Positions 1-64,000 of a stretch of 64,000 bases of DNA are shown one piece after another. Positions within the stretch are counted from its first letter, which is position 1. The number at the start of each line of letters is the position of its first letter. Position numbers and translations under genes: made by a program. The stretch lies in the NCBI GenBank assembly GCA_963817955.1, contig CAWFQK010000006.1, positions 32,001 through 96,000 of the forward strand. The letters run 5' to 3'. Under the pieces are notes generated by a model. The model was not told where the DNA came from. It worked only from the letters and a program-made list of their open reading frames with translations, and ran no database searches. Origin of the DNA: an uncultured Gemmatimonadaceae bacterium (GTDB lineage: Bacteria; Gemmatimonadota; Gemmatimonadetes; Gemmatimonadales; Gemmatimonadaceae).

Positions 1-2
1 CC

Positions 3-563
3 ACGCTCACGCCACTGACCGACGGACAGGAAAAGGTCTCCGTCCATATTGGAGACCTCTATCTGCAGGAGATGTCCGCCAACTACATCTTCACGAGCAC
101 GCTGGTCGTGCGCCGCGAGGCCGCTGGCGACGCACTGCACTTTGCCGACGATCTTCGGACCTACGAAGATTGGGAATGTTATGGCCGATTGGCGCGCGCG
201 GGGACCGCGGCGTACCTGGATTGTGAGACGGCGTGGCAACATGGTCACGAGGGACCCCGGTTGACCGTTGCACCCACGTTGACGAGCCTCTCAGCGCGAA
301 TCGCCGTGCTGGAGCGCGTGTGGGGTAGCGATGCCGTATTTCTCACGAAGCACAGCGATCGCTACCACCACCTGCTGGAACAGGTGCGCCTGGAGAAGGT
401 CCGCAACCTGATTTCCGAGGGAAAGACGCCGGAGGCCCGGCGTGAAGTTCATCTCACTCCACACGCACCACTGCTCTATCGCGTCCTCGCTCGGGTTCCG
501 GGACCAGTGACGCTACGGTTGCTGCACGCACGATCGCTGTTGCGCCGGCGTGCTGGCGCATAG
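3..563 (+). CDS. Glycosyltransferase family 2-like protein, C-terminal part (5' truncated by window)
   Basis: Frame of ORF 72..563 is open back to the window start; YIFTSTLVVRRE...F-x-x-DLRTYEDWE resembles the GT2 C-terminal 'ED' motif region. Confidence 0.65.
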   Translation, partial: TLTPLTDGQEKVSVHIGDLYLQEMSANYIFTSTLVVRREAAGDALHFADDLRTYEDWECYGRLARAGTAAYLDCETAWQHGHEGPRLTVAPTLTSLSARIAVLERVWGSDAVFLTKHSDRYHHLLEQVRLEKVRNLISEGKTPEARREVHLTPHAPLLYRVLARVPGPVTLRLLHARSLLRRRAGA

Positions 564-564
564 C

Positions 565-921
565 CTACAGAGGACGCTGTCGCAAATGGGTTCGATCCAC
601 GACCGTCAACCGGCGCTCGAAAGCGAGATCCGCTCGCGCAAGTAACTCGACGAGCAATCCCGATACCTCATCGGCGCTTCGTGGAATGAAACGCAACAGC
701 AGGACTCCCGCCGCGGCGGCTCGTTTGTGACGCGTGACCAACTCGCCAAAGTCACGATCGAATGTGACGACGAGTCGCTCGTCGACGCTGGCGCGAGAGA
801 GAAGGATCTCGTCGTCTTCGCCAGCCGACGACTCACTCGCTGAAAACACATCGTGCCCTGCGGCGCGCAGGGCACGAACGGTATCAAGCGGGACGTTCTC
901 GTCGACGAGCAAGCGCATCAC
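565..921 (-). CDS. DUF5615 family PIN-like protein (putative toxin)
   Basis: MRLLVDENVP...DDEIL...LVVTFDRDFGEL is the typical DUF5615/VapC45-like pattern; 4-bp overlap with the upstream DUF433 gene. Confidence 0.85.
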   Translation of the reverse strand: MMRLLVDENVPLDTVRALRAAGHDVFSASESSAGEDDEILLSRASVDERLVVTFDRDFGELVTRHKRAAAAGVLLLRFIPRSADEVSGLLVELLARADLAFERRLTVVDRTHLRQRPL

Positions 922-1184
922 GCGGCGCCGGGATGCATTGGTAGCAGCGTTTGATCATGCAGCACGTCCGCGGCATAGGCGAACACGGCGCGCAAACCGT
1001 CATCGGTCAGTTGGGGATAGTTAGCGCGCAACTGCTCGCGCGACCAACCTTCAGCAAGCAGGCCAAGCACGAAATCGACCGTAAGCCGCGTGCCTTTGAT
1101 CACTGGCTTGCCGGCCGCGACGCGCGGATCAGCGTGAATGTGGTTAGTCCAGTTGGGCATGGTTCCATTCATGTGCTGAAGCAT
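918..1184 (-). CDS. DUF433 domain protein (putative antitoxin)
   Basis: IHADPRVAAGKPVIKGTRLTV...GWS.EQL..NYPQL is the DUF433 signature; true start may be a downstream ATG (MPNWT). Confidence 0.88.
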   Translation of the reverse strand: MLQHMNGTMPNWTNHIHADPRVAAGKPVIKGTRLTVDFVLGLLAEGWSREQLRANYPQLTDDGLRAVFAYAADVLHDQTLLPMHPGAA

Positions 1185-1282
1185 AAGGATTCCGCGAATG
1201 GCTTGCTAGCGCGGCAATTCGCACACATGAGCCAGCCGTCACCGAGGTCGGAGATCACTAGCCGAGGATGACGCGAGAACTA

Positions 1283-3202
1283 TTACTTCCCCGCTGACCA
1301 CTTGTTATTCGACGGGTCCGCATCCATCCAGATGCGACCGTCGAGCTCGAGCGACGTGACTGCCTTCGTCACAGGCAGCGCAACCGTCGCCTGTCGCTGA
1401 TTCGCCGCCCAGACCGCGGGTGTCTCGTGGACTACCTGGCTGCTGCCGTCAGCGAAATGCAAGCGCACGTCGAATGGAGCCGCCATGCCGCCGACGTTGC
1501 CCACGACGAGCGTGTAGCGGTTGCCGGCCTTTGTCACGCGCTCGACGGCGAGGTCGATGTAGTCGTTGCTGAAGAACCAGTTGCTCCAGAACCAGTTGAG
1601 ATCTTTTCCCGACACGTCGTTGAACGTGTTGAAGAAATCCCACGGTGTGGGATGCTTGCCATGCCAGCGGTCGATGTAAGCGTGCAGACATCGTTTGAAC
1701 TCCGCGTCGCCGAGCAAGTCCTTCACGGCGAGATAGCCGAGCGCCGGCTTGCCGTAGGCGTTGATTCCATACGCGGGCCCTTTCAGCATGTCAGCGGGGG
1801 TGACGATGGGCAGATCCTCGAGCGGCGAAGGATCGCGAGTCCATGAGGCCACCCGGAACTGCTTGAAGAACTGGTCGGCATGCTCCCGTCCGGTGTCAGC
1901 CTGGTTGATGAGATACTCGAACGTGGTGGCCCACCCTTCGTCCATGAAGGCGTACCGCGTTTCGTTCGTTCCCATGTAGAACGGGAAATAGGTGTGCGCG
2001 ATTTCGTGCTCGGCGACGAAGCGCGAAAAAGTCGTGTCGGCGTTGGACCCGTCGTTGACCATCATGGGGTACTCCATGTCGGCACTGCCCTGCACGATCG
2101 TCGACTTTTCGTATGGGTAGGGCACGCCCGGCCAGTTGCGCGACAACCAGCCGACCGCATGACGACCGAACTGCACCATGTGATGAAAATCGGCAGCCGT
2201 GTCGTTGTATGCCGCCTGCACGCTCGCGCGCCGGTGCGTTGCATCATCCACGACGACACTGCCGCCGTCCCAGTCGTAGTGATTGCTGAGCGCGAACGTC
2301 ATGTCGGGAACGTTGGTCGCGGTAAAGTGCCAGGCATTCACGCCGTTCTGTTGTGTCACACGCGCCGCCGCCATGTCGGCATTCGTGGCAATGCGAACTG
2401 TTTCGTCGGACGTGAGCGACGACTCGAATCGGCGCAGAATGTCCTGCTGCAGCACGGCCGATGCGTTCACCAATGTTCCCGTGCCCCACACGACGTAGTT
2501 CGCCGGCACACGCACCGTCACGTCATAATCGTTGAAGTCGCTGTAGAACTCCTGCTGATCGGTAAAGTCCATCGTGTCCCAGCCGTTGTAGTCGTCATAC
2601 ACGGCGACACGCGGATAGAAATACGCCAGGTAATACGTCGTGGAGTCGAGCATTCCTTCCCGACCGGCCTCGCGCGAGATCTCATAATGCCAATCAAATG
2701 AGAGGTGCACGGAATCGTGCGGGGTCAGCGCGGCCGGGAGCGTGACGGGTCGCCAGGTATAGGAACGCGGATCGTCGCGCCACTGCGCCGGCGCGCCGTT
2801 CACCGCGAAGGCGTCGATGTGAACGCCCGACGTCAGGTACGCGTCCGCCGCTCCGTCGCTCCGCGGCGCTCCTGGACGATGAATGTTCAGGAAGAGTTTG
2901 ACCATCAGGCGCCGCAGTGTGTCTGGGCTGTTGTTCAGATAGGTGATCTGCTCGGTGCCCTTCACGGTGCGATCCGGCGGCGCAGCCGTGACGGTCATGG
3001 AGTACCGCGCGCGGTTCTGCCAGTACCGAGGTCCAGGGCGCCCATCGGCCGACCGTGTTCCCTTCTTGTATGCCTGCTGGACAGCGCGCGGCATGTAGAG
3101 CGGGTGTTCGGTAGGCACCGGGAACAGCGGCGACCAGAGCAGGGCGAGCAGCCAGGGCTTGGCAGCGAGCGTCTTCACCGTCACGAGCAGCGGATTGGTC
3201 AT
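1283..3202 (-). CDS. M1 family zinc metallopeptidase (likely exported)
   Basis: MEYP motif, HEIAH followed by DEG zinc motif, YGKP; hydrophobic N-terminus. Confidence 0.9.
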   Translation of the reverse strand: MTNPLLVTVKTLAAKPWLLALLWSPLFPVPTEHPLYMPRAVQQAYKKGTRSADGRPGPRYWQNRARYSMTVTAAPPDRTVKGTEQITYLNNSPDTLRRLMVKLFLNIHRPGAPRSDGAADAYLTSGVHIDAFAVNGAPAQWRDDPRSYTWRPVTLPAALTPHDSVHLSFDWHYEISREAGREGMLDSTTYYLAYFYPRVAVYDDYNGWDTMDFTDQQEFYSDFNDYDVTVRVPANYVVWGTGTLVNASAVLQQDILRRFESSLTSDETVRIATNADMAAARVTQQNGVNAWHFTATNVPDMTFALSNHYDWDGGSVVVDDATHRRASVQAAYNDTAADFHHMVQFGRHAVGWLSRNWPGVPYPYEKSTIVQGSADMEYPMMVNDGSNADTTFSRFVAEHEIAHTYFPFYMGTNETRYAFMDEGWATTFEYLINQADTGREHADQFFKQFRVASWTRDPSPLEDLPIVTPADMLKGPAYGINAYGKPALGYLAVKDLLGDAEFKRCLHAYIDRWHGKHPTPWDFFNTFNDVSGKDLNWFWSNWFFSNDYIDLAVERVTKAGNRYTLVVGNVGGMAAPFDVRLHFADGSSQVVHETPAVWAANQRQATVALPVTKAVTSLELDGRIWMDADPSNNKWSAGK

Positions 3203-5037
3203 GGAACATTCCGGTTAGGGGCGGGCGGGCGAGGCACGTGCGCTGTGTCCCTGAGTTGTATGTAGAACGCGGCGAGCAATTGCCGGTTCATTGGGCGGTC
3301 GGCATTGTATTCCTGGCTGTCGATGAACTCCGAGGCGGCCCGTTCGAAGGCTCGTCGATCGGCGCCGGCAATCGATGCGGAGACTGGCGCAAGCACCCAG
3401 GCCGCGCTTTGTCGCACAGTGCGCAGGGAGTCGCGCAGGAGTGGGATCGCAACCATGCGCGCTGACGGAGCAACGGTCTCGAGCACCTGCAACGCGGCGA
3501 GGCGCATGAGGGGATGTGAGTCGTTGATCCTCGCCCGCGCGTGCTCCAACGCGATGGGGCCGGGGTGGCCAGCGAGGCGCGCCAGCGCAGAGGCCCGCAC
3601 GAAGGGAGGCTGCGTGGAGTCGTCGAGCACGCGGACCAGGGAATCTGCGGCGTGCGGATCGCCACGGTCGTCCGCGGCGAACGCGGTGGCGAAGTGCTGG
3701 TAGCCGGACGGCACATGCCCATACCACGTCCGCACTTTCGCCGCCGCCCAACCGGCGTCGCGATCCGAGTGACAACGGGTACACGGATTTGGCACGCCGA
3801 GCGTGACGGACAGGTCGGGGCGCGGCACGCGCATGCTGTGGTCATGCCGTCGATCGATCAGCATGAATGCGCTGTCAGGCATGTGGCAGGAGACGCACGT
3901 CGATCCCGTGCTCCCCACTTTATGAAAGTGATGCTCAGGCGTGTCGTACTTCGCGGAACGATGGCATTGCGCGCACACAGCGTTGCCCGAAAGACGGAGC
4001 TTTCCGCTGTGCGGATCATGGCAATCGCTACACGTCACGCCAGCCGCGTACATCTTGCTCTGCAGGAACGAGCCGTACGTGAACACTTCATCTTCCTGCT
4101 GGCCGTCGGAGTGATACAACCCGTTGAACAGCAGCAGTGGCAAGTAGTAATCGAGCAGCGGTGCGCCGGCGGTATACCCGTCGGCAATATGGGACCGTCG
4201 CGCGTGGCATTGTGCGCACGTCTCGATTTCGCGATCGGTCGCGCGCGGCGTACTGCGATAGGCCGTTGGGGCAGCGGAATCACGGATCCACCGCACACCT
4301 TGGCGCTCTGTCAGGCGGTTGCGCACGCCATCATCCGCTCCACGCCACCAGCGCGACCCGTCTGCCCACCGCACGTGCTCGGACGCCGGACCATGGCAGG
4401 ATTCGCACGCAACATCGATTTCAGCGTACGTCGTGTGATACGTGCTGTCACGCGCATCATATCCCTTTCGCACGGCTGTCGAATGACAGTCGGCGCACAT
4501 GTAGTTCCAATTGTTCTCGGGTCCGGTCCAGTGGAACTGGTCATTCGGGCCAACGCGCACCCCGAGGTCGAGCGAGAACCACCGCTGGCCGCCATCCACC
4601 GCGGCACGCGCATCCCATGCCAACCGCAGCGCCTGCACTCGACCGCGCGTGAGTTCCACCAGATACTGCTGTAGCGGCCACACGCCGAACGTGTATCGAA
4701 TCTCGTAGTCGTGGGGCAGACCGTCCTCGCCCTCCGTATTCACGACGTAGCGGTCGCCGCGCCGGAAGAAGACGGACGTGATTCCAGCGCTGGTGAATCG
4801 CGTGCTATCGAATTGGCCGAGCACCGCGGTACCGCGCGCGTCCTGCATCGCCACCGCCTGCTGCGATGCTCGCCACGACTGGTACTGGGCCGCATGGCAG
4901 CGTGCGCAGGCACGGGCGCCGACGAACGTGGCCGCCGTTGCACGAGGACGGCTCGCCACAAACCGTACGGAGACAACGGCAGCAAGCACCATCAGGCCAC
5001 CGAGGCCCGCGAGCAGGAGCGTTCGTCGTCGCATCAT
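3199..5037 (-). CDS. Multiheme (8 CxxCH) c-type cytochrome with HEAT-like C-terminal region
   Basis: CARCH, CADCH, CESCH, CAQCH, CSDCH, CAQCH, CVSCH, CTRCH; N-terminal basic plus hydrophobic segment; start set at MMRRRT. Confidence 0.88.
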   Translation of the reverse strand: MMRRRTLLLAGLGGLMVLAAVVSVRFVASRPRATAATFVGARACARCHAAQYQSWRASQQAVAMQDARGTAVLGQFDSTRFTSAGITSVFFRRGDRYVVNTEGEDGLPHDYEIRYTFGVWPLQQYLVELTRGRVQALRLAWDARAAVDGGQRWFSLDLGVRVGPNDQFHWTGPENNWNYMCADCHSTAVRKGYDARDSTYHTTYAEIDVACESCHGPASEHVRWADGSRWWRGADDGVRNRLTERQGVRWIRDSAAPTAYRSTPRATDREIETCAQCHARRSHIADGYTAGAPLLDYYLPLLLFNGLYHSDGQQEDEVFTYGSFLQSKMYAAGVTCSDCHDPHSGKLRLSGNAVCAQCHRSAKYDTPEHHFHKVGSTGSTCVSCHMPDSAFMLIDRRHDHSMRVPRPDLSVTLGVPNPCTRCHSDRDAGWAAAKVRTWYGHVPSGYQHFATAFAADDRGDPHAADSLVRVLDDSTQPPFVRASALARLAGHPGPIALEHARARINDSHPLMRLAALQVLETVAPSARMVAIPLLRDSLRTVRQSAAWVLAPVSASIAGADRRAFERAASEFIDSQEYNADRPMNRQLLAAFYIQLRDTAHVPRPPAPNRNVP

Positions 5038-5062
5038 TGAGGGGTAAAGATCGCCTGAACAG

Positions 5063-5088
5063 TAGATGGGCACCATAGATGGGCACCA
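5063..5088. repeat. Perfect 13-bp tandem duplication TAGATGGGCACCA x2 in a divergent intergenic region
   Basis: Read directly at 5063-5075 and 5076-5088. Confidence 0.85.
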
Positions 5089-5208
5089 TCGGCCGCCGTG
5101 AGGTTGTACCCCACTACCAGCGAATCCCTCAACGCCGGCAGCGGTGGGACGTGTAACTTTCGCTACCGATTTCTGTCGCCGATCGCCCCTCGCTCTCGCT
5201 CCTCGACC

Positions 5209-7107
5209 ATGGCCCTACTTGCGATGCAAGACGTCAGCATCGCCTTCGGCGGTCCGCTGATTCTCGACCAGGCGAGCTTTGCGATCGAGCGCGGCGAGCG
5301 TGTGTGTCTCCTCGGCCGCAACGGCGCGGGCAAGAGCACGCTCATGAAACTGCTCGACGGCACGATGGCGCCCGATTCGGGAGCGATCGTGCGACAGACC
5401 GGCGTCTCGGTTGCGCGCCTGGAGCAGGAAGTTCCCGACGACGTGGAGGGCAGCACGTTCGATGTCGTCGCCGCCGGCCTTGGCGATGCCGGCCGCCTGC
5501 TCACGCGATATCACGCCGCAAGTCACCGCGTTGCTGCCGGCGGCGGTGAGGCTGCGTTGCGAGAGTTGGATCGATTGCATCACGCGCTCGAGGCGGCCAA
5601 TGCCTGGGAAATGCAAACGCGGGTGGACACGGCGCTGTCGCACCTCGGACTCGATCCGAACGCGCCATTCACCAAGGCATCGGGCGGGCGCAAGCGACAG
5701 ACATTGCTCGCACGGGCGCTGGTGCGAAACCCCGACGTGCTCCTGCTCGACGAGCCGACGAACCACCTCGATGTCGCGGCCATCGAATGGATGGAAGACT
5801 TTCTCATCGATCGCGGCACGACGCTGCTGTTCGTGACGCACGACCGTGCATTCCTGCGCCGTCTCGCAACGCGGATCATCGAGCTCGATCGCGGGCGACT
5901 GCGCGACTGGGGAACGGATTACGACACCTATCTCCAGCGCAAAGACGAGGCGCTGTCCGCGGAAGAGAAGGCGTGGGAGGATTTCGACAAGAAGCTGGCC
6001 AAGGAAGAAGTGTGGATCCGAACCGGCATTCAGGCGCGTCGTACACGCAACGAAGGACGTGTGCGGGCGCTCGAGGCGTTGCGTCGCGAGCGCGAGGCGC
6101 GCCGCGAACGCACTGGTGCCGTGCGGCTGCAGACGCAGGATGCCGAGCGTAGCGGCAAACTCGTCATCGAGGCGAAACACGTGAGCTTCGGCTATGGCGA
6201 TCGCGTCATCGCACGCGACTTCAGCACGATGATCACGCGCGGCGATCGGGTCGGTTTGATCGGCCCGAACGGATCGGGCAAGACGACACTCATCCGCTTG
6301 TTGCTCGGCGAGCTCACACCCGATAGCGGCACGGTCCGGTTGGGAACCAACCTGCAGACTGCGTATTTCGACCAACTGCGGGAGCAACTCGATCCGGAGC
6401 GCAGCGTCTTCGACAGCATCGCCGACGGCGCCGAATTCGTCGATGTACGCGGGTCGCGGCGCCACGTGCTCGGGTATCTACAGGATTTTCTTTTTTCGGC
6501 CGATCGGTCGCGTACGCCTGTACGAGCCCTGTCAGGCGGTGAACGCAATCGCTTGCTGCTCGCGCGGCTGTTCACGCGCTCGTTCAACCTGCTGGTGCTC
6601 GACGAACCGACGAACGATCTCGATATCGAGACGTTGGATCTCCTCGAGGACCTCCTCCTCGAGTTTGCCGGCACGTTGATCTTGGTGAGTCACGATCGCG
6701 CATTCATCGATAATGTGGTCACCAGCACGCTCGTGCTCGAGGGCGGGGGTCATGTGGGCGATTACGCCGGCGGCTATTCCGATTGGGTACGCCAGCGAAA
6801 AGTGCCTGTCTTGCCGACGAAAGCCAGCGTACCAAAGCGTGAGCCGGAGCCGGCAACGAAAGCACGGGACAAGAGAAAGGGATTGGGTTTCAAGGAAGCA
6901 CGAGAGCTCGAACTGCTTCCCGATCGCATCGAGGCGGCGGAGAAGGAGCGCGAGCGACTCTATGCGTCGCTCGCCGATCCTGTATTACTCCGCGACGGCG
7001 CCGCCGTTGTCGAGGCGAAGATGCGGCTGGTCGCGACCGAGGCCGAACTGGAGGTGCTCATTCAGCGGTGGGAGGAACTGGAGACGATCGCCACCGGGAC
7101 CGCGTAG
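5209..7107 (+). CDS. uup: ABC-F family ATPase Uup
   Basis: Two ABC domains (GRNGAGKS/SGG/LLLDEPTNHLD; GPNGSGKT/LSGGE/DEPTNDLD), linker EEVWIRTGIQARRTRNEGRVRAL, C-terminal coiled coil ending RWEELE. Confidence 0.93.
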   Translation: MALLAMQDVSIAFGGPLILDQASFAIERGERVCLLGRNGAGKSTLMKLLDGTMAPDSGAIVRQTGVSVARLEQEVPDDVEGSTFDVVAAGLGDAGRLLTRYHAASHRVAAGGGEAALRELDRLHHALEAANAWEMQTRVDTALSHLGLDPNAPFTKASGGRKRQTLLARALVRNPDVLLLDEPTNHLDVAAIEWMEDFLIDRGTTLLFVTHDRAFLRRLATRIIELDRGRLRDWGTDYDTYLQRKDEALSAEEKAWEDFDKKLAKEEVWIRTGIQARRTRNEGRVRALEALRREREARRERTGAVRLQTQDAERSGKLVIEAKHVSFGYGDRVIARDFSTMITRGDRVGLIGPNGSGKTTLIRLLLGELTPDSGTVRLGTNLQTAYFDQLREQLDPERSVFDSIADGAEFVDVRGSRRHVLGYLQDFLFSADRSRTPVRALSGGERNRLLLARLFTRSFNLLVLDEPTNDLDIETLDLLEDLLLEFAGTLILVSHDRAFIDNVVTSTLVLEGGGHVGDYAGGYSDWVRQRKVPVLPTKASVPKREPEPATKARDKRKGLGFKEARELELLPDRIEAAEKERERLYASLADPVLLRDGAAVVEAKMRLVATEAELEVLIQRWEELETIATGTA

Positions 7108-7870
7108 CGTTCCACCCACCGGGAACCGCCAAGATCGAGCATAATGCCGTTCCCAGTAACGGTTCGGCCAGGTTCGGCAGAAAGGTCCGCTCAACGCCAG
7201 GCTCTCCCTGGAGCGGTATGGCGATCAGGTCAGCGTGCACGTCCTCGGCGAGATTGAGAGTTCCTGTCAGCATGTCATCGTCGATTTCAACGCGGCGCAC
7301 GTCGAGTGTGCTCACGTGCGCATCGTGCCCGATGGCGTGCTCGACAATTTCGGGCGCCGAGCGCAGCGCTTCCTCATCCGCTGGAACGGACGTTCGGTCT
7401 GGAAACGCCAGCCACACGGATGCTCCAGCAGCGACGCATCTGAGTGCCACGGCGAGCGTCGGGCCATGAACATTGCCGTTCGGAAAGACGACGACGCAAC
7501 GCGATGCCGGGGCGTGCGACGAACGCGCCGCGACGTAGAGCGGCACGTTGGTGAGGCGGGCGATCGACGGCGCGATGCCGTCGCCAAGCCTCCGGTACTC
7601 GGGTGACGGGCGGCCAACGCCCACGACGATGATATCCGCGTTACAGTCTGCCGCAGCGATCAGAATTGCCGTCACGGGATCGCCGATCTCGAATTGCACG
7701 ACCGTGCCGGGGCGATCGGCAAACGTTTGTGCGACAGACACCGCCGCGTCGGCCGACGGGCCGCCATGTGTTCCAACGACTACCCGCCTCGGCCAGGACG
7801 AATCGAGTGCCGCGGCCGACCACGGCGCAGGCAGGGTAGCTCGGTCCGGAGTGTTCGCTGATTTCCTCAT
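7058..7870 (-). CDS. Universal stress protein (tandem USP-like domains, degenerate)
   Basis: RRVVVGT..., GDPVTAILIAA...ADIIVVG, second ADLIAI...CSILAVP; 50-bp convergent overlap with uup. Confidence 0.65.
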   Translation of the reverse strand: MRKSANTPDRATLPAPWSAAALDSSWPRRVVVGTHGGPSADAAVSVAQTFADRPGTVVQFEIGDPVTAILIAAADCNADIIVVGVGRPSPEYRRLGDGIAPSIARLTNVPLYVAARSSHAPASRCVVVFPNGNVHGPTLAVALRCVAAGASVWLAFPDRTSVPADEEALRSAPEIVEHAIGHDAHVSTLDVRRVEIDDDMLTGTLNLAEDVHADLIAIPLQGEPGVERTFLPNLAEPLLGTALCSILAVPGGWNATRSRWRSSPVPPTAE

Positions 7871-8075
7871 GACGACTCCTTGGACAACCTTCTACAATCG
7901 TGCTCTCTCAGCAATCCGGAAGTCGGTGAGTTACCCTACTTGTGTCAGGGAACGGGGTAGGCGATACGCCGGATGTTTGTGGTGACTGCAGGTTCACACT
8001 CTCGACGTACATCCATGGCGCCCCTGCGCAAAATCGTCTATCCTCCGCAAACGGCGGCCTGGTTGAGGACTTCTC

Positions 8076-9566
8076 ATGGAAAACCCGCTCCGAGCGGCGG
8101 ATGGAAGATCGGCCCGCGTAGTTCACCTGGTGGGCGAGCTGGCGCCCTTCGCGAGAAGCGGTGGGCTCGGCGAAGCCGTCAATAGCCTCGCGCGCTTTCA
8201 GGCTGCCTCGGGGTTGGCGACGTCGATTGTCATGCCGCTCTATGATCAGGCGCGCGAGAACGCGGGCGACATCGAGCCCGTCGGCCCGCCCTTCCGTGTG
8301 CAGGTGGGGAAACGTTCGGAGCGCGTGCGACTCTGGAAGTACAATCCTGCGCCCGCCGATCCACTCGCGGACATCGATGTGTATTTCATCGAGAGCGAAG
8401 ATTACTTCTCGCGCTCGTTCATCTACGGGCCTCCTGGCGGCGACTACCTGGATAACGACCGGCGCTACGCCTGCTTCGCCATGGCCGCCCTGACGTCGCT
8501 CGAGACGATCGCGGGAGATGCGCCAGTGCTCTTGCACGTTCACGACTGGCACACGGCGCTCGCCCCCGTATACCTGCGCACGACGCTGGCACACGACTCA
8601 CGCTTCGCGGGCGTGCAAGTGGTCCTCACGGTCCATAACGCCGGCTATCAGGGCCACTTCCCGTTCGATGTCATGGAGCAGCTCGGGCTACCGCCGTCAC
8701 TCTACAACTGGAGGCAGCTCGAATGGCACGGGCGGGTGAACGTGCTCAAAGGCGGGCTGGTCTTTGCCGACGCGGTCACCACCGTCAGCCCCACGCATGC
8801 GCACGAACTGCGCACTGCGGCAGGCGGCTTTGGGCTCGAGGGTGTATTCGTTGCCCTGCGCGACCGATTCGTGGGCATCACCAACGGCATCGACCAGCAG
8901 ATCTGGGATCCGGTCACCGATCCGCTCATTCCGGCCAACTACTCCCTCCATTCGCTCGCTGGAAAGCTCCAGTGCCGCGAAGACCTGCAGCGCGAAACGG
9001 GGCTTCGGCCCACCGACGAGATGCCGATCGTGGCCATGAGCGCACGGCTCGTATCGCAAAAGGGGCTCGACCTCATCCTCGGTGACGCGGGCTATTTCGC
9101 GTTCGACGCCCAGTATCTCTTCCTCGGCGCCGGCGAGCCGCGCTACGAGGACGCTTTGCACGCCATTGCCGGCCGCGCACCGAACCGCATCGTCGTAGAG
9201 ACACGATTCACCGAAGAGCGCGAACATCGTCTGCTCGCCGGTGCCGACATGTGCCTCATGCCCTCCCTGTATGAACCGTGCGGCCTCACGCAGATGCGCG
9301 CCCAACGGTACGGCACACTGCCCGTCGCGCGTCGTGTCGGTGGTCTTGCCGACACCATCGAAGATGGCGTGACCGGCTTTCTATTCGATGACTACACGCC
9401 GGCGGATTTCATGCGCGCCATGGCGCGTGCCTTCGATCAGTTCGAGCAGCCCGATGGTTGGCTGGCGATGATGCGCTCGGCGATGGCGCGCGATTTCGGT
9501 TGGGAGCAATCGGCGCAGAAGTATCTGGCGCTGTATCGCCGAGTGATGGGCTCGCCTACACTCTGA
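8076..9566 (+). CDS. glgA: Glycogen synthase (GT5)
   Basis: ELAPFARSGGLG (KxGG-like), HVHDWHT, TVHNAGYQG, NGID, PSLYEPCGLTQM, GGLADT. Confidence 0.92.
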   Translation: MENPLRAADGRSARVVHLVGELAPFARSGGLGEAVNSLARFQAASGLATSIVMPLYDQARENAGDIEPVGPPFRVQVGKRSERVRLWKYNPAPADPLADIDVYFIESEDYFSRSFIYGPPGGDYLDNDRRYACFAMAALTSLETIAGDAPVLLHVHDWHTALAPVYLRTTLAHDSRFAGVQVVLTVHNAGYQGHFPFDVMEQLGLPPSLYNWRQLEWHGRVNVLKGGLVFADAVTTVSPTHAHELRTAAGGFGLEGVFVALRDRFVGITNGIDQQIWDPVTDPLIPANYSLHSLAGKLQCREDLQRETGLRPTDEMPIVAMSARLVSQKGLDLILGDAGYFAFDAQYLFLGAGEPRYEDALHAIAGRAPNRIVVETRFTEEREHRLLAGADMCLMPSLYEPCGLTQMRAQRYGTLPVARRVGGLADTIEDGVTGFLFDDYTPADFMRAMARAFDQFEQPDGWLAMMRSAMARDFGWEQSAQKYLALYRRVMGSPTL

Positions 9567-10689
9567 CCAGGCGCCGCCGCTCGGCGAGCTCGGCGATGGC
9601 GTTGTCGCACGCATGCAGACACCGCCGCAGACCCTCGACGGTGTGATCGCCCATGTGGCCAATACGGATGGTCGTTTCGGCGAGCTGGCCGTAGCCGCCA
9701 CCCACGGTATAACCACGCGTCAGGATCTTCTCGCGCAGTTCTTTGACGGACATTCCGGCTGGCAACGAAACGGCGGTCACGGTTGGCGAGCGTGATCCTT
9801 CGGGCGCGATGATGCCGATGTCCACACCACGCCGGCGCGCGACGTCTTGGACCCAGTCAATGGTCGCGTCGCGCATGGTGAGATGGCGCTCCCACCGCCG
9901 CTCGATACCCTCGCGGCCGATGTTCCCCATCTGCGCTTCGACCGCGTACAGCAGCGAGGTCGCGGGGGTACTCGGCGTCTGGTTCTTCTGCGCGAAGGCG
10001 TCATACAACAAGACGTCGAAGTAGAATCCGCGGTTCCGTACCTTTTTCGCGCGTTCCACGTAATCCGCGGACGCCACGGCAAACGCGAGACCGGGTGGCA
10101 GCGCGAGCGCCTTCTGCGAACCGGTGAGAACGAAATCGAGCCCCCACCCATCGACGGTCAACTCCACGCCGCCGAGCGCGGAGACGCTGTCGACGATCGC
10201 GATCGCGCCATGGCGGTGGGCCACCTCGGCGACGGCAGCTACATCTGTCAGCACGCCGGTGGACGTCTCGCAATGTGCGACGGTGACCGCGACGAAATCC
10301 GTCTTGGACAGCGCGTCCTCCACGACATTCAGATCGAAGGTGCCGCCCCACGGCACAATGATTCGTTCGACGCGCCGCTCGCATGATTCGGCCACCCTGG
10401 CGAACCGCTCCGAGAAGCCGCCGTTCACCAAGGCGAGGATTGGCCCCTCGGCCGTATTGCGAATGGCCATTTCCATGAACCCGGTCGCCGAAGCCGCTCC
10501 GATGTACACGGGTCGCGCCGTGAGAAACACGTCGCGGAGTCCCGCCTCGATGCGCGCAAACATGGCCTCGAACGCTTTGCCGCGGTGTCCCATCATGGGC
10601 CGCGTCATCTGCTCGAGTATTTCCGGCCGGACCTCTGTGGGGCCCGGAATGAAGAACGTTCCGAACGGAGCGGTGGACGCGTCAGCCAT
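9556..10689 (-). CDS. Class V PLP aminotransferase (alanine-glyoxylate/serine-pyruvate family)
   Basis: FFIPGPT, HCETSTG, VDSVS, GSQKALALPPG, IRIGHMG; start set at MADAST. Confidence 0.9.
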   Translation of the reverse strand: MADASTAPFGTFFIPGPTEVRPEILEQMTRPMMGHRGKAFEAMFARIEAGLRDVFLTARPVYIGAASATGFMEMAIRNTAEGPILALVNGGFSERFARVAESCERRVERIIVPWGGTFDLNVVEDALSKTDFVAVTVAHCETSTGVLTDVAAVAEVAHRHGAIAIVDSVSALGGVELTVDGWGLDFVLTGSQKALALPPGLAFAVASADYVERAKKVRNRGFYFDVLLYDAFAQKNQTPSTPATSLLYAVEAQMGNIGREGIERRWERHLTMRDATIDWVQDVARRRGVDIGIIAPEGSRSPTVTAVSLPAGMSVKELREKILTRGYTVGGGYGQLAETTIRIGHMGDHTVEGLRRCLHACDNAIAELAERRRLVRV

Positions 10690-10794
10690 ACGTCGTAATC
10701 TAGCGGCGGCCTTCACGCTCGACACGCCGCACGATAGGGACGATACTTCCCGCGGGGCGATTGACCTTTTCCCCGTAATTCTTCGGCTCACGCG

Positions 10795-11304
10795 ATGACC
10801 GTCTCGTACGAAAACAGCAAGATCATCTTCGAGGGAATCAAGGCCGCGGGCATCAAATCCGTGTCGGCCCTTCCCGAAACCTGGCTCGGCCTTCTCCTCC
10901 AGCGCGCCGAGGACGACCCCGACGTCCAACTCGTGCAAGTCGCCAGGGAGGAGGAAGCGGTCGGCATCGCCGCCGGTGCGTACTTCGCCGGCACACCGCA
11001 TGTCCTCCTCATGCAGAACCACGGCTTCTTCGGCGCGATCAACGGCATCGTCTCGCTTGCCCAGCTCTATCACATTCCGCTGTGCATGCTGATCGCGTTC
11101 CGTGGCCACTGGGGGGAACCATACCCGTGGCACACACGTGGAGGCATCGTCACGGAAGGCCTGCTCCGCGCCCTCGACATTCCCTTCGAGTACGCGCGTG
11201 ATCCGCAGAAGGTCGCCAAGCAGATTCGCGAGGCGTGGACGTTCTCGCAGAGTTCTCTCTCTCCGGTTGCGCTCCTGCTCACCCGCGACCTGATGGAGGA
11301 CTGA
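10795..11304 (+). CDS. TPP-dependent decarboxylase alpha subunit (sulfopyruvate/phosphonopyruvate decarboxylase ComD-like)
   Basis: REEEAVGIAAGAY, LLMQNHG, RG; ~170 aa stand-alone N-terminal TPP domain. Confidence 0.82.
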   Translation: MTVSYENSKIIFEGIKAAGIKSVSALPETWLGLLLQRAEDDPDVQLVQVAREEEAVGIAAGAYFAGTPHVLLMQNHGFFGAINGIVSLAQLYHIPLCMLIAFRGHWGEPYPWHTRGGIVTEGLLRALDIPFEYARDPQKVAKQIREAWTFSQSSLSPVALLLTRDLMED

Positions 11305-11894
11305 TGGAACGCGCCGGCTGTCTCGAGATGATCTGCCCCGAGCTGCAGGACAAGCTCGTCGTCACGATCATGGGTGCGTGTGCCCAGGAGCTCTACAACC
11401 TCGGCCATCGCGACAACTACTTCTATCTCCAGCACGCAATGGGGCTCGCGTCGTCCATTGGGCTCGGGCTGGCAACGCACCTTCCCGACGAACGGGTGGT
11501 TGTGCTCGACGGTGACGGCTCGGTGCTGATGAACCTGGGAACTTTCGCTACACTCGCCCGCTACCGGCCCAAGAATTTGATACATGTGGTTTTCGACAAC
11601 GGAAGTCTCCTCTCTACCGGCGGCTTCGACTCGCAGACAACCTCCGGGGTGACTGATATCGCGGCGATCGCGCGCGGCGCGGGGATCGAGCACGTCGCGT
11701 CGGCTGCCACCACGGTCGAATTTGGCGAGGCGTTCATGGCGGCGCTCGAGCGCGAGGCACTGAGCGTGATCGTCGCCAGCGTCGCCGCCGTCGGCCCCGA
11801 GCACTACGGAATGGACCTGCAGTTGCCCGAGAACGCCTTCCGCTTCCGGCGTTGGATCCTCGACCGAAAGCGTTCGACGCGAGTGGTCTCTTGA
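11304..11894 (+). CDS. TPP-dependent decarboxylase beta subunit (ComE-like)
   Basis: MGLASSIGLGLA, DGDGSVLMN...DNG TPP-binding motif; TGATG overlap with the alpha gene. Confidence 0.85.
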   Translation: MERAGCLEMICPELQDKLVVTIMGACAQELYNLGHRDNYFYLQHAMGLASSIGLGLATHLPDERVVVLDGDGSVLMNLGTFATLARYRPKNLIHVVFDNGSLLSTGGFDSQTTSGVTDIAAIARGAGIEHVASAATTVEFGEAFMAALEREALSVIVASVAAVGPEHYGMDLQLPENAFRFRRWILDRKRSTRVVS

Positions 11895-13045
11895 CCGGCG
11901 CCATCCCCGGATACGATCTCGACGCGTGGCGGCGCCAGATCCCGCTGCTCGGATGGTGCATTCCGATGAACAATTGCTCGCAGGCGCCTCAGACAGACGC
12001 CACCCGCGCGGCCGCCGAGCGGTATCTCGAGTCGTGGAACCACATCGGGATGGACTGGGATGCCTGGATGTCCGAGGTGGCGCTCGCGAAGATCGAGTTC
12101 GCGAGGCTGATCGGCGCGTCGGCGCACGACATTGCCGTATTCAGCTCCGTATCGGAGGCGACGAGCGCGGTCGCCAGCGCGATCGACTTCGGCCGCGGAC
12201 GCGCGAAGATCGTCGTGAGCGAGGCCGAATTTCCGAGCATTGCACAGGTGTGGCTCGCACAGGAACCGCGTGGCGCGCACGTATCCTGGGCGCCGGTGCG
12301 AGAGGAGATGATCGATCCGGGCGTGTACGATACGCTGATCGACGAGCGCACCGCGGTTGTCTCGGCATGCCACGGCTACTACTTGAACGGATTCATTCAG
12401 GACACGGCGCGCATCGCCGCACGGGCGCACGAAGCCGGCGCACTCTCGTTCGTGGACGTGTATCAGACGCTGGGCACGGTGCCGGTCGATGTGCGCGCCC
12501 TTGGAATTGACTTTCTCGCCTCGGGGAATCTCAAATTCCTCATGGGCATTCCCGGGATCGCCTTCCTGTACGTGCGACCGGAGATCGTCGAATCGCTACA
12601 CCCGAGCGTGACGGGCTGGTTCGGTCGCGCCAATCCATTCGCGTTCGACGCCAAGTCACTCGACTGGTCGCCGACGGCGAGCCGGTTCGACAGCGGCACA
12701 CCGCCGGTGATCAACGCATACGTGGCGCGCGCGGGAATGGAGATGATCAATGCCATCGGGCCCGCGAAGATCCGGGCCTGGCTCGAAGTTCTTGGTCGGC
12801 GCTTGATCGAGGGCGGCCGTTCGCGAGGTCTCACGCTGCACGGTTCGGACGACATCAGTCGCAAGACCGCGACGACGGCGTTCGTCGTGGGCAATTCGCA
12901 CGCGGTGGAGTCGGCGATGCGTGCGCGCGGCGTCATCCCTTCGGCGCGCGGCAGCGTGATCCGACTGGCTCCTCATTTTTATACGATGCTTGAAGATATC
13001 GATCGCGCGTTGGATGTTCTCGCCGACGTGGAACACGCCACGTGA
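11891..13045 (+). CDS. Class V PLP enzyme (kynureninase/cysteine desulfurase-like lyase)
   Basis: EFPS, DVYQTLG, SGNLKFLMG (PLP lysine), RFDSGTP, IRLAPHFY; TTG start overlapping the previous stop. Confidence 0.82.
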   Translation: MTGAIPGYDLDAWRRQIPLLGWCIPMNNCSQAPQTDATRAAAERYLESWNHIGMDWDAWMSEVALAKIEFARLIGASAHDIAVFSSVSEATSAVASAIDFGRGRAKIVVSEAEFPSIAQVWLAQEPRGAHVSWAPVREEMIDPGVYDTLIDERTAVVSACHGYYLNGFIQDTARIAARAHEAGALSFVDVYQTLGTVPVDVRALGIDFLASGNLKFLMGIPGIAFLYVRPEIVESLHPSVTGWFGRANPFAFDAKSLDWSPTASRFDSGTPPVINAYVARAGMEMINAIGPAKIRAWLEVLGRRLIEGGRSRGLTLHGSDDISRKTATTAFVVGNSHAVESAMRARGVIPSARGSVIRLAPHFYTMLEDIDRALDVLADVEHAT

Positions 13046-14379
13046 ACGAAGCTCGAGAAACGTTCGGGTCTCGCTTCGGCGGCCTGATGACGATCGTCGG
13101 CGTATCCATCGGGCTGGGCCACGTGTGGCGCTTTCCGTACATGGTCGGGAAGTTCGGCGGCGCCGCATTCGTGCTTTTCTATACGTTGGTGTCGGTCGTC
13201 ATTGGCGTGCCGGCGTTGATGGCCGAGTTTGCGCTCGGCCGCCACACGCGTCGCGGACCGGTAGGTGCCTTCCAACTCGGCGGGTTTCCGTTCGGCCGCT
13301 ACGTCGGCTGGTTCTTCTTTTTCGTCGTCACTGCGGCCACTGGTTATTACTCGGCGGTCATTGGTTGGGTGCTCTACTACGCGGTCGGTCAAGTGGCGAC
13401 GGTCGCGCACATCCCGTTCGACGCTGCGGCCATTCTGCCGCCAGATCACGGCTTTGTGCTCAAGTCGTTCCTGCTGCAGCTCGTCTTCACGGGCATTGTG
13501 CTCCTCGCCTGCGCGCTCGTGGTGCTCAAAGGCGTGCGCAAGGGGATCGAGGTCGTGAGCATGATCGTGCTGCCGGCAATGACGATCATAACCATCCTGG
13601 TCATGATCCGGTCGCTGACACTGCCCGGCGCCATGGCTGGTGTGCGCTGGTATCTGCTCGAATTCCGTTTTGCCGATTTGACTGCCAACGTGATGGCGGC
13701 GGCCATTGGCCACGCCATCTTTGCCCTGTCGCTCGGCGGCACATTCATGGTGGTGTACGGGTCGTACCTGCACGCCGATGAGCCGCTCGCGCGTCCGGCC
13801 CTCTGGACGGTGATCGGTGACACCGGCTCATCGCTGATTGCGGGACTCGCGGTGATTCCGGCGGTGTTTGCGTTCGGTCTCGAGCCGGCATCGGGACCGG
13901 GGCTCATCTTCACCACCTTGCCGAGAGTGTTCGCGGCGATGCCGGCGGGATGGCTGTTCGGTGCGCTCTTCTTCATCAGCCTGTTCGGGGCCGGTTATCT
14001 GTCCGACATTGGCGCAGTGGAAGTGCTGGTTGCGGGGCTCACCGACAACACGCGGTTCACGCGCAAGCGCGCGGTGTGGGTGATGTCTGCGGCCTGCTTC
14101 GTCCTCGCGATTCCACCGAGCATCAACAACGCGATCTTCGTTCCCTGGGACCTGACGTTTGGCTCGGGAATGCAGACGCTCGGATCGCTGCTCGCCGTGG
14201 TCACGATTGGATGGTGCTTGCACCGCGCCGCGGCGCTGAAGGAGTTGTTCGGTGCGGGCGAGAAACCCGTGCCGATGTGGATCTTCAACTGGATCCGGTT
14301 CGGCATTCCGGTGATCATCCTCGGCGTTGGTGTGTACTGGCTGCTGACGCAGGTATTCCGCACCTTTAGCGGCGTTTGA
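13042..14379 (+). CDS. Neurotransmitter:sodium symporter (SNF/NSS) family transporter
   Basis: IGLG(H)VWRFPY, GGAAF, MAEFALG, FALSLG, GPGLIF; many hydrophobic helices. Confidence 0.9.
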   Translation: MNEARETFGSRFGGLMTIVGVSIGLGHVWRFPYMVGKFGGAAFVLFYTLVSVVIGVPALMAEFALGRHTRRGPVGAFQLGGFPFGRYVGWFFFFVVTAATGYYSAVIGWVLYYAVGQVATVAHIPFDAAAILPPDHGFVLKSFLLQLVFTGIVLLACALVVLKGVRKGIEVVSMIVLPAMTIITILVMIRSLTLPGAMAGVRWYLLEFRFADLTANVMAAAIGHAIFALSLGGTFMVVYGSYLHADEPLARPALWTVIGDTGSSLIAGLAVIPAVFAFGLEPASGPGLIFTTLPRVFAAMPAGWLFGALFFISLFGAGYLSDIGAVEVLVAGLTDNTRFTRKRAVWVMSAACFVLAIPPSINNAIFVPWDLTFGSGMQTLGSLLAVVTIGWCLHRAAALKELFGAGEKPVPMWIFNWIRFGIPVIILGVGVYWLLTQVFRTFSGV

Positions 14380-14429
14380 CACACACCGCGGTCTTCTTGC
14401 GGTCAACTCTTCACTTCAGGAATTGATCA

Positions 14430-15206
14430 ATGTCGGTTCTCGCCGATCTCGTCGCCGCTCTTGATTCGGGCGAATTGAACGTTGTGGATCTCACACAGCC
14501 GCTCGGACCCGATACGCCGGTGATCGGGTTGCCACCAATCTTTGCGTCATCGCCTGGCGTCTCGATGGACGTCATCTCACGCTACGACGCGCAGGGACCG
14601 GGGTGGTACTGGAAGACCATTCGGATGGGTGAGCATACCGGAACACACTTCGACGCTCCGGTGCACTGGATCACCGGCAAAGATCTTCCCGACAATCGGT
14701 GCGACACGATTCCGGCGCGCCGCTTCGTCGGCCCCGCCTGCGTGATCGACGTGACGGCCGAGGTTGCGAAGAATGAGGATTTCTTGCTGATGCCGGAGCA
14801 CGTGACGGCATGGGAGCAGGCACACGGCCGGATTCCTCGCGGCGCATGGGTGCTGTTGCGCACCGGCTGGAGCAAGCGAACCGACCCGTCAGAGTTCCTC
14901 AACGTGAAGGCCGACGGCCCGCACAGCCCCGGATTCCACAGGAGCACGTCCGAACTGTTGGCGAGGGACCGCGACATTCTCGGTGTGGGCGTCGAGACGG
15001 TAGGCACTGACGCCGGGCAGGCAGGCACGTTCGATCCCCCGTTCCCGAATCACACGACGATGCACGGCAACGGCAAGTTCGGGTTGGCGAGCCTGTGCAA
15101 CCTCGACCGACTCCCAGCGACCGGCGCGGTGGTGATTGCGGCACCGCTCAAGCTCGTACAGGGAAGCGGCAGTCCGCTACGTGTGCTGGCCCTTGCGCCG
15201 GTGTAG
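14430..15206 (+). CDS. Cyclase family metal-dependent hydrolase (kynurenine formamidase/isatin hydrolase-like)
   Basis: EHTGTHFDAPVH motif, LLRTGW, PG, GSGSPLRVLA. Confidence 0.9.
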   Translation: MSVLADLVAALDSGELNVVDLTQPLGPDTPVIGLPPIFASSPGVSMDVISRYDAQGPGWYWKTIRMGEHTGTHFDAPVHWITGKDLPDNRCDTIPARRFVGPACVIDVTAEVAKNEDFLLMPEHVTAWEQAHGRIPRGAWVLLRTGWSKRTDPSEFLNVKADGPHSPGFHRSTSELLARDRDILGVGVETVGTDAGQAGTFDPPFPNHTTMHGNGKFGLASLCNLDRLPATGAVVIAAPLKLVQGSGSPLRVLALAPV

Positions 15207-15343
15207 AAGGCAGAAGGCGGTTGAGGCAGCAGCCGGCGGCGCGTCGTGGCCATTCATGCGAATCTGGCCTGGCGCGCACGCCGGTACAATGCCTGAGTCT
15301 GGCCTTCAGCCGCGGTTCTGACGAACCTCCGACAGAGCGTGAC

Positions 15344-15952
15344 TCAGCGTGGTGGTGGCTTCAGGCCGGCTTTCACCGAGTCCGCTGCGGCGCGATTGCC
15401 CTTGCCCTTGTTGATGCGATGCTCGGCGCTTTCCCGTACCCACCCGGCGACGCCGCGCAGACCTCCGAATTGCTTCGACGATATCACAGCTCCGGAATTG
15501 GCGTCAACGATCACTTTCGTGTGCGTCTTCATCTTGTTGGGTATCACGTCGATTGCGTACTCCACTATGCCGTTGTCGTTGTTCATCTCACCCGATCCCA
15601 CCTGGCCTGGTACGGCACAGAGCGCGAGCGCTTTCGCGGAGTCTGGAGAGATCATTCCCGAGCCCGGCACGTAGAGATCAGTCTTGATGGCGACACGGCG
15701 GACTTCCAGTGTGTCGTAGCTGGGACAACTCGTGGCGCGATACCACTCGGGCAAGGGCGCGACGGTCGGTGACACGCTCATGGTCGTCGTGTCCATTGCG
15801 CTCATCGTGTCGGGTGTCGTGGGCGTCGCAGCCGGTAACTCCTTGTGGATTCGGATGCGCTGGCTGGACGCGGCCGGCTCCTGCGCCTGCACGCCGGCGG
15901 CGGCGACGAGGAGCACGGCGGCGGCGGCTGTGGTGATAACGGTAATTCTCAT
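15344..15952 (-). CDS. Exported PepSY-like domain protein
   Basis: Signal peptide ending AQA; ISPDSAKALAL..VPG...EM...Y...VIVDANSGAVI is a PepSY-like pattern. Confidence 0.65.
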   Translation of the reverse strand: MRITVITTAAAAVLLVAAAGVQAQEPAASSQRIRIHKELPAATPTTPDTMSAMDTTTMSVSPTVAPLPEWYRATSCPSYDTLEVRRVAIKTDLYVPGSGMISPDSAKALALCAVPGQVGSGEMNNDNGIVEYAIDVIPNKMKTHTKVIVDANSGAVISSKQFGGLRGVAGWVRESAEHRINKGKGNRAAADSVKAGLKPPPR

Positions 15953-16070
15953 TGCATGCACCTCTGCTGCGGTTGCGTGGTCGGGCTCGCCGGCGTGGCG
16001 AGCCGCGCCCGGATATAAAGGCAACCTGCGTGCACGTACGGAATCGGAGCGGCGATTCCGCGCAACGACC

Positions 16071-17612
16071 TCAGGCGCGTGCGACGCGCAGCACCTCGTC
16101 GAGTGTGGTCACACCGGCGCGCGCGGCGCGTACGCCATCGTCAAGCAACGTGCGCATGCCCTTGGCGATCGCCATGCTCCGCAGCTCTTCCGATCCGCGC
16201 CGTCGCTGTACTTCGAGCCGGAGCTCGTTGTCCATCACGAATAGCTCATACACGCCAGTGCGACCGCGGTATCCGGTGCCGCGACAGTCATCGCAGCCAG
16301 CGCCCTTCCACACACGCATCAGGCCGTACCGTTCCACATCAATGCGGCGTGCCGCCGCCTTGTCGGGTACCGTCTCCATCTTGCAGTTGGAGCAGATGAC
16401 GCGAACGAGCCGTTGCGCGAGTACGGCGTCCACCGTGCTCGCCACGAGATATGCCGCCACCTCGAGATCGAGGAGACGCGTAATGGCGGTGGGCGCATCG
16501 TTGGTGTGCAACGTTGACAGCACGAGGTGCCCCGTCAACGATGCCTGCGTGGCGACTTGCGCCGTCTCGGCGTCGCGGATTTCGCCGACGAGAATGATGT
16601 CGGGATCCTGACGGAGCAGCGCACGCAGTGCACCGGCGAAGGTCATGCCGACCTTCTCATTCACCGGCACCTGCGGCACACCAGGAAGCTCGTACTCCAC
16701 CGGGTCTTCGACCGTGAGAATTTTCTCTCTCCCCGTTCGAATCATCTCCACCGCGGCGTAGAGCGTGGTCGTCTTGCCGGATCCAGTGGGACCCGTGACG
16801 AGCACGATGCCGTGTGGACGAGACACGACTTCGGTGAACAGCTCCAGCGTATCGGGCGCCATGCCCAGCTCGAGCAGCGAGATCCGGCCGCGCTCCTTGT
16901 CGAGGAGACGTAGCACGACACTCTCGCCGTGCAATGTCGGCACGGTCGACACGCGCACGTCCACCTGCCGGTTTTGCAGACGCAGGCGAATTCGTCCATC
17001 CTGCGGCAGCCGGCGCTCGGCGATGTCGAGCTCCGCCATGATCTTGAGACGGCTGATGATCGCCGCCGTAAGGTGCGGCGGTGGCGACGGCGCCGGCTGC
17101 AGCACACCGTCCACTCGATAGCGTACGCGCAGGCCGTCCTGGTATCCCTCCAGGTGCACGTCCGATGCGCGGGCGTCGAGCGCCTCGATCAGCAGCAGGT
17201 TGACGAGCCGGACGACCGGCGCCTCGTTCGCGAGGTGCAGCAGATCGTCGAGGGGAATGGAGTCGCCGCCTCCGCCGAACGTCATCGACCCGTCGATCCC
17301 CTTCGCGTCGCCACTCATGCCGGCGATCACGCCCTCGGCGGTCGCCGCCTCCGGCGCGTACACACGACGAATGGCCGCCCGGAGATCGTGCTCCTCGAAT
17401 CGCTCGAGCACAATGGGCGCCCTGAACAGCAGGCGGAGATCGTCGAGCGCCAGCGGGTCTACGCCGTCGAGCCACGTTCCCACGGATATCGCATTGTTAC
17501 CGGCACGCAGCGGCAGCACGCCATATTGCTCGAGCCAGTCGGCGGATAGGTCGGTCGTGAGCCGCTCGACGTCGAGCAACTCGCTCGCGGAGTGCTGTTG
17601 CGCGGTTTCCAT
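16071..17612 (-). CDS. gspE: Type II secretion ATPase GspE
   Basis: ASDVH, ERRLPQDG, GPTGSGKTTT, EDPVE, RQDPD, GEIRD, TLHTN, CxxC...CxxC. Confidence 0.95.
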   Translation of the reverse strand: METAQQHSASELLDVERLTTDLSADWLEQYGVLPLRAGNNAISVGTWLDGVDPLALDDLRLLFRAPIVLERFEEHDLRAAIRRVYAPEAATAEGVIAGMSGDAKGIDGSMTFGGGGDSIPLDDLLHLANEAPVVRLVNLLLIEALDARASDVHLEGYQDGLRVRYRVDGVLQPAPSPPPHLTAAIISRLKIMAELDIAERRLPQDGRIRLRLQNRQVDVRVSTVPTLHGESVVLRLLDKERGRISLLELGMAPDTLELFTEVVSRPHGIVLVTGPTGSGKTTTLYAAVEMIRTGREKILTVEDPVEYELPGVPQVPVNEKVGMTFAGALRALLRQDPDIILVGEIRDAETAQVATQASLTGHLVLSTLHTNDAPTAITRLLDLEVAAYLVASTVDAVLAQRLVRVICSNCKMETVPDKAAARRIDVERYGLMRVWKGAGCDDCRGTGYRGRTGVYELFVMDNELRLEVQRRRGSEELRSMAIAKGMRTLLDDGVRAARAGVTTLDEVLRVARA

Positions 17613-19420
17613 CAGCGTGGCGGACGGCGCCGCATGGTGGTGAGCGAATCCGTTCGCGCCGTGTCGGGCTTGATCCGCAGGCTGTCTCGCGCGGGAACGA
17701 TGCGTGGGCCGACATCGATCTCCTTGAGCAGATCGCTCCCGTCCTTCACTGCCTCGCGCAGCTTGTCGATGTCCTCGTCACTCGAGATGATGTGCGGCGT
17801 GAGGAAGAGGAACAACTCGCTCGTGTCCTCGTTGTGCGTCGTACTACCGAATATGAGCGGTCCGATGATCGGAATTCGGCTGAGCAACGGGATGCCTGAG
17901 ATATCTGTGCTGTGCGTGTTGCCGGCCAGCCCGCCGATCACCGTCGTCTGCCCGTCACGAATGAATATCTGCGTCGTGGCTTCGCGCGTATTGATGACCG
18001 GTGCGTCGAACTGCACCTCGTTCGTTGCGCTGTTGTCGGTCTGCGACACCTGCAGGTTGACGTACCCGTCGGGATTGATCGTCGGCGTAATCGTCAGCAC
18101 GGTGCCCACGTTCACATACTGTACGGTCTGCACGCGCCCAGTGGGATCGTTCGCCACCGTCTGCGATACCTGAACGAACGGCCGCTGGGAGCCCACGTTC
18201 AACGTTGCCTGCCGATTGTTCTGTGCAATGATCACGGGAAGCGACAAGACGCGTACATTCCCGCGCTCCTGCAGCGCCGAGATCGCCACGTCATAATTGA
18301 TCGTCCCCTTGCCCCCGGTGAGCTCGAGAATGAAGTCTCGTGCGCTCGCCGGCGACGGCGCGGTGGCCGTAGCGTCAGCAGCGGTTTTCCCCTTCGGAAT
18401 GCGTTTGGCACTGCCCGATACTCCGAGGTCGAGCGCGTGCGTGCGCTCGACTTCGGCGATCGTCACCTCGATGAGCACCTGCAGGGGACGAAGATCCACG
18501 TTCTGGATGACTTGCTGCACCAGCGGCCAGTCGGTGTCGCTGGCGCGGACGAGCAAAGAATTCGTGGATTCTTCTGGAATGATGCGGATGTCAGACGCCT
18601 GGCCCGAGAGGGCACCGCTGACCTGCTGAAAGGCCGTGCTGAGCTGCGCGAGCGCGCCGGCGCCCACTCCGCCTCCACCGCCTCCGCCTCCACCGCCACC
18701 GGCATTACCCCGACCGCCACGGCCGCCAAAGGGCGTCGCAATGTTGGTGGTATTCCCTGTGATCCCCGCAGCGGCGTTGCCGGGCGGCGGCGAACTGATC
18801 GTGAACGGGCCCGTGTTGATCGTCGAGAATCCGCCGTTGGCATTGGGTATTACTGTCGTGCCGCCGAAGCGCGTGCTGTTCGAGGTGCCGCTGAACAGAT
18901 TGGTCAGCACCGGAGCAAGCTGCACCGCGCTGGCATGTTTCAGCCGATAGGTGAACAGCCGCGTCGGCTGCGGCTGGTTCGCCTGCATCAATTGCTGGGC
19001 GAACGTCTGTGCCGGCGTCTGTGTCGTGCGCGGCACGTCGGGTCCAGCGATCTGAATGAGCGACGCCGTCTGCGTCACCTTCAAACCATTCTGTTCGGCG
19101 ACGCTCTTCACCAGCTCCACCATGCCGTCTCGCGTCACCGGGCGCCCCATGTGCAGCGTGATGTGCTGAGACGGGATGTTGGACATCGAGGCATTCAGGT
19201 CACCGGCGGCAACGAGCGCGTCGAGCACCACGCGCAGTTCCTGATCCTGGAAGTCGAGCACAACGCCGGAAGGCACTTTCTTCGTCGTGTCGGCTGCCGC
19301 TTTCGGCGGCACGGCCGGAATGCGTGTGGCCCGGCTTGAGGCGCCGCCCTGCGCAATCATCGGACGCGCGAGTATTACGGCGCCCACGCTCAACAACACG
19401 GTGTATCGTGCGATAGACAT
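17612..19420 (-). CDS. gspD: Type II secretion secretin GspD
   Basis: YRLKHASA N-domain, TNSLLV, QVLIEVTIAEV, VGTVLTITPTI, GQTTVIGGL, IPLLSRIPIIG.IF, ELFLFLTPHII; start at MSIARY. Confidence 0.9.
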   Translation of the reverse strand: MSIARYTVLLSVGAVILARPMIAQGGASSRATRIPAVPPKAAADTTKKVPSGVVLDFQDQELRVVLDALVAAGDLNASMSNIPSQHITLHMGRPVTRDGMVELVKSVAEQNGLKVTQTASLIQIAGPDVPRTTQTPAQTFAQQLMQANQPQPTRLFTYRLKHASAVQLAPVLTNLFSGTSNSTRFGGTTVIPNANGGFSTINTGPFTISSPPPGNAAAGITGNTTNIATPFGGRGGRGNAGGGGGGGGGGGVGAGALAQLSTAFQQVSGALSGQASDIRIIPEESTNSLLVRASDTDWPLVQQVIQNVDLRPLQVLIEVTIAEVERTHALDLGVSGSAKRIPKGKTAADATATAPSPASARDFILELTGGKGTINYDVAISALQERGNVRVLSLPVIIAQNNRQATLNVGSQRPFVQVSQTVANDPTGRVQTVQYVNVGTVLTITPTINPDGYVNLQVSQTDNSATNEVQFDAPVINTREATTQIFIRDGQTTVIGGLAGNTHSTDISGIPLLSRIPIIGPLIFGSTTHNEDTSELFLFLTPHIISSDEDIDKLREAVKDGSDLLKEIDVGPRIVPARDSLRIKPDTARTDSLTTMRRRPPR

Positions 19421-19422
19421 TG

Positions 19423-19929
19423 TCAGATTCCTGGCTTGGGCACAACAACGTCCACACGGACGCCGCCGGTACTCACGAGCGTTACCTTGCCGCGTTCGAT
19501 TATTCGAACCGTCCACGCTCCGATCCGATCGCCGACATGCACGAGCGTCGGTTTCGCACCGCCGAGCTGCACCGTCGCGAAACTGCGACCATCGGTCGCC
19601 ACGACGGTGCCAAGTACCGCCGGCTTGTCCGGTACGACAGCAGGCGCGTCGGAGTCGGCGGTCTCGCCCGGCATTCGATAGGGCACCGACGACGCAGCGC
19701 GATCGGATGCGAAGACGTCGTGTTCTACCGCCGCGTCGACGTCCGCGACCGGTGCCGGTTGGGGCCGCACAATTGACGATAGGCTCACGAGCGTCGTCGC
19801 CGGCGTCGGTGGCAGCGGTTCCGGACGCACGGCACGAACGATCGCCCAGAGCAGGACGAGCATCGACAGCGTCAACGCCCCGAGAGCGATGCGTCCCGCC
19901 GACGTGCGACTCACAGCGCGCAGAGTCAT
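19423..19929 (-). CDS. Putative GspC-like assembly-platform protein
   Basis: N-terminal TM, Pro-rich linker, VLGTV...ATVQ...VGDRIGAWTVRII.RGKVTL (HR-domain-like); lies between gspM and gspD. Confidence 0.6.
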   Translation of the reverse strand: MTLRAVSRTSAGRIALGALTLSMLVLLWAIVRAVRPEPLPPTPATTLVSLSSIVRPQPAPVADVDAAVEHDVFASDRAASSVPYRMPGETADSDAPAVVPDKPAVLGTVVATDGRSFATVQLGGAKPTLVHVGDRIGAWTVRIIERGKVTLVSTGGVRVDVVVPKPGI

Positions 19930-20501
19930 GGCTGCCCCGTCGCGAAGCCAGAGACGATCGCCGCGATCGACAAGGTCTCGGCTTCTTTTTCATCAGCACG
20001 CGGCGATCGAGAAATGTCGAGCCGTTCTATACGGACCAGTTTGTCGCCACGCTCGAGGCTCTGCAAGAACATGAGCGTACCGAGCAAGTCCGATTCGGCG
20101 CGAATCTCCACGTGGAGTTGACGCACGCCGTCGCTGCCGCGTGTCGCGGGACGAGTCCCGGCGTCCTGTAGCCACACGCGTGTTCGATGGGCCACGTCGC
20201 CAACGTACGACGCGAGCTCCGCGCTCGCCATGACGTCGTCCTTGCCTTCGAACAGGCGTGGTCGCATCGCGCGCATGGCGGAATCGGCGACGCGTTGGAG
20301 TTGTGGATTCCGGTTCGCTGCCGCGACAGCGGCCCGTTCGCGCACCAACGTTGCCTGTTCCGTTGCCAGCTGATCGCGTGCCTCGCCAAGTGCGGCTTGA
20401 TAGGGCCGAACGCCCCAAATGAAGAGCACGCCTGGAAGCAACACGATCGCCCCAGTGATCACGGCGCGCCGATCGCGCGCATTCATCGTATGCCACTTCA
20501 T
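19926..20501 (-). CDS. gspM: Type II secretion protein GspM
   Basis: MNARDRRAV plus TM plus coiled coil, L..FL..LE....LV.I..L.I; operon position. Confidence 0.75.
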   Translation of the reverse strand: MKWHTMNARDRRAVITGAIVLLPGVLFIWGVRPYQAALGEARDQLATEQATLVRERAAVAAANRNPQLQRVADSAMRAMRPRLFEGKDDVMASAELASYVGDVAHRTRVWLQDAGTRPATRGSDGVRQLHVEIRAESDLLGTLMFLQSLERGDKLVRIERLDISRSPRADEKEAETLSIAAIVSGFATGQP

Positions 20502-21907
20502 GGGATCGACCTCGGCGCAACCGGATTGGAGGCCGGCGTCGGCAGCACATGTCCGTTCGTGCCAACGACGCGAGCGGCGATGGTGAAGTGCTCGAGCGCC
20601 GCGCCATCTTGTTGCAGCTCGCGGCGCACGGGTGACGCGGATTGCACGTTCGCCAATCCGGCCGTCTTCTCCAGAGCGTCGAAGACGCGTGCGGCGTGAG
20701 CGGCCAGGCCATCGACGATCAGCGAATCCTGACGCGCGCGAATGGCCGTGAGATAGGCGTCGTCCGGTATCGATTCGCTCAGTTTGGCGATCAACGAGGA
20801 CCACTGCGCCGACTGACGCTCGGCTGCGGTGAGCGATGCGAGACTTCTATAGGCTGCGTCTACCGTGGTGCGGCCGACGAGTGTCGACGCGATCTGCGGC
20901 CGAAGCTTTGCGCGTTCGGCGCGGACCACGCTCAATTGATGACGCACGCCCCAGAGCTGGACGGTCGCGGCAAGCACCAGTATGACTGCCGCGGCGGCAC
21001 CGAGCGTCCAGGTTGCGCGGCGGACCTGCGCCCGGTCGAGCGCGAGGTTTTCCTCGCCGCGAAGCACCGGCCCACTGCCGCTGCCGGCGAAGTGCGCCGC
21101 CAGCACATCGGTCGTTTCTGTAGAGGACGACCACTCTCCGACGGGCGCGGTCACGCTTACTCCGCGTGCCGCAAGAGCGGCAGACAGCACGCGGCGCTGT
21201 GGGGTGCCCCCCTCGATACCGAGGCGAGCATTCGGGCCGACGGCATCGATGATCGTGTCGGCATCGAATGCACCTGGTCCGAGGCGCCGCACACCAGCGA
21301 GGCGCCCATCGTCCAGTTGGAGCAGGTCCGTGTGGCCGGCATGTGCAACGAGTACGCAAGAAGCTTTTCGTGCGAACGACGGCCACAACGACGTTCCCGC
21401 CGCCGCCCATGCAGCTTCGGCCGGCGCAATGGTCTCGATCGTCCACCCGGATTGCTGTGCCGCTACGTGAATGGCCGCCACGAGACGAGCCGATGCGGCG
21501 GCGGCCACCACACCGCCAGTTGCACCGCGCGCACCTCGCACGGTTCGCGACGTACCGATGAGTTGTTGCGATTTCGCCCCAACGAAGTACTTCGCGGCGT
21601 TCCGCGACAGCAGCCGGTGCAGATCCTCGTCGCCGAGCGGAGGCAAGTCGAGACGGCGCACCTCGCTCAGCGGCGGCAGCAGCGACACGGCGAGCGTGCC
21701 ATTCGTGACGCCAAGCGTCTCCGCCAACGCACGCAATGCCGCTGCGAGCGACGGCCACGCGCCGCCGTCGAGTGGCGGCAGCTCGAGTGGCGCACGGAAC
21801 GCGCCTTCTATCCGCAGGCGGACGTCGACGGCGATCAGCTCGGCCGGCCCAATCGCGATGCCCGTGCGGATTCGCTTGCTCGATTGCTTGCCCCTGCGAG
21901 TCACCAT
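20498..21907 (-). CDS. gspL: Type II secretion protein GspL (PilM-like plus PilN-like domains)
   Basis: Actin-like N-terminal part, TM, C-terminal LSESIPDDAYLT...IVDGLA PilN-like pattern. Confidence 0.72.
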   Translation of the reverse strand: MVTRRGKQSSKRIRTGIAIGPAELIAVDVRLRIEGAFRAPLELPPLDGGAWPSLAAALRALAETLGVTNGTLAVSLLPPLSEVRRLDLPPLGDEDLHRLLSRNAAKYFVGAKSQQLIGTSRTVRGARGATGGVVAAAASARLVAAIHVAAQQSGWTIETIAPAEAAWAAAGTSLWPSFARKASCVLVAHAGHTDLLQLDDGRLAGVRRLGPGAFDADTIIDAVGPNARLGIEGGTPQRRVLSAALAARGVSVTAPVGEWSSSTETTDVLAAHFAGSGSGPVLRGEENLALDRAQVRRATWTLGAAAAVILVLAATVQLWGVRHQLSVVRAERAKLRPQIASTLVGRTTVDAAYRSLASLTAAERQSAQWSSLIAKLSESIPDDAYLTAIRARQDSLIVDGLAAHAARVFDALEKTAGLANVQSASPVRRELQQDGAALEHFTIAARVVGTNGHVLPTPASNPVAPRSIP

Positions 21908-22863
21908 TGGCGATACGAGATGGTGGCCCGATTGCCGGTACGTTGCACGATGGCCGTGAGTTTGGTTGGAGCAGCCTGCGGACCGGCTCGCGATGTGATC
22001 GTGAGCTCGATTTCCGTTGTCGTCGTGGTTGTCCGCCCCCTCAGCGCGCCGACAGCTGCCTGGCTCGACAACTGGCCGGGAACGCGACGACCGCCAGTTT
22101 GTCCCGGGAAGAGATCCGTGATGTTGTTGATACGCCGCCCCTGTGACCGAAGTTGTAGGATCATGTTGATCGTCGCGTCGGTCATGCCAGGCAAGGCGCG
22201 CAGCACCGGGACCGGGGCCGTGTTGACGTTGATGGTGCCCGAGCCGCGCGTCGTCAGATACGGCGAAGCCGCGGCATAGATCTCTGGCGTCATGCCCATC
22301 ACGTTCTGCAGCTCCTCTACGTCTCGAAAGGGCGCGTTCGTCGGCAACGCCAACATCTCAGCTTTGATATAGTCGTCGCGCTCAGCACCGTTCGGGCGCG
22401 CGATGCTGTCGGCGTCGCGCCAATCGAGAATGGTCTGCGCCAATTGCTGCGACTTACTGAAGTCGTGCAGCAAGAAGCTGAAGAAGGTCTGGATCTCGGT
22501 CTCACCGAGTTGATTGATGTTCAGCTTTTCACCGAGGTCCTGCGCCTGAACGTCCACTTCCATGCTGTCGACGAGGACCGGCCCGGAATACGACGAATCG
22601 ACACCGAGCCACGGATCGCCCACCCGCAGACGGCTGACGGCCATGTTGCTCGTGCTCGGCGCCACGCGGAGCGCCTGTTCGAGTCTGGCCTGCATGAGCG
22701 CCAGCGCTCCCGCCGCCGCGGCGCGCTGAATGCCGCGCTCGGAGGCCAGTATCCCGATGGTCCGCCGCTCATGTGCCTCGAGGCTGAATTGCAATGCAAC
22801 CGTCGCAATGGCGACGACCAGCCATAGAGCGGCGAGCAACGCGACTCCGCGGCGCGGTCTCAT
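21901..22863 (-). CDS. gspK: Type II secretion minor pseudopilin GspK
   Basis: RRGVALLAALW (no Glu5), KLNIN, ILDWRDAD, EELQNVMGM, INVNTAP..VL.ALPG. Confidence 0.88.
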   Translation of the reverse strand: MRPRRGVALLAALWLVVAIATVALQFSLEAHERRTIGILASERGIQRAAAAGALALMQARLEQALRVAPSTSNMAVSRLRVGDPWLGVDSSYSGPVLVDSMEVDVQAQDLGEKLNINQLGETEIQTFFSFLLHDFSKSQQLAQTILDWRDADSIARPNGAERDDYIKAEMLALPTNAPFRDVEELQNVMGMTPEIYAAASPYLTTRGSGTINVNTAPVPVLRALPGMTDATINMILQLRSQGRRINNITDLFPGQTGGRRVPGQLSSQAAVGALRGRTTTTTTEIELTITSRAGPQAAPTKLTAIVQRTGNRATISYRQW

Positions 22864-23531
22864 CGGCCAGCCTGCCCTACGCCGACGCTTCCAATGGGCC
22901 AGATCATGGGCAGTGTGAGGATCCGTGGAAGCTGGACAAGACTCGATCCGAGCGTCACGCGCACAGCCTTTGGAACAACCGTCGAAACTTGCGACGCGGC
23001 GAACCAGCGGTTCGTGCGCGTATCGAGGAATTCCACTTTCAACGAATCGATCGTCGAATCGAGCATCCGTCGCACGAGCGGTGTCTGCACGTTCGGCTGA
23101 TACTCGATACAGAGTCCCGTTTCCGACGTGTTGTTGTCGGCGTCCACGTACAAGCGAATGCGCACGTCCGCCAGCAGCGATGGATTGAGCGCAGACGTCG
23201 TGAACGTGAGCTCGTCGCCGCTTGCCTGCGCTGCGGACACCGCCGCGACGTTCGTTCCGCCGGTAGACGGCGCTGCGGCTCCGCGGCCGGCACGTGAGAG
23301 TCCACGCGGACCTCCGCCGAGCTGGATCTGCACCTGGCCGGCGTCGATCCATCCGTGCAGCATCTCGCGCAACGCCGCCGCTCGCTCGGTGGACACCGAG
23401 GCGTCGCGGATGATCTGGCGGTGATCGATGATCGAACCGAAGGCTGCCGCACCGGCAGCGGCCATCATGCCCGTGATCGCCAGTCCGATCACGAGCTCCA
23501 TGAGGGTCATTCCGCGGCGCGCATGCATCAT
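22860..23531 (-). CDS. gspJ: Prepilin-type pseudopilin (GspJ-like)
   Basis: RRGMTLMELVIGL class III signal; position between gspI and gspK. Confidence 0.72.
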   Translation of the reverse strand: MMHARRGMTLMELVIGLAITGMMAAAGAAAFGSIIDHRQIIRDASVSTERAAALREMLHGWIDAGQVQIQLGGGPRGLSRAGRGAAAPSTGGTNVAAVSAAQASGDELTFTTSALNPSLLADVRIRLYVDADNNTSETGLCIEYQPNVQTPLVRRMLDSTIDSLKVEFLDTRTNRWFAASQVSTVVPKAVRVTLGSSLVQLPRILTLPMIWPIGSVGVGQAGR

Positions 23532-23932
23532 TGGCGCGTCACCAACGGAGGAGTGCGGTACTGGTACGTCCGCACGGTGTATGAACCGGCTGGCCACTCG
23601 ACAGTGACCCGTATGTCATACACGCCAGCCTGCGCCGACAGCGCGGTGCTCGTCGCTGTCCAGGAGTACTCGTCGAGAGGCGGCAGGAAGTTGCCTTTCG
23701 CCACGGAATCGGCCAGCGACTGGAGCTCGACGTCGCTCAACAGATTCATGAATTCCAGGCGGGAGCCGGCAAGGGCCTCGAGCTCCATGGCACGACGAGC
23801 CCGCTCCGCGGTCCGCATGTCTGAGCCGACAGCTTCGAGCGCGCCCACCGCCGTCATGCCGACGATGGCGACCGCCACCACGGCCTCGAACAACGAGATG
23901 CCGCGCCGGCGGCGGTCAGCGGGAATCGGCAC
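23528..23932 (-). CDS. gspI: Prepilin-type pseudopilin (GspI-like)
   Basis: RRGISLFEAVVAV; ~134 aa with IRVTVEW. Confidence 0.72.
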   Translation of the reverse strand: MPIPADRRRRGISLFEAVVAVAIVGMTAVGALEAVGSDMRTAERARRAMELEALAGSRLEFMNLLSDVELQSLADSVAKGNFLPPLDEYSWTATSTALSAQAGVYDIRVTVEWPAGSYTVRTYQYRTPPLVTRQ

Positions 23933-24374
23933 GGGCTATTCCGCTCCACGCGTCCACGCGGACAATCAGCGGTACGTCGCCGCCGCGAATGACCGCCGTG
24001 TCGGCGAAGGCCGCTCCCGTGGACCGAAAGACGTACTGCAACCGCGGTTGATCGGTGGCGAGCGTCCGCGTCATGCCCAGGTCCAGCACACCGGTCGCCA
24101 ACGTGCCGAACCCGTTCACGCCGGAGGTATCGAGCTGGTACTTGAGCGTCTTGGGATCGACGCGCAACGTGGACGTGCCGTTGAAGGTGATGGCAGCCTT
24201 GCGCGCATCGTGCAGCAGTCCGAGCAGCGCGTCGGCGCCACCAGCGGGCTGCTCGCTTCCCAAACGTGCGAACGCGGGCACAGCGAGCGTGGCGGCGATG
24301 GACATCACGAGGAGAACCATCGTGAGCTCCCACAGCGTGAAGCCGGAACGAGTACCGCGGGCGCCGGTGGTCAC
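23916..24374 (-). CDS. gspH: Prepilin-type pseudopilin (GspH-like)
   Basis: RSGFTLWELTMVL...AR..AI...F...G. Confidence 0.72.
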   Translation of the reverse strand: MTTGARGTRSGFTLWELTMVLLVMSIAATLAVPAFARLGSEQPAGGADALLGLLHDARKAAITFNGTSTLRVDPKTLKYQLDTSGVNGFGTLATGVLDLGMTRTLATDQPRLQYVFRSTGAAFADTAVIRGGDVPLIVRVDAWSGIARADSR

Positions 24375-25573
24375 TTGAACGAGTTCGCGTTGATGCCGTA
24401 GATCGCCTGCAGCAGCGAGAGCGCGACGAAAGCAACGATCGCCCCGAACATCACGATCATGGCGGGTTCGGCAAGCGTGGCCAAACGCTGCGTCGCGCGT
24501 TCCGTTCGTTCCTCGAAAATGTCCGCCGCCTTCATGAGGAACACTCGCAACTGCCCAGCTTCCTCTCCAACACCGACGAGTTGCGCGAGCAGCGGCGGGA
24601 AGATCGAACTGTCACTGACCGCTGCCCGAAGCGAACTCCCTTCGCGGACGCGAGTGCGAATGCGCACCGCATCGTCTCGAGCGACGGGGTCTCCGATCGA
24701 TTCTATGGTGTCGTCGAGTGCGACGAGCAATGGCGCGCCGCCGCCGAGCAGCACGCCGACCAGACGTGCGAAGCGCCCCGCCAACGCATACCGCCGCAAC
24801 ATGCTCACGCCAGGCAGCGTGAGCAGAATCTTCGACCAGGCCCGCCGGCCATCGTCCGTGTTCGTGGCCCACGCGGCAAACGCGGCGACCCCGAACGGAA
24901 TGAGCAGGAGAACCGGCCAGAAGCGATGCAGCAGGGCGGAAAATGCAAGCAACATTGACGTTGACGTCGGCAGCTTTGCTCCGCTTCCCTCGAGCAGCGT
25001 CACGAACCGCGGCAGCACGAAGAGCAGAAGGACGGTCACGGCGATGGCGCCGGCGGTGGCGAGCAACAAGGGATAGATTGCCGCCGAAAGCACCTTACCA
25101 CGCAGTTGTTCGTCGCGATCGAGCTGGTCCGCCAGGCGTGCGAACGCCGCGTCGATGTCGCCACTTCGCTCGCCGGCACGCACGAGGCCTACGTAGAGCG
25201 GTGGGAATAGCTGGCGATGCTCGGCCAGCGCTGAACTCAGCGTGTCGCCGCGTTCCACGCGCGCCCGCACTTCCTGCATTGCACTTTTCACATCGCCCGA
25301 TGCAACGCCCGACGCAGCCTGCAGCGCCTGGGCCAGCGGCATGCCAACCGGCAGCAGCGCAGCCATGGCACGCGTGACTTCGAGTACCTCGCGCCGTCGC
25401 CCAAAGCGGAACCCACGCTGTGACGACTCGGCCTCAGCCGACTCCGCGACGTCGAGTACGAGCAGCCCGCGCTGTTCGAGTGTACGCGCCAGCGCGCCCG
25501 AACTCACCGCCTGCGCGTGGCCACGCAGGCGTTTGCCCGATCCGTCCACGGCTTGATACGCGTAGGTAGGCAT
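24371..25573 (-). CDS. gspF: Type II secretion inner membrane platform GspF
   Basis: MPTYAYQAVD..GK, AGERSG, AAIYP, GEEAG, LAEP. Confidence 0.92.
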   Translation of the reverse strand: MPTYAYQAVDGSGKRLRGHAQAVSSGALARTLEQRGLLVLDVAESAEAESSQRGFRFGRRREVLEVTRAMAALLPVGMPLAQALQAASGVASGDVKSAMQEVRARVERGDTLSSALAEHRQLFPPLYVGLVRAGERSGDIDAAFARLADQLDRDEQLRGKVLSAAIYPLLLATAGAIAVTVLLLFVLPRFVTLLEGSGAKLPTSTSMLLAFSALLHRFWPVLLLIPFGVAAFAAWATNTDDGRRAWSKILLTLPGVSMLRRYALAGRFARLVGVLLGGGAPLLVALDDTIESIGDPVARDDAVRIRTRVREGSSLRAAVSDSSIFPPLLAQLVGVGEEAGQLRVFLMKAADIFEERTERATQRLATLAEPAMIVMFGAIVAFVALSLLQAIYGINANSFK

Positions 25574-25618
25574 GAGTGAGGCTGAGGATGACATCGCGGC
25601 GGCTGCGCCGACGCGATG

Positions 25619-26089
25619 TCACTTCCAACTGGTGATATCTGCGTCTTCGCCCTCGCCGCCCGGCGTGCCATCGCGGCCGTACGACAACAGGTCGTATCCC
25701 TGCAGGTTCACCTGCCCAGGGAACAGATAGACATACGGTCGTCCCCAGGGGTCGGGAGGAACGGGCTTCCGGAGGTATGGCGCGCGCCAGTTCGGCGGCG
25801 GGTCGACCGTCGGCTTTTCCCACAGGGCATTCAGCCCCTGTTCGGTGCTCGGATATCGTCCGTTATCCAGACGATATGCGTCGAGCGCGGCGCCGAGCAT
25901 CTCGATCTGAGACTTGGCCGTGGCGTCTTTCGCTGCACCAACGTGCTGAAAGATGTTTGGCGCGACGAGCGTGGCGAGAATCGCGATGACCACGATCACC
26001 ACGAGGATCTCGATGAGCGTGAATCCGGAGCGCCGCCCACCAAGGCTGCGTCGTTGGAGCCGCGCGCGAACGCGTGTGACAGGCATCAT
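25619..26089 (-). CDS. gspG: Type II secretion major pseudopilin GspG
   Basis: GFTLIEILVV, YRLDNGRYPSTEQGL, PDPWG.PY.Y, SYG.DG.PGGEG.DADI. Confidence 0.95.
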   Translation of the reverse strand: MMPVTRVRARLQRRSLGGRRSGFTLIEILVVIVVIAILATLVAPNIFQHVGAAKDATAKSQIEMLGAALDAYRLDNGRYPSTEQGLNALWEKPTVDPPPNWRAPYLRKPVPPDPWGRPYVYLFPGQVNLQGYDLLSYGRDGTPGGEGEDADITSWK

Positions 26090-26254
26090 CTGGGAGGGAA
26101 AGAGCGAGCACTGCGGACTGTTGGACACATCGAGCGCGGAAACGGTTTTCCTACCATGACTTAGCCGCGCCCTGATATAACTACGCGTGAATGGCAGACG
26201 CCGTTTGACCGGTCGGCGTTAAGATGCCTGAGTGCGCAGGTCTCGGCCAGATGT

Positions 26255-26298
26255 GGGACACGAGACACGAGACACGGGACACGAGACAACGAGACACG
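26255..26298. repeat. Heptamer tandem repeat (G[A/G]GACAC)n
   Basis: About six units read directly, just after the fabH stop; same unit at 59413-59446. Confidence 0.85.
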
Positions 26299-26301
26299 CG
26301 C

Positions 26302-27361
26302 CTACGCCCGATACAGCTCCGCGCCCCAGTGCAATCCCGAGCCAAGCGCGGTGAAGCAAATCAACATGTCGGGCTTGATGAGTCCGTCACGCACACACTC
26401 ATGGTAGAGAATCGGTAGGGTGCCAGCCGTCGTGTTCCCGTATCGCTCGATGTTGTGCGGAACTTTCTCCGGCGGGAAGTCGAGCTGCTTCGCCACCGCT
26501 TCGACGATCCGGAGGTTTGCCTGGTGAATCAACAGCAGGTCGATGTCGGCAACCTCCACCCCGACAGACGCGCAAACCTGCCGAACCGCCTCCGGCATGC
26601 GCGACACCGCCTCCTTGAACACCGAGCGACCTTCCATCATGGGAATCGATTCGCCCGCGTCGAGTTGCTCGTGCGTCACGTACGGACGCCGACGAAACCC
26701 CACCCCCGGCACGTACAAGCGCCTCGATGTTCGATCCGTCGCTGAACAGCTTCGACGCGAAAAATCCATGCCGATCGTCGTCACGCGCCTCGACGACCAT
26801 CGCACCGGCTCCGTCCCCGAACAGGACGGTCCGATCGCGGATCGCCGTGTTTGCTGCGTACTGCTCCGGAGTCACCGTCCCATCGCCACGTCCAATGGTG
26901 ACATCCCATCCATTCTGCCAGGGCATGAATGGAGTGTGGACGTCGGCGCCGACGATGAGGAGGCGCTTGAACTTGCGCGATTGCAGCAGGGAATCGGCAA
27001 GATCGAGCGCGTAGAGGAATCCCGAGCACTGCTGGCGAATATCAAAGGTGGGAATATTCCCAAACCCCATCCGCGCTTGCAGCAGAGGACCGTTGCCGGG
27101 GAAGAAGTAGTTCGGTGTCATCGTCGCGAAGATCAGGCCGTCGACATCGGCGGTCGTCACCCCCGCCGATATCATCGCCTGCTCGGCTGCCATCATCCCC
27201 AGTTCGGCGGACCCTTGCCCCGGATCGGCATAGTGCCGCTGCTCGATGCCGCTCCGGGTGCGGATCCACTCGTCCGACGTATCCATGATCTTCGACAGCA
27301 CGTCGTTCTTCACGACATTCGTCGGAATACCGATTCCAGTCCCGACGATGACGGATCTCAT
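26302..27361 (-). pseudogene. fabH: 3-oxoacyl-ACP synthase III (FabH family) with one +1 frameshift near 26717 (real or sequencing error)
   Basis: N-part DTSDEWIRTRSGI, QQCSGF, LFGDGAGA; C-part in another frame HQAN, YGNT, GSGLHWG; joining gives IEALYVP. Confidence 0.85.
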
Positions 27362-27368
27362 GCTTCGA

Positions 27369-30300
27369 TCAGTCCGCTGCGTCGCCGCTCGTGCTCACGG
27401 CCACGCGACCGTCCATCGCCGCCACCGGCAGCACCTCGTGCCGCGGCTGACGGCCGAACGCGCTGGCCCACCGGCCCGATCGCTCACGCAGTGTGTCCAT
27501 GTAGGTATAGACCACCGGCGTCACGTAGAGCGTGATGAGCTGTGAGAACGCGAGGCCACCAACGACGGTCACGCCGAGTGGACGCCGGGACTCTGCGCCC
27601 GCACCCATGGACAGCGCGATGGGCAGAGTTCCCATGAGCGCCGCCATCGTCGTCATCATGATCGGCCGGAAGCGGATGAGGCAAGCGTGCACGATGGCGT
27701 CGGCGGGAGCGCGGCCCTCCGACCGTTCCGCCTCGAGCGCGAAGTCGATCATCATGATCGCGTTCTTCTTGACCAGGCCAACGAGCAGGATGATACCGAC
27801 GAACGCATACACGCTCAGATCGATCTTGAAGATCATCAGCGTCAGGAGCGCACCGAATGCAGCGAACGGAAGTCCCGAAAGAATCGTGATGGGATGGATG
27901 AAGCTCTCGTACAGCACGCCCAGGACCACGTAGATCACAAAGACGGCGATCCCGAGCAGCGCGAGCATGCCGGCCTGCGTGGACTGGAACGCCTGGGCGG
28001 TGCCGGAGAATCCGGTGTTGATGGCGGCCGGCAGCACCTTGGTCGCAATGCGCTGCACCTCGTCGGTCGCCTGTCCAAGGGCGACACCCGGCCGGAGGTT
28101 GAACGACATCGTGACGGACGGGAGCTGACCGGAGTGATTGACCGTCAAAGGTCCGGCACTCTGCGTGACCGATGCGACCGCGCTCAGCGGAACGAGTGCG
28201 CCGGTGTTCGAGCGAACATATAACAGGTCGAGGGCCGCCAGGTCGCGCTGGTACTGAGGCAGTATTTCCATCACGACCCAGTACTCGTTGTTCGGCGTGT
28301 AGATCGTCGATACCTGCCGCGCCCCGTACGCATTGTACAATGCCATTTCGATCTGCTCCGCCGTCACGCCCAGCGACGACGCGCGCTCGCGATCGATCTG
28401 CACACTGGCCTGCGGATTACTGAGCTGCAGATCGCTCGTCACGTCCTGAACCAGATTCGACTGCCGTACCTGGTCGGCGAGCTGCTGCGCCGCCGGATAC
28501 AACTCCGCGATGTCCGAGCTCTGCATAGTGAACTGGTACAGGCTCTTCGAAACGCGGCCGCCGATCTGGATGGCCGGAGGATTCTGCATGTACACGGTGA
28601 TCCCCGGCACCTTTGCCAACTTCGGACGCAGCTCCTTGATGATGTCGTCCACCGACAACCGCTGGTCGCGCGGCTTGAGGCCGATCAGGAACCGCCCCTG
28701 ATTGAGCCCGGTCGTCATGCTGCCGCCACCCGTGGCCGACATGAATCCCGCGACATTGGTGTCTTGCTGCACCACGGCGGCGGCGGCCTGCTGATGGCGC
28801 ACCATGTCTTCGAACGACGTCCCCTGCGCCGCTTCCGTCGTAGCGTAGAGCTGGCCGGTGTCCTGGCTGGGAATGAATCCCTTGGGGATGATGACGAACA
28901 ACACCACGGTACCAACGAGAATCAGACCGGAGAACACGATGGTCGTCCGCCGGTGCTGCATGACCCAGAGAAGACTCGTCCCGTACTTCTGCACGAGCCA
29001 CTCGTATGCGGCTTCGGTGATCTGATAGAGCCGTCCGTGCGTTTGTTCGGTGTGCGGCCGCAGGAACCGGCTCGACAACATCGGCGTCAGCGTGAGCGAG
29101 ACGAAGCCCGACACGAGAATCGACGCAGCAATCGTGACGGCGAACTCGTGGAACAGACGGCCGACGATGCCGCCGAGGAACAGGATCGGGATGAAGACCG
29201 CCGTCAGCGAGATCGTCATCGACATGATCGTGAACCCAACTTCGGCCGCACCGTCCATGGCCGCGCGCATTGGCGGCTTTCCCATCTCCATGTGGCGGAC
29301 GATGTTCTCGAGCATCACGATCGCGTCGTCCACCACGAAACCCACGGCGAGCGTCAGCGCCATGAGCGACAGGTTGTCCAGGCTGTAGTTCAGCGTGTAC
29401 ATCACCGCGAACGTGCCGATCACCGAGATGGGCAGCGCCAGACTCGGGATGAGCGTCGCGGAGACGTTGCGCAGGAACAGGAAGATCACGAGCACGACCA
29501 GCACGAGCGTCAGCACGAGCGTGAACTTCACGTCGGCCACCGATTCGCGAATGGACTGCGTTCGGTCGTACAAGCTCTGGACCGAGATCGACGCCGGAAG
29601 TTGCTTCTCGAGCGACTTCATCAGCTCATTCACGGCGGTGGCGACTTCCACCGTATTGCTGCCCGGCTGTCGCTGAACGGCAAGGACGATGGCGCGGCTG
29701 CTGCCGGACCAACTCGCCGCCTTGTTGTTCTGCACATCGTCGAGGACCAGGCCCAGGTCGCCCAGACGGACAGGCGCGCCGTTGCGATACGTGACGACGA
29801 GCTTGCGGAACCCGGCCGCGTCCTGCAATTGGCCGTTCGCCTGCACGGTATAGGCGCGATTCGGGCCGTTCAGCACACCGGTGGGCAGATTCACGTTCTG
29901 CGCGGCGATCGACGTCGCTACTTCGTCGATCCCGATCTGCCGCTGTGCCATGGCGCTCGGATCGAGCTGCACGCGCACCGCGTACTTCTGCGAGCCAAAC
30001 ACGTTCACCTGTGCGACGCCTGGCACCATCGAAATGCGCTGCGCCATGAGCGTCTCGCCGTATTCGTCGAGCTGCGACAGTGGCATCAACGACGACGTCA
30101 GCGTGAAGTACAGAATGGCCCCGTCGGCCGGATTCACTTTCTGATACGACGGCGGAATGATGCCTGGCGGCAGATCGCGCAACGTCTTAGCGATCATTGC
30201 CTGGACGTCCTGTGCGGCCGCGTCGATGTTCCGTTCCAGGTTGAACTGGATGGTGATCGACGTGACGCCCAGACCGGACGTCGACGTCATGTTGTCGATG

Positions 30301-30527
30301 CCGGCGATCGTCGAGAACTGCTTCTCCAACGGCGTGGCGACGGCAGACGCCATCGTCTCGGGACTCGCGCCGGGCAGACTGGCGCTGACCGTGATGGTCG
30401 GAAAATCGACCGTGGGCAGGTCACTCACCGGCAGACGGCGATACGCCGTGATGCCGAAGAAGAGAATCCCCGCCATCAGAAGGACCGTCGTGACGGGCCG
30501 CCGGATGAACAGGTCGGAGAAGTTCAC
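27369..30527 (-). CDS. RND efflux permease (MdtB/MdtC-like)
   Basis: FIRRPV, PGASPE, GFVVDDAIVMLENI, VKKNAIMMIDFA, RFRPIMMTT; 1052 aa. Confidence 0.95.
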   Translation of the reverse strand: MNFSDLFIRRPVTTVLLMAGILFFGITAYRRLPVSDLPTVDFPTITVSASLPGASPETMASAVATPLEKQFSTIAGIDNMTSTSGLGVTSITIQFNLERNIDAAAQDVQAMIAKTLRDLPPGIIPPSYQKVNPADGAILYFTLTSSLMPLSQLDEYGETLMAQRISMVPGVAQVNVFGSQKYAVRVQLDPSAMAQRQIGIDEVATSIAAQNVNLPTGVLNGPNRAYTVQANGQLQDAAGFRKLVVTYRNGAPVRLGDLGLVLDDVQNNKAASWSGSSRAIVLAVQRQPGSNTVEVATAVNELMKSLEKQLPASISVQSLYDRTQSIRESVADVKFTLVLTLVLVVLVIFLFLRNVSATLIPSLALPISVIGTFAVMYTLNYSLDNLSLMALTLAVGFVVDDAIVMLENIVRHMEMGKPPMRAAMDGAAEVGFTIMSMTISLTAVFIPILFLGGIVGRLFHEFAVTIAASILVSGFVSLTLTPMLSSRFLRPHTEQTHGRLYQITEAAYEWLVQKYGTSLLWVMQHRRTTIVFSGLILVGTVVLFVIIPKGFIPSQDTGQLYATTEAAQGTSFEDMVRHQQAAAAVVQQDTNVAGFMSATGGGSMTTGLNQGRFLIGLKPRDQRLSVDDIIKELRPKLAKVPGITVYMQNPPAIQIGGRVSKSLYQFTMQSSDIAELYPAAQQLADQVRQSNLVQDVTSDLQLSNPQASVQIDRERASSLGVTAEQIEMALYNAYGARQVSTIYTPNNEYWVVMEILPQYQRDLAALDLLYVRSNTGALVPLSAVASVTQSAGPLTVNHSGQLPSVTMSFNLRPGVALGQATDEVQRIATKVLPAAINTGFSGTAQAFQSTQAGMLALLGIAVFVIYVVLGVLYESFIHPITILSGLPFAAFGALLTLMIFKIDLSVYAFVGIILLVGLVKKNAIMMIDFALEAERSEGRAPADAIVHACLIRFRPIMMTTMAALMGTLPIALSMGAGAESRRPLGVTVVGGLAFSQLITLYVTPVVYTYMDTLRERSGRWASAFGRQPRHEVLPVAAMDGRVAVSTSGDAAD

Positions 30528-31645
30528 TTCGACGCCTGCTTCACGGCCGGTTGTGCTGTCGATGTCTTCACGTCGACCTTGATGTTGGGAGTCAACCGCG
30601 ACTGCCCGTCGACGACGATCTGTTCTCCCATTGCGAGTCCTTTGTCAATCGTCGTGAGCTCGCCAACGGCCCGTCCGACGGTCACCGGGCGTACCTGCGC
30701 TGTCTTGTCGGCGCCCACGACGAACACGTAGCTGCCTTGTTGCCCCGATTGCACGGCGCGCGTCGGCACGGCGATCGCATTGAGCTCAACGCTGAGTTCG
30801 ACGCTCACCCGGACATACTCGCCGGGCCACAAGGTGTTCAGGTGATTCTCAAATCGCGACTTGGCCGTCACCGTTCCGGTCAGCGAATCCACCGCGTTGT
30901 CGAGAAATGCGAGCGCACCGACCTCTCCCACCTTGCCACTGTCCGCCATTACGACGCGGACCGGCACCGGGCCGCGCGCGTTGCGCCGCTGCAGTGCGGG
31001 AAAGTCATGCTGCGCCACCGGAAAGCGGACGAGAATGGGATGCAACTGGTTGATGACGACCAGCGGATCCGAGCCCGGCTTGACGAGATTCCCCTGCCGC
31101 ACGAGCAGGCGCCCGGTGCGACCGGCGATCGGCGCGCGGATCGTGGTGTAATTCAAATTGAGTCGGGCGTTGTCGACGGTGGCCTTGTCTGCCTGCACCG
31201 TGGCGCTGGTGGCCGTCGCGGCAGACGCCACCTGATCGGCTTGCGACTTGGTGACATAGTCCTTCTCCACGAGCGCCTTGTAGCGATCCGCGTCGCGCTG
31301 TGCGTTCTGTGCCTGCGCTTCGTCGCGTGCCAACGTGGCTTGTGCCTGCCGCAGCGCCGCTTCAAAAGGACGTGGATCAAGACGGAACAGCACTTGGCCG
31401 GCCTGCACGTCATCGCCTTCGCGGAACGACACGGCATCGAGTGTTCCGCCCACCTGGGCTTGCACGGCCACCGTTTGCATGGGCTCGACGATGCCGTTCT
31501 CTTCGAGCGTCAGTGGCGCGGAGATCGTCGAGGCCTGCGCGACCTGGACGGGAATGGTTGGCGTTTTCTGGACGGGCGGCGTGGCGCACGCGGCCAAGGC
31601 GATCGCAGAGAGGGCTACAGGAATTCGATATGAATGGATACTCAT
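30524..31645 (-). CDS. RND periplasmic adaptor (MFP), lipoprotein, MdtA-like
   Basis: LAAC lipobox, QVGG, GQVLF.LD, IRAPIAG, LWPG, VVDGQ.RL. Confidence 0.92.
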   Translation of the reverse strand: MSIHSYRIPVALSAIALAACATPPVQKTPTIPVQVAQASTISAPLTLEENGIVEPMQTVAVQAQVGGTLDAVSFREGDDVQAGQVLFRLDPRPFEAALRQAQATLARDEAQAQNAQRDADRYKALVEKDYVTKSQADQVASAATATSATVQADKATVDNARLNLNYTTIRAPIAGRTGRLLVRQGNLVKPGSDPLVVINQLHPILVRFPVAQHDFPALQRRNARGPVPVRVVMADSGKVGEVGALAFLDNAVDSLTGTVTAKSRFENHLNTLWPGEYVRVSVELSVELNAIAVPTRAVQSGQQGSYVFVVGADKTAQVRPVTVGRAVGELTTIDKGLAMGEQIVVDGQSRLTPNIKVDVKTSTAQPAVKQASK

Positions 31646-33093
31646 CGGCCGGGTCTCGCGTCCGGTGCCGGTGTCACGGGCATGAAGGTGGTGTCGCCGC
31701 GCGCGTCGAGCACGCCGGCGTCATGGGCGAGCTGGGCCAGGGCCGTGCGCCACTGCCAGCGCGCATCGACCGCTTGGGCGCTGGCGGTCGCGAGCGCGCT
31801 CTGCGCCACGAGGAGATCGACGATACTGCCGACCCCTTCGCGGTAGCGCTCGCGTGCCACCTGCTCCGATTGCGTGGCGCTCGCCAGAAGGTCCCGCGAC
31901 GTCCGCACCTGATCGGTGGCTGTCCGCAGCGTGTAGTACGCGTTGAATACCTGCTGCACGATCTGCTGCCGCGTCAACTCGGTACGGGCGAGCGCCGCCT
32001 GATACTGCTCCGACGCCGACGCAACGTCATACTGTTGCGACTGACCGCTGAACACCGGAATGGACACCCCGAGGTTCAGGGCGTACGTGCGACCGGCAAA
32101 CGTGGAGACATTCGATCCATTCGACCCGCCCACGCCGGTGAGCGCCAGCGCCGGAAGCATGGCCGATCGCGCCACGCGAATCTGAGACGACGCCGCCATG
32201 GCCTGCGCTCGCGCCGTGGCCAGCTCGGGGCGGTTCTGCACGGCCAGGTTGATCAGCGAATCCACCGACTGCGCCACGAAGTACACGGAATCGCCGGCGG
32301 GAATATTGGGAATGTCTACCGGCGTATTGGCGGGAACGCCCATCGCCACCGCGAGTCCGCCACGGGTGATTTGCAGCGCGCCCTCCAACGACTCCAGCTG
32401 GAGCTCCGCCTGCGAGCGCGCAGTCTGTGCCTGCAACACATCGGCGATCGTCGCCAGTCCGACGCGGTGCCGTTCGTTCGCTGCATCCAATGCGGCCGCC
32501 GCCAACTGCACCGAGCTTTGCTGCGCATCGCGTTGCGCCCGGGTCGACAGATAGCTGAACGCCGCCGCCTCCACCTGCAGAATGGTGTTCTGGACGGTCG
32601 CGTTGTGCGTCAGATCGGCGGCCACCGCGGTCTGCCGAGCGACGTCGATCATCCCCGAGCGTCCTCCGAAATCCAGCACGGTGTACGACAGGCTGAGCGA
32701 CGGTCCGTAGACCATGCGCCCCACCGGCGGACGCCCCAGGGTGGCGAGCGATGTTTGCTGCGTCCCCGTGAGGCCGGCGGTCAGCGTCGGCAGATATTTG
32801 CCTTCGCTCGAGCCATACACATCGGCAGCCGCGCGCGCCTGCGACCAGGACATCCGCGTCGCCGGGCTATTGCGCAACGCGAGGTCGACGATTTGTGGCA
32901 GCGTGAGTTGCCGTGCCGCGCTCACCGACAGATGCACGGCACCGGTGTCGCGCGCCGGCTGAGGCTTCACCGTCTCTCCCTGCAGCCACGAGCTCCCCGG
33001 ACTGGACGGCGTCGGAGCGACGCCGTCGATGTCCGGCGGATGCGTCGCACATGCGGCGCACAGTACTGCGGCCGCAATAGCCCAACGTGTCAC
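31642..33093 (-). CDS. TolC family outer membrane efflux protein (lipoprotein)
   Basis: Lipobox-like CAAC, AL.NSP, VGLAT.ADVLQA, YREGVGS.VDLL.AQ repeats. Confidence 0.9.
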   Translation of the reverse strand: MTRWAIAAAVLCAACATHPPDIDGVAPTPSSPGSSWLQGETVKPQPARDTGAVHLSVSAARQLTLPQIVDLALRNSPATRMSWSQARAAADVYGSSEGKYLPTLTAGLTGTQQTSLATLGRPPVGRMVYGPSLSLSYTVLDFGGRSGMIDVARQTAVAADLTHNATVQNTILQVEAAAFSYLSTRAQRDAQQSSVQLAAAALDAANERHRVGLATIADVLQAQTARSQAELQLESLEGALQITRGGLAVAMGVPANTPVDIPNIPAGDSVYFVAQSVDSLINLAVQNRPELATARAQAMAASSQIRVARSAMLPALALTGVGGSNGSNVSTFAGRTYALNLGVSIPVFSGQSQQYDVASASEQYQAALARTELTRQQIVQQVFNAYYTLRTATDQVRTSRDLLASATQSEQVARERYREGVGSIVDLLVAQSALATASAQAVDARWQWRTALAQLAHDAGVLDARGDTTFMPVTPAPDARPGR

Positions 33094-34325
33094 GGCGTAG
33101 CCTTCGCCTCACGAACCACCGGCGCCGCGGTACGCCGGAGATTCGCGGCGATCGCCAGCTTGGGCGGGGTGGTAGGCTTTGTCGTCATGATCGCGCCGAG
33201 TTGCACGACCTTGTCGCCCTCCTTCAATCCGTCGATCACCTGCACCACGCGAAGGTCCGTGGGACCGGTCTTCACGAAGCGCATTTCATAGGTGCCATCA
33301 GGCAGCGCCACCACCGCGTAGCGGCCCGGCACGCCGGTCGTTCCCTCTCCCCCCGTCAGATCGGTTCGCAACTGAGCGATCAACGTGTCGACGGATACAC
33401 CGAACATCCGCGACACCGGCGCCAACTCATTCGTCGGCCGGATGGCATCGATCGGAACTTGCAGGGTGTTCTTGAGGTCGCCGGCGCTGATGGTCACTTC
33501 GCCGTTCATGCCCGGCATCAACAGGCCTTCCTTGTTGTCGATGCTCACCAGCACGGGGAAGAACGTCACGCCCTGCGTGACGACGGCCTGCGGCTCCACC
33601 TTCTCGATTGTGCCCAAGAAATCGCGGTCCCGATAGGCATCCACTGCAACCGTCGCTTTCTGACCGACGCGCACGTTGGCCATCTCCACTTCGTCGATCG
33701 TCACGCGCATGCGAACGCGCGACAGATCGGCGATCGTCATCAGCGTGGTACCGCCGTTGGGCGACGTCGCTGACGTGATGATCGTTCCCTGGGTCGTCGG
33801 CCGGCTGACGATCGTACCGGAGATTGGCGCTTCCATCGTGGCGTCCTCGAGCTTCTGGCGTGCCAGATCCAGATTGGCGCGCTTGTCCACCAGGTCAGAA
33901 GCCGCCGCCGAATACGTCGATTTCGAGCTGTCATGTGCCGAGGCGGTCACCACATGGCGTACGAACAGCGAATCCAACCGCGCACGATCACGCATGACCT
34001 GGTTCAACGTCGTCATGGAGACAACGTCGTCGGCCATTGCCTGATCGTACTGATTCTTCACGTCACGCGGGTCGATCACCGCGATGATCTGGTTTCGCTT
34101 TACGACACTGCCGACTTCCACGGGCAGCTGCGTGACCATGCCCTGAGCCTTCGATTTGACGTCCACCGGGTCGATCGGCTCGACCACGCCGGTGGCCTGG
34201 ACGCGGATGGCGATATCGGCCTTGGAAGCGGTGTCCGTGGGAATGTTCGCCATCGCGGTCTGCTCGGCCTGGCAGCCGGCAATGGCAATCGCAACGAGGA
34301 GCGGGGAGATGCGTCGCAGAAACAT
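33090..34325 (-). CDS. Second periplasmic adaptor (MacA/HlyD-like), lipoprotein
   Basis: IAGC lipobox, ATGVVEP...VKSK, APISGTI, IADLS, IDE, LMPGM. Confidence 0.85.
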   Translation of the reverse strand: MFLRRISPLLVAIAIAGCQAEQTAMANIPTDTASKADIAIRVQATGVVEPIDPVDVKSKAQGMVTQLPVEVGSVVKRNQIIAVIDPRDVKNQYDQAMADDVVSMTTLNQVMRDRARLDSLFVRHVVTASAHDSSKSTYSAAASDLVDKRANLDLARQKLEDATMEAPISGTIVSRPTTQGTIITSATSPNGGTTLMTIADLSRVRMRVTIDEVEMANVRVGQKATVAVDAYRDRDFLGTIEKVEPQAVVTQGVTFFPVLVSIDNKEGLLMPGMNGEVTISAGDLKNTLQVPIDAIRPTNELAPVSRMFGVSVDTLIAQLRTDLTGGEGTTGVPGRYAVVALPDGTYEMRFVKTGPTDLRVVQVIDGLKEGDKVVQLGAIMTTKPTTPPKLAIAANLRRTAAPVVREAKATP

Positions 34326-34337
34326 GGAAGGAAATTG

Positions 34338-34781
34338 TTAGGGGGCTTGGCCAGTGGACACGAGCTGCTCGCGACTGCGCTGCTGTAGGCGGCGGAACGC
34401 ATCGCGCTGTGGGCCGGTGAGGACTTTCTCGATGTCGGCACGCACGTCCGTCACGAGACGGTCGACGCGCGGACGAATATCTTCACGGAGCGCGCTGAAT
34501 TGTCCGGCGCGTTCGGACATGATACGGTCGATCGCGCTGTCCTGATTCGCCGTCAGAGCGAGCGCGTGTGACAACTGCGCAAGGTACTGCTGTCGGTCTT
34601 CCGTCGTCGGAGACCGGAGGACGGACGACAACGGATGGAATGTCGTGTCATACAACGGCACGATGCGGTCCGAGCGGAGCATGGCGCGGTCTATCGCTGC
34701 GCCAGCAAACCCGCTTCCCAGCACGAGCCCGACCAGGGCGACCACTGCCCGCGAGCGCGAGGTACCGCCCGATTGGATCAT
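34338..34781 (-). CDS. Membrane-anchored periplasmic protein (Spy/CpxP/ZraP-like LTxxQ helices)
   Basis: N-terminal TM, LALTANQ and VLTGPQ motifs; TAATG overlap with the upstream gene. Confidence 0.6.
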   Translation of the reverse strand: MIQSGGTSRSRAVVALVGLVLGSGFAGAAIDRAMLRSDRIVPLYDTTFHPLSSVLRSPTTEDRQQYLAQLSHALALTANQDSAIDRIMSERAGQFSALREDIRPRVDRLVTDVRADIEKVLTGPQRDAFRRLQQRSREQLVSTGQAP

Positions 34782-35176
34782 TACCGCGAACCTCGCACGC
34801 GCGCACCCGGTGCGACCTCGGTCGTCACCAGCAAGTCGAGCAGATTCTGAGACGACATACGATTCGTGGCGGCGCCGAGTAGGGCGATGCGCGGCGCCGG
34901 GAACACGTCCGGGTTCCGCCGAGTGGACGCGACGAAGAGACAGAGTCCTGCGGCGAGAGCAGTCAGGGCGCCACATGGGATCAACAGGCCGGCCCAACGC
35001 TCCGCATAGTCCCAGATAGTTTGGCCAGCCGCGCGCGCGCCAAGCTCGGACGCGGCGGCGGCGCAGATACGCGCGCTCAGATCGGTCAGATCACGGAGAC
35101 CAATAGAAGCCGCGGCGCCAGACTGGTGCAGCAAATCGGCGAGCGCATTGTCGCGCGCGGGATCGTGACGCCTCAT
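34781..35176 (-). CDS. Putative anti-sigma factor (single TM)
   Basis: Small single-TM protein overlapping the ECF sigma stop (ATGA). Confidence 0.55.
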   Translation of the reverse strand: MRRHDPARDNALADLLHQSGAAASIGLRDLTDLSARICAAAASELGARAAGQTIWDYAERWAGLLIPCGALTALAAGLCLFVASTRRNPDVFPAPRIALLGAATNRMSSQNLLDLLVTTEVAPGARVRGSR

Positions 35177-35823
35177 GCGCTCACGCCGCGAAGGTGCACC
35201 AGCGCATCGCGGAGCTGGCGCCGGCCAACGTGGAGGTGCCAGCGGATGGTTGCGGGCGATGAATCCAAGAACTCGGCGATCTCATTAATGGAGAAACCGT
35301 CGAGCTCGAATAGCTCCACCACCATTCGCCGGCGGGGGGGCAGGACGGCGACGGCCCGTCGAACGCGATCGAACAGGTCCGACCGCTCGACGCGAGCCGA
35401 AGGCAATTCGCCGCCATCGGTGAACTGATCCGAGAGGGGTTCGGTAGAGCGAAGGGACCGGGACGCGGCCAGGTCGATACCGCGATTGACGATGATACGC
35501 GACAGCCACGGCCAGAAGGGGCGATTGGCGTCGAAGTCGCCGATATGTCGCAATGCTGACAGAAAGGCGTCCTGGACGAGGTCCTCGGCGTCCTGTTTCT
35601 GTCGGAGAAGGCGCGTGGCCAGTGCCAGAGCGCGCGGAAGATGCTGCCCGACCAACGTTCCGAACGCCGAGCTGTCTCCTTCACGCACCGCCTGTATGAG
35701 ACGCTGCTCCGCGGCCGCCTCGTCCGTGAGTAGGACGGGTCGGGAGAATTCGCGTGTTGACGCGACGGTTGGGGCAGTTGGGGCGGCCAGGGGGCCGCTC
35801 TGGAGAGGGCGTTTCATTTCCAT
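35173..35823 (-). CDS. ECF RNA polymerase sigma-70 factor
   Basis: GD..AF..LV, DAEDLVQDAF, WL.RI..N, LP..RR, GFS..EIA; start uncertain. Confidence 0.92.
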   Translation of the reverse strand: MEMKRPLQSGPLAAPTAPTVASTREFSRPVLLTDEAAAEQRLIQAVREGDSSAFGTLVGQHLPRALALATRLLRQKQDAEDLVQDAFLSALRHIGDFDANRPFWPWLSRIIVNRGIDLAASRSLRSTEPLSDQFTDGGELPSARVERSDLFDRVRRAVAVLPPRRRMVVELFELDGFSINEIAEFLDSSPATIRWHLHVGRRQLRDALVHLRGVSA

Positions 35824-35894
35824 AGATAGGTACGGCCACCCTCGCCCCGGCGTTTGGTCCACCGGTATTGCGCTCGCACCGGAAGGGAAGCAAA

Positions 35895-35920
35895 GCGGCG
35901 CCCCGAACGAGAGGCGCCGC
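35895..35920 (-). terminator. GC-rich hairpin, possible terminator at the left edge of the three-gene cassette
   Basis: GCGGCGCC-N10-GGCGCCGC followed by TTTGCTT on the minus strand. Confidence 0.45.
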
Positions 35921-36131
35921 CACGTTCATTCTATTGACGTTACGCGTCCTGGGGACGGACTGTTGTGGGACACGGGACCGGCGTCGCTCATTTCGTTGTC
36001 GTGTCAGCTACTGGCAGGCATGCCGACTGCACGGTGTGCTGGCCTCGAACAGGTCGCGACGTGCGATCGGGTCAGTCTCCATACTATGGCGAGAGGTCCC
36101 ATGCGTAGACATCTCTTCTTTCAGACGCTGG

Positions 36132-36966
36132 CTATTGCGCATCTGGTGGCGGTTCGCCGACGCCCCGATTGCTTAGCGAGTCGAGGTCGAGCCTGCGGGT
36201 GTTCCGAACATCATGCAACGTGAACGCATCCTCGGAGACCACCATCACATGTTTCAGTTTGACGCCTTCAATTCCGTCAAACACCTTCTTGAATCCCGGA
36301 ACAAAGTCGTCTTCCAACGGATGTCGGACCAGCTCCTTGCCGAACTCCTCCACCCGCATCGTGACCCAGACAGAGGGAATGACGTACGACTCGTTCGCAG
36401 ACAATTCGTCATCGCGAGGAGTCACAAGAAGGTAGACGCCGGTAAAATGAGCTCCCCATTTTTTGTACAGCCTCTCGAGCCTTTCGGATGATTCGTCGAG
36501 GCGGCGTACGAACTCGTTGGGAAATGAATCGCGCCTGTAACGACGCGCCAACCACGAACCAACCAGGCGGCACTGGTCGCGCGAGAGGGGAGTCGACGAG
36601 TCGGGGCCCGCCGCCTCCAAGATTCGTCGGTCTATTTCTCGGCGCTCAAGTGCGGATAGCTCCACCGCTGTGGCTTCGTTGGCGGCAACCAGGTTTAGAT
36701 GCAGTCTCCGCAGACTCTTGCCGTGAAGAAGACTACCGTTCGCTTCGGCAATTATGGTCCCGCGGATAATTTCGACGCGGGGCTCGACCACATAGTTCTT
36801 GTGCGCAACATCGCAATCCTGACTGACGACGATTGCTCGGTGGGCCTCTGGCGAGAACTCTAGACCCGTCGCTTCACTGAGTGACGCAAATAGGGAGGGT
36901 GGTACAGACGGAACCTTGCCGCCATCCAAGTTTGTTCACCGCCGAGGCGTCTTGGTTCGTCGACAC
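36132..36966 (-). CDS. Conserved-looking hypothetical protein with WRQGS and VVSQDCD motifs; apparent +1 frameshift near 36907
   Basis: ORF 36132..36929 carries VVSQDCD, EP.VE, GK..R.L, WLARRY.R.SFP..F..RL; upstream GTG (36966) frame reads MSTNQDASAVNKLGWRQGSV, 17 bp after the previous stop. Confidence 0.7.
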
Positions 36967-36983
36967 GACTTAACCGCTTTCGT

Positions 36984-37730
36984 TCAGTCAAGCGATTCGT
37001 CATTCAAGGCATCGATACGCAGTTGCCCAATGTCATCTGGCGCCGAGGATATGCCGTACTCCTTCATGACGCTCGCGACAGACCGGTAACCGGAACGCTG
37101 CCTGCGCGACTCAGTGGCGCTGAGCGAGTCGCTGATAACGGACAGCGCCCTTTGTACGCGGCCGATATCAATTTCTGGCTCCATCAGGAGAGATACTAGC
37201 GACTCTCCGTCCTCCAGCGGTGCAATGAGAAGCTTGCCAACCGGCCCCGAGTGTCGACGCGACCAGTCGGTAGCGATGTCGTAGAGCTGTTTCAGTCTTT
37301 GAAGCTGGACGCGACGTGGCGACGCCCCTCTTAGCCATGAATAGATGGCCGGACGGCCGACTTGCATCGCCTCCGCGAGTTGCGAGACGTTCAGCGACAA
37401 CGCCCGACGAACAGCCCTCAATCGGTCTGTGACCGAAACGGCTAGCTCATCGTTCCCACCAGACGTCGCGGGCACGTCATGAACGGTTGTTGCACGCGCG
37501 TCGACGACATAGGGGCTTGTGCTCGGAAAGGTTGAGACGTAGGCCGGAGCAGTGAACCCGCCGGTGCCGACCGTGAACAGCAGTCCGAGCAGGACCATGA
37601 GGTCTGCTGGCTGATAGCGCCCCAAGAACGAGGTTGTCGCCGTGGGATATCCGGAGTTCAACGACGAAGCAATGGCTTCGGAATACCCAGCTTCGAGCAA
37701 ACCAGAAGCAGGTTCACCAATCATTTCCAT
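36984..37730 (-). CDS. XRE-type HTH protein with N-terminal hydrophobic VGTGG segment
   Basis: LRAVRRALSLNVSQLAEAMQVGRPAIYSWLRG is an HTH pattern; overlaps the upstream gene by 10 bp. Confidence 0.75.
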   Translation of the reverse strand: MEMIGEPASGLLEAGYSEAIASSLNSGYPTATTSFLGRYQPADLMVLLGLLFTVGTGGFTAPAYVSTFPSTSPYVVDARATTVHDVPATSGGNDELAVSVTDRLRAVRRALSLNVSQLAEAMQVGRPAIYSWLRGASPRRVQLQRLKQLYDIATDWSRRHSGPVGKLLIAPLEDGESLVSLLMEPEIDIGRVQRALSVISDSLSATESRRQRSGYRSVASVMKEYGISSAPDDIGQLRIDALNDESLD

Positions 37731-38533
37731 CTTTGCTCCACCGCGTACGGTTGCACTGCAAGGCGGAACGCCTCGCTCGCGACTTTGTGTAGCGAATCCA
37801 GCCTGTCGACTAGAGTTTTCGGTTCGAATTCCATATCCCCGGCCGCGTAATGGTCGAAGTCCAAGAGCGCGACCGGTTCATCTGGTCGAAGCTGCACTTC
37901 GTAGTGAAGCGGCGATGGAGTGAGGTCCGGCGGAAGGAATTGTCCGGTGTTGAGTTGAGTGCTTCTAACGGTCAGCAGACTATCGGCGAGCTGTGCGACA
38001 GAATGAGACAGCGCAAAAGCTTTAGTAACGCCCGCGGTCTGGAGTTCACCGAAGGGAAATCCAACTAACCCGGGCTTCAGGTACTGGCCGAATGATTCGC
38101 CGGGCTCCATCCGCACCAAATCGACGTAACGAATTCCCACCCGCTCGACGAGTCTGACGTCTATCTCGCTCGCCACGGCCTCTAAAACGGGACTCAGGAT
38201 TGAGCTAAACCATTCAAAGGTCTTGTAGTGGCTCGTATGTAGGACTACAAACTGTGGCGTAAGCATCACGCCGGTCATTCGGTCTCGAGACAAAAAGTCC
38301 CACCGCTCCACTGAGTCAATTCGCGGAGTTACGCCCGGCCCCAAGACAATGTTTTGGATTTCGCTCTTCTCGAACCGCGGGAACCCAAAGTCCAAATCCT
38401 TCAACTTTTCCTGAAGGGCTGGCACAGACCGAGAAATTGTGAGCACAGGTGAGAACCGCACCTGCGCCAAGACATGTACTAGAGGAGCTTTGTTCAGCTT
38501 CCTTGAGTCTGTCTGGCTTTCTGGCTGATTCAT
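37721..38533 (-). CDS. TIGR04255-like family protein
   Basis: L.KAPLVHVLAQVRFSP, Y.TF..F, RVGIRYVD, LLDFDHY, L..LH....EAF recalled as the TIGR04255 pattern. Confidence 0.78.
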   Translation of the reverse strand: MNQPESQTDSRKLNKAPLVHVLAQVRFSPVLTISRSVPALQEKLKDLDFGFPRFEKSEIQNIVLGPGVTPRIDSVERWDFLSRDRMTGVMLTPQFVVLHTSHYKTFEWFSSILSPVLEAVASEIDVRLVERVGIRYVDLVRMEPGESFGQYLKPGLVGFPFGELQTAGVTKAFALSHSVAQLADSLLTVRSTQLNTGQFLPPDLTPSPLHYEVQLRPDEPVALLDFDHYAAGDMEFEPKTLVDRLDSLHKVASEAFRLAVQPYAVEQRWK

Positions 38534-38568
38534 ACACTAAAACATACACATAAACATACACCTGGCAA
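38531..38568 (-). promoter_or_regulatory. Putative sigma70 promoter (TTGCCA-N16-TATGTT, leaderless) overlaid by three GTGTATG direct repeats
   Basis: Minus strand TTGCCA (38568-38563), TG-extended TATGTT (38546-38541), ATG 7 nt downstream; CATACAC at 38531, 38543, 38555. Confidence 0.6.
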
Positions 38569-38717
38569 TACGCAATGCGACGCTCCCGGTTTCAGTTGTG
38601 AATCTGGCCAAAAAAAACGCACCGCTTACCAATAGAACGGCGATCCCATCGGTGGGAGGGGTAAGTCGAACAATTCGGACTAGCGCTCTCGTCTAAACAC
38701 AAAAACCGGCACAAACA

Positions 38718-38750
38718 GAACGGCGCCCGAACACGAGTCGGGCGCCGTTC
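38718..38750 (-). terminator. Rho-independent terminator downstream of the tRNA locus
   Basis: Perfect 13-bp stem GAACGGCGCCCGA/TCGGGCGCCGTTC, 7-nt loop, T-rich tail on the minus strand. Confidence 0.7.
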
Positions 38751-38788
38751 ATCGTCTATCTCGTTGTGGCACTTAAAGCTTTCTTCAA

Positions 38789-38830
38789 TGCCCGAGGACG
38801 GAATCGAACCGCTGACACGCGGACTTTCAG
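38789..38830 (-). pseudogene. 3' half of a tRNA-Phe(GAA) (pseudo-tRNA / att-like remnant)
   Basis: Minus strand CTGAAAGTCCGCGTGTCAGCGGTTCGATTCCGTCCTCGGGCA: anticodon loop, T-arm and 3' acceptor strand; no D-arm or 5' acceptor. Confidence 0.7.
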
Positions 38831-38850
38831 ATCGGATGTCGACGATTCAG

Positions 38851-38922
38851 AGGTGCGGGCGAGAATCGAACTCGCGAATAGCGGTTTTGCAGACCGCTGC
38901 CTTACCACTTGGCTACCGCACC
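38851..38922 (-). tRNA. tRNA-Cys (GCA)
   Basis: GGTGCGG TA GCCAAGTGGTAAGGC A GCGGT CTGCAAA ACCGC TATT CGCGAGTTCGATTCTCGC CCGCACC T; complete cloverleaf, CCA not encoded. Confidence 0.95.
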
Positions 38923-39020
38923 GATTGAGCTCTCAAGCTATTCACCCGGAGTGGCTTCCTCAAGGCAACGCGAGTCGGCCCATCGCGTCCGGCGCAGCTC
39001 TTGAATACTATGGCGTAAGG

Positions 39021-39851
39021 ATGCGCACTCCCAATCCACAACGACGCACCAGCACGCGACAGCAGCACACACGTGGCCGGACGCGTTTCGCGTGGGACGT
39101 CATGTTCCGCACGCTGCGTTTCATTGGTCGATACGCGTCCAATGCGTACGCCATTTTCGGCATTTTCCTGCTGTCCGGCGCCGCCATCGCAGTCGTCTGT
39201 ACCTGGGCCTTCTCCGAAGTGGCTGAAGGCGTGCGTGCCGGCAGTACTCAAGGTTTCGACGACGCGGTGATGCGCTGGATTGCGCAGCACCAGTATGCGC
39301 CGGTCCAGAGCATCATGCTCGAGGTGACGCCGCTGGGCACAGGCTCCGTCGTCGCGATGATCGTCCTCATCGCCGGGATGTTCCTCTGGTTGAACCAGCA
39401 CAAGCACTCCGCCGCGCTCCTGGTGGTCGCGACGCTTGGCGGATTGGTGCTCGATCAGTTGTTGAAGATCGGCTTCAATCGGCCACGTCCGGAGGTCTTC
39501 ACCTGGGGCACGCGCGCGGTGAGCTCCTCGTTCCCATCCGGGCACGCCATGAGCTCCGTGATCGTCTACGGTACGGTGGCCTATCTTGCGGCGCGTCTCC
39601 AGCAGAACCTGACGTCGCGTGTGATGACGATGGGGCTCGCTGCCTTCATAGTCATTCTCATCTGCTCCAGCCGTCTGTACTTGGGCGTCCACTACCCGTC
39701 CGACGTTCTCGCCGGCGTGATCATCGGCTTGGCGTGGGCGGGTTTCTGTATGGCCGTCCTCGAGGCGGCCCAGCTCTACGCCAAGTACAATGCTCCGCAG
39801 CTGCTCCAGGACGAACGGCCAGCGCCGAGCGGCGCATCGCCGTCCTCGTGA
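39021..39851 (+). CDS. PAP2 family membrane phosphatase
   Basis: K...NRPRP, SFPSGHA, SRLYLGVHYPSDV; start set at MRTP. Confidence 0.92.
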   Translation: MRTPNPQRRTSTRQQHTRGRTRFAWDVMFRTLRFIGRYASNAYAIFGIFLLSGAAIAVVCTWAFSEVAEGVRAGSTQGFDDAVMRWIAQHQYAPVQSIMLEVTPLGTGSVVAMIVLIAGMFLWLNQHKHSAALLVVATLGGLVLDQLLKIGFNRPRPEVFTWGTRAVSSSFPSGHAMSSVIVYGTVAYLAARLQQNLTSRVMTMGLAAFIVILICSSRLYLGVHYPSDVLAGVIIGLAWAGFCMAVLEAAQLYAKYNAPQLLQDERPAPSGASPSS

Positions 39852-39917
39852 ACGGCTGAGCAGCTGAGCGGGCGGAGCATCGGCTCACCGAATCCACGCG
39901 ACGGTCACTAGATTCTC

Positions 39918-41180
39918 GTGGCCGTGGCCCACGATCCGTACGCATCGCTTCGCGTCAAGAGTTACCGATGGTTCATCGTCTCCCTGCTGACGATGACCAT
40001 CTCCTCGCAGATCCAAGGTGTCGTCGTCGCCTGGCAGATCTACCACATCACGCATGACCCGCTGTCGCTGGGACTGATGGGTCTGGCGGAAGCACTCCCA
40101 TACATCGGCCTGTCACTCTACGCCGGTCACATCGCCGATCGGATGAATCGGCATGTCGTCGCGATCGCATCGCTCGCGCTGATGCTCGGGTGTTCGTTGA
40201 CGTTGCTCGCGTTCAACATCCTTCCCGAGTTCCTCCAGCGGCACGGCGCAATGCCCTTCTACGGCGTCATATTCGTCACGGGCATCGCGCGCAGCTTCCT
40301 GCAACCGTCGCGCAACGCGCTCGGCGCCGAGTTGATCGACCGCTCGCTCTATGCGAATGCGGTGGCGTGGCGCAGTTCCACCTGGCAGACGGCCGCCGTC
40401 GTTGGGCCGGCACTCGGCGGGTTGATCTATGGTTTCGCCTCTCCCCGTGTTGCATACATCGCCGACGCCGTGATGATGGGCGTGGCGGTGCTCACGTTCT
40501 CATGGATCGAGTACACCCCGCGCGTCATCACCACGATGCGTGAATCCATCGGCGACAGCCTGCGCCAAGGGCTGCGATTCGTGTTTCATGAATCGGTGCT
40601 CCTGTCGGCGCTGACGCTCGATCTCTTTTCCGTTCTCCTCGGTGGTGCCGAAGCACTATTGCCGGTGTTCGCCGATCAGATCTTGCACGTGGGGCCGGAG
40701 GGACTCGGCGTGTTGCGCGCCGCCCCCGCGGTGGGCGCGGTGGTCGCATCGGTATATCTGGCTCACCAGGCGCCGTTCCAGCGGGCAGGCAAAACGATGC
40801 TATATGCCGTGGCAACCTTTTCGCTGTGCATCGTGGGGTTCGGCCTGTCGCACAGCTTTGCGTTGTCGCTGCTACTGCTCGCCATTAGCGGCATGGCCGA
40901 CAACGTCAGCGTCCTCATACGGTCGACGCTGCTTCAGGTCGTCACTCCCCCGCACCTGCTGGGGCGGGTGGGATCTGTCAATTCCATCTTCGTCGGCTCG
41001 TCGAACGAGCTCGGCGCATTCGAGTCGGGCGTTGCGGCGCGTCTGCTCGGCACGGTTGCATCGGTCGTGCTCGGCGGACTCGCTTCACTGGGCGTCGTGG
41101 GGACGATTGGCGCAACCGTTCCACGGCTTAGACGCTTGGGCGGAATCCATGAGCTGACCCCAAAAGAGCAGGTTGCGTAG
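39918..41180 (+). CDS. MFS transporter (EntS/MFS_3-like)
   Basis: About 12 TMs, GHIADRMNR, LLPVFA..IL, RSTLLQ..TP..LLGRV, SNELGAFESG. Confidence 0.9.
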   Translation: MAVAHDPYASLRVKSYRWFIVSLLTMTISSQIQGVVVAWQIYHITHDPLSLGLMGLAEALPYIGLSLYAGHIADRMNRHVVAIASLALMLGCSLTLLAFNILPEFLQRHGAMPFYGVIFVTGIARSFLQPSRNALGAELIDRSLYANAVAWRSSTWQTAAVVGPALGGLIYGFASPRVAYIADAVMMGVAVLTFSWIEYTPRVITTMRESIGDSLRQGLRFVFHESVLLSALTLDLFSVLLGGAEALLPVFADQILHVGPEGLGVLRAAPAVGAVVASVYLAHQAPFQRAGKTMLYAVATFSLCIVGFGLSHSFALSLLLLAISGMADNVSVLIRSTLLQVVTPPHLLGRVGSVNSIFVGSSNELGAFESGVAARLLGTVASVVLGGLASLGVVGTIGATVPRLRRLGGIHELTPKEQVA

Positions 41181-41320
41181 CCGATCGGTTACCATTCGAC
41201 CACTTTTTACTGGTTTTTTGGAGAAACATCTCCCAGAATTTGCATTTTGTGCAGGATTTGCGATACATTTTGCAGTCAGAGCCGCGCTCATATAACCAAG
41301 TTCACGAGGTTTCGCCTGCA

Positions 41321-43543
41321 ATGCCTGCGTCCACTATGTCGTCTCGGCAAATGGTGATCCGAGAGATCACCGAACGTGAAGTACACACGCCTGCGGGCGT
41401 GAGCGGAAACGGTGTGCATCCGCGCACGTCCGAGTACTTCGGCGTGAACACGTTTGGCGTGAGACAGATGCGTGACAAGCTGCCCCGCGAGACGTACGCC
41501 AAGCTTCTCGACGCCGTTCGCCACGGAAAGAAGCTCGACATCGAGGTGGCGCCACGTGTGGCGCAGGCAATCAAGGAGTGGGCGATCGGGCATGGCGCGA
41601 CGCACTTCACGCATTGGTTCCAACCGCTGACGGGACTGACCGCCGAGAAGCACGACGCCTTCCTGTCGTTCGACGACGGCCAACCCATGGAGACGTTCGG
41701 TGCCTCACAGCTCATCCAGAGCGAGCCCGACGCGTCGAGCTTTCCGAGTGGTGGCCTGCGCGCCACCTGGGAAGCGCGCGGCTATACGGCCTGGAACCCG
41801 GCGAGTCCGGTGTTCATTGCGGAATGGGCAGGCGTGAAGACGCTGTGCATTCCGTCGGTGTTCGTCGGCTACAACGGCGAGGCGCTCGACGAGATGACGC
41901 CGCTGCTGCGCAGCTCCGATGCGCTCTCATCCAAGGCCATGGAGCTGCTCGAGCTGCTCGGCGATACCGGCGTCTATCGCGTCTTCACCACACTCGGCGC
42001 CGAGCAGGAGTATTTCCTTATTGATCGCGCGCATTTTGCCATGCGCCCGGATCTCGTGATGGCGGGCCGTACGCTCATCGGCGCCCCGCCGTCGCGCGGG
42101 CAGCAGCTCGAGGATCACTATTTCGGCGGCATTCCGGAACGCATCCAGGCATGCATTGCCGAGGTGGAGTACGAGCTGTATCGCCTCGGCGTGCCGATCA
42201 TGACCCGGCACAACGAGGTGGCGCCAAGCCAGTTCGAGATGGCACCGCGCTTCGAGGAGACGGACGTCGCGGTCGATCATAACCAACTCGTCATGGCAAC
42301 CTTGCGGCGCGTGGCGCTACGCCATGGGCTGCAGGCGCTGCTGCACGAGAAGCCCTTCGCCGGTATCAACGGCTCTGGAAAGCACTGTAACTGGTCGATG
42401 TCGATTGCCGCAGACAATCCAGACATCGACGGCTACAATCTGCTCCAGCCGGGTCAGACGCCGCACCAGAACATTCGGTTCCTGGTGTTCCTTGCGGCTG
42501 TGTTGCACGCCGTGCACAAGCACGCGGCGTTGCTCCGAGCCGGTATCGCCACGTCGGGTAATGAACATCGCCTCGGCGCCAACGAAGCGCCGCCAGCGAT
42601 CATTTCCGTGTTCATGGGAAACGGGCTGACGAAGGTCATCGAGGCGATCGCCGCTGGCAAGACGTTGGGCAGCGCCGATCAGCAGATGATCAAACTCGGC
42701 ATCGCGCGCCTGCCGGAGATCGAAAAGGACAACACCGATCGCAACCGGACATCGCCATTCGCCTTCACGGGCAACAAGTTCGAATTTCGCGCCGTCGGTT
42801 CGTCGCAGTCGATCGCATTCCCTATCGTGCTGCTCAACGCCGCGGTCGCTGAAGCCATTGGCGAGATCACGATGGCACTGAAGGCCGAGCTGAAGAAAAC
42901 GAAGAAGGTGGACGACGCGGTGTTGAAGGTGGTGCGTCCCATCTTCAAGGACACAACTCCGGTTCGCTTTGAAGGCAACAACTACTCGGCCGAGTGGGTC
43001 ATTGAAGCGGAAAAGCGCGGGCTTCCGAATCTCCGCCGCACGCCCGATGCGTTGGCGCAACTCGAGACGAAACAGTCGCGCAAGCTGCTGACGTCAATGA
43101 ACGTGCTCAGCAACGAAGAGCTCGCGTCACGCTACCACGTTCGCATGGAACGCTACATCAAGGACATGCTCATCGAGCTGCACACGCTGCGCGAAATGGT
43201 GGACACGCAGGTGTTGCCGGCTGGGTTCGACTGTATGGGCCGTCTGTCGAAGAGCGCGGCGCAGGCCAAGACCGCCGGCATCACGTCCATTCCGCAGATC
43301 GCAGCAGCGAACGCGCTGGGCGAGATGATCACGGAGCTCCAGATACGCCGTGTCGCGCTTGGCAAGGTAATCGACGACACCGAAGCACTGCACGACAACA
43401 TCGAGAAGCAGGCGAATCTGTTGACCACGGTGGGGGCCGATGTCATGGCCCAGGTCCGCGCCTGTTGCGACGCACTCGAGGTGTCCGTGAGTGATGACTG
43501 CTGGCCGCTGCCGAAGTATCGGGAGATGTTGTTTCCGGTGTGA
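41321..43543 (+). CDS. glnN: Glutamine synthetase type III
   Basis: HFTHWFQPLTGLTAEKHD, EPDASSFPSGG, HNEVAP, HEKPF.G.NGSGKH, RLGANEAPP, RNRTSPFAFTGNKFEFR, WPLPKY.EMLF. Confidence 0.95.
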   Translation: MPASTMSSRQMVIREITEREVHTPAGVSGNGVHPRTSEYFGVNTFGVRQMRDKLPRETYAKLLDAVRHGKKLDIEVAPRVAQAIKEWAIGHGATHFTHWFQPLTGLTAEKHDAFLSFDDGQPMETFGASQLIQSEPDASSFPSGGLRATWEARGYTAWNPASPVFIAEWAGVKTLCIPSVFVGYNGEALDEMTPLLRSSDALSSKAMELLELLGDTGVYRVFTTLGAEQEYFLIDRAHFAMRPDLVMAGRTLIGAPPSRGQQLEDHYFGGIPERIQACIAEVEYELYRLGVPIMTRHNEVAPSQFEMAPRFEETDVAVDHNQLVMATLRRVALRHGLQALLHEKPFAGINGSGKHCNWSMSIAADNPDIDGYNLLQPGQTPHQNIRFLVFLAAVLHAVHKHAALLRAGIATSGNEHRLGANEAPPAIISVFMGNGLTKVIEAIAAGKTLGSADQQMIKLGIARLPEIEKDNTDRNRTSPFAFTGNKFEFRAVGSSQSIAFPIVLLNAAVAEAIGEITMALKAELKKTKKVDDAVLKVVRPIFKDTTPVRFEGNNYSAEWVIEAEKRGLPNLRRTPDALAQLETKQSRKLLTSMNVLSNEELASRYHVRMERYIKDMLIELHTLREMVDTQVLPAGFDCMGRLSKSAAQAKTAGITSIPQIAAANALGEMITELQIRRVALGKVIDDTEALHDNIEKQANLLTTVGADVMAQVRACCDALEVSVSDDCWPLPKYREMLFPV

Positions 43544-43580
43544 GGAGACGGACGCTAGACGGTGGACGCTAGCAATTCGG

Positions 43581-43616
43581 AAGAGCGGTGCGACGAATGT
43601 CGCACCGCTCTTTCTT
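43581..43616 (+). terminator. Rho-independent terminator after GSIII
   Basis: Perfect 14-bp stem AAGAGCGGTGCGAC/GTCGCACCGCTCTT, GAAT loop, T-rich tail. Confidence 0.8.
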
Positions 43617-43683
43617 GGCCGTTCCCTTCCTTTTTCCCTTTCCTCTAGCGGCTCACCGGCACCGGCGAGTAATTACCTGTACT

Positions 43684-45502
43684 ATGCCCGACGAAATTTC
43701 GCGTCGTGATTGGTTGAAGACCGTTGGCGTCGTCGGCGCCGGCGCGCTCGTGCCGCACGATGCGCTGGCGATCGAGGTGCCCGGCGTCGCTGCTCACGTG
43801 TTGCCAACCATCGTCACCGCGCCTGGCGCGACTGGAGACATTCTCGAGCTGACGTCGACGAGCGAGATCTTCACGCCGCCGCGCGGCCGGTCCTACATGA
43901 AATTCAGCTTCGACTTCCCCGAGCCAAGTGTCGTATTCGGGGACTATCGATTTGGGTTTCTCGTGTTCACCGACGAGAACACGTATGGACTCGATCGAGC
44001 GAAGATGCGCGTCGAAGGTGACGGTGAACAGCTGCGATTGATCTGCGATGGGTTTGTCTGGGCGGGCGGCCAGGAGAAGGCGCCCGGGCGGCTGGTGGCA
44101 TCGCTACGGCGGAATGGGTCCACCATCGAGTGGGATGCGGTGGTCGAGATGGACCGTCCGATCAAGAGCATCACGACGATCGTGCGTGGCGTGCCGCGCG
44201 GCCAGCTTTCGTTCGGCGGCGGCGGCTTTGCCGATCCGCGCGACGGTGAGTCGCTCGCCGGTTATCCGTTCGGCGGCGGAGATCTGCACGGCCCCGGTGC
44301 AGCATCTGGCATGACGACGCCGCTGCTCATGATTCAGACGTCCCCCGGCGATGTCGTGTACCTGTCATCGCTCGACAACAATGTTCGTCCCAAGCGGTTC
44401 TACCTCGCGCCGGGTGAGACGACATATCGTGTCGAGGCAATCTACGAGCACGATGCGTGGCGGAACGACCATCGCGTCGAGATGCCAGCGTGGCGGCTGG
44501 GTCGCGCCGCTGGAGCTGACGACGCCGCGGCAGCACACATGCAGCACGTCGAGCGAGCCTTCGGCCTCCCGGATTTCCAGACACGACCTGACGTGCCGAG
44601 TTGGATGCGACGGATCGCAATGGTAACGACGTTGCACGGGCAGCATTACACCGGGTTCATCTTCAACGATTACACCGCGCAACTCGAGATTCTGCGCTGG
44701 ATGGCGACGCAGATTCCGGCCGATCGCGTTCTCGTATTCCTCGCGGCGTGGGACGGGCGGTACTACTGGGATTATCCCAACTATCGCGTGTCCGATCGGA
44801 TGGGAGGCGAGGCGGGCTTTCGGCGCCTCATTGACGAGGGTCAACGCCTGGGTTTTCGCATGATGCCAATGTTCGGCACGAACGCGGCGAACCGGCACCA
44901 GCCCGTGTGGCCCACCATTGCCGACGCAATCACGCAGAAGATCGATGGCGACGTCTACAATCTGAACTGGGTCGATTGGAACAATGACCGCCATCAAGAC
45001 GGCTGGCTCGCGTACATGAATCTCGGCACCGATTCCTGGCGCACGCATCTGGAAGGACGGATTGCCGAGATGGTCGAACGCTATCGCGTGGACGCGTATT
45101 TCCTCGACATCGCCGGCGGTCATGTGAACAGCACGAATGGCGACATGCACCAGGGCACGCGGCGCCTCGTTGAATCGTTGCGGCAGCGGTATCCCAATGT
45201 CGCGTGTGTGGGCGAAATGCCGTATGACGCGCTGCACGCCTTCATTCCGATGTATCACGCCGGTGGCGGGGCACGCTGGCAGAAGTACAGCCGCATTCTT
45301 CCAGCATCTGAGCGCGCCTGCCCCGGGACGAGGGAGTAGCGGCGTACACGAGTCCGGCTTTGGACGGTTCAACAACGACACGCTGTCGCTGTCGCCAAAC
45401 GCGATTCCAACACTGCAGGTCGTCGACGACACCTTCACCAAGTATCGCGACGTGATGACGGCGATCATTCAACGCGCCAAGCAGCGCGCGGGCATCGCAT
45501 GA
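43684..45502 (+). CDS. Tat-exported hypothetical protein, glycoside-hydrolase-like; apparent +1 frameshift near 45295
   Basis: SRRDWLK Tat motif; W/Y/D-rich barrel-like half with DAYFLD; after YSR the protein-like reading continues in the frame ending at 45502, which overlaps araD (ATGA). Confidence 0.7.
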
Positions 45503-46212
45503 GCCCGGGCGACTCGCTCTTGCGGCTTCGCGAGGATGTGTGTGACGCGAATGTCGAGATTGCGCGGCGCGATCTGGCGCGATTCACGTTCGGTAATGCG
45601 AGCGGTATCGATCGCCGCCGTGGGCTTGTCGTCATCAAGCCGAGCGGCGTGTCGTACGACGATCTGCGTCCGGGGAATCTGGTCGTCGTCGACCTCGAGG
45701 GTCGCGTGGTCGAAGGTAAGTTGCGGCCGTCGTCGGATCTGCCGACACACCTCGTGCTGTACCGCGCGTTCGCGGGGATCGGCGGTGTCGTACACACGCA
45801 CTCGCATTACGCCACGGTCTGGGCGCAATCTCAGCGCGAAATTCCCTGCTTCGGCACGACGCACGCCGATTACTTCCACGGACCAATCCCAATCACGCCG
45901 TACTTGGCCGGCCCGGACATCAGTTCGGAGTATGAGCACAACACCGGGCTCGCGATCGTCCGTCGTCTCGAAGGCATCGATCCGCAGCGGATGACGGCCA
46001 TTCTCGTTGCCAGCCATGCCAGTTTCTGCTGGGGGCCGACCGTTGGCGATGCAGTCGAGACCGCGTCAATTCTCGAGGAGGTCGCCGAGATGGCGTACCG
46101 GACCGTGGCGCTGAACGCTGCCGCTGATCCAATTCCGGCGGTGCTTCTCGACAAGCACTTCTTCCGCAAGCACGGCCCGGGCGCATACTACGGACAGTCC
46201 GGCGGCGATTGA
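45499..46212 (+). CDS. araD: L-ribulose-5-phosphate 4-epimerase
   Basis: TFGNASG.DR, IKPSGV, PSSD.PTH, HTHS, GTTHADYF.G.IP, LDKHF.RKHG..AYYGQ. Confidence 0.93.
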   Translation: MSPGDSLLRLREDVCDANVEIARRDLARFTFGNASGIDRRRGLVVIKPSGVSYDDLRPGNLVVVDLEGRVVEGKLRPSSDLPTHLVLYRAFAGIGGVVHTHSHYATVWAQSQREIPCFGTTHADYFHGPIPITPYLAGPDISSEYEHNTGLAIVRRLEGIDPQRMTAILVASHASFCWGPTVGDAVETASILEEVAEMAYRTVALNAAADPIPAVLLDKHFFRKHGPGAYYGQSGGD

Positions 46213-46236
46213 CCGCGGCCTTCCAACCTCAGTGAC

Positions 46237-48387
46237 ATGACCCGTTCGAGACGCGATTTCCTCCAGGCATCCGCGGCCGCCGCGGCGGCATTGACCATTG
46301 GACCGCTCGAGCGTGCAGCGGGCGCTGCCGAAGCGCTGCCCGATGCGCCGCTGACCGGCGTGTCCGACATCAGGGCGTTCGAGCGCCAGATGCTTCGCGC
46401 GAGACCGCTCGCGCTCGAACAGGTGCGTGTGACCGGCGGGCCACTGAAACACGCGCAGGACCTCACGGCGGCGTATCTCCTCGAGCTCAACCCCGACCGC
46501 ATGATGGCGTACTATCGCGAGCGGGCCGGTCTACCGCGAAAGGCCGAGCCGTACGGAGGATGGGACGGTGGCGGGCGCAATCTCACGGGCCACATCACCG
46601 GCCATCACCTGTCTGCCGTGAGCTTGATGTACGCCGCGACTGGAGATGCGCGATTCAAGGCGCGCGCCGACTATCTCGTGCGCGAGTTGCAGGTCGTCCA
46701 GGACAAGCAGGGCGATGGCTATCTGGGCGCACTGGAAGGAGGTCGCGAAGCGTTCGTCGCACTCTCGAAGGGAGACATTCGTTCCGCGGCGTTCGACCTG
46801 AACGGGCTCTGGTCTCCCTGGTACGTGCTGCACAAGACATACGCAGGCTTGCGCGATGCGTACCGTTTCACCGGCAACACGCGCGCGCGCGATGTCGAGA
46901 TCCGGTTCGCTGCATGGGCCGAGGGCGTGCTCGCACCGCTCAGCGAGGTGCAGGTGCAGCACATGCTCGATACCGAGCATGGTGGCATGAACGAAGTGCT
47001 GGCCGATCTCTACGCCGACACCGGCGACAAGCGCTGGCTCGCTCTCTCCTATCGATTCGAGCACCACGCATTCACGGACGCGCTCAAGCACCACCAGGAC
47101 AATCTCTCGGGCAAGCACGGGAACTGTCAGATCCCCAAGCTCGTTGGCTCGGCGGCGCGGTACGGCTACACGGCGGACACGGCCGACATCGTCGCGGCGG
47201 CGTTCTTCTGGGATCGCGTGGCGCAGCACCACAGCTACGCCACTGGCGGCCACGGGCTCGCCGAGTATTTCGGACCGCCCGATCAACTGGGCGCCCGCGT
47301 GGACGGACGCACTTGCGAGTCGTGCAACGTTTACAACATGCTCAAGTTGACCCGGCGTCTGTTCTCGTTGAGTCCCGACGCCCACTACGCCGACTTTCAC
47401 GAGCGCGCGCTATTCAACCACATTCTTGCATCGATCGATCCAATCGACGGCCGCACGTCCTACATGGTTCCGGTGGGCCGCGGCGTTCAGCAGGAATACC
47501 AGAACATGCAGGAGAGCTTTACGTGCTGCGTCGGAACCGGCATGGAGAGCCACGCATTGCACGGCGATGGCATCTATTACGAGTCTCCTGACACGTTGTG
47601 GGTGAATCTGTTCGTGCCATCGTCGGCGAAGTTCACGACGGCGGGCGTCCACCTCACGATGGAGACCGGGTTCCCCGATGGTGACAGCGCGAAGCTGACG
47701 CTCACCATGCCGGCGTCAAAGCGGTTCACGCTCGCGGTGAGGCGCCCCATTTGGGCCGGCGACGATTTTGCCGTGAAGGTCAACGGCAGCATCGTTCCCC
47801 AGCCATCGCTCGCGAGCCTGCGCAATTTCGCAGCAGGAGGTCGCGGCGGCGCACCGGGCAATGAGGCCGCACAATCCAGCACGTATGTCGAGCTCAATCG
47901 AACGTGGGTCTCGGGGGACGTCGTGGAGCTCGTGCTCCCGAAGTCTATTCGGCTCGAGCCGACGCGCGACAACCACCAGGTCGCGGCGATCATGTGGGGT
48001 CCACTCGTGCTCGCCGGCGATCTCGCGCCGCGCCGCGAGCGGTCGTCAGCACCTGACGTACCGATTCCAGCGCTCGTCGCTGCCGATCGCCCGATCGCGA
48101 GTTGGATCGTGCCCACTGGGACTCGCGCCGGAGACTTTCGTGCACAAGGCGTTGCGCGCGTTGCAGCCCAGCCGGGCACGCCGGCGGATGTGTCTCTGAC
48201 ACCGTTCTATCGCACCCATCGCCGTACCTACAGCGCGTACTTCGATGTGCTCACGCCCGCCGAGTTCGATGCGCGGACCGCGAGCATGGCTGCTGAACGC
48301 GCGCGCATGCCAAAGATGGAATCAGATACCGTTGCCTACGTGCAACCCGGTGACGCGCCGGGTGAACGAGGCGCGGAACGTGGGTGA
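46237..48387 (+). CDS. Tat-exported GH127/GH146 beta-L-arabinofuranosidase-like protein (C-terminus possibly truncated)
   Basis: SRRDFL Tat motif, GH..GH.LSA, EHGGMNE, ESCNVYNMLKL, FTCCVGTGME. Confidence 0.88.
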   Translation: MTRSRRDFLQASAAAAAALTIGPLERAAGAAEALPDAPLTGVSDIRAFERQMLRARPLALEQVRVTGGPLKHAQDLTAAYLLELNPDRMMAYYRERAGLPRKAEPYGGWDGGGRNLTGHITGHHLSAVSLMYAATGDARFKARADYLVRELQVVQDKQGDGYLGALEGGREAFVALSKGDIRSAAFDLNGLWSPWYVLHKTYAGLRDAYRFTGNTRARDVEIRFAAWAEGVLAPLSEVQVQHMLDTEHGGMNEVLADLYADTGDKRWLALSYRFEHHAFTDALKHHQDNLSGKHGNCQIPKLVGSAARYGYTADTADIVAAAFFWDRVAQHHSYATGGHGLAEYFGPPDQLGARVDGRTCESCNVYNMLKLTRRLFSLSPDAHYADFHERALFNHILASIDPIDGRTSYMVPVGRGVQQEYQNMQESFTCCVGTGMESHALHGDGIYYESPDTLWVNLFVPSSAKFTTAGVHLTMETGFPDGDSAKLTLTMPASKRFTLAVRRPIWAGDDFAVKVNGSIVPQPSLASLRNFAAGGRGGAPGNEAAQSSTYVELNRTWVSGDVVELVLPKSIRLEPTRDNHQVAAIMWGPLVLAGDLAPRRERSSAPDVPIPALVAADRPIASWIVPTGTRAGDFRAQGVARVAAQPGTPADVSLTPFYRTHRRTYSAYFDVLTPAEFDARTASMAAERARMPKMESDTVAYVQPGDAPGERGAERG

Positions 48388-48411
48388 CAGATAGCGGGTG
48401 GTACGTAGGCG

Positions 48412-49998
48412 CTACGACGCCCTCACGTCCGCGGCAATCCGACGAAGCTCCGGAAGGATGTCACCGATCTGCACGGCATCAGAACGCGGGTCACCCATCG
48501 CGAAGTACAGCGATTTGTACATGCGGTATAGTCGTTCGTACGTCGCGTGCTCGCGCGCATCGGGCTCGACGATCGCGATAGGTCGGGCAGAGCTCGCGCT
48601 GCGCCTCTTCGATCGTCTGCTGAACGTTCCGGCGGCGAGGAACGCGAAGATCGCCGAGCCCAGGCTGGTGATCGACCGCTCCGGCACGAGCACCGGTTTG
48701 CCGAATACGTTGGCGTAGACGCTGGTTTAGAACATCGTTCTTCTGCGGGATGCCGCCGCCGTGGATCACCCGCTCGATCGGCACGCCATATTCCGCCATG
48801 CGCTCGAGGATCACGCGCGTATGGAACGCCGTGCCTTCGATCGCCGCGAACAGGTGATCCTGCGCCGTATGGTTGAGATTCCACCCCAGCGTGACTCCGC
48901 CGAGGTTCGGGTTCACGAGCACGGTGCGGTCGCCGTTGTCCCACGAGATGTGCAGCAGTCCCGTCTGGCCGGCGCGGAACGACTCGAGCCCGCTTCGACA
49001 GCTCCGCGACGGCTCGCCGCTGCGCGCCGCGAGCGACTTCGAACAGGTAACCCGTGGCCGAGAGACCGGCCTCGATGCCGACGTATCGCGGGTGGATCGA
49101 GCCATGGCACGACACCGCACAGACCCGGAATGCGATCGGTCTGCTTCGCGATCGCCATGATGCACGTCGCCGTGCCGATCACGTTCACCACGTCGCCCTC
49201 GGCGATACCGGCGCCGATCGCGTCCCAGTGCGCGTCGAACGCGCCGACGGGGATCGGGATCCCCTCGCGCAGAGCCCGAGCTTCTCGGCCCAGGCGGTCG
49301 AAGGCGTCCCGGCAAGTGATCGGACGTGAGATAGCGTGCCGCGCAGCAGGTCACGCGCGCCGGCGAGCAGCGGGTCGACGCTTCGCGAGAAAGCTCTCGG
49401 CGGCAGGTCGCCGTCATCCACAGCCACTTGTGCCCCATCGCGCAGATGCTGCGCGGCACGTCGTCGATGATCGGTGATGCCACAGAGCACGCCGGCGACC
49501 ATGTCGCAGTGCTCGAGCGCGGCGACGAGCGAGCCGCGCTTGTCAGGGTTGTGGCGCAGCCAGTGCAGCAGTTTGGCGAACCCCCACTCCGACGAATACA
49601 CGCCGCCGCAGAAGCGTCGATCGCGCCGAGGCACTCGCGCCTTCGCCACTCGAGTGATCAGCGCGGCTTCCTCGTGCGCGCGGTGATCGCACCAGAAGTA
49701 GTAGTCGTCAAGCGGCACGAGGCCCGTCCCCACCGGGATGACGGTCGAACCGGTGGTGTCGAGCGCGAGCGCCTCGATGCGCGTCCGGCCATGCCGGCGA
49801 CGCTCGAGCGCGGTCTGCATCGCGGGGACGAGCGCGCTCATGTGCGCTTCGTGCGATTGCGTGGCGAAGTCCGGGTCGTTGCGGTCGCGCTTCACCGGAA
49901 TACTCGGCCACACCCCGCCGAGCGGGCCGCGCGCGCTGTCCACGAGCGAGACGCGCACGCTCTGCGTGCCGAAATCGACTCCGGCCACGATCAGGCAT
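48412..49998 (-). pseudogene. araB: L-ribulokinase (FGGY family), multiply frameshifted
   Basis: Fragments in alternating frames: [78 protein letters not shown]. Confidence 0.82.
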
Positions 49999-50040
49999 GG
50001 AGTTCGTTTGCTGCCGTCCGCCTCCGGTCTGCCGTCTGCA

Positions 50041-51557
50041 TCATCGATGCCGCGGTACTTCCCAGCCGAGATAGCGCGTCGTCGCCTCGTGCACGGCATC
50101 GGCGACTGTCGCGAGGTGCTGGCGACGTGATGCTCGAAACCGTTCGCGCAGATGAAGTGGAGCAGATCCTGCAGCCGGCGGATCTCCACCACACCCGCGC
50201 CGCCGAAGGTCGAGAGCGGGTCGTTCGTGAAGCGGCCTTCGCCGACGTAGCCGCGAATTCTGCCCGTGCGGTCGTCCGTCGAGAACCGGGCAAAGGTCAT
50301 CGGGCTCGGCCTTCACCCTGCCGACGATCGTGCCGAACGTGTTCTCCTTTCCCACCGTGCCCGCAATGATCTCCTGGTAGTCCATCTGCACCTCGTCGAA
50401 GAACGCCTTCGGGCAGGTTGCTGCAGTGGAAGCACACGGCCTTGTCGGGATCCTCGCCGTAGTTGTTGTTCCAGTCGAGCAGCGCGCTCGGCGTCTCCGA
50501 GGCGAGCGTGAGCGCGTACATGCTGACCGTGCCGCACACGTCCACCTCGCACGCGCTCGGCAATCAGCTCGTCGCTCATCATCGACATGATCGTGCACGG
50601 CACGACGCCGAAGAATTCCTCGAGCGAGGTCCAGCACTGCACGGCGCTGACGGTGACGTCGGCTTCGTCCATCCAGCCGTCGATGACGAGCGCCGAGCTT
50701 CGCCATCTTGAGCAGCGCCGCGTCCGGGATGCCGTCGGTGCGCGACGTACGCCTGATCATTTCGTTCGAGCTTGTGCGCGCGATGCGGGTCGTCGTCCTT
50801 GGCCAGGCGTTCGACGCGGCCGAGAATCTCCGAGAGGTCGATCGGCTCGATGGCAATGCCGCTCGCCTCGAGGATCTTCTCGCTGTACCGCACCGTCTTG
50901 AACGCGGCGGGGCGGGCGCCGATCGCGCCGATGCGTGCGGCGCGGAGACCGCGCACCACGCGGCACGTCGCGGCGAACCAGCGAGGTCGCGGGCGAACCG
51001 TCGGGGAATCCGGATGCTGGGTGTGCAGCGACGTCAGCGAATACGGAATGCCGTACTGCGTGAGCACGTTGCAGGCGGACATCTTGCCGCAGAACGAGTC
51101 GCGGCGGTGCGCGATGCCCATCTTTGCCGGATCGTCGCCGCCAGGCGTGAACGAGCACCGGAACGTTCGAAGCCGGCCAAGCCGAATCGTCTCGCCGATC
51201 GCGCGCTCATCGCCGAAGTTCGGCAGCGTGACGACAATGCCGGCAATCTTGTCGCCGATTGGCGCGAAAGAGCGCCGCGCACGCTTTCGCCTCGTCACGG
51301 CTCTCCACGGCGCCATGGACCGAATCCTCCGGTCCGAGCGCGATGGCATCGATCCCCTCTTCCGCGAACGCGCGGAGCATCTCCTCGCGTCCAGTGCGGG
51401 CGAGGTGCCCCGGGAAGAAACCGCGATTGCCGACAATCACGCCGAGCGTGACACGTGTTTTGGGCGTGGCATGGAGGCGGCGGGCGGCGGATTGCGCCGC
51501 CGCGCGCGCCGCCGTGAGCTTTCCGCCAATATTCGATTCGAGCTTGTGGATGCGCAT
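50041..51557 (-). pseudogene. L-fucose/L-arabinose isomerase family protein, multiply frameshifted
   Basis: Fragments: [67 protein letters not shown]. Confidence 0.8.
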
Positions 51558-51621
51558 GGGCTGATCAGGGCTGAGGAGGCGGAGCTGGCTCCCCTAACAT
51601 GGCCAGCGGCGCAAGCTTGGT

Positions 51622-52272
51622 CTAGTTCTTCGGCACCGTCAGGCGCGCGTATGTCGAGTCGATCCGCCGCACGTACCCGAGCGTCTCCAAGTAGCGCCAC
51701 CGTTGTACAGTGGGGGCAATGCGCTCGACACTCGCCCAGGCCGGCGCGCCCGACTTTGCACGCGCCATGGCCAGGGCGCGCGTGATCGTTCCTTCGCCGG
51801 CGTTGTAGCTGGCGAACATGAAGTGATGCCGTTCGTCTTCCGGCACATCGTTCTGCCACAACTGCCACAAGTAACGATCGTGCATGATGCCCGCGGCAAT
51901 ATTCCACTCCGGCTGGTCGATGGTGCCGAAGCCCTGCCGGTGCGAGGCAATCTCATGGTAGGTGGAAGGCATGAGCTGCATGACGCCCCGTGCCCCGACC
52001 CAGCTCTGCGCATTCGGGTTCAACTCGCTCTCGGCAAACCCCTGTGCCTTGAAGTACCGCCAGTCGAAGGAGGGCCCGAAATAGCGCTTCGTGTACTTCT
52101 TGAAGGTGGGATCAAATCGCTGACTGATCTTCCGCACGGCGCGCGCGCGCGCCGCGCGTTCCAGCGCCTGTCCGGCCTTGGTCAACGGCGACGTCTGCCC
52201 CCGCGCTTCGCGAGGAGCGAATAGCACGATCAGCAAAGACATCAGCCCCAACCACCGCTGCCGCCGCCGCAT
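51622..52272 (-). CDS. SLT-domain lytic transglycosylase (MltF catalytic-domain-like), exported
   Basis: DWR..KAQ...ES, GARGVMQLMP.T, ASYNAG.G, ET.GYV; signal peptide. Confidence 0.88.
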   Translation of the reverse strand: MRRRQRWLGLMSLLIVLFAPREARGQTSPLTKAGQALERAARARAVRKISQRFDPTFKKYTKRYFGPSFDWRYFKAQGFAESELNPNAQSWVGARGVMQLMPSTYHEIASHRQGFGTIDQPEWNIAAGIMHDRYLWQLWQNDVPEDERHHFMFASYNAGEGTITRALAMARAKSGAPAWASVERIAPTVQRWRYLETLGYVRRIDSTYARLTVPKN

Positions 52273-52275
52273 CAG

Positions 52276-52479
52276 CTACCCGATCGCGCGCCCAACGATG
52301 AGCGCGATGGACAGGAACAGCGCGGCAACGAAGATCGCCACGGCCACGTTGCCCCGCTTGAGCTCCGCGGGGAAGTCAACTTCCGGCGTCAGCCGGTCGA
52401 TGACGCGGTAGCTCACGTACATGAGGACCACACCGACCGCGGCGTAGATCAGGTTGAGCGCGAGAATGGATAGCTGCAC
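52276..52479 (-). CDS. DUF350 family small membrane protein
   Basis: IDRLTP.VDF..EL.RGNVAVAI pattern, two TMs. Confidence 0.82.
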   Translation of the reverse strand: MQLSILALNLIYAAVGVVLMYVSYRVIDRLTPEVDFPAELKRGNVAVAIFVAALFLSIALIVGRAIG

Positions 52480-52618
52480 GACGATCTCCTGAAGAGAGTG
52501 TGCTCGAGAATACGACGGCCGAATGGCCCGTGGGGTTTCGTCTTCGCATGGCGCGACGGTGGGCGGCGGCGATCGGGAGCGCCCTCAAGCGATTGGCCCC
52601 ACTGCGATTACATACTTC

Positions 52619-53087
52619 GGATCTTCGGGGATTTGTGTGGGTGAATTGCCTGTCATCCTAAGCAAAGCGAAGGATCTCTGTGACCGACAGACCAGCTTTT
52701 CAACGCAGAGGACGCAGAGAACTGCAGGAGAACTGCAGAGAACTGCAAAAGAGAACTGGAAAAGGGAACTGCAAAGAAAACTGTAAGCGTACGGAAGAAA
52801 GAAGCGGGTATTGGTGGAATGAAGCGTAATTGCCGAGTCCACAATCATTCCGCTTGGATCGTTGATGATCTCGACCTGGGCGATACCATCGGAGCGTCAC
52901 GACGGCATCAGCCAAGACATCCAGGCGAGACAATCCTTCACGGCCCTCTGCAGTTCTCCTGCAGTTCTCTGCGACCTCTTGCAGTTCTCTGCGACCTCTG
53001 CGTTAAATGCTGTTGCGCCGTTCACCGAGATCCTTCGCTTTCGCTCAGGATGACAGGCAATTCGCCCACTCATTTCCCCGAAGACCC
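52619..53087. mobile_element. Non-coding nested inverted-repeat element (MITE/REP-like), copy 1
   Basis: ~60-bp imperfect terminal IRs (GG[A/G]TCTTCGGGGA...GAATTGCCTGTCATCCT.AGC.AAAGCGAAGGATCTC), inner IR arrays GAGAACTGCA/TGCAGTTCTC, core 52776-52922 shared with 63417-63562. Confidence 0.8.
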
Positions 53088-53621
53088 CAGACTATACCGC
53101 TGTACGACACCGTCGAACGTTTCCCCGCCGACGGTCACGTATAAGTGATGGTCGGTCACCGCCAGATCGAGTGCTGTGCGCCGATCGAGGCGCGCCACGA
53201 GCGCATCGATCAAGGGGCGGTCGACCCCGTATATCTCGATTGACTCGGCGCGATGGATTCGCTCGCCCTCGAGGTGACGCACGAGCTGCGCGGCGTCCTT
53301 GTGTGTGTAGACGACGACGCGTGGCGATGCTTTGCTTGCCTTGTGCAGGCGCGCGGCATCAGGTGAACCAATTTCGATCCAGACGCGGAGCGCGCCTGTG
53401 AGATCGCGCACGACGACCGCTGGCTCGTCCGGCTCGGTCAGCCCTTTCGTGAACGTGATGCCGTCCGTGTACTCGAGGCAGTAGGCAAGGACGCGCGTAA
53501 CGAGATACTCCTCAGTCTCCGACGGCTGGCGCGCCGCACGAAATGCGAGCGTCTCGTAGACGTTGCGGTCGACGTTTGAGAGCTGGACGTCGAAATTATG
53601 AACGGTCGCGGTTAGGGCCAC
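53070..53621 (-). CDS. yaeQ: YaeQ family protein
   Basis: MALTAT, DR.VYE.L....ARQPSET.E, R.LAY, DEPA...DLTG....WIEIG.PD..RL.KA. Confidence 0.9.
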   Translation of the reverse strand: MALTATVHNFDVQLSNVDRNVYETLAFRAARQPSETEEYLVTRVLAYCLEYTDGITFTKGLTEPDEPAVVVRDLTGALRVWIEIGSPDAARLHKASKASPRVVVYTHKDAAQLVRHLEGERIHRAESIEIYGVDRPLIDALVARLDRRTALDLAVTDHHLYVTVGGETFDGVVQRYSLGSSGK

Positions 53622-53710
53622 AGGGATTCACTTGAAATGTTCATGCTGGGCACACACGACACAGGCACACCACGCTAACGGTGTGCCTGTGTCGTTGACG
53701 GATTGGACGC

Positions 53711-56700
53711 TTAGATCGGCGGCTTCACCCGCTTCCCCCAGAGCGCCGAAGGCGGCTCTGTCATCAACCGCTCGACGGGGTGCTCCTTGAGCTGCTTCAT
53801 CCCTTCCTCGACCGCGCGCTCGAGCTGCGGGTCGTGTCCGGCGATGACTTCCTTCGGCGTATTCTCGACGTCGATGTCGGGCGCGACACCTTCGTTCTCG
53901 ACTGCCCACTTGCCATCGCGCGCAAAGAACCCGCCGCGCGGTGCGATCGCCGATCCGCCATCGACGAACGTCGGCGTATCGGCAGTGTGTACCAGACCGC
54001 CCCAGGTGCGTTTGCCGACGAGCGTTCCAACCTTGCGATACCGGAACATGTACGGCATGAGATCGCCGCCCGATCCGGCCATTTCGTTGATGATCATCAC
54101 CTTCGGGCCCCAGATACCAGCGGCGGGACTCGTGAAGGGAACGCGATCGCCGGCCACGTTGTTGAAGTAGCCGTCGAAATTACGTTGCAGAATGTCAATG
54201 ATGTAATCGGCCGCCTGCCCGCCGCCGTTATACCGCTCGTCGATGATCGCGCCCTTCCGATCCTGCTGGGCGAAGTAATAGCGGTTGAAGCTCGTGTACC
54301 CGGGCTGCCCGGTGTTCGGCAGATACACGTATGCGAGCTGGCCATGCGACAGCGAATCCACCGTGCGACGATTGTCTTCCACCCACGCACGGGTTCGCAG
54401 CGTCTGCTCATTCGCCACGGGCAGCACCGTCACGTGCCGCGCACCTTCGAGCGTGGGGGTCGCGTTGACGACGAGACTCGTTTGCTTGTTCGCCGTGCCG
54501 TCGAGCAGCCGATAGATGTTGTCTGGTGCTCGCAGTTCCTGACCATTGATGGCCAGGATGTAGTCGCCTACCCGGACATCCACGCCCGGAGCAGCGAGCG
54601 GTGCGCGAAGATCCGGGTTCCATTCCTCGTCATCGTAGATGCGCGTGATCTTGTACCGGCCATCCTCGATGGCAAAGTCCGCACCGAGCAAGCCACCCGG
54701 GACCGCCGCCGGCACGTCCGGCATGTCGCCGCCGCGCACGTACGAATGGCCGATCGAAATCTCGGCGCCCATCATGTCGATGAGATAATTCAGATCGGCA
54801 CGATGATTCACATATGGCACGAAGGCGCTGTACATCTGGCGAACGCGCGGCCAGTCGGCCCCGTGCTCATTCGGCACGTACAAATAGTCGCGCTGGTTGC
54901 GCCATGCCTCGTCGAAGATCTGCTTGAATTCTTGCTTGGGATCGACGTTCGTCCGCAGATCGGAGTTGATGCGACCCTGTGCTGCTTGCGGCGGATTGCG
55001 GTCGGCGTCCACGATGAACAGCGACGGTCCAGTTGCTGCGCCGCCCCGGCCGCCCCGACCACCAGCCCCGCCGCCCGCGCGATATACCAGCTTGTGCCCA
55101 TCCAGACTCACGTCAAAGTCGGCAACACCAGTGACAAACGGCACGTCGCGGCGATCGCGCAGCGAGAACCGGTGCAGCGTTGCGCCGCCGGCACCACCCC
55201 GTCCGCCCGCCCCGGCACCACCCGGCTCTACGAAATACACCATGCCGGCAACGCCGGCGCGCAGGCTCGAGTACGGCCGCTCGGTGATTCCAGGAACCGC
55301 CAGAATGCGGTGCGCCAGACCATCGAAATCGATGGTCATCGGTTGGCGAAGACCCATGGCAGCGGGACGAACGACTTCCGGTGCAGCGCTATCACCCGCA
55401 ACCGTGGCACCGCCACGACCGCCTCGACTCCCGCCGGCGCCTCTTCCTTCGGCACTCGCAACGCCCTCCTCATCACTCTCAGGGAGGAACGGCGAGGGCT
55501 CGCCCTTGCGCAAGATGGCTACGTAGAGCCCGAAGTTCTCCGTATGGTCGTAGTTCGACATGTCGAGCCACTGCGACTTGAGCGCATAGTCGGTGGAGGC
55601 GAGGAACCACAGATACTTTCCGCTCGCATCCCACGCCGGCGACATCGCGTCAGCCAACCCGTCCGTCACCTGTTTCGACACGCCCGTCTCAACGTTGACG
55701 ACCTCGATCACCTTGTACAGCGAATTGAGGTGCTTCGCATAAGCAATCCACTTGCTGTCCGGCGACCAGGCCGGATTCATCGTGCGCGTCGGCACCATCC
55801 ACGGATCGTTGCCGACGACTTTCGCCTCGCCCGTCGCGACGTCCACCACCCAGAGCTTCAAGTTGGTGTCGTGGAACATGATCTTCTTGCCGTCGGGCGA
55901 CCACGCGGACGTATAGAAGTGGCCCGTCGTGGGAATCTTGATCTCGCGCGGCGGAGTAAGCCCGTCCTGCGCTTCGATGTACAGCGCGTATTCGCCCGAG
56001 CGATCGCTGAAGTACGAGATCTGCTTTCCGTCCGGCGACCAGGCCGGATCGTGTTCGGCCGAGCTCGACGAATTCGTCAGGTTCCTGATGTCGCCCTTGT
56101 CGGCGGGAATCGTGAAGATGTCGCCGCGCGCTTCGACCGCAACGCGCTTGCCGGTGGGTGACAGAGTGAGGTTCGTCATGCTGCCGCTCACGTCCTTCCA
56201 CTGCGGCATCATCCACGGAAAATCTCCAGCAGCCGTGATGTTCACCACGTGCTGGCTTCGCGTCTTGGTGTCGAGCAAATGGATGTCGCCGGCCTGCTCG
56301 AAAACGACGGCGTCGCCATCGGACGCCGCGTCGAGCGTCTTGACGTCGAAATCGCTGAACTTCGTGATCTGCACCAAGCGCTTGGCCTTGGTGTCGTAGC
56401 TCCAGACATTCGCGACGCCATCGCGATCGGAGATGAAATCGATGACGTCGTTGCTGGTCCACACCGGATCCATGTTCTTCGACTCAGCCGTCGTCGGCGC
56501 CGAAAAATGCGAGGGGCCGCGCGGGAGTCCGGCCTGAGCAACGACGAGATCGGACGAGCCATTCGGCGTGGTCTCCAGGTCGAACGTCTTGAGATCGACG
56601 ATCCAGATGGGGCGATTCTGGCCGCCGCGATAGTTGCGGCGCTCCTCGTCCCACGAGTTGTTCATCCGGTAGGCGATGTGCTTCCCGTCCGGCGAGATCT

Positions 56701-57178
56701 TGCCCTGGTAGGCGCGCGGCAACGGCATGGGCGTTTCGACGCCGCCCTCCACCGGCACGGTCCAGAAGCGCGGCGCCGCACTCGGCGCCAGCGTGGCACG
56801 TGACGAGCTGAAGACCAACGACTTGCCGTCGGGCGTCCAGCCCTGAACGATGTCCGCACCGGGGTGCCAGGTGAGACGCTTGGGCTCGCCCCCCCCGGCG
56901 GCCACGACGTAAACGTCCTCGTTCCCGGCGTATTGAGCGCTGAACGCGATCATTTTCCCGTCGGGCGAGAACTTTGGATTCTCCGTGATGCCGGGAAAAC
57001 TCGTGATCCGCCGCGCCGCACCGCCGGCGCGGTCAACCGTCCAGATGTTGTTGGCGTAGGCGAAAGCAATTTGCGTCTTGCTGACCGTCGGCGAGCGCAG
57101 CATGCGCGTTTGCGCAGTAGCGATGACGGGCACCGCCAGGGCGGCGGCGACTGGGATGAGCACGCGCATTCGTGACAT
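53711..57178 (-). CDS. Tricorn protease-like S41 peptidase (beta-propellers, PDZ, S41)
   Basis: Signal peptide, PD40 repeats (FSPDGK, WSPDGK), GLLGADF PDZ, IDERYNGGG, AGSGGD, GKRTWGG, ENEGVAPD, DPQLERA. Confidence 0.93.
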   Translation of the reverse strand: MSRMRVLIPVAAALAVPVIATAQTRMLRSPTVSKTQIAFAYANNIWTVDRAGGAARRITSFPGITENPKFSPDGKMIAFSAQYAGNEDVYVVAAGGGEPKRLTWHPGADIVQGWTPDGKSLVFSSSRATLAPSAAPRFWTVPVEGGVETPMPLPRAYQGKISPDGKHIAYRMNNSWDEERRNYRGGQNRPIWIVDLKTFDLETTPNGSSDLVVAQAGLPRGPSHFSAPTTAESKNMDPVWTSNDVIDFISDRDGVANVWSYDTKAKRLVQITKFSDFDVKTLDAASDGDAVVFEQAGDIHLLDTKTRSQHVVNITAAGDFPWMMPQWKDVSGSMTNLTLSPTGKRVAVEARGDIFTIPADKGDIRNLTNSSSSAEHDPAWSPDGKQISYFSDRSGEYALYIEAQDGLTPPREIKIPTTGHFYTSAWSPDGKKIMFHDTNLKLWVVDVATGEAKVVGNDPWMVPTRTMNPAWSPDSKWIAYAKHLNSLYKVIEVVNVETGVSKQVTDGLADAMSPAWDASGKYLWFLASTDYALKSQWLDMSNYDHTENFGLYVAILRKGEPSPFLPESDEEGVASAEGRGAGGSRGGRGGATVAGDSAAPEVVRPAAMGLRQPMTIDFDGLAHRILAVPGITERPYSSLRAGVAGMVYFVEPGGAGAGGRGGAGGATLHRFSLRDRRDVPFVTGVADFDVSLDGHKLVYRAGGGAGGRGGRGGAATGPSLFIVDADRNPPQAAQGRINSDLRTNVDPKQEFKQIFDEAWRNQRDYLYVPNEHGADWPRVRQMYSAFVPYVNHRADLNYLIDMMGAEISIGHSYVRGGDMPDVPAAVPGGLLGADFAIEDGRYKITRIYDDEEWNPDLRAPLAAPGVDVRVGDYILAINGQELRAPDNIYRLLDGTANKQTSLVVNATPTLEGARHVTVLPVANEQTLRTRAWVEDNRRTVDSLSHGQLAYVYLPNTGQPGYTSFNRYYFAQQDRKGAIIDERYNGGGQAADYIIDILQRNFDGYFNNVAGDRVPFTSPAAGIWGPKVMIINEMAGSGGDLMPYMFRYRKVGTLVGKRTWGGLVHTADTPTFVDGGSAIAPRGGFFARDGKWAVENEGVAPDIDVENTPKEVIAGHDPQLERAVEEGMKQLKEHPVERLMTEPPSALWGKRVKPPI

Positions 57179-57399
57179 CGGTAGCGAGTCAGAGGAGTGA
57201 GAGCGGTGTCGCGCACCCGCTGGCCGGGTGCGGCACCCTGGACAATTACGCATGTTCGGCCGTTCGGCTAGTGTTGCCCTGTCTGATTTGCATACTGCCT
57301 CTATGAAAAGAGTGGTTGGACGCGCATGAACGTGCGGCCGGCGTGCGCGTCCTCACGTCGGCCGGCAATGAACGGGCGGTACTTGGGATTTTCAGTAGG

Positions 57400-57900
57400 G
57401 ATGACGCACGTGCCTGTCGGAGTCACGTGTTGGTCTGTCGCGGTCACGCGTCCGGGTGTCGCGGTCACGCGTCCGGGTGTCGCGGTCACGCGTCTGCTTG
57501 ACGGCGAGACATGCCATCCGGTCGGGATGAAGCGTCAGCGTGTCGGAGCGCCGCGTTCACCAGTCGCGGTCACGCGTTCGTTGGTCGGCCTTCGGCGCTC
57601 GAATGTTGGGGTCGGACGATCGCTTGTCGGGGTCGGACGATTGGCGGTCGGCGTGGCGTGCGTGGCGATCGAGGTGCCGCAACTGACTGTCGCGGTTCAA
57701 CGTCTGATCGTCGCGATCGGGCGTCTATCGAACGGTGTGACGTGTCGCGATGTCGCCGTGTGGCGCGCGGTCGTCGCAGTCACGCGTTCGGATGACGGTG
57801 TATTGGACCCGATGGTCGGGGTTGCGTGCAGCGACGTCGTGGTTCGGCGTTCGGCTGACGAGGTCGCGTGCTCGGCTGACGGCGCCGGCGAGTGGGTACA
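57400..57900. repeat. Degenerate 21-nt-period repeat tract (GTCGCGGTCACGCGTCCGGGT-like); + ORF 57326..57940 reads as V[AG]VxRxx heptads
   Basis: Three near-exact units at ~57437-57493; 7-residue periodicity persists through the 204-aa + ORF. Confidence 0.65.
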
Positions 57901-57976
57901 TCGCGCTACGACGAGGGGCCCGGATCGCGGTCATCCGTGAGGGGTCGAAACGACGAAGGACCTCTTCGACTTGAAA

Positions 57977-58027
57977 GAGATCCTTCGCTTTGCTCAGAAT
58001 GACAACGGGTGGCTCAGGATGACAAGC
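57977..58027. repeat. REP-like AGATCCTTCGC...GCTCAG(A/G)ATGACA doublet
   Basis: Inverted near-copy of 63270-63320; related to the arms at 52650-52678 and 53027-53057. Confidence 0.8.
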
Positions 58028-58559
58028 TCGATCCGTAGTGGCGAGTTCATGCCCCTATATATTAGTTCCGAAATTGGGGGGTCGGCGCAAGAGGCAGTTT
58101 TTGCCGGGGGCCAAAATTCGTCATTTTCGCCCGTTTAGTCGTCGACGTCATCGCGGCAGCGGCGGCGGCGGGGTTACGGGACGTGAGCTCACCTATCGCC
58201 AAGGCTCGCAATTCGCCGATGTAGAGACTTCCCTCCTCCTTCACAGCAGGCGTCGTGGGCTTGGCGCCGGCGGGCGCTGTCCGCGGTGCCGCCTCGCCGG
58301 CCAGGCCAGCCACTGGCATGGAGCTCACGCCTTCGGAAGGGTTGTTCTTGCAGACGGCATCGCTGACCGTCATGCGACCTTGGACGATCCACTTGCCGAA
58401 GTCGTCCTTTAACTAGGGGCAATACGCGTCATGTTTGGATGTCGAACAGATGCTGGTCGATATTGACGACACGCCCTGGATAGTCGTAGTTCTCTGACAT
58501 TCCACCCGGCGCTTGGCCCAGTCCGCCACTCCCGGCCGCAACCCCACACCGACGACCCG

Positions 58560-59414
58560 ATGAGCGATATCGAGCACATTTCGGACACTGCACGCTGGGT
58601 TGCCGTGTACCGCGCCATTGAGACTGCGCGCCCTGACGCGATCTTTCGCGATCCGTTCGCGGCACGACTGGCGGGAGAAAAGGGCCAGGCGATCGTCGAT
58701 ACGCTCAAGCGCGGGCGGTCGCTGGCCTGGGCAATGATCGTCAGAACCGCGGTGTTCGACGAGATCATTCTGGATCGAGTTCGCAATGGTCGGGTGGACA
58801 CCGTGCTGAACCTGGCGGCGGGCCTCGACGCGCGTCCCTGGCGCATGCCCCTCGCGCCGACACTCCGCTGGATAGACGTGGACCTTCCTGGGATTCTCGA
58901 TTACAAGGCAGAGATCCTCCGCGACGAACAGCCCGTCTGCCAGTATGAGACCGTGCGCGTCGATCTCCGTGATGAGGCCAGGCGGCAGGCGCTGTTCAGC
59001 CAGATTGGAGGCGAATCGTCGAACGTGCTGGTGGTGACCGAAGGTCTGCTCATCTATCTCACGGGAGACCAGGTCGGCACGCTCGCGCGCGACCTCCACG
59101 CAGTACCAACCTTTCATGAGTGGCTGATCGATCTCGCCAATCCTCTCTTGTTGAAAATCATGCAGAAGTACTGGGGTCAGAGCGTGAGCGCGGGCGGCGC
59201 GCCATTTCAGTTCGCGCCGGCGAGTGGAACCAAGTTCTTCGAGCCGTTCGGCTGGCGGGAGAAGCGGTTCCGGTCGTCCATGGAAGAGGCACACCGGTTG
59301 GGGCGCGAGATGCCCATGATGTGGTTGTGGCGATTGCTCGCACGGCTACGTTCCGCAGCGGTGCGGGAGAACATCCGGCGCATGTCTGGCTTTGTCCTGT
59401 TGGAACGCCTGTGA
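58560..59414 (+). CDS. SAM-dependent methyltransferase (LCM/leucine carboxyl methyltransferase-like)
   Basis: DTA.WVA.YRA.E..RPDA.F.DPFA, RT..FD, LAAGLDARP.R, VDLP, EGLL.YL. Confidence 0.9.
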   Translation: MSDIEHISDTARWVAVYRAIETARPDAIFRDPFAARLAGEKGQAIVDTLKRGRSLAWAMIVRTAVFDEIILDRVRNGRVDTVLNLAAGLDARPWRMPLAPTLRWIDVDLPGILDYKAEILRDEQPVCQYETVRVDLRDEARRQALFSQIGGESSNVLVVTEGLLIYLTGDQVGTLARDLHAVPTFHEWLIDLANPLLLKIMQKYWGQSVSAGGAPFQFAPASGTKFFEPFGWREKRFRSSMEEAHRLGREMPMMWLWRLLARLRSAAVRENIRRMSGFVLLERL

Positions 59415-59446
59415 GACACGGGACACGAGACACGGGACACGGGACA
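59413..59446. repeat. Heptamer tandem repeat (G[A/G]GACAC)n
   Basis: About five units read directly after the methyltransferase stop. Confidence 0.85.
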
Positions 59447-59477
59447 GGAGCAGTCACACTCGAATTGGAGACTTGAT

Positions 59478-60908
59478 GTGAAGCGTATCGTTCTCACATT
59501 TCTCATGATGCTCCCCGCGCTGCTGTCTGCGCAGGAGACGCCCACCGAACGCGAGTCCGCGCGAGACGTCGTCCGCAAGCTCGATTCGCTACAACGCTCG
59601 CTCGATCTGCCGGCGCTCGTGGCCAAGCTGACCGGCCCGAATGCGGCGCGCGACCAGGTGACCGCGCGCGCGAAAGAGCTGATGGACTCCGACCTGCTCG
59701 CGCTCGGTGACGACATCACGCGGCATCCCGAGATCGGCTTCGAGGAGAAGCGGTCGGTACAGCTCCTCACGGATTATCTCAAGAAGCACGACTTCACGGT
59801 GCAGATGGGCACCCCCGGTCTGCCTACCGCGTTCGTCGCGCGTTACAACAAGAACAACGGCGCGCCCAACCTCGGTGTCATCCTGGAGTACGACGCGCTG
59901 CGCGGTACGAAGGGCGCCTTCCACGGAGACCAGCACAGCACCCAGGGGCCGATCGGGATCGCCGCCGCGGTCGCGATGGCAGAATATCTCACGAAGACAA
60001 AGACGCCAGGCAGCGTTGTGGTATTCGGCACGCCAGGCGAAGAGATGATGCCCCCCAACGCAAAGTTCGTCATGCAGGAGTCACATGTCTTCGACGGGAT
60101 GGACGTGCTCGTGCGTAGCCATTCCACGAGCGCCACGAGCCGGCCCGCGCCGGGCTTTGGCACGTGTTGCATGAACATCGATGGTGTGAAATACACGTTC
60201 AGCGGCGCGCCGGCACATCAGCTCACGGCATGGAACGGCCGTAACGCGCTCACGGCCGTCATCCACCTCTTTGAGAACATCGATGCGATGCGCAGCAACA
60301 TCCGACCGGAAGCGCGCATCCAGGGCGTGATCGTCGAGGGCGGAGCGGCGCCAAACGTCGTCCCCGATCACACCGTGGCCGACTTCTATATTCGCTATCC
60401 CGACGAGGTCTATCTCGCGCAGATCTCACAGATGGTCGACGACGCGGCCCGTGCGGCGGCGCTTGCCACCGGAACGAAGGTGAAGATCGACCACTACGGC
60501 GCAGACCGCGACGGCATCAGCGTGGCGGCGTTGAACGACGTCGCATTCGCCTACATGAAGAAGTTTGGCGCCACAGGCATCTCACCAGAGCCGGGAAAGC
60601 CACAGGGGTATGAAGAGACGGGCAGCGTGTCGCGCGCCATCCCTGGCGCGGGGTTCACGGCAAAATCCTCGAACGCTCCCAACCATACCTACGAGATGGA
60701 GCAGGACGCGCTGGGGCCGATCGGTCACCAAGGCTTTGTGGTCGACGCGCAGTCGATGGCGGCACTGCTGTACGATTTCGCCACTCGGCCGGATTATCGC
60801 GCCACGGTGAAGCGCGAATTCGAGACGATTCGCGGGCTCCACGACCAGTACCTCGAGGACCTCAGAAAGACGTATGTGCTTCCGAAGGTGCCGGATCCGG
60901 AGCCATAG
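59478..60908 (+). CDS. M20 family peptidase/amidohydrolase (ACY1L2-like), exported
   Basis: Signal peptide, HPEIGFEE, TAF.A, EYDAL, GTPGEE, AH...WNGRNAL, GG.APNVVPD. Confidence 0.85.
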   Translation: MKRIVLTFLMMLPALLSAQETPTERESARDVVRKLDSLQRSLDLPALVAKLTGPNAARDQVTARAKELMDSDLLALGDDITRHPEIGFEEKRSVQLLTDYLKKHDFTVQMGTPGLPTAFVARYNKNNGAPNLGVILEYDALRGTKGAFHGDQHSTQGPIGIAAAVAMAEYLTKTKTPGSVVVFGTPGEEMMPPNAKFVMQESHVFDGMDVLVRSHSTSATSRPAPGFGTCCMNIDGVKYTFSGAPAHQLTAWNGRNALTAVIHLFENIDAMRSNIRPEARIQGVIVEGGAAPNVVPDHTVADFYIRYPDEVYLAQISQMVDDAARAAALATGTKVKIDHYGADRDGISVAALNDVAFAYMKKFGATGISPEPGKPQGYEETGSVSRAIPGAGFTAKSSNAPNHTYEMEQDALGPIGHQGFVVDAQSMAALLYDFATRPDYRATVKREFETIRGLHDQYLEDLRKTYVLPKVPDPEP

Positions 60909-60911
60909 GCC

Positions 60912-61010
60912 GACTGTTGAACTACGAGTAAATCGCCAACAATCGATACCGCGGAGGGCGCAGAGGAACGTGGAGGAACGTTCCCTGCGACTCCGCGGTT
61001 CCTCCGCGCC
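60912..61010. repeat. Truncated member of the repeat family: GACTGTTGAACTACGAG.AATCGCCA.CAATCG end plus CGCGGAG/GCAGAG-type hairpin
   Basis: 60912-60945 matches 63202-63235 at 32/34 positions; followed by CGCGGAGG...CCTCCGCG inverted repeat. Confidence 0.75.
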
Positions 61011-61014
61011 GATG

Positions 61015-62370
61015 TTACCGCTTGACGGGCGGTGGACTCACGAGCGAACTGGGAAGTTTTGCCTCCCCGGCACTCGGCACCACTGCAGATTTCCCATCAA
61101 CGCGGTCCGTGTCTATGAGCCCGCGTGAAACCAACTGCGCGGCCAGTACGGTCTGGATGACGCCGATGATGTTGTTCGTCGTGCCTTCCGGCGCGCCCGT
61201 GTCTCCACCGGAGATCGTGACCATCCTGGCCGCGGCGAGCGCCTCGGCAATGACAGGAGCGATCTGCGGCATCATCTCGATCTGCCGGTAGCGGAAGTAC
61301 GACTCTCCACCGGCCTGGATTGCCTGGTTGACCTTCTGGATGCTTTCGGCGGTGGCGTCGGCGATTCGGCGAATGCGAATCGCTTCGGCATCAGCCGCGG
61401 CTTCCGCTCCCAGCCGCACCTTGGCCGCGTCGGCTTTCGCTTGCGCGATCTGCGTCGCGTCGAGCTCCGCCATGCGCATCAACCCCGTGGCTTCCTGACG
61501 CTTGGCTTCGGCTTGCGCGACCAGCGCCGCGTTGGACGCCTTGGTCTGTTCCAGCTCGCGTTGCTTGTCGGAGATCGCCCGCTCTGCATCGAGCTGCGCT
61601 TCCTTCGCGCGGCGCGATTGGTTCGCGGAAACGATATCGGCATTTGCCTGCGCTTCGGCGGCCGACTGCCGGCGGCGTGCTTCCGCGACTTCCGACTGTA
61701 CAACCTTGATGTTCAGCGAATTGAAAATGAGGCCCAGATCCGTGAGCTCGCGTGAACAGGCTTTCCGAATGATCACGGCGAGCGGATCGTCCTCGTCCTC
61801 GATGGCGCGCGCCTCGGACTCCGTGAGAGCCATGGGCGCGGCCTTGACTACGGCCGCCACGGGTGCACCGGCGCCGAGGGCACGCACCGACGGGGCCGTC
61901 TTGGCCGAGAAGAGCTGATCGTGCGTGAGCAGATTCATCGCTCGTCGGCCCGAGCTCGAGAGCAGATCCGTCAACGTGCTGAGCTGATCGGCGTCACTCT
62001 TCGAGAAGAAGCGATTGGCCGCCGTCTTGATCAGAGAATCGGTGTCGCCCACGGAGACGATCGCGCTGGCCAGCACGCGGACCTTGATGGGGCGGGGCGT
62101 GCCGTTCTCGTCCAGATCGGCTGTCTGGTCGGTGATGTCGAGGTCGATGTTGATCACCTTGCTCGAGATCGTCGTTCCCGTGGTGAGCAACGGGATTTCC
62201 TTCGATTTGCCCGGACCGCGATACGTCACCGTTCCGCCGTGCAACCAGCTCACGAGGCGAATGGTGCCGGCATCGACGTTTTTCAGAAAACTGGCAACGA
62301 TCATCGGAACGACGATGATGACGAAGCCAATGACGAGCGCGATCATGACGCCACCCGATAACGTGCTCAT
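61015..62370 (-). CDS. SPFH/flotillin family protein
   Basis: N-terminal TM, SPFH-like domain (ELTDLGLIFNSLNI), AEA-rich coiled coil, IEMMPQI..A flotillin C-terminal pattern. Confidence 0.82.
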   Translation of the reverse strand: MSTLSGGVMIALVIGFVIIVVPMIVASFLKNVDAGTIRLVSWLHGGTVTYRGPGKSKEIPLLTTGTTISSKVINIDLDITDQTADLDENGTPRPIKVRVLASAIVSVGDTDSLIKTAANRFFSKSDADQLSTLTDLLSSSGRRAMNLLTHDQLFSAKTAPSVRALGAGAPVAAVVKAAPMALTESEARAIEDEDDPLAVIIRKACSRELTDLGLIFNSLNIKVVQSEVAEARRRQSAAEAQANADIVSANQSRRAKEAQLDAERAISDKQRELEQTKASNAALVAQAEAKRQEATGLMRMAELDATQIAQAKADAAKVRLGAEAAADAEAIRIRRIADATAESIQKVNQAIQAGGESYFRYRQIEMMPQIAPVIAEALAAARMVTISGGDTGAPEGTTNNIIGVIQTVLAAQLVSRGLIDTDRVDGKSAVVPSAGEAKLPSSLVSPPPVKR

Positions 62371-62406
62371 GAGAACCTCGAAGGATAGGGGTAGGGAAAA
62401 TGATCC

Positions 62407-63069
62407 CTAAACAAGTGATACCATGCAGCGATTCTTACCCGCGTCGACTTCGTCGATGCGAAGGCGTTGGCCAACACGCACGTGTCCGCCGATCAACCGG
62501 TCGTTCGATTGCAACGTGGCCAGTATCTGCACCACCTGGCCGTCCAGCTCGATCGACACGATGCCCTGACCGTTCGCATCGAACGACGTGACCGCCGTCG
62601 CTTCGTCTGACACGGCGCTCTCGAGCGTGAGCGCCGGCGTCGACGCAAAGCGCATGGTGAAATTCCAGAGCGGTGATACGAGGAATCGCTCGAAGATGAT
62701 CGCACCGAGTACCGCAGCAGCAGGCAGCAGCGGCCCGCCGAGCACCGGGCGCAGGAGCTCGCCGGCTGCGCCAAACCCAAGTGCCAGACTGAAGAGAAAG
62801 CGCGGCGAGGTGATGGCGAGCATCCGCTCGGCGCCGCTGGCGTGCGTATGTCCGCCAGCGTGGAGGTGCCCACCCCCGTGCTCGTGGCCGTCGGCGTGCA
62901 GATGGCCACCGGCATGCACGTGCCCACCGCCAACCGCGTGACCACCGCCGGCCACATGACCACCATGCGCGGCACTGCCGCCCCCGTGACTATGTGTCCC
63001 GAGGCCGCTCACCGCCATGACGCCAAGGCCGGCGGCGCCAAGCACCAGACTCGAGATGTAGAGGTCCAT
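62407..63069 (-). CDS. NfeD/YqiJ-like membrane protein with His/Gly-rich loop and C-terminal OB fold
   Basis: TM, (GGHxH)n tract, further TMs, G...IELDGQ...ILA...G..L.I.EVD; directly upstream of flotillin; start at MDLY. Confidence 0.75.
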   Translation of the reverse strand: MDLYISSLVLGAAGLGVMAVSGLGTHSHGGGSAAHGGHVAGGGHAVGGGHVHAGGHLHADGHEHGGGHLHAGGHTHASGAERMLAITSPRFLFSLALGFGAAGELLRPVLGGPLLPAAAVLGAIIFERFLVSPLWNFTMRFASTPALTLESAVSDEATAVTSFDANGQGIVSIELDGQVVQILATLQSNDRLIGGHVRVGQRLRIDEVDAGKNRCMVSLV

Positions 63070-63093
63070 CAAGGGGTTTGAGAGAAGAGACCG

Positions 63094-63138
63094 GCAACAC
63101 GACGTCAATCATACACGCAACACGACGTCAATCATACA
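63094..63138. promoter_or_regulatory. 22-bp perfect direct repeat (23-bp period) upstream of the NfeD-flotillin operon
   Basis: GCAACACGACGTCAATCATACA at 63094-63115 and 63117-63138; regulatory role is inference. Confidence 0.5.
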
Positions 63139-63196
63139 TAACGAATACATGACGCCTAAAGTTCCAGCTTGGGCCAACGCATGCGCTCGTTCAAGC

Positions 63197-63709
63197 TAAC
63201 AGACTGTTGAACTACGAGTGAATCGCCAGCAATCGTTGACGCGGCTGCGAAGATCGTGATCTGAGCGAAGCCTGTCATCCTGAGCGACGGGCTGTCATTC
63301 TGAGCGAAAGCGAAGGATCTTTGTGGCCGACAGAACAGCTTTTGAACGCAGAGGTCGCAGAGAACTGCAGGAGAACTGCAGAGAACTGCGGAGGAACACC
63401 GAGTAAATCTTTATCCGGATGTCTTGGCTGATGCGGTCGTGACGCTCCGATGGTATCGCCCAGGTCGGGATCATCAACGATATAAGCGGAATGATTGTGG
63501 ACTCGGCAATCACGGTTCATTCCACCAATACGCGTTTCCTCTTCCGTACGCTTACAGTTTTCTCTTGCAGTTCTCTTGCAGTTCTCTCCGTCCTCTTGCA
63601 GTTCTCTGCGACCTCTGCGTTCAAAGGCTGTTGCGCCGTCTGCGGTAAAAAGCCGTCCGGCCCTCGAACTGATCTGACTTCTGTCCGGAACTATTTCAAC
63701 AGTCTGCTA
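63197..63709. mobile_element. Non-coding nested inverted-repeat element (MITE-like), copy 2
   Basis: Terminal IR TAACAGACTGTTGAA (63197-63211) / TTCAACAGTCTGCTA (63695-63709), 14/15; contains GTCAT.CTGAGC REP-like units, GAGAACTGCA arrays and the shared core in reverse orientation. Confidence 0.8.
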
Positions 63710-64000
63710 CGCCGGCGAACCCGCCGGCGCTGCTTCACCCAGATTTCCTCCTCGTTGGGTTCGTGCCGGCCGGAACGACAGACCGAACAGGATCAGCACC
63801 CCTGCCGCCCCCGCGGCAGGCACGAGCCAGATGGCATGCCAGTCGTGGATCACGGTAAGGCAGGAATGCGCCGCCGCCGCGGCATCGCTACATCCGGGAT
63901 TCCGCGTCGCGTACCGATCGACCACTGCGCCGGATATGAACGCGCCGACGAAGTATCCCAACCCATTCGTCACGAAATTGATGAATCCCTGTGCCGCCGC
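63707..64000 (-). CDS. Nucleoside permease (NupG/MFS) C-terminal part, truncated by window
   Basis: [27 protein letters not shown]...DW..IWL.PA typical of the nucleoside:H+ symporter C-terminus. Confidence 0.8.

Follow-up and report, generated by a model that had tools for sequence, protein, structure and literature searches.

The insert beside tRNA-Cys

The window analysed here is a stretch of 64,000 nucleotides from an uncultured Gemmatimonadaceae bacterium. Directly after its tRNA-Cys gene lies a low-GC insert of 2.9 kb, specific to the window, with three minus-strand genes that we call g1, g2 and g3 (Table 1). The match to congeners ends at 38848 and picks up again at 35946, and GC content is 0.50-0.59 over 36000-38800 as against 0.62-0.69 in the flanks. 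An original prediction, made from the letters alone, had described a visibly AT-richer cassette of horizontal origin, and both statements are borne out. The tight co-directional packing that it reported is also there: g1 and g2 share 10 bp (37721-37730), and 17 bp (36967-36983) lie between the g2 stop and the g3 GTG.

Table 1 Features of the insert and its borders (window coordinates)
Feature	Position	Strand	Description
g1	37721-38533	minus	270 aa, TIGR04255-family protein
g2	36984-37730	minus	248 aa, probable XRE-type helix-turn-helix protein
g3	36132-36966	minus	predicted MazF/CcdB-fold N-domain and alpha/beta C-domain; broken by +1 frameshift
Islet specific to the window	35947-38847	none	bounded by the stops of congener homology and the GC dip
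Three tandem GTGTATG repeats	38531-38561	minus	12-bp spacing; putative g2 operator
Promoter-like TTGCCA-16-TATGTT	38568-38541	minus	predicted
tRNA-Cys(GCA)	38850-38922	minus	ARAGORN; Rfam 70.4 bits; borders the insert
3' half of tRNA-Phe	38796-38841	minus	anticodon loop to acceptor end; blastn against congener G009
GC hairpin	38718-38750	minus	perfect 13-bp stem, T-rich tail; terminator-like
GC hairpin	35895-35920	minus	upstream of an ECF sigma gene; core-genome sequence, outside the cassette

The longest open reading frame of g3, which begins at a TTG, covers only 36132-36929 because of a +1 frameshift at 36903-36909; the true start, GTG at 36966, is in another frame. Where homologues show one codon, the window has four bases (36906-36903). 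Hence the motifs WRQGSV and AIVVSQDCD are both present in the window in different frames, while homologues read through continuously: GWRQGSVLPPSLF. The frameshift, which had already been noticed, is present in the assembly and may or may not exist in the organism; contigs from four soil runs (depth 2-3) reach parts of 36730-37400, not 36903-36933.

The tRNA-Phe half occurs once in the window and resembles, by blastn, both the distal repeat of an island in congener G009 (89%, 46 nt) and the tRNA-Phe of that genome (94%, 35 nt). It was recovered only via this comparison, Rfam at E<=1 not reporting it, and the intact tRNA-Phe of the window's genome sits on another contig. Placed at the head of the insert, the half is an att-like remnant. 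In G009, the triad is itself bounded by perfect repeats of ~47 nt of the tRNA-Phe 3' half, in an islet of 3.7 kb that holds the triad and ~0.9 kb of non-coding or small-ORF DNA only, with no integrase. The relatives G009, G021 and G006 share tRNA-Cys or its flank, followed by 7-24 kb of other DNA; judged from these alignments, the 3' side of tRNA-Cys is a variable hotspot within the genus. G021 carries a 44-nt repeat of the tRNA-Cys 3' half ~5 kb away, and a repeat of this kind was sought at the far end of the window insert and not found.

The tRNA neighbours pointed out originally are therefore real, but their adjacency to the cassette is local to the genus. We rejected it as a property of the system, since a tRNA lies in the flanks of 3 of 60 other loci, and tRNA-Phe in none. 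The two similar GC hairpins that had been seen as bracketing the cassette fared likewise. Both are stable (35885-35930 folds at -25.6 kcal/mol, z -3.98, and 38708-38760 at -32 kcal/mol, z -7.0) and alike (81% over 16 nt, plus a longer patchy alignment), but the one nearer the sigma gene is core genome and not an end of the insert, because it lies within DNA common to cassette-free relatives; G009, G021 and G006 all retain 35887-35946.

Occurrence and surroundings of the triad

Gene order compared across phyla presents g1-g2-g3 as a fixed unit, and its recurrence in one order and orientation makes it more than a chance arrangement. Profile searches recovered the complete triad, in the same order, in 18/18 genome loci, and phmmer with the window proteins alone did so in 15 of them. 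It is also complete in 5/5 viral contigs and in 6/6 annotated plasmid or phage records. Among 80 metagenome loci anchored on g1, 61 hold the triad and 15 are too short to judge, which gives 61/65. The other four lack a g2 profile match; three of these hold an HTH protein of ~250 aa in that place, and a g2-type HTH protein comes after the g1 relative in at least 64 of the 65 judgeable loci. Wherever a metagenome locus has g2 and enough room, g3 is found (61/61). Across loci the triad genes overlap or almost touch. The co-occurrence in other genomes that had been expected from the window holds almost without exception, and some loci retain g1-g2 without g3. Closer to the window, g3 is present in 2/25 genomes of the genus and in 0/16 elsewhere in the order.

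Copies of the triad occur in defence islands, on prophage-like contigs and on plasmids; of the nine plasmid records that contain it, three are conjugative. An intact g3 is available from G009 and from plasmid pGLO7428.02 of Gloeocapsa sp. PCC 7428. In two loci (L003 and L009) it is flanked by PglW and PglX of BREX type 2, and a third, L014, which was outside the defence scan, has triad and flanking ORF sizes equal to those of L009. Neighbours include a type IIG RM enzyme, TIR, PDC-M30 and PDC-S02 in L002, AbiEii and PDC-S05 in L004, and type I RM, DGQHR, and an integrase plus PIN in the annotated records; Gp49, zeta, Phd/PIN and an integrase occur at other loci. As a raw count, roughly half of the 18 genome loci have no neighbour within 6 kb that could be recognised as a defence or mobile gene.

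The TIGR04255 family ('sporadTIGR04255') extends beyond the triad. Among a further 29 of its loci in the phylum, 16 belong by score to the g1 subfamily, 15 of them followed by g2; the remaining 13 have other contexts, e.g. after type I HsdR or a DNA methylase. Two single cases depart from the usual third gene. In one Gemmatimonadota genome, a 678-aa protein containing the g1 domain precedes an ORF of 179 aa and a protein with a RES domain (Pfam RES 1.1e-11), in overlapping reading frames. The last two hold the g2-g3 position, as in an Xre-RES module, but neither an HTH nor any likeness to g2 could be detected in the ORF of 179 aa. In another relative, whose g1 is interrupted by a stop codon, the gene after g2 encodes DUF3800, which PMC7736814 describes as the effector of retron type VII.

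That the cassette has no name, as had been supposed, is confirmed for Pfam, NCBIfam (g3) and PADLOC v2. Against PADLOC-DB v2.0.0 (2023) at E<=1, g1 and g3 each match 0 families, g2 gives weak HTH-level matches only (RmrA 0.0045, mad1 0.027), and no triad component matches a system model of a known anti-phage system. Literature searches of main texts for TIGR04255 and for RefSeq accessions of orthologues returned no paper, and among the papers listed for MazF-like/HTH three-gene defence operons, none describing this operon was found.

The three proteins and the element before g1

The assignment of g1 to TIGR04255 is upheld by a full-length match above the curated cut-off of NCBIfam (131.1 bits, cut-off 30; E 5.8e-38; model positions 1-251 of 252); the genome-wide search gives 130.8 bits. 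Its AF2 model (pLDDT 93.8) has a predicted fold that is a tandem TBP-like (helix-grip) duplication. Fold matches comprise the McsB/arginine kinase domain (Z 7.6), rolling-circle Rep proteins (Z 6.5), AdoMetDC, TBP, RepD and RnlA (Z 5.2). All fall below Z 8, the noise guide of the fold search; we therefore give g1 no enzyme class, and its role is a guess. The chaperone or sensor suggested originally is not supported. Profiles of g1 and g3 searched against PDB sequences gave nothing meaningful (best, polybromo at 0.022 and an unrelated entry at 0.65), and the ESM Atlas nothing useful for g1 (0.76).

Residues 104-156 of g2 match Pfam HTH_3 weakly (22.7 bits, cut-off 23; E 9.9e-5), with five other HTH models scoring lower; a PHROG transcriptional repressor matches at 1.6e-6, and RefSeq names the orthologues helix-turn-helix regulators. 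Alignments show conservation in the HTH (~99-156) and in the C-terminal helices, and variation over the first ~95 aa. The HTH part of the original description probably stands, but the hydrophobic VGTGG segment at the N-terminus, which falls in this variable region, is seen in close relatives only.

The repeats ahead of g1 could be the target of g2. In the window, they overlap the -10 hexamer of the promoter-like sequence, and the last one includes the g1 ATG. Across loci, a tandem TGTAAA-N6-TGTAAA element lies ~27 nt ahead of the g1 start. A first set of loci served to define the pattern; there it occurs in 25/44 windows upstream of g1, and all 27 matches in 1.095 Mb fall within such windows. 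In held-out loci, used as a check, 61/76 upstream windows contain it, and 65 of the 75 matches in 847 kb lie upstream of g1, with a peak at -26/-27. As far as sequence comparison can tell, the half-site and the recognition helix of g2 co-vary: TGTATG/C goes with VGRPA, TGTAAA/G with VS/ERPT and TGTCAG with VQRQT, and no motif was found with SRRSVHFW. The constant distance from repeat to start is compatible with an RNA-level element too.

At a 50% identity level, the g3 family comprises 2511 representatives; it is matched by none of the models in Pfam, NCBIfam or PADLOC. The model of a g3 homologue (pLDDT 93.3) points to an N-terminal domain with the MazF/Kid/CcdB/ToxN fold, an SH3-like barrel with a C-terminal helix. 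With Foldseek, the best 24 rows are all MazF (probability 0.97-1.00, E 4.6e-3 and weaker). VIA-align superposes residues 14-147 of homologue P0002 on MazF with Z 9.1 and rmsd 3.3 over 111/115 residues, followed by Kid (Z 8.5), CcdB (Z 8.1) and CptN (Z 7.5); on MazF, Kid and CcdB it covers 95-112 residues of chains 95-118 long. The PemK/MazF-like barrel suspected in the original prediction therefore holds for the predicted fold, but not as a sequence relation. Aligned by hhalign to 23 PemK domains, the g3 alignment gives a probability of 10.7%, and the 18 columns that align lie in the wrong region. Pfam PemK (PF02452) does not match the window g3 ORF at E<=1, nor any of 103 family members at E<=0.1.

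The PemK alignment has one invariant Arg (before strand 2) and one nearly invariant Thr (Thr/Ser of a PLTS-type motif), which we take to be the catalytic residues of MazF. Neither position appears to have a counterpart in the g3 sequence alignments, where no conserved Arg precedes the IVxSQDCD strand. In addition, MazF-fold domains also act as non-toxic binding modules, so the fold alone is no proof of a nuclease or a poison. Unlike MazF/PemK, g3, at ~277 aa, has an additional alpha/beta domain and an invariant Cys/Glu/Arg/Tyr set of its own. Matches to the C-domain are common alpha/beta arrangements only (CzrB CTD Z 6.2, minimal nucleotidyltransferases Z 5.9), and it was not called a nucleotidyltransferase, no pattern like the signature of such enzymes being seen in the g3 alignments. 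In the ESM Atlas, g3 finds only unnamed hypothetical clusters; the first three of 30 score 0.96-0.97, at a recognition value of 1727 that lies below where scores count.

A candidate tripartite module and its alternatives

We put at about one half the probability that the triad, a mobile unit, works as a three-part module of toxin-antitoxin-like or abortive-infection type that regulates its own transcription. In such a module, g2 would bind the upstream repeats via its HTH and repress the operon, and would also restrain g3 through direct binding. With its MazF/CcdB-fold domain, its small alpha/beta domain and its invariant Cys, Glu, Tyr and Arg, g3 would be the effector, probably acting on nucleic acid or a nucleotide-bearing target. 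The third, input-side component would be g1, tandem TBP-like and bearing an Arg/Tyr/Asp/His patch that is conserved; by sensing or modifying something, it would bring about the release of g3. A narrower proposal is possible, and we make it tentatively: a new anti-phage or abortive-infection system in which a g1 sensor or modifier with an Arg-rich conserved face would free a two-domain MazF-fold effector, using the invariant Cys/Glu/Arg/Tyr site, from an XRE repressor that would read the phylum-spanning TGTAAA direct-repeat operator. Here, the g1-g2 control unit would be portable and might also drive other effectors, e.g. RES and DUF3800.

Several known systems resemble the triad in part. It shares with MazF, PemK(Kid), CcdB and ToxN/CptN the predicted fold of the g3 N-domain, and as with toxins the g3 gene sits after that of a small DNA-binding protein. 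In contrast to MazF, the partner is a probable XRE HTH protein and not one of MazE type, and the obligatory third gene sets the triad apart from MazF/CcdB and ToxN-type pairs. Tripartite toxin-antitoxin systems (toxin-antitoxin-chaperone or TAC, omega-epsilon-zeta, HipBST) are likewise three-gene operons with a DNA-binding component and a putative toxin, in a shared setting of mobile DNA and defence islands. However, no triad protein belongs to their families or to those of CapK-CapS-VapC, and g1, as a TIGR04255 protein, is neither a SecB-like chaperone nor a kinase.

Direct binding between g2 and g3 receives weak support from complex prediction, with a score of 0.35 against 0.00 for the best of 3 controls, runs that agree in at least 33% of contacts and a partner pLDDT of at least 60. 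In the calibration of the method, 116/157 solved complexes and 2/215 mismatched pairs reach the mark. The pass is weak because only 18 of these solved complexes, and both passing mismatches, score 0.60 or less. Such a score also suits a rather unlikely alternative, in which g1 and g2 are a sensor-regulator pair over downstream cargo and act purely at the transcriptional level, g1 modifying or titrating g2 on a signal and g2 not neutralising the g3 protein. Consistent with this, g1 and a g2-type protein are the more constant pair, some loci keep them with another or no third gene, and a conserved operator-like element precedes g1. A precedent is CapK/CapS, a GHKL kinase and a STAS protein that, according to PMC13373217, form a two-protein regulator upstream of varied immune operons. 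Against this alternative, the constancy of g3 beside g2 makes the cargo far less variable than in known regulator pairs, and the three genes are translationally coupled. In addition, the layout is like that of CapK-CapS-VapC, but g1 and g2 are unrelated to CapK and CapS.

The mobile setting could also mean, although we consider it improbable, that the operon does housekeeping for mobile elements, helping to maintain, exclude or mobilise small islets that lack an integrase, and not cell-killing defence. The G009 islet, with its terminal repeats, and the tRNA-Phe half of the window copy agree with such a role, as do the plasmids and prophage-like contigs and the rolling-circle Rep proteins among the g1 fold matches. 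However, tRNAs are rare in the flanks of other loci, the triad is also found within chromosomal BREX and RM loci, where repeats were not noted, and profile searches found no recombinase, relaxase or partition motif in g1, g2 or g3. It is very improbable that g3 acts like CalpT, as an anti-sigma or partner-binding protein of MazF fold, and regulates the ECF sigma factor encoded just downstream: the sigma gene (35173-35862, minus) does come after g3 on the same strand, and sigma-70-type genes lie within ~5 kb in L005 and L015, but these are only 2/18 other genome loci, the sigma gene and its upstream hairpin are a conserved core flank kept in cassette-free relatives, and CalpT is not among the g3 fold matches listed, which is no proof of absence.

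The tripartite toxin-antitoxin-like module thus remains the preferred reading. Being real, widespread, unnamed, mobile and found among phage-defence genes, the triad may well prove to be a toxin-antitoxin or anti-phage system of a new kind. If confirmed, it would give two large families without a characterised member, TIGR04255 and g3, their first functional context, and would enlarge the range of toxin-antitoxin and defence systems by one more tripartite module. A further gain would be a ready regulatory part, a repressor with a 12-bp-spaced direct-repeat operator, conserved from cyanobacteria to proteobacteria. The hypothesis is directly testable, because orthologues lie on plasmids or prophage-like DNA of cultured bacteria. 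As for the window, the gene of the putative effector is frameshifted there, and this copy may therefore be disarmed.

A conserved three-gene operon and its upstream repeat

The TIGR04255-family gene (g1), the XRE-type helix-turn-helix (HTH) gene (g2) and the third gene (g3) lie head to tail on the minus strand. As originally described, g1 and g2 overlap by 10 bp and a 17-bp gap precedes g3.

Features of the triad locus (window coordinates)
Feature	Position	Strand	Remarks
g1	37721-38533	minus	270 aa
g2	36984-37730	minus	248 aa
g3	36132-36929	minus	longest ORF, TTG start; real start GTG 36966, in another frame
tRNA-Cys	38850-38922		confirmed
tRNA-Phe 3' half	38796-38841		matches the tRNA-Phe half of a congener

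Searches anchored on g3 gathered 18 genome loci, from Cyanobacteria, Fibrobacteria, Verrucomicrobiota, Myxococcota, Planctomycetota, Chloroflexota and Gammaproteobacteria. With the three window proteins as sole queries, the full triad was recovered in 15 of them, order and strand unchanged; a profile search, in which some profile rows derive from the same loci, found it in 18/18. Intergenic gaps range from -10 to +22 nt in most of these loci. The full triad is also present in 5/5 viral contigs and in 6/6 annotated plasmid or phage records. When g1 served as the anchor, 80 loci were kept from 331 metagenome relatives: 61 contain g1-g2-g3, 15 are too short for judging, and four have no g2 profile match, three of which encode a protein of about 250 aa with an HTH at residues ~100-150. 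The original prediction supposed that the three genes belong together, and their co-occurrence in other genomes makes the triad almost certainly a real conserved operon. RefSeq labels the products 'TIGR04255 family protein' (g1), 'helix-turn-helix ...' or 'hypothetical' (g2) and 'hypothetical protein' (g3). In one metagenome locus (L124), a 268-aa ORF (1984-2790) that matches neither the g3 profile nor Pfam comes after g1 and a divergent HTH protein; it may be a very divergent g3 or a different effector.

The wider TIGR04255 family occurs in 49/401 genomes of the phylum. Of another 29 loci, 16 fall by score into the g1 subfamily, with g2 next in 15, and the remaining 13 are found in other settings, for example behind a type I HsdR gene or a gene for a DNA methylase. 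Outside the triad subfamily, the gene's immediate predecessor is a type I restriction R subunit in L055 and a DNA methylase in L058, and in L059 the gene adjoins one for an HTH protein; L061 is likewise non-triad, and at these four loci small family-less ORFs come next. The wider family may serve conflict systems as a general accessory.

In the window, three GTGTATG repeats spaced 12 bp apart (38561-38531) immediately precede g1, whose ATG lies in the last of them. The arrangement recurs, with TGTATC, in the congener G009, although the DNA is otherwise dissimilar. The pattern TGT[ACT][AT][GA]-N6-TGT[ACT][AT][GA], sought on both strands, was found in 25/44 g1-upstream windows of a first set (22/40 without four re-fetched duplicates), and all 27 matches in 1.095 Mb fell within such windows. 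In held-out metagenome and viral loci, fetched afterwards, it was present in 61/76 distinct upstream windows, which contained 65 of the 75 matches in 847 kb; it is sharply concentrated at -26/-27 relative to the start codon, and TGTAAA is the commonest half-site. What is shown is an operon of three genes, fixed and mobile, that is preceded by a conserved repeat.

The g2 recognition helix VGRPA goes with half-sites TGTATG/C, VSRPT and VERPT with TGTAAA/G, and VQRQT with TGTCAG; in the SRRSVHFW group of g2 proteins the motif is absent. Half-sites follow the recognition helix in these groups; as the independent changes are few, this co-variation is suggestive and no proof. The simplest reading is that g2 binds the repeats and represses the operon, and we consider the predicted binding likely. 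The fixed distance to the start codon also leaves room for a role of the repeats at the RNA level. A putative sigma-70-like promoter (TTGCCA-16-TATGTT, 38541-38568) overlaps the repeats in the window; transcription from it would begin only a few bases from the g1 ATG, and the mRNA would have little or no leader. Other phyla instead have a Shine-Dalgarno sequence after the repeats.

Insertion beside tRNA genes and possible decay of g3

Homology to congeners runs to the 3' end of tRNA-Cys (window 38848) and restarts from 35946 downward, which defines 35947-38847 as the window-specific piece. The window has 2.9 kb between these flanks, and in congeners (L033, L034, L035) the same interval is filled by unrelated DNA of about 7, 19 and 24 kb. 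Within the genus, the 3' flank of tRNA-Cys is a hotspot of insertion with hypervariable content; in the congener G021, the 3' half of tRNA-Cys is directly repeated over 44 nt ~5 kb away. The cassette is indeed more AT-rich than its surroundings, with GC of 0.50-0.59 over 36000-38800 versus 0.62-0.69 in both flanks. The two GC hairpins proposed to bracket it both fold stably, but that at 35895-35920 belongs, with an ECF sigma gene, to the DNA common to congeners. The neighbouring tRNA-Cys was rightly called, and the tRNA-Phe half is genuine (89% identity over 46 nt and 94% over 35 nt to that of a congener), although Rfam reports no second tRNA beside tRNA-Cys at E<=1. The sole intact tRNA-Phe of the window's genome sits on a different contig of the assembly (9 contigs, 94% complete).

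Carriers of g3 number 2/25 genomes in the genus and 0/16 among others of the order. The second carrier, G009, has an intact triad elsewhere in its genome; its g1 (P0170, taken as the G009 copy) is 57% identical to that of the window, and no DNA-level match between the two cassettes was found beyond the tRNA pieces. In G009, the triad lies ~0.9 kb after an intact tRNA-Phe, and an exact ~47-nt repeat of the tRNA-Phe 3' half is found ~260 nt past g3, a layout that is the signature of integrase-mediated insertion. The 3.7-kb islet between the repeats (L022, 5858-9615) contains the triad only, with no integrase inside, and looks like a cis-mobilisable element. The window copy has a lone tRNA-Phe half beside a different tRNA, tRNA-Cys. 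A tRNA flanks only 3/60 other triad loci, never tRNA-Phe, which rules out tRNA adjacency as a general trait of the system. The triad is very probably a mobile accessory element.

In g3 homologues, GWRQGSV-L/M-PPSLF is uninterrupted. In the window, the GWRQGSV frame stops at GTC (36909-36907), four bases follow (36906-36903) and the PPSLF...AIVVSQDCD frame begins at 36902; as homologues have one codon in place of the four bases, one base is surplus. Four public runs contain parts of the window DNA, in short contigs at depth 2-3 whose coverage excludes 36903-36933. The frameshift is either a real mutation or an assembly error. Further copies of the family likewise look decayed, with a shortened g3 in L007 and L015 and a stop within g1 of L046.

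Protein folds and a possible mechanism

The g3 family comprises 2511 representatives at a threshold of E<=1e-3, falling to 957 at E<=1e-30. There is no recurrent Pfam family among 103 members, no match in NCBIfam or PADLOC and no sequence relative in the PDB. The closest intact homologue gave a confident two-domain model (pLDDT 93.3), in which residues 14-147 are predicted to adopt the MazF/Kid/CcdB fold. The best 24 Foldseek rows are all MazF entries (E 4.6e-3 and weaker, probability 0.97-1.00), and an independent all-against-representatives structure alignment of this domain retrieved MazF (Z 9.1, 111/115 residues), Kid (8.5), CcdB (8.1) and CptN (7.5). Residues 148-260 are modelled as a small alpha/beta domain with generic matches only. 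At the sequence level g3 is no MazF, with a profile-profile probability of 10.7% against 23 PemK domains from genomes of the same order. The PemK/MazF-like barrel start originally proposed thus holds for the predicted fold but not for the sequence. The PemK alignment has a conserved Arg and Thr, for which the g3 alignments show no counterpart; the family's own invariant or nearly invariant positions are a Cys (in SQDCD or SHDCD), a Glu, a Tyr and several Arg. PemK/MazF family genes at E<=1e-10 are absent from the window's genome and present in 32/60 other sampled genomes of the order.

The g1 model, likewise confident (pLDDT 93.8), is a tandem TBP-like duplication with strands bearing conserved Arg, Tyr, Asp and His; its fold matches all stay under Z 8 (McsB kinase domain 7.6, AdoMetDC, TBP, RepD). 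In g2, conservation is confined to the HTH and the C-terminal helices, and the first ~95 residues vary. The hydrophobic stretch ending in FTVGTGG (residues about 55-75), put forward as a feature of g2, falls in this variable part and is common to the closest relatives (P0222, P0223, G009); a few others show a faint GTG[GS] echo, and most of the family lacks it.

In the mechanism we propose, g1 would be the input component, g2 a repressor and probable protein restraint on g3, and g3 the effector. The latter could cleave RNA in a MazF-like groove with different catalytic residues, poison a partner as CcdB does, or have an activity tied to its invariant Cys. Complex prediction for G009 g2 with g3 scored 0.35, with the best of three controls at 0.00, runs agreeing in at least 33% of contacts and partner pLDDT of at least 60; since predictions at 0.35 are more often wrong than right unless binding was likely beforehand, this weakly supports a g2-g3 complex. 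We give the tripartite toxin-antitoxin/defence reading as a whole roughly an even chance (about 0.5).

Known systems and genomic neighbours

Tripartite toxin-antitoxin systems and small abortive-infection operons share the logic of the triad, but g1, g2 and g3 all fall outside their families. The system is unnamed in PADLOC v2.0.0 (2023), Pfam, NCBIfam and RefSeq product names, though later defence catalogues may contain a candidate label. Literature searches, supplementary tables aside, found nothing on TIGR04255 or six orthologue accessions, and a keyword search turned up nothing relevant among the papers it listed. What makes the triad clearly interesting is its wide spread, its accessibility to direct testing and the link that it makes between two uncharacterised families.

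By PADLOC models, the triad of L003 and L009 is preceded by PglW (full length, E 0) and followed by PglX, and hence lies within a BREX type 2 locus; in L014, outside the PADLOC scan, triad and flanking ORF sizes equal those of L009. Neighbours include a type IIG enzyme, a TIR-like effector, PDC-M30 and PDC-S02 (PADLOC models) in L002, and PDC-S05/RhuM, AbiEii and a UvrD-like helicase in L004. Further neighbours are, from Pfam, Gp49/HigB-like, zeta, Phd/PIN and an integrase accompanied by an excisionase-like HTH, and, from the annotated records, type I RM, DGQHR together with a methylase and a cI repressor, and an integrase together with a PIN protein. In a tally over triad loci alone, about half of the 18 genome loci have no such neighbour within 6 kb.

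In a single case, the third position after g2 is occupied by DUF3800, identified as the retron type VII effector (PMC7736814). In L065 (4432-7558, genome G284), a 678-aa protein with a g1-type TIGR04255 domain precedes a 179-aa ORF and a RES-domain toxin, with 4-bp overlaps; the arrangement may be analogous to the triad, but with a known toxin. In L068 (3699-5673, genome G263), g1-g2 are followed by an AAA_21/AAA_15 ATPase and DUF4276, a pair that we take to be AbiL-like. Upstream there is a gene for a PD-(D/E)XK nuclease, and the locus has the look of a small defence island.

Follow-up and report, generated by a model that had tools for sequence, protein, structure and literature searches.

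Structure of the two copies

By the window we mean the whole stretch of DNA that was analysed, 64 kb in length. A repeat search of its region 52000–64000 located two copies of a nested inverted-repeat element, in agreement with the original prediction. Copy 1 is intergenic and is flanked by a YaeQ gene (53070–53621, minus strand) and a DUF350 gene (52276–52479, minus strand), both assigned with Pfam. Copy 2 is flanked by a minus-strand gene ending at 63707–63709 and by a further minus-strand gene (ORF 62407–63108). The Pfam assignments of the neighbours of the two copies are YaeQ, DUF350, SLT and unknown, and each copy lies just upstream of a minus-strand gene start. The features of copy 1 are as follows.

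52619–53087, no strand assigned: whole compound foldback element, 469 nt
52619–52666, plus strand: outermost inverted-repeat arm; partner 53040–53087 (48 nt, 85% complementary, 373 nt apart)
52664–52746, plus strand: left arm L1 (repeat search, 94% to 63307–63389); end of the GAAGGATC module, L-type outer 8-mer CCGACAGA, CGCAGAGG units and three GAGAACTGC units
52713–52740, no strand assigned: longest exact inverted repeat, 28 nt; partner 52946–52973, 205 nt apart
52747–52948, no strand assigned: flipped segment (global alignment with the reverse complement of 63390–63565); degenerate 13-nt array units to about 52783, core, and 26-nt spacer 52923–52948
52775–52922, no strand assigned: conserved core, 138/148 identical to the reverse complement of 63417–63563
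52949–53018, plus strand: right arm R1 (repeat search, TRF and arm comparison); TGCAGTTCTC units, an exact 20-nt tandem unit, CTCTGCG units and the R-type outer 8-mer (reverse complement ACGGCGCA)

Copy 2 comprises the following features.

63197–63709, no strand assigned: whole compound element (sequence reading and repeat search)
63261–63319, plus strand: tandem GTCATYCTGAGCG modules and the GAAGGATC module, on the left side and in copy 2 only (TRF period 20, 2.5 copies)
63307–63389, plus strand: left arm L2 (L1–L2 edit distance 3 over 63 nt)
63341–63369, no strand assigned: longest exact inverted repeat, 29 nt; partner 63597–63625
63390–63565, no strand assigned: flipped segment; spacer 63390–63416, core 63417–63563, then array units
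63566–63635, plus strand: right arm R2, with a 20-nt unit differing by 2 nt from its neighbour

TRF reports a period-20 tandem of 2.2 copies in each right arm (95% in R1 and 91% in R2) and a period-13 array in copy 1 (52737–52783). The GAAGGATC module is matched in copy 2 at 63294–63319 with one mismatch, and the outer inverted repeat of this copy, CAGACTGTTGAA, is exact over 12 nt (63200–63211 and 63695–63706, read from the sequence). Folded as single-stranded DNA, copy 1 reaches −145.6 kcal/mol (z = −15.4), with 0/100 shuffles equally good, and the part of copy 2 spanning 63283–63650 reaches −89.9 kcal/mol (z = −9.5). A substrate for exchange between the arms is present in both copies, in the form of the 28 and 29 nt exact inverted repeats, imperfect inverted repeats of 34 nt (97%, copy 1) and 43 nt (93%, copy 2) and very stable hairpins. 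The pair 52713–52740 and 52946–52973 is a candidate crossover zone.

The element has terminal inverted repeats and a small size and lacks coding capacity, as MITEs do, and there are two copies in the 64 kb, with three more seen only as spurious ORFs. The flanks of 52619/53087 and 63197/63709 show no target-site duplication, the true ends being uncertain because the modules are nested. A putative role for the element may be, for example, that of an mRNA hairpin between co-directional genes.

Inversion of the core

The left arms of the two copies align as direct repeats (52664–52746 with 63307–63389, 83 nt, 94%), as do the right arms (52949–53007 with 63566–63624, 59 nt, 93%). Between them the core aligns as an inverted repeat in two parts, 52801–52922 with 63417–63538 (122 nt, 93%) and 52775–52798 with 63540–63563 (24 nt, 100%), so that the core of copy 2 is the reverse complement of that of copy 1 over the 148 nt listed above; the opposite orientation of the cores had been predicted and is borne out. 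Compared directly, the whole flipped segments agree at only 108/242 positions. In copy 1 the similarity changes between direct and inverted at 52746/52775 and 52922/52949; the corresponding points of copy 2 are 63389/63417 and 63563/63566. TRF and the repeat coordinates place these points within the GAGAACTGCA/TGCAGTTCTC arrays or at their borders (TRF periods 10, 11, 13 and 20), where the prediction had put them. The window holds 11 occurrences of GAGAACTGCA, every one inside the two copies, compared with an expected 0.12, and the pattern of direct arms with an inverted core is far beyond chance. The flipped segment is not uniformly conserved, since the spacers of the two copies are identical at 15/30 positions (50%) and the cores at 93%.

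Coding capacity, promoters and RNA structure

As had been anticipated, Pfam returned no recombinase, transposase or integrase domain in the seven ORFs read across the two elements or in 104 ORFs of the window (nine, one of them only 67 aa long, plus 95 of at least 170 aa), and no Y1 transposase or RAYT in the window. A search for a transposase flanked by the same arms had also been suggested; transposase domains, that of Y1 transposases included, were absent from the 102 of 203 ORFs scanned within 1.5 kb of the arm matches listed (see below). A trans-acting recombinase encoded at a distance is possible.

The proposal that the core is an invertible promoter or noncoding RNA cargo found no support. 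A promoter scan covering the sigma-70 type gave no site in either copy, and neither copy has an Rfam match, even at E ≤ 1. The core folds with z-scores of −0.5, −2.6, −0.15 and +0.28, which is no better than shuffled sequence on three of four strands, and there are no compensatory pairs in the core between the copies; with Rfam, folding and covariation all negative, a structured RNA in the core is unsupported. A coding core was rejected, as no Pfam family was found and there are frameshifts between copies inside the core in two of the protein records described below (P0005 and P0006). Most of the core differences between copies 1 and 2 change the amino acid.

Distribution of the core and the arms

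Protein searches were queried with the spurious ORFs read across the core. The first query matched one record (P0001) and another matched four (P0001, P0004, P0005 and P0006), while two other reading frames across the core gave no protein matches. P0001, P0005 and P0006 are real copies of the core; P0004 was rejected as an unrelated repeat protein matched by chance. The comparison thus involves two core copies as DNA and three at the protein level, and as far as these searches indicate the core is lineage-specific, being seen beyond the window only in the three spurious ORFs. At the peptide level the blocks CRVHNHSA and DLGDTIG are identical in all five copies. The spacer of the type found in copy 1 accompanies the core in four of the five, whatever the arrangement, and the number of array units varies freely between copies.

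The arms are distributed quite differently from the core. They belong to a very widespread class of CGCAGAG-unit hairpin repeats, found mostly in MAGs of Gemmatimonadota and Acidobacteriota. An arm-pattern search of a genome collection matched at least 95 loci; the arms are nearly identical and intergenic in many genomes of these two phyla and in some genomes of other phyla, and their loops are unrelated. Among the loci listed the core was absent (0 HSPs), and none was orthologous to copy 1 or copy 2, the only similarity being a weak tricorn-like match in one of them (L049). Hairpins with unrelated loops account for 37/95 of the arm matches listed, a figure taken from the antisense-unit count and its control, as the regular expression undercounts sense units. 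A single Gemmatimonadaceae MAG has two loci (L021 and L048) that share their left arm but differ in their loops. When the 95 arm loci listed were compared all against all, 37 pairs had an HSP of 70 nt or more, and none of these showed a second loop flip. Plasmid and phage sequences gave no blastn match, and a literature search by sequence string and keyword found no description of CGCAGAG-unit arms.

Orientation of the arms

The two arms of each copy are near-perfect inverted repeats of each other. As a consequence, an end-to-end alignment is also obtained between copy 1 and the reverse-complemented copy 2 (about 365 nt aligned, score 398, compared with 154 for the direct alignment), and the predicted same orientation of the arms, although upheld by the direct repeats described above, depends on a few left/right asymmetries. 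The original prediction overlooked that, with arms as symmetric as these, a difference in orientation of the whole element would look almost the same.

Three markers distinguish left from right. The first is the outer 8-mer (four columns): both left arms have CCGACAGA, and both right arms, once reverse-complemented, have ACGGCGCA. The second is the base that follows the first arm unit; in peptide translation the two left arms read ENC-R-R and the two right arms ENC-K-R. The third is an extra 20-nt unit that TRF finds in both right arms. Four substitution columns and the one 20-nt unit favour the pairing of L1 with L2 and of R1 with R2, and no reliable column favours a flip of the whole element; the edit distances are 3 for L1–L2, 9 for R1–R2 and 17–23 for the cross pairs. 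By these markers, which amount to a small number of sites in arms that are almost symmetric, it is the loop that is reverse-complemented, and the stems have kept their orientation.

The alternative is that the whole inner hairpin, arms and core together, lies in opposite orientations at the two loci, as any MITE-like element with symmetric terminal inverted repeats might, and that the arms only appear to match by side, owing to a likeness of flanking or target sequence and to independent changes in the tandem units. The end-to-end alignment, arms included, is what this reading expects, and free variation in array unit number is compatible with it. Moreover, the 20-nt unit is apparently absent, as judged from the readable peptides, from both sides of P0001 and from the array side of P0005, and the two units in copy 1 are identical to each other, so that this duplication may be recent and the units may have originated independently. 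When indels are counted as single events the inner arms barely discriminate: a hand count, in which the 20-nt unit was one event and the outer 8-mer was treated as flanking sequence, gave about eight events for a flip of the core only and about nine for a flip of the whole hairpin. Against this, one 13-nt string, ACGGCGCAACAGC, would have to lie on opposite sides of the core in the two copies, whose flanks are otherwise unrelated; the 20-nt duplication would have to have arisen twice, independently and at one position; and a further substitution would be required at the base that follows the first arm unit. Nor do the ends of either element show a target-site duplication. The markers weaken this explanation, and we regard it as rather unlikely, although it is the nearest competitor of the one that follows.

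Origin of the inversion

In our view, the interpretation that best accommodates the data, and to which we give about an even chance of being correct, is that both loci carry a compound MITE- or REP-like foldback repeat and that recombination or template switching between the arms inverted its loop. The two loci would be copies of a non-coding, non-autonomous repeat of modular build resembling a MITE or REP/BIME. Its modules would be a GTCATCCTGAGCG...GAAGGATC module, arms of CGCAGAGG units, phased 10–11-nt GAGAACTGCA arrays in inverted arrangement and a lineage-specific centre of 150–200 nt. The central segment, that is the array tail, core and spacer, would have changed its orientation with respect to the arms in a single lineage of the family, probably that leading to copy 1. 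The polarity is provided by the copies from beyond the window. P0005 matches copy 2, read as its reverse complement, colinearly from 63682 to 63195, and the two share the side of the core on which the L-type arm and GAAGGATC module lie. The K/non-G state is on the array side of the core in P0005, P0001 and copy 2, and copy 1 alone is reversed. The likely cause would be exchange between the near-perfect inverted repeats of the arms, 28–34 nt long and about 205 nt apart, either by intramolecular homologous recombination or by template switching during replication in an extruded hairpin, and the process would be the same as that behind hairpin-loop flips in plastid DNA and rRNA genes. We infer a passive event, with copy 1 as the derived copy, rather than a regulated and reversible switch; hairpin-driven inversion was one of the two explanations originally offered and is the better fitting of them.

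A less probable explanation, which we consider doubtful, is that the core, array tail and spacer form a separate mobile module that was inserted into the loop of a pre-existing hairpin, once in each orientation. The generic nature of the arms, present at 95 or more loci with the core in none of those listed, is in keeping with such a module, as are the 37 hairpins with unrelated loops and the two different loops framed by one left arm in a single MAG. However, the core itself lacks terminal inverted repeats and is not bordered by a duplicated target, the copy 1-type spacer stays with it in four of five copies, the array on one side passes without a break from arm units to core-side units, and no enzyme was found.

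We think it very unlikely that the core is a programmed inverton, flipped reversibly by a trans-encoded site-specific recombinase acting at the phased GAGAACTGCA repeats so as to alter expression of a neighbouring gene or RNA. Inverted repeats do bound a segment seen in both orientations, the 10–11-nt phasing with at least three units per arm resembles protein-binding iterons, the two peptide blocks are invariant in 5/5 copies, and each copy is placed just upstream of a gene start. Nevertheless, the 64 kb encode no detected recombinase, and a sigma-70-like promoter, an Rfam match and significant folding or covariation are lacking in the copies. YaeQ, DUF350, SLT and the unknown neighbour are not typical phase-variable surface functions, and the two orientations occur at two different loci, not at one. 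The broader form of this idea, in which the arrays are sites for a trans-acting recombinase and dispersed, multi-copy cores flip reversibly as a genome-wide switch in soil bacteria on a cross-phylum scaffold, is just as improbable. Finally, an assembly may give a segment between inverted repeats the wrong orientation when the repeat exceeds the k-mer or read, but an arbitrary choice of loop orientation by the assembler can be practically dismissed, as the longest exact inverted repeats (28 and 29 nt) are below the usual k-mers and, we would expect, far below the reads, the cores differ at 10/148 positions and so represent distinct loci, and the independent record P0005 has the arrangement of copy 2.

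If the flip was passive, the element would be a clear case, from a bacterium, of a hairpin loop inverted within a dispersed repeat. It would also call for caution when invertons are inferred from inverted repeats or solely from a reference sequence, and when such repeats serve as orientation markers. If the flip were instead reversible and enzyme-driven, the element would represent a new multi-copy class of phase-variable element. The CGCAGAG-unit arm scaffold may be the more useful lead.

Comparison with known systems

Among known systems, the element is close to the small 'flip-flop' inversions of plastids and to loop inversions that arise by template switching. Small inversions of 5–50 bp with inverted repeats of 11–24 bp, and larger ones too, are cited in the available part of one report (PMC12928735), and loop inversions explicable by a single template switch are counted in the corresponding part of another (PMC8794818). 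As far as these parts extend, the likeness to the present case is that a segment bounded by a stem-loop is reverse-complemented while the stems stay fixed and a dedicated enzyme is unneeded (PMC12928735, PMC8794818). The differences are that the loop here is about 175–200 nt long, that the stems are made of tandem 10–11-nt units in a bacterial chromosome, and that the two states occur in paralogous copies of a dispersed repeat and not at one orthologous locus.

Bacterial invertons, in the portions of the sources available, share with this element the inverted repeats around a short intergenic segment near gene starts and the occurrence of both orientations (PMC11602134, PMC11892184). In contrast, no invertase was found nearby in the present case, the segment has no promoter-like site, the orientations are at different loci, and the repeat is multi-copy with much longer compound arms.

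Foldback elements with tandem-repeat arms are comparable. MITE and REP/BIME sequences, to the extent covered by the available text of two reports, resemble the present element in being dispersed, short intergenic sequences that are non-coding, fold into a strong hairpin, carry terminal inverted repeats and are built as a mosaic of modules (PMC3184786, PMC2817692). The element described here differs from them in having no visible target-site duplication and no autonomous partner or RAYT found in the window or among the 102 arm-adjacent ORFs scanned, in an arm motif that spans several phyla, and in a centre that is inverted relative to its arms.

Anatomy of the two copies

Copy 1 (52619-53087) and copy 2 (63197-63709) are intergenic hairpin repeats in which a central core of 148 nt (52775-52922 in copy 1, 63417-63563 in copy 2) lies in opposite orientations between arms that lie in the same orientation. 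The repeat search gave the following relationships.

Repeat relationships between copy 1 and copy 2
52664-52746 and 63307-63389: left arms, direct repeat, 83 nt, 94%
52949-53007 and 63566-63624: right arms, direct repeat, 59 nt, 93%
52801-52922 and 63417-63538: middle, inverted repeat, 122 nt, 93%
52775-52798 and 63540-63563: middle, second inverted stretch, 24 nt, 100%
52747-52948 (copy 1) and 63390-63565 (copy 2): segment that changes orientation

Aligned in inverted orientation, the cores are identical at 138 of 148 positions. The flipped segment consists of three parts: a tail of degenerate 13-nt array units (the A side), the conserved core, and a spacer of 26-27 nt (the B side) in which the two copies share only 15 of 30 positions. 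In both copies Tandem Repeats Finder places arrays of period 10, 11 and 13, together with a 20-nt unit, at both edges. The repeat search, the core alignment and these arrays therefore bear out the original prediction of a core flipped between two copies, including its coordinates and its switch points in the arrays. The GAGAACTGCA motif is confined to the two copies within the 64-kb window (11 matches against 0.12 expected).

Symmetry of the arms

The same-orientation arms of the original prediction stand in so far as a few asymmetries stay put, but it had missed that the arms are near-inverses of each other. Reverse-complemented, the right arm closely resembles the left: copy 1 has a match of 34 nt at 97% and copy 2 one of 43 nt at 93%. 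Exact inverted repeats reach at most 28 and 29 nt, one per copy. Because of this symmetry, about 365 nt of copy 1 align with the fully reverse-complemented copy 2 at a score of 398, compared with 154 for the direct alignment, and a difference in the orientation of the whole hairpin is therefore almost indistinguishable from a flip of the core only.

Left/right asymmetries that have kept their side do exist in the arms, though they are few in number. The outer 8-mer is CCGACAGA in both left arms and ACGGCGCA, reverse-complemented, in both right arms; four substitution columns separate left from right, with no reliable column in favour of the opposite pairing. The base that follows the first arm unit also differs between the sides, so that the peptide reading is ENC-R-R in the left arms of both copies and ENC-K-R in their right arms, and an extra 20-nt unit is found by Tandem Repeats Finder in both right arms. 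Edit distances are 3 between the left arms (L1-L2) and 9 between the right arms (R1-R2), compared with 17-23 for all cross pairings.

The main alternative, that the whole inner hairpin simply lies in the other orientation, is in our view less likely than a flip of the core. The number of array units changes freely, and a hand count on the inner arms alone, with the 20-nt unit taken as one event and the 8-mer as flank, gives about eight events for a core-only flip and about nine for the whole hairpin. Against it, the outer 8-mer, the base after the first unit and the 20-nt unit all keep their side in both copies.

Further copies of the core

A scan of the genome contig collection with the 19-nt arm pattern returned at least 95 loci; among those listed, all lack the core and none is orthologous to copy 1 or copy 2. 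A second route to copies was provided by spurious ORFs that gene callers had placed across the element in other records. Searching with one reading frame of the core retrieved such an ORF, P0001, and in the representative protein library P0001, P0005 and P0006; protein searches with two other reading frames gave no matches. P0004, a protein of 590 residues with six tandem cadherin-like repeats, was rejected as a chance match and is not a relative: its similarity to the 44-residue core peptide (E = 2.4e-11) arises from a short DxGDTxG-like stretch present six times.

By tblastn, P0005 runs colinearly with reverse-complemented copy 2 between 63682 and 63195, a span which takes in, on the B side of the core, the L-type arm, the outermost module and the modules GAAGGATC and GTCATCC. 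The arrangement of copy 2 therefore exists independently. On the A side, the second marker is in the K state in P0005 and in a non-G state in P0001, both like copy 2, and copy 1 alone shows the reversed state. The 20-nt unit is apparently missing on both sides of P0001 in the peptide reading; P0005 is without it on the array side, and its core-distal arm is untypable from its peptide. Most simply, copy 1 would be the copy whose central segment turned round between its arms, to judge from a thin set of two DNA and three translated copies.

The spacer of the type seen in copy 1 is shared by P0001, P0005 and P0006 and accompanies the core, the spacer of copy 2 being the odd one out. We consider it improbable that the core is a separate module which entered hairpin loops on two occasions.

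The wider repeat class

Intergenic occurrences of the 19-nt arm pattern number at least 95; in the window it lies at 52699-52726, 52976-53007, 63342-63369 and 63597-63624. Among the matches listed, some are chance occurrences inside genes, and the records are in the majority Gemmatimonadota and Acidobacteriota MAGs with a few other phyla. The common intergenic layout among the loci listed is a series of tandem 8-9-nt CGCAGAGG-type units followed by a variable loop and inverted units, and such units frequently build hairpins whose loops are unrelated. Of the 95 listed loci, 37 have two or more inverted units within 350 nt, with a median gap of 53 nt (range 13-251 nt), compared with none of 69 control pieces.

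One locus in a Gemmatimonadaceae MAG (L021, 1101-1700) has an arm, AACTGC arrays, an inner hairpin of CACAGAG units and a loop of about 170 nt, so that its nested architecture matches copies 1 and 2 around a different core. L048, from the same MAG, shares this left arm and has a different loop (loops about 170-250 nt). The GTCATCC...GAAGGATC module recurs at L008, L056 and L090 and at 57976-58028 in the window. With arms and modules recurring around different loops, each element is a mosaic in which widely shared modules surround a core specific to its lineage.

We also note that the GTCATCCTGAGCG...GAAGGATC module stands alone at the end of ORF 57326-57940 (57976-58028), flanks copy 1 on both sides (including 53029-53054), is in tandem to the left of copy 2 (63261-63319) and lies beside CGCAGAG arms in Gemmatimonadaceae MAGs (L008, L056, L090); it apparently constitutes a repeat family of its own. 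The same ORF, which has no Pfam family, contains a perfect 21-nt tandem repeat (57436-57494, 2.8 copies, 100%), and a second 21-nt array lies at 57608-57651. After the gene at 59478-60908 there is a small member of the hairpin class (60912-61012) with CGCGGAGG/CGCAGAGG units, a short loop and inverted units; before it comes a 43-nt module (60912-60954) with 88% identity to copy 2 at its left end (63202-63244). Arrays of a 7-8-nt GACACGG/GACACGAG unit at 26252-26288 and 59410-59446, 92% alike over 37 nt and 33 kb apart, are another short tandem-unit repeat family of this genome.

Ordinary housekeeping genes make up the ORFs lying up to 1.5 kb from the listed arm matches. No transposase domain appeared in the 102 of 203 such ORFs that were scanned. 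A literature search by sequence strings and keywords found no description of this non-coding arm motif, which is nearly identical across phyla.

Content of the elements

No Pfam family was found in seven ORFs read across both elements and, in line with the original prediction of no encoded recombinase or transposase, neither of these nor an integrase appeared in 104 ORFs of the window. Compared with the other copies, P0005 and P0006 carry frameshifts within the core; the core therefore does not represent a conserved coding frame. The plasmid and phage collections gave no match.

The idea of an invertible promoter or RNA switch fared poorly. Neither copy has a sigma-70-like promoter match; the one terminator-like site per copy does not rise above shuffle level; Rfam at gathering thresholds reports only a tRNA in the window, outside both copies, and at E <= 1 nothing in either copy. 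The core alone folds with z scores of -0.5, -2.6, -0.15 and +0.28, three of the four strands being no better than shuffles, and the two-sequence consensus contains no compensatory pairs. A programmed inverton served by a trans-acting recombinase, for which the only hints are array units phased with the helix and a pair of invariant core blocks, is very improbable.

The neighbouring genes encode YaeQ, a DUF350 membrane protein, an SLT transglycosylase, a tricorn-type protease and unknowns, with copy 1 in the spacer between the YaeQ and DUF350 genes. A perfect 23-nt tandem duplication (63094-63138, two copies, 100%) with the palindrome TGACGTCA inside each copy lies immediately upstream of where the minus-strand neighbour of copy 2 starts, and may be an operator or promoter element. 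Upstream of the copies, a type II secretion/pilus-like cluster (16071-25594; T2SSE, secretin, T2SSM, PilN, T2SSK and T2SSF) and an RND efflux cluster (27369-34325; AcrB-like, two HlyD-like and OEP) are ordinary chromosomal context.

Mechanism and relation to known repeats

Misassembly is very unlikely, because customary k-mers exceed the exact repeats in length and the two cores show 10 differences over 148 positions. We favour, with moderate confidence, a passive flip of the central segment between the arms. The hairpins are predicted to be extremely stable, at -145.6 kcal/mol (z = -15.4) for copy 1 and -89.9 kcal/mol (z = -9.5) for copy 2, and inverted repeats of 28-34 nt, nearly exact, are separated by about 205 nt. 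An exchange between repeats of this sort, by intramolecular homologous recombination or by a replication template switch in the hairpin, would invert the intervening segment and leave the repeats themselves unmoved; a crossover within 52707-52740/52946-52979 would produce exactly the observed difference, with the 20-nt unit remaining on the right. Passages in two sources document inversion of hairpin loops and of segments bounded by short inverted repeats (PMC8794818, PMC12928735).

In our view, the flipped-core pair is a real and tidy curiosity and not the switch that had been hoped for. The compound family, and the flip of a loop between its paralogous copies, are undescribed in the literature searched by sequence strings and keywords; MITE/REP-like hairpin repeats and inversion between inverted repeats are themselves known kinds.
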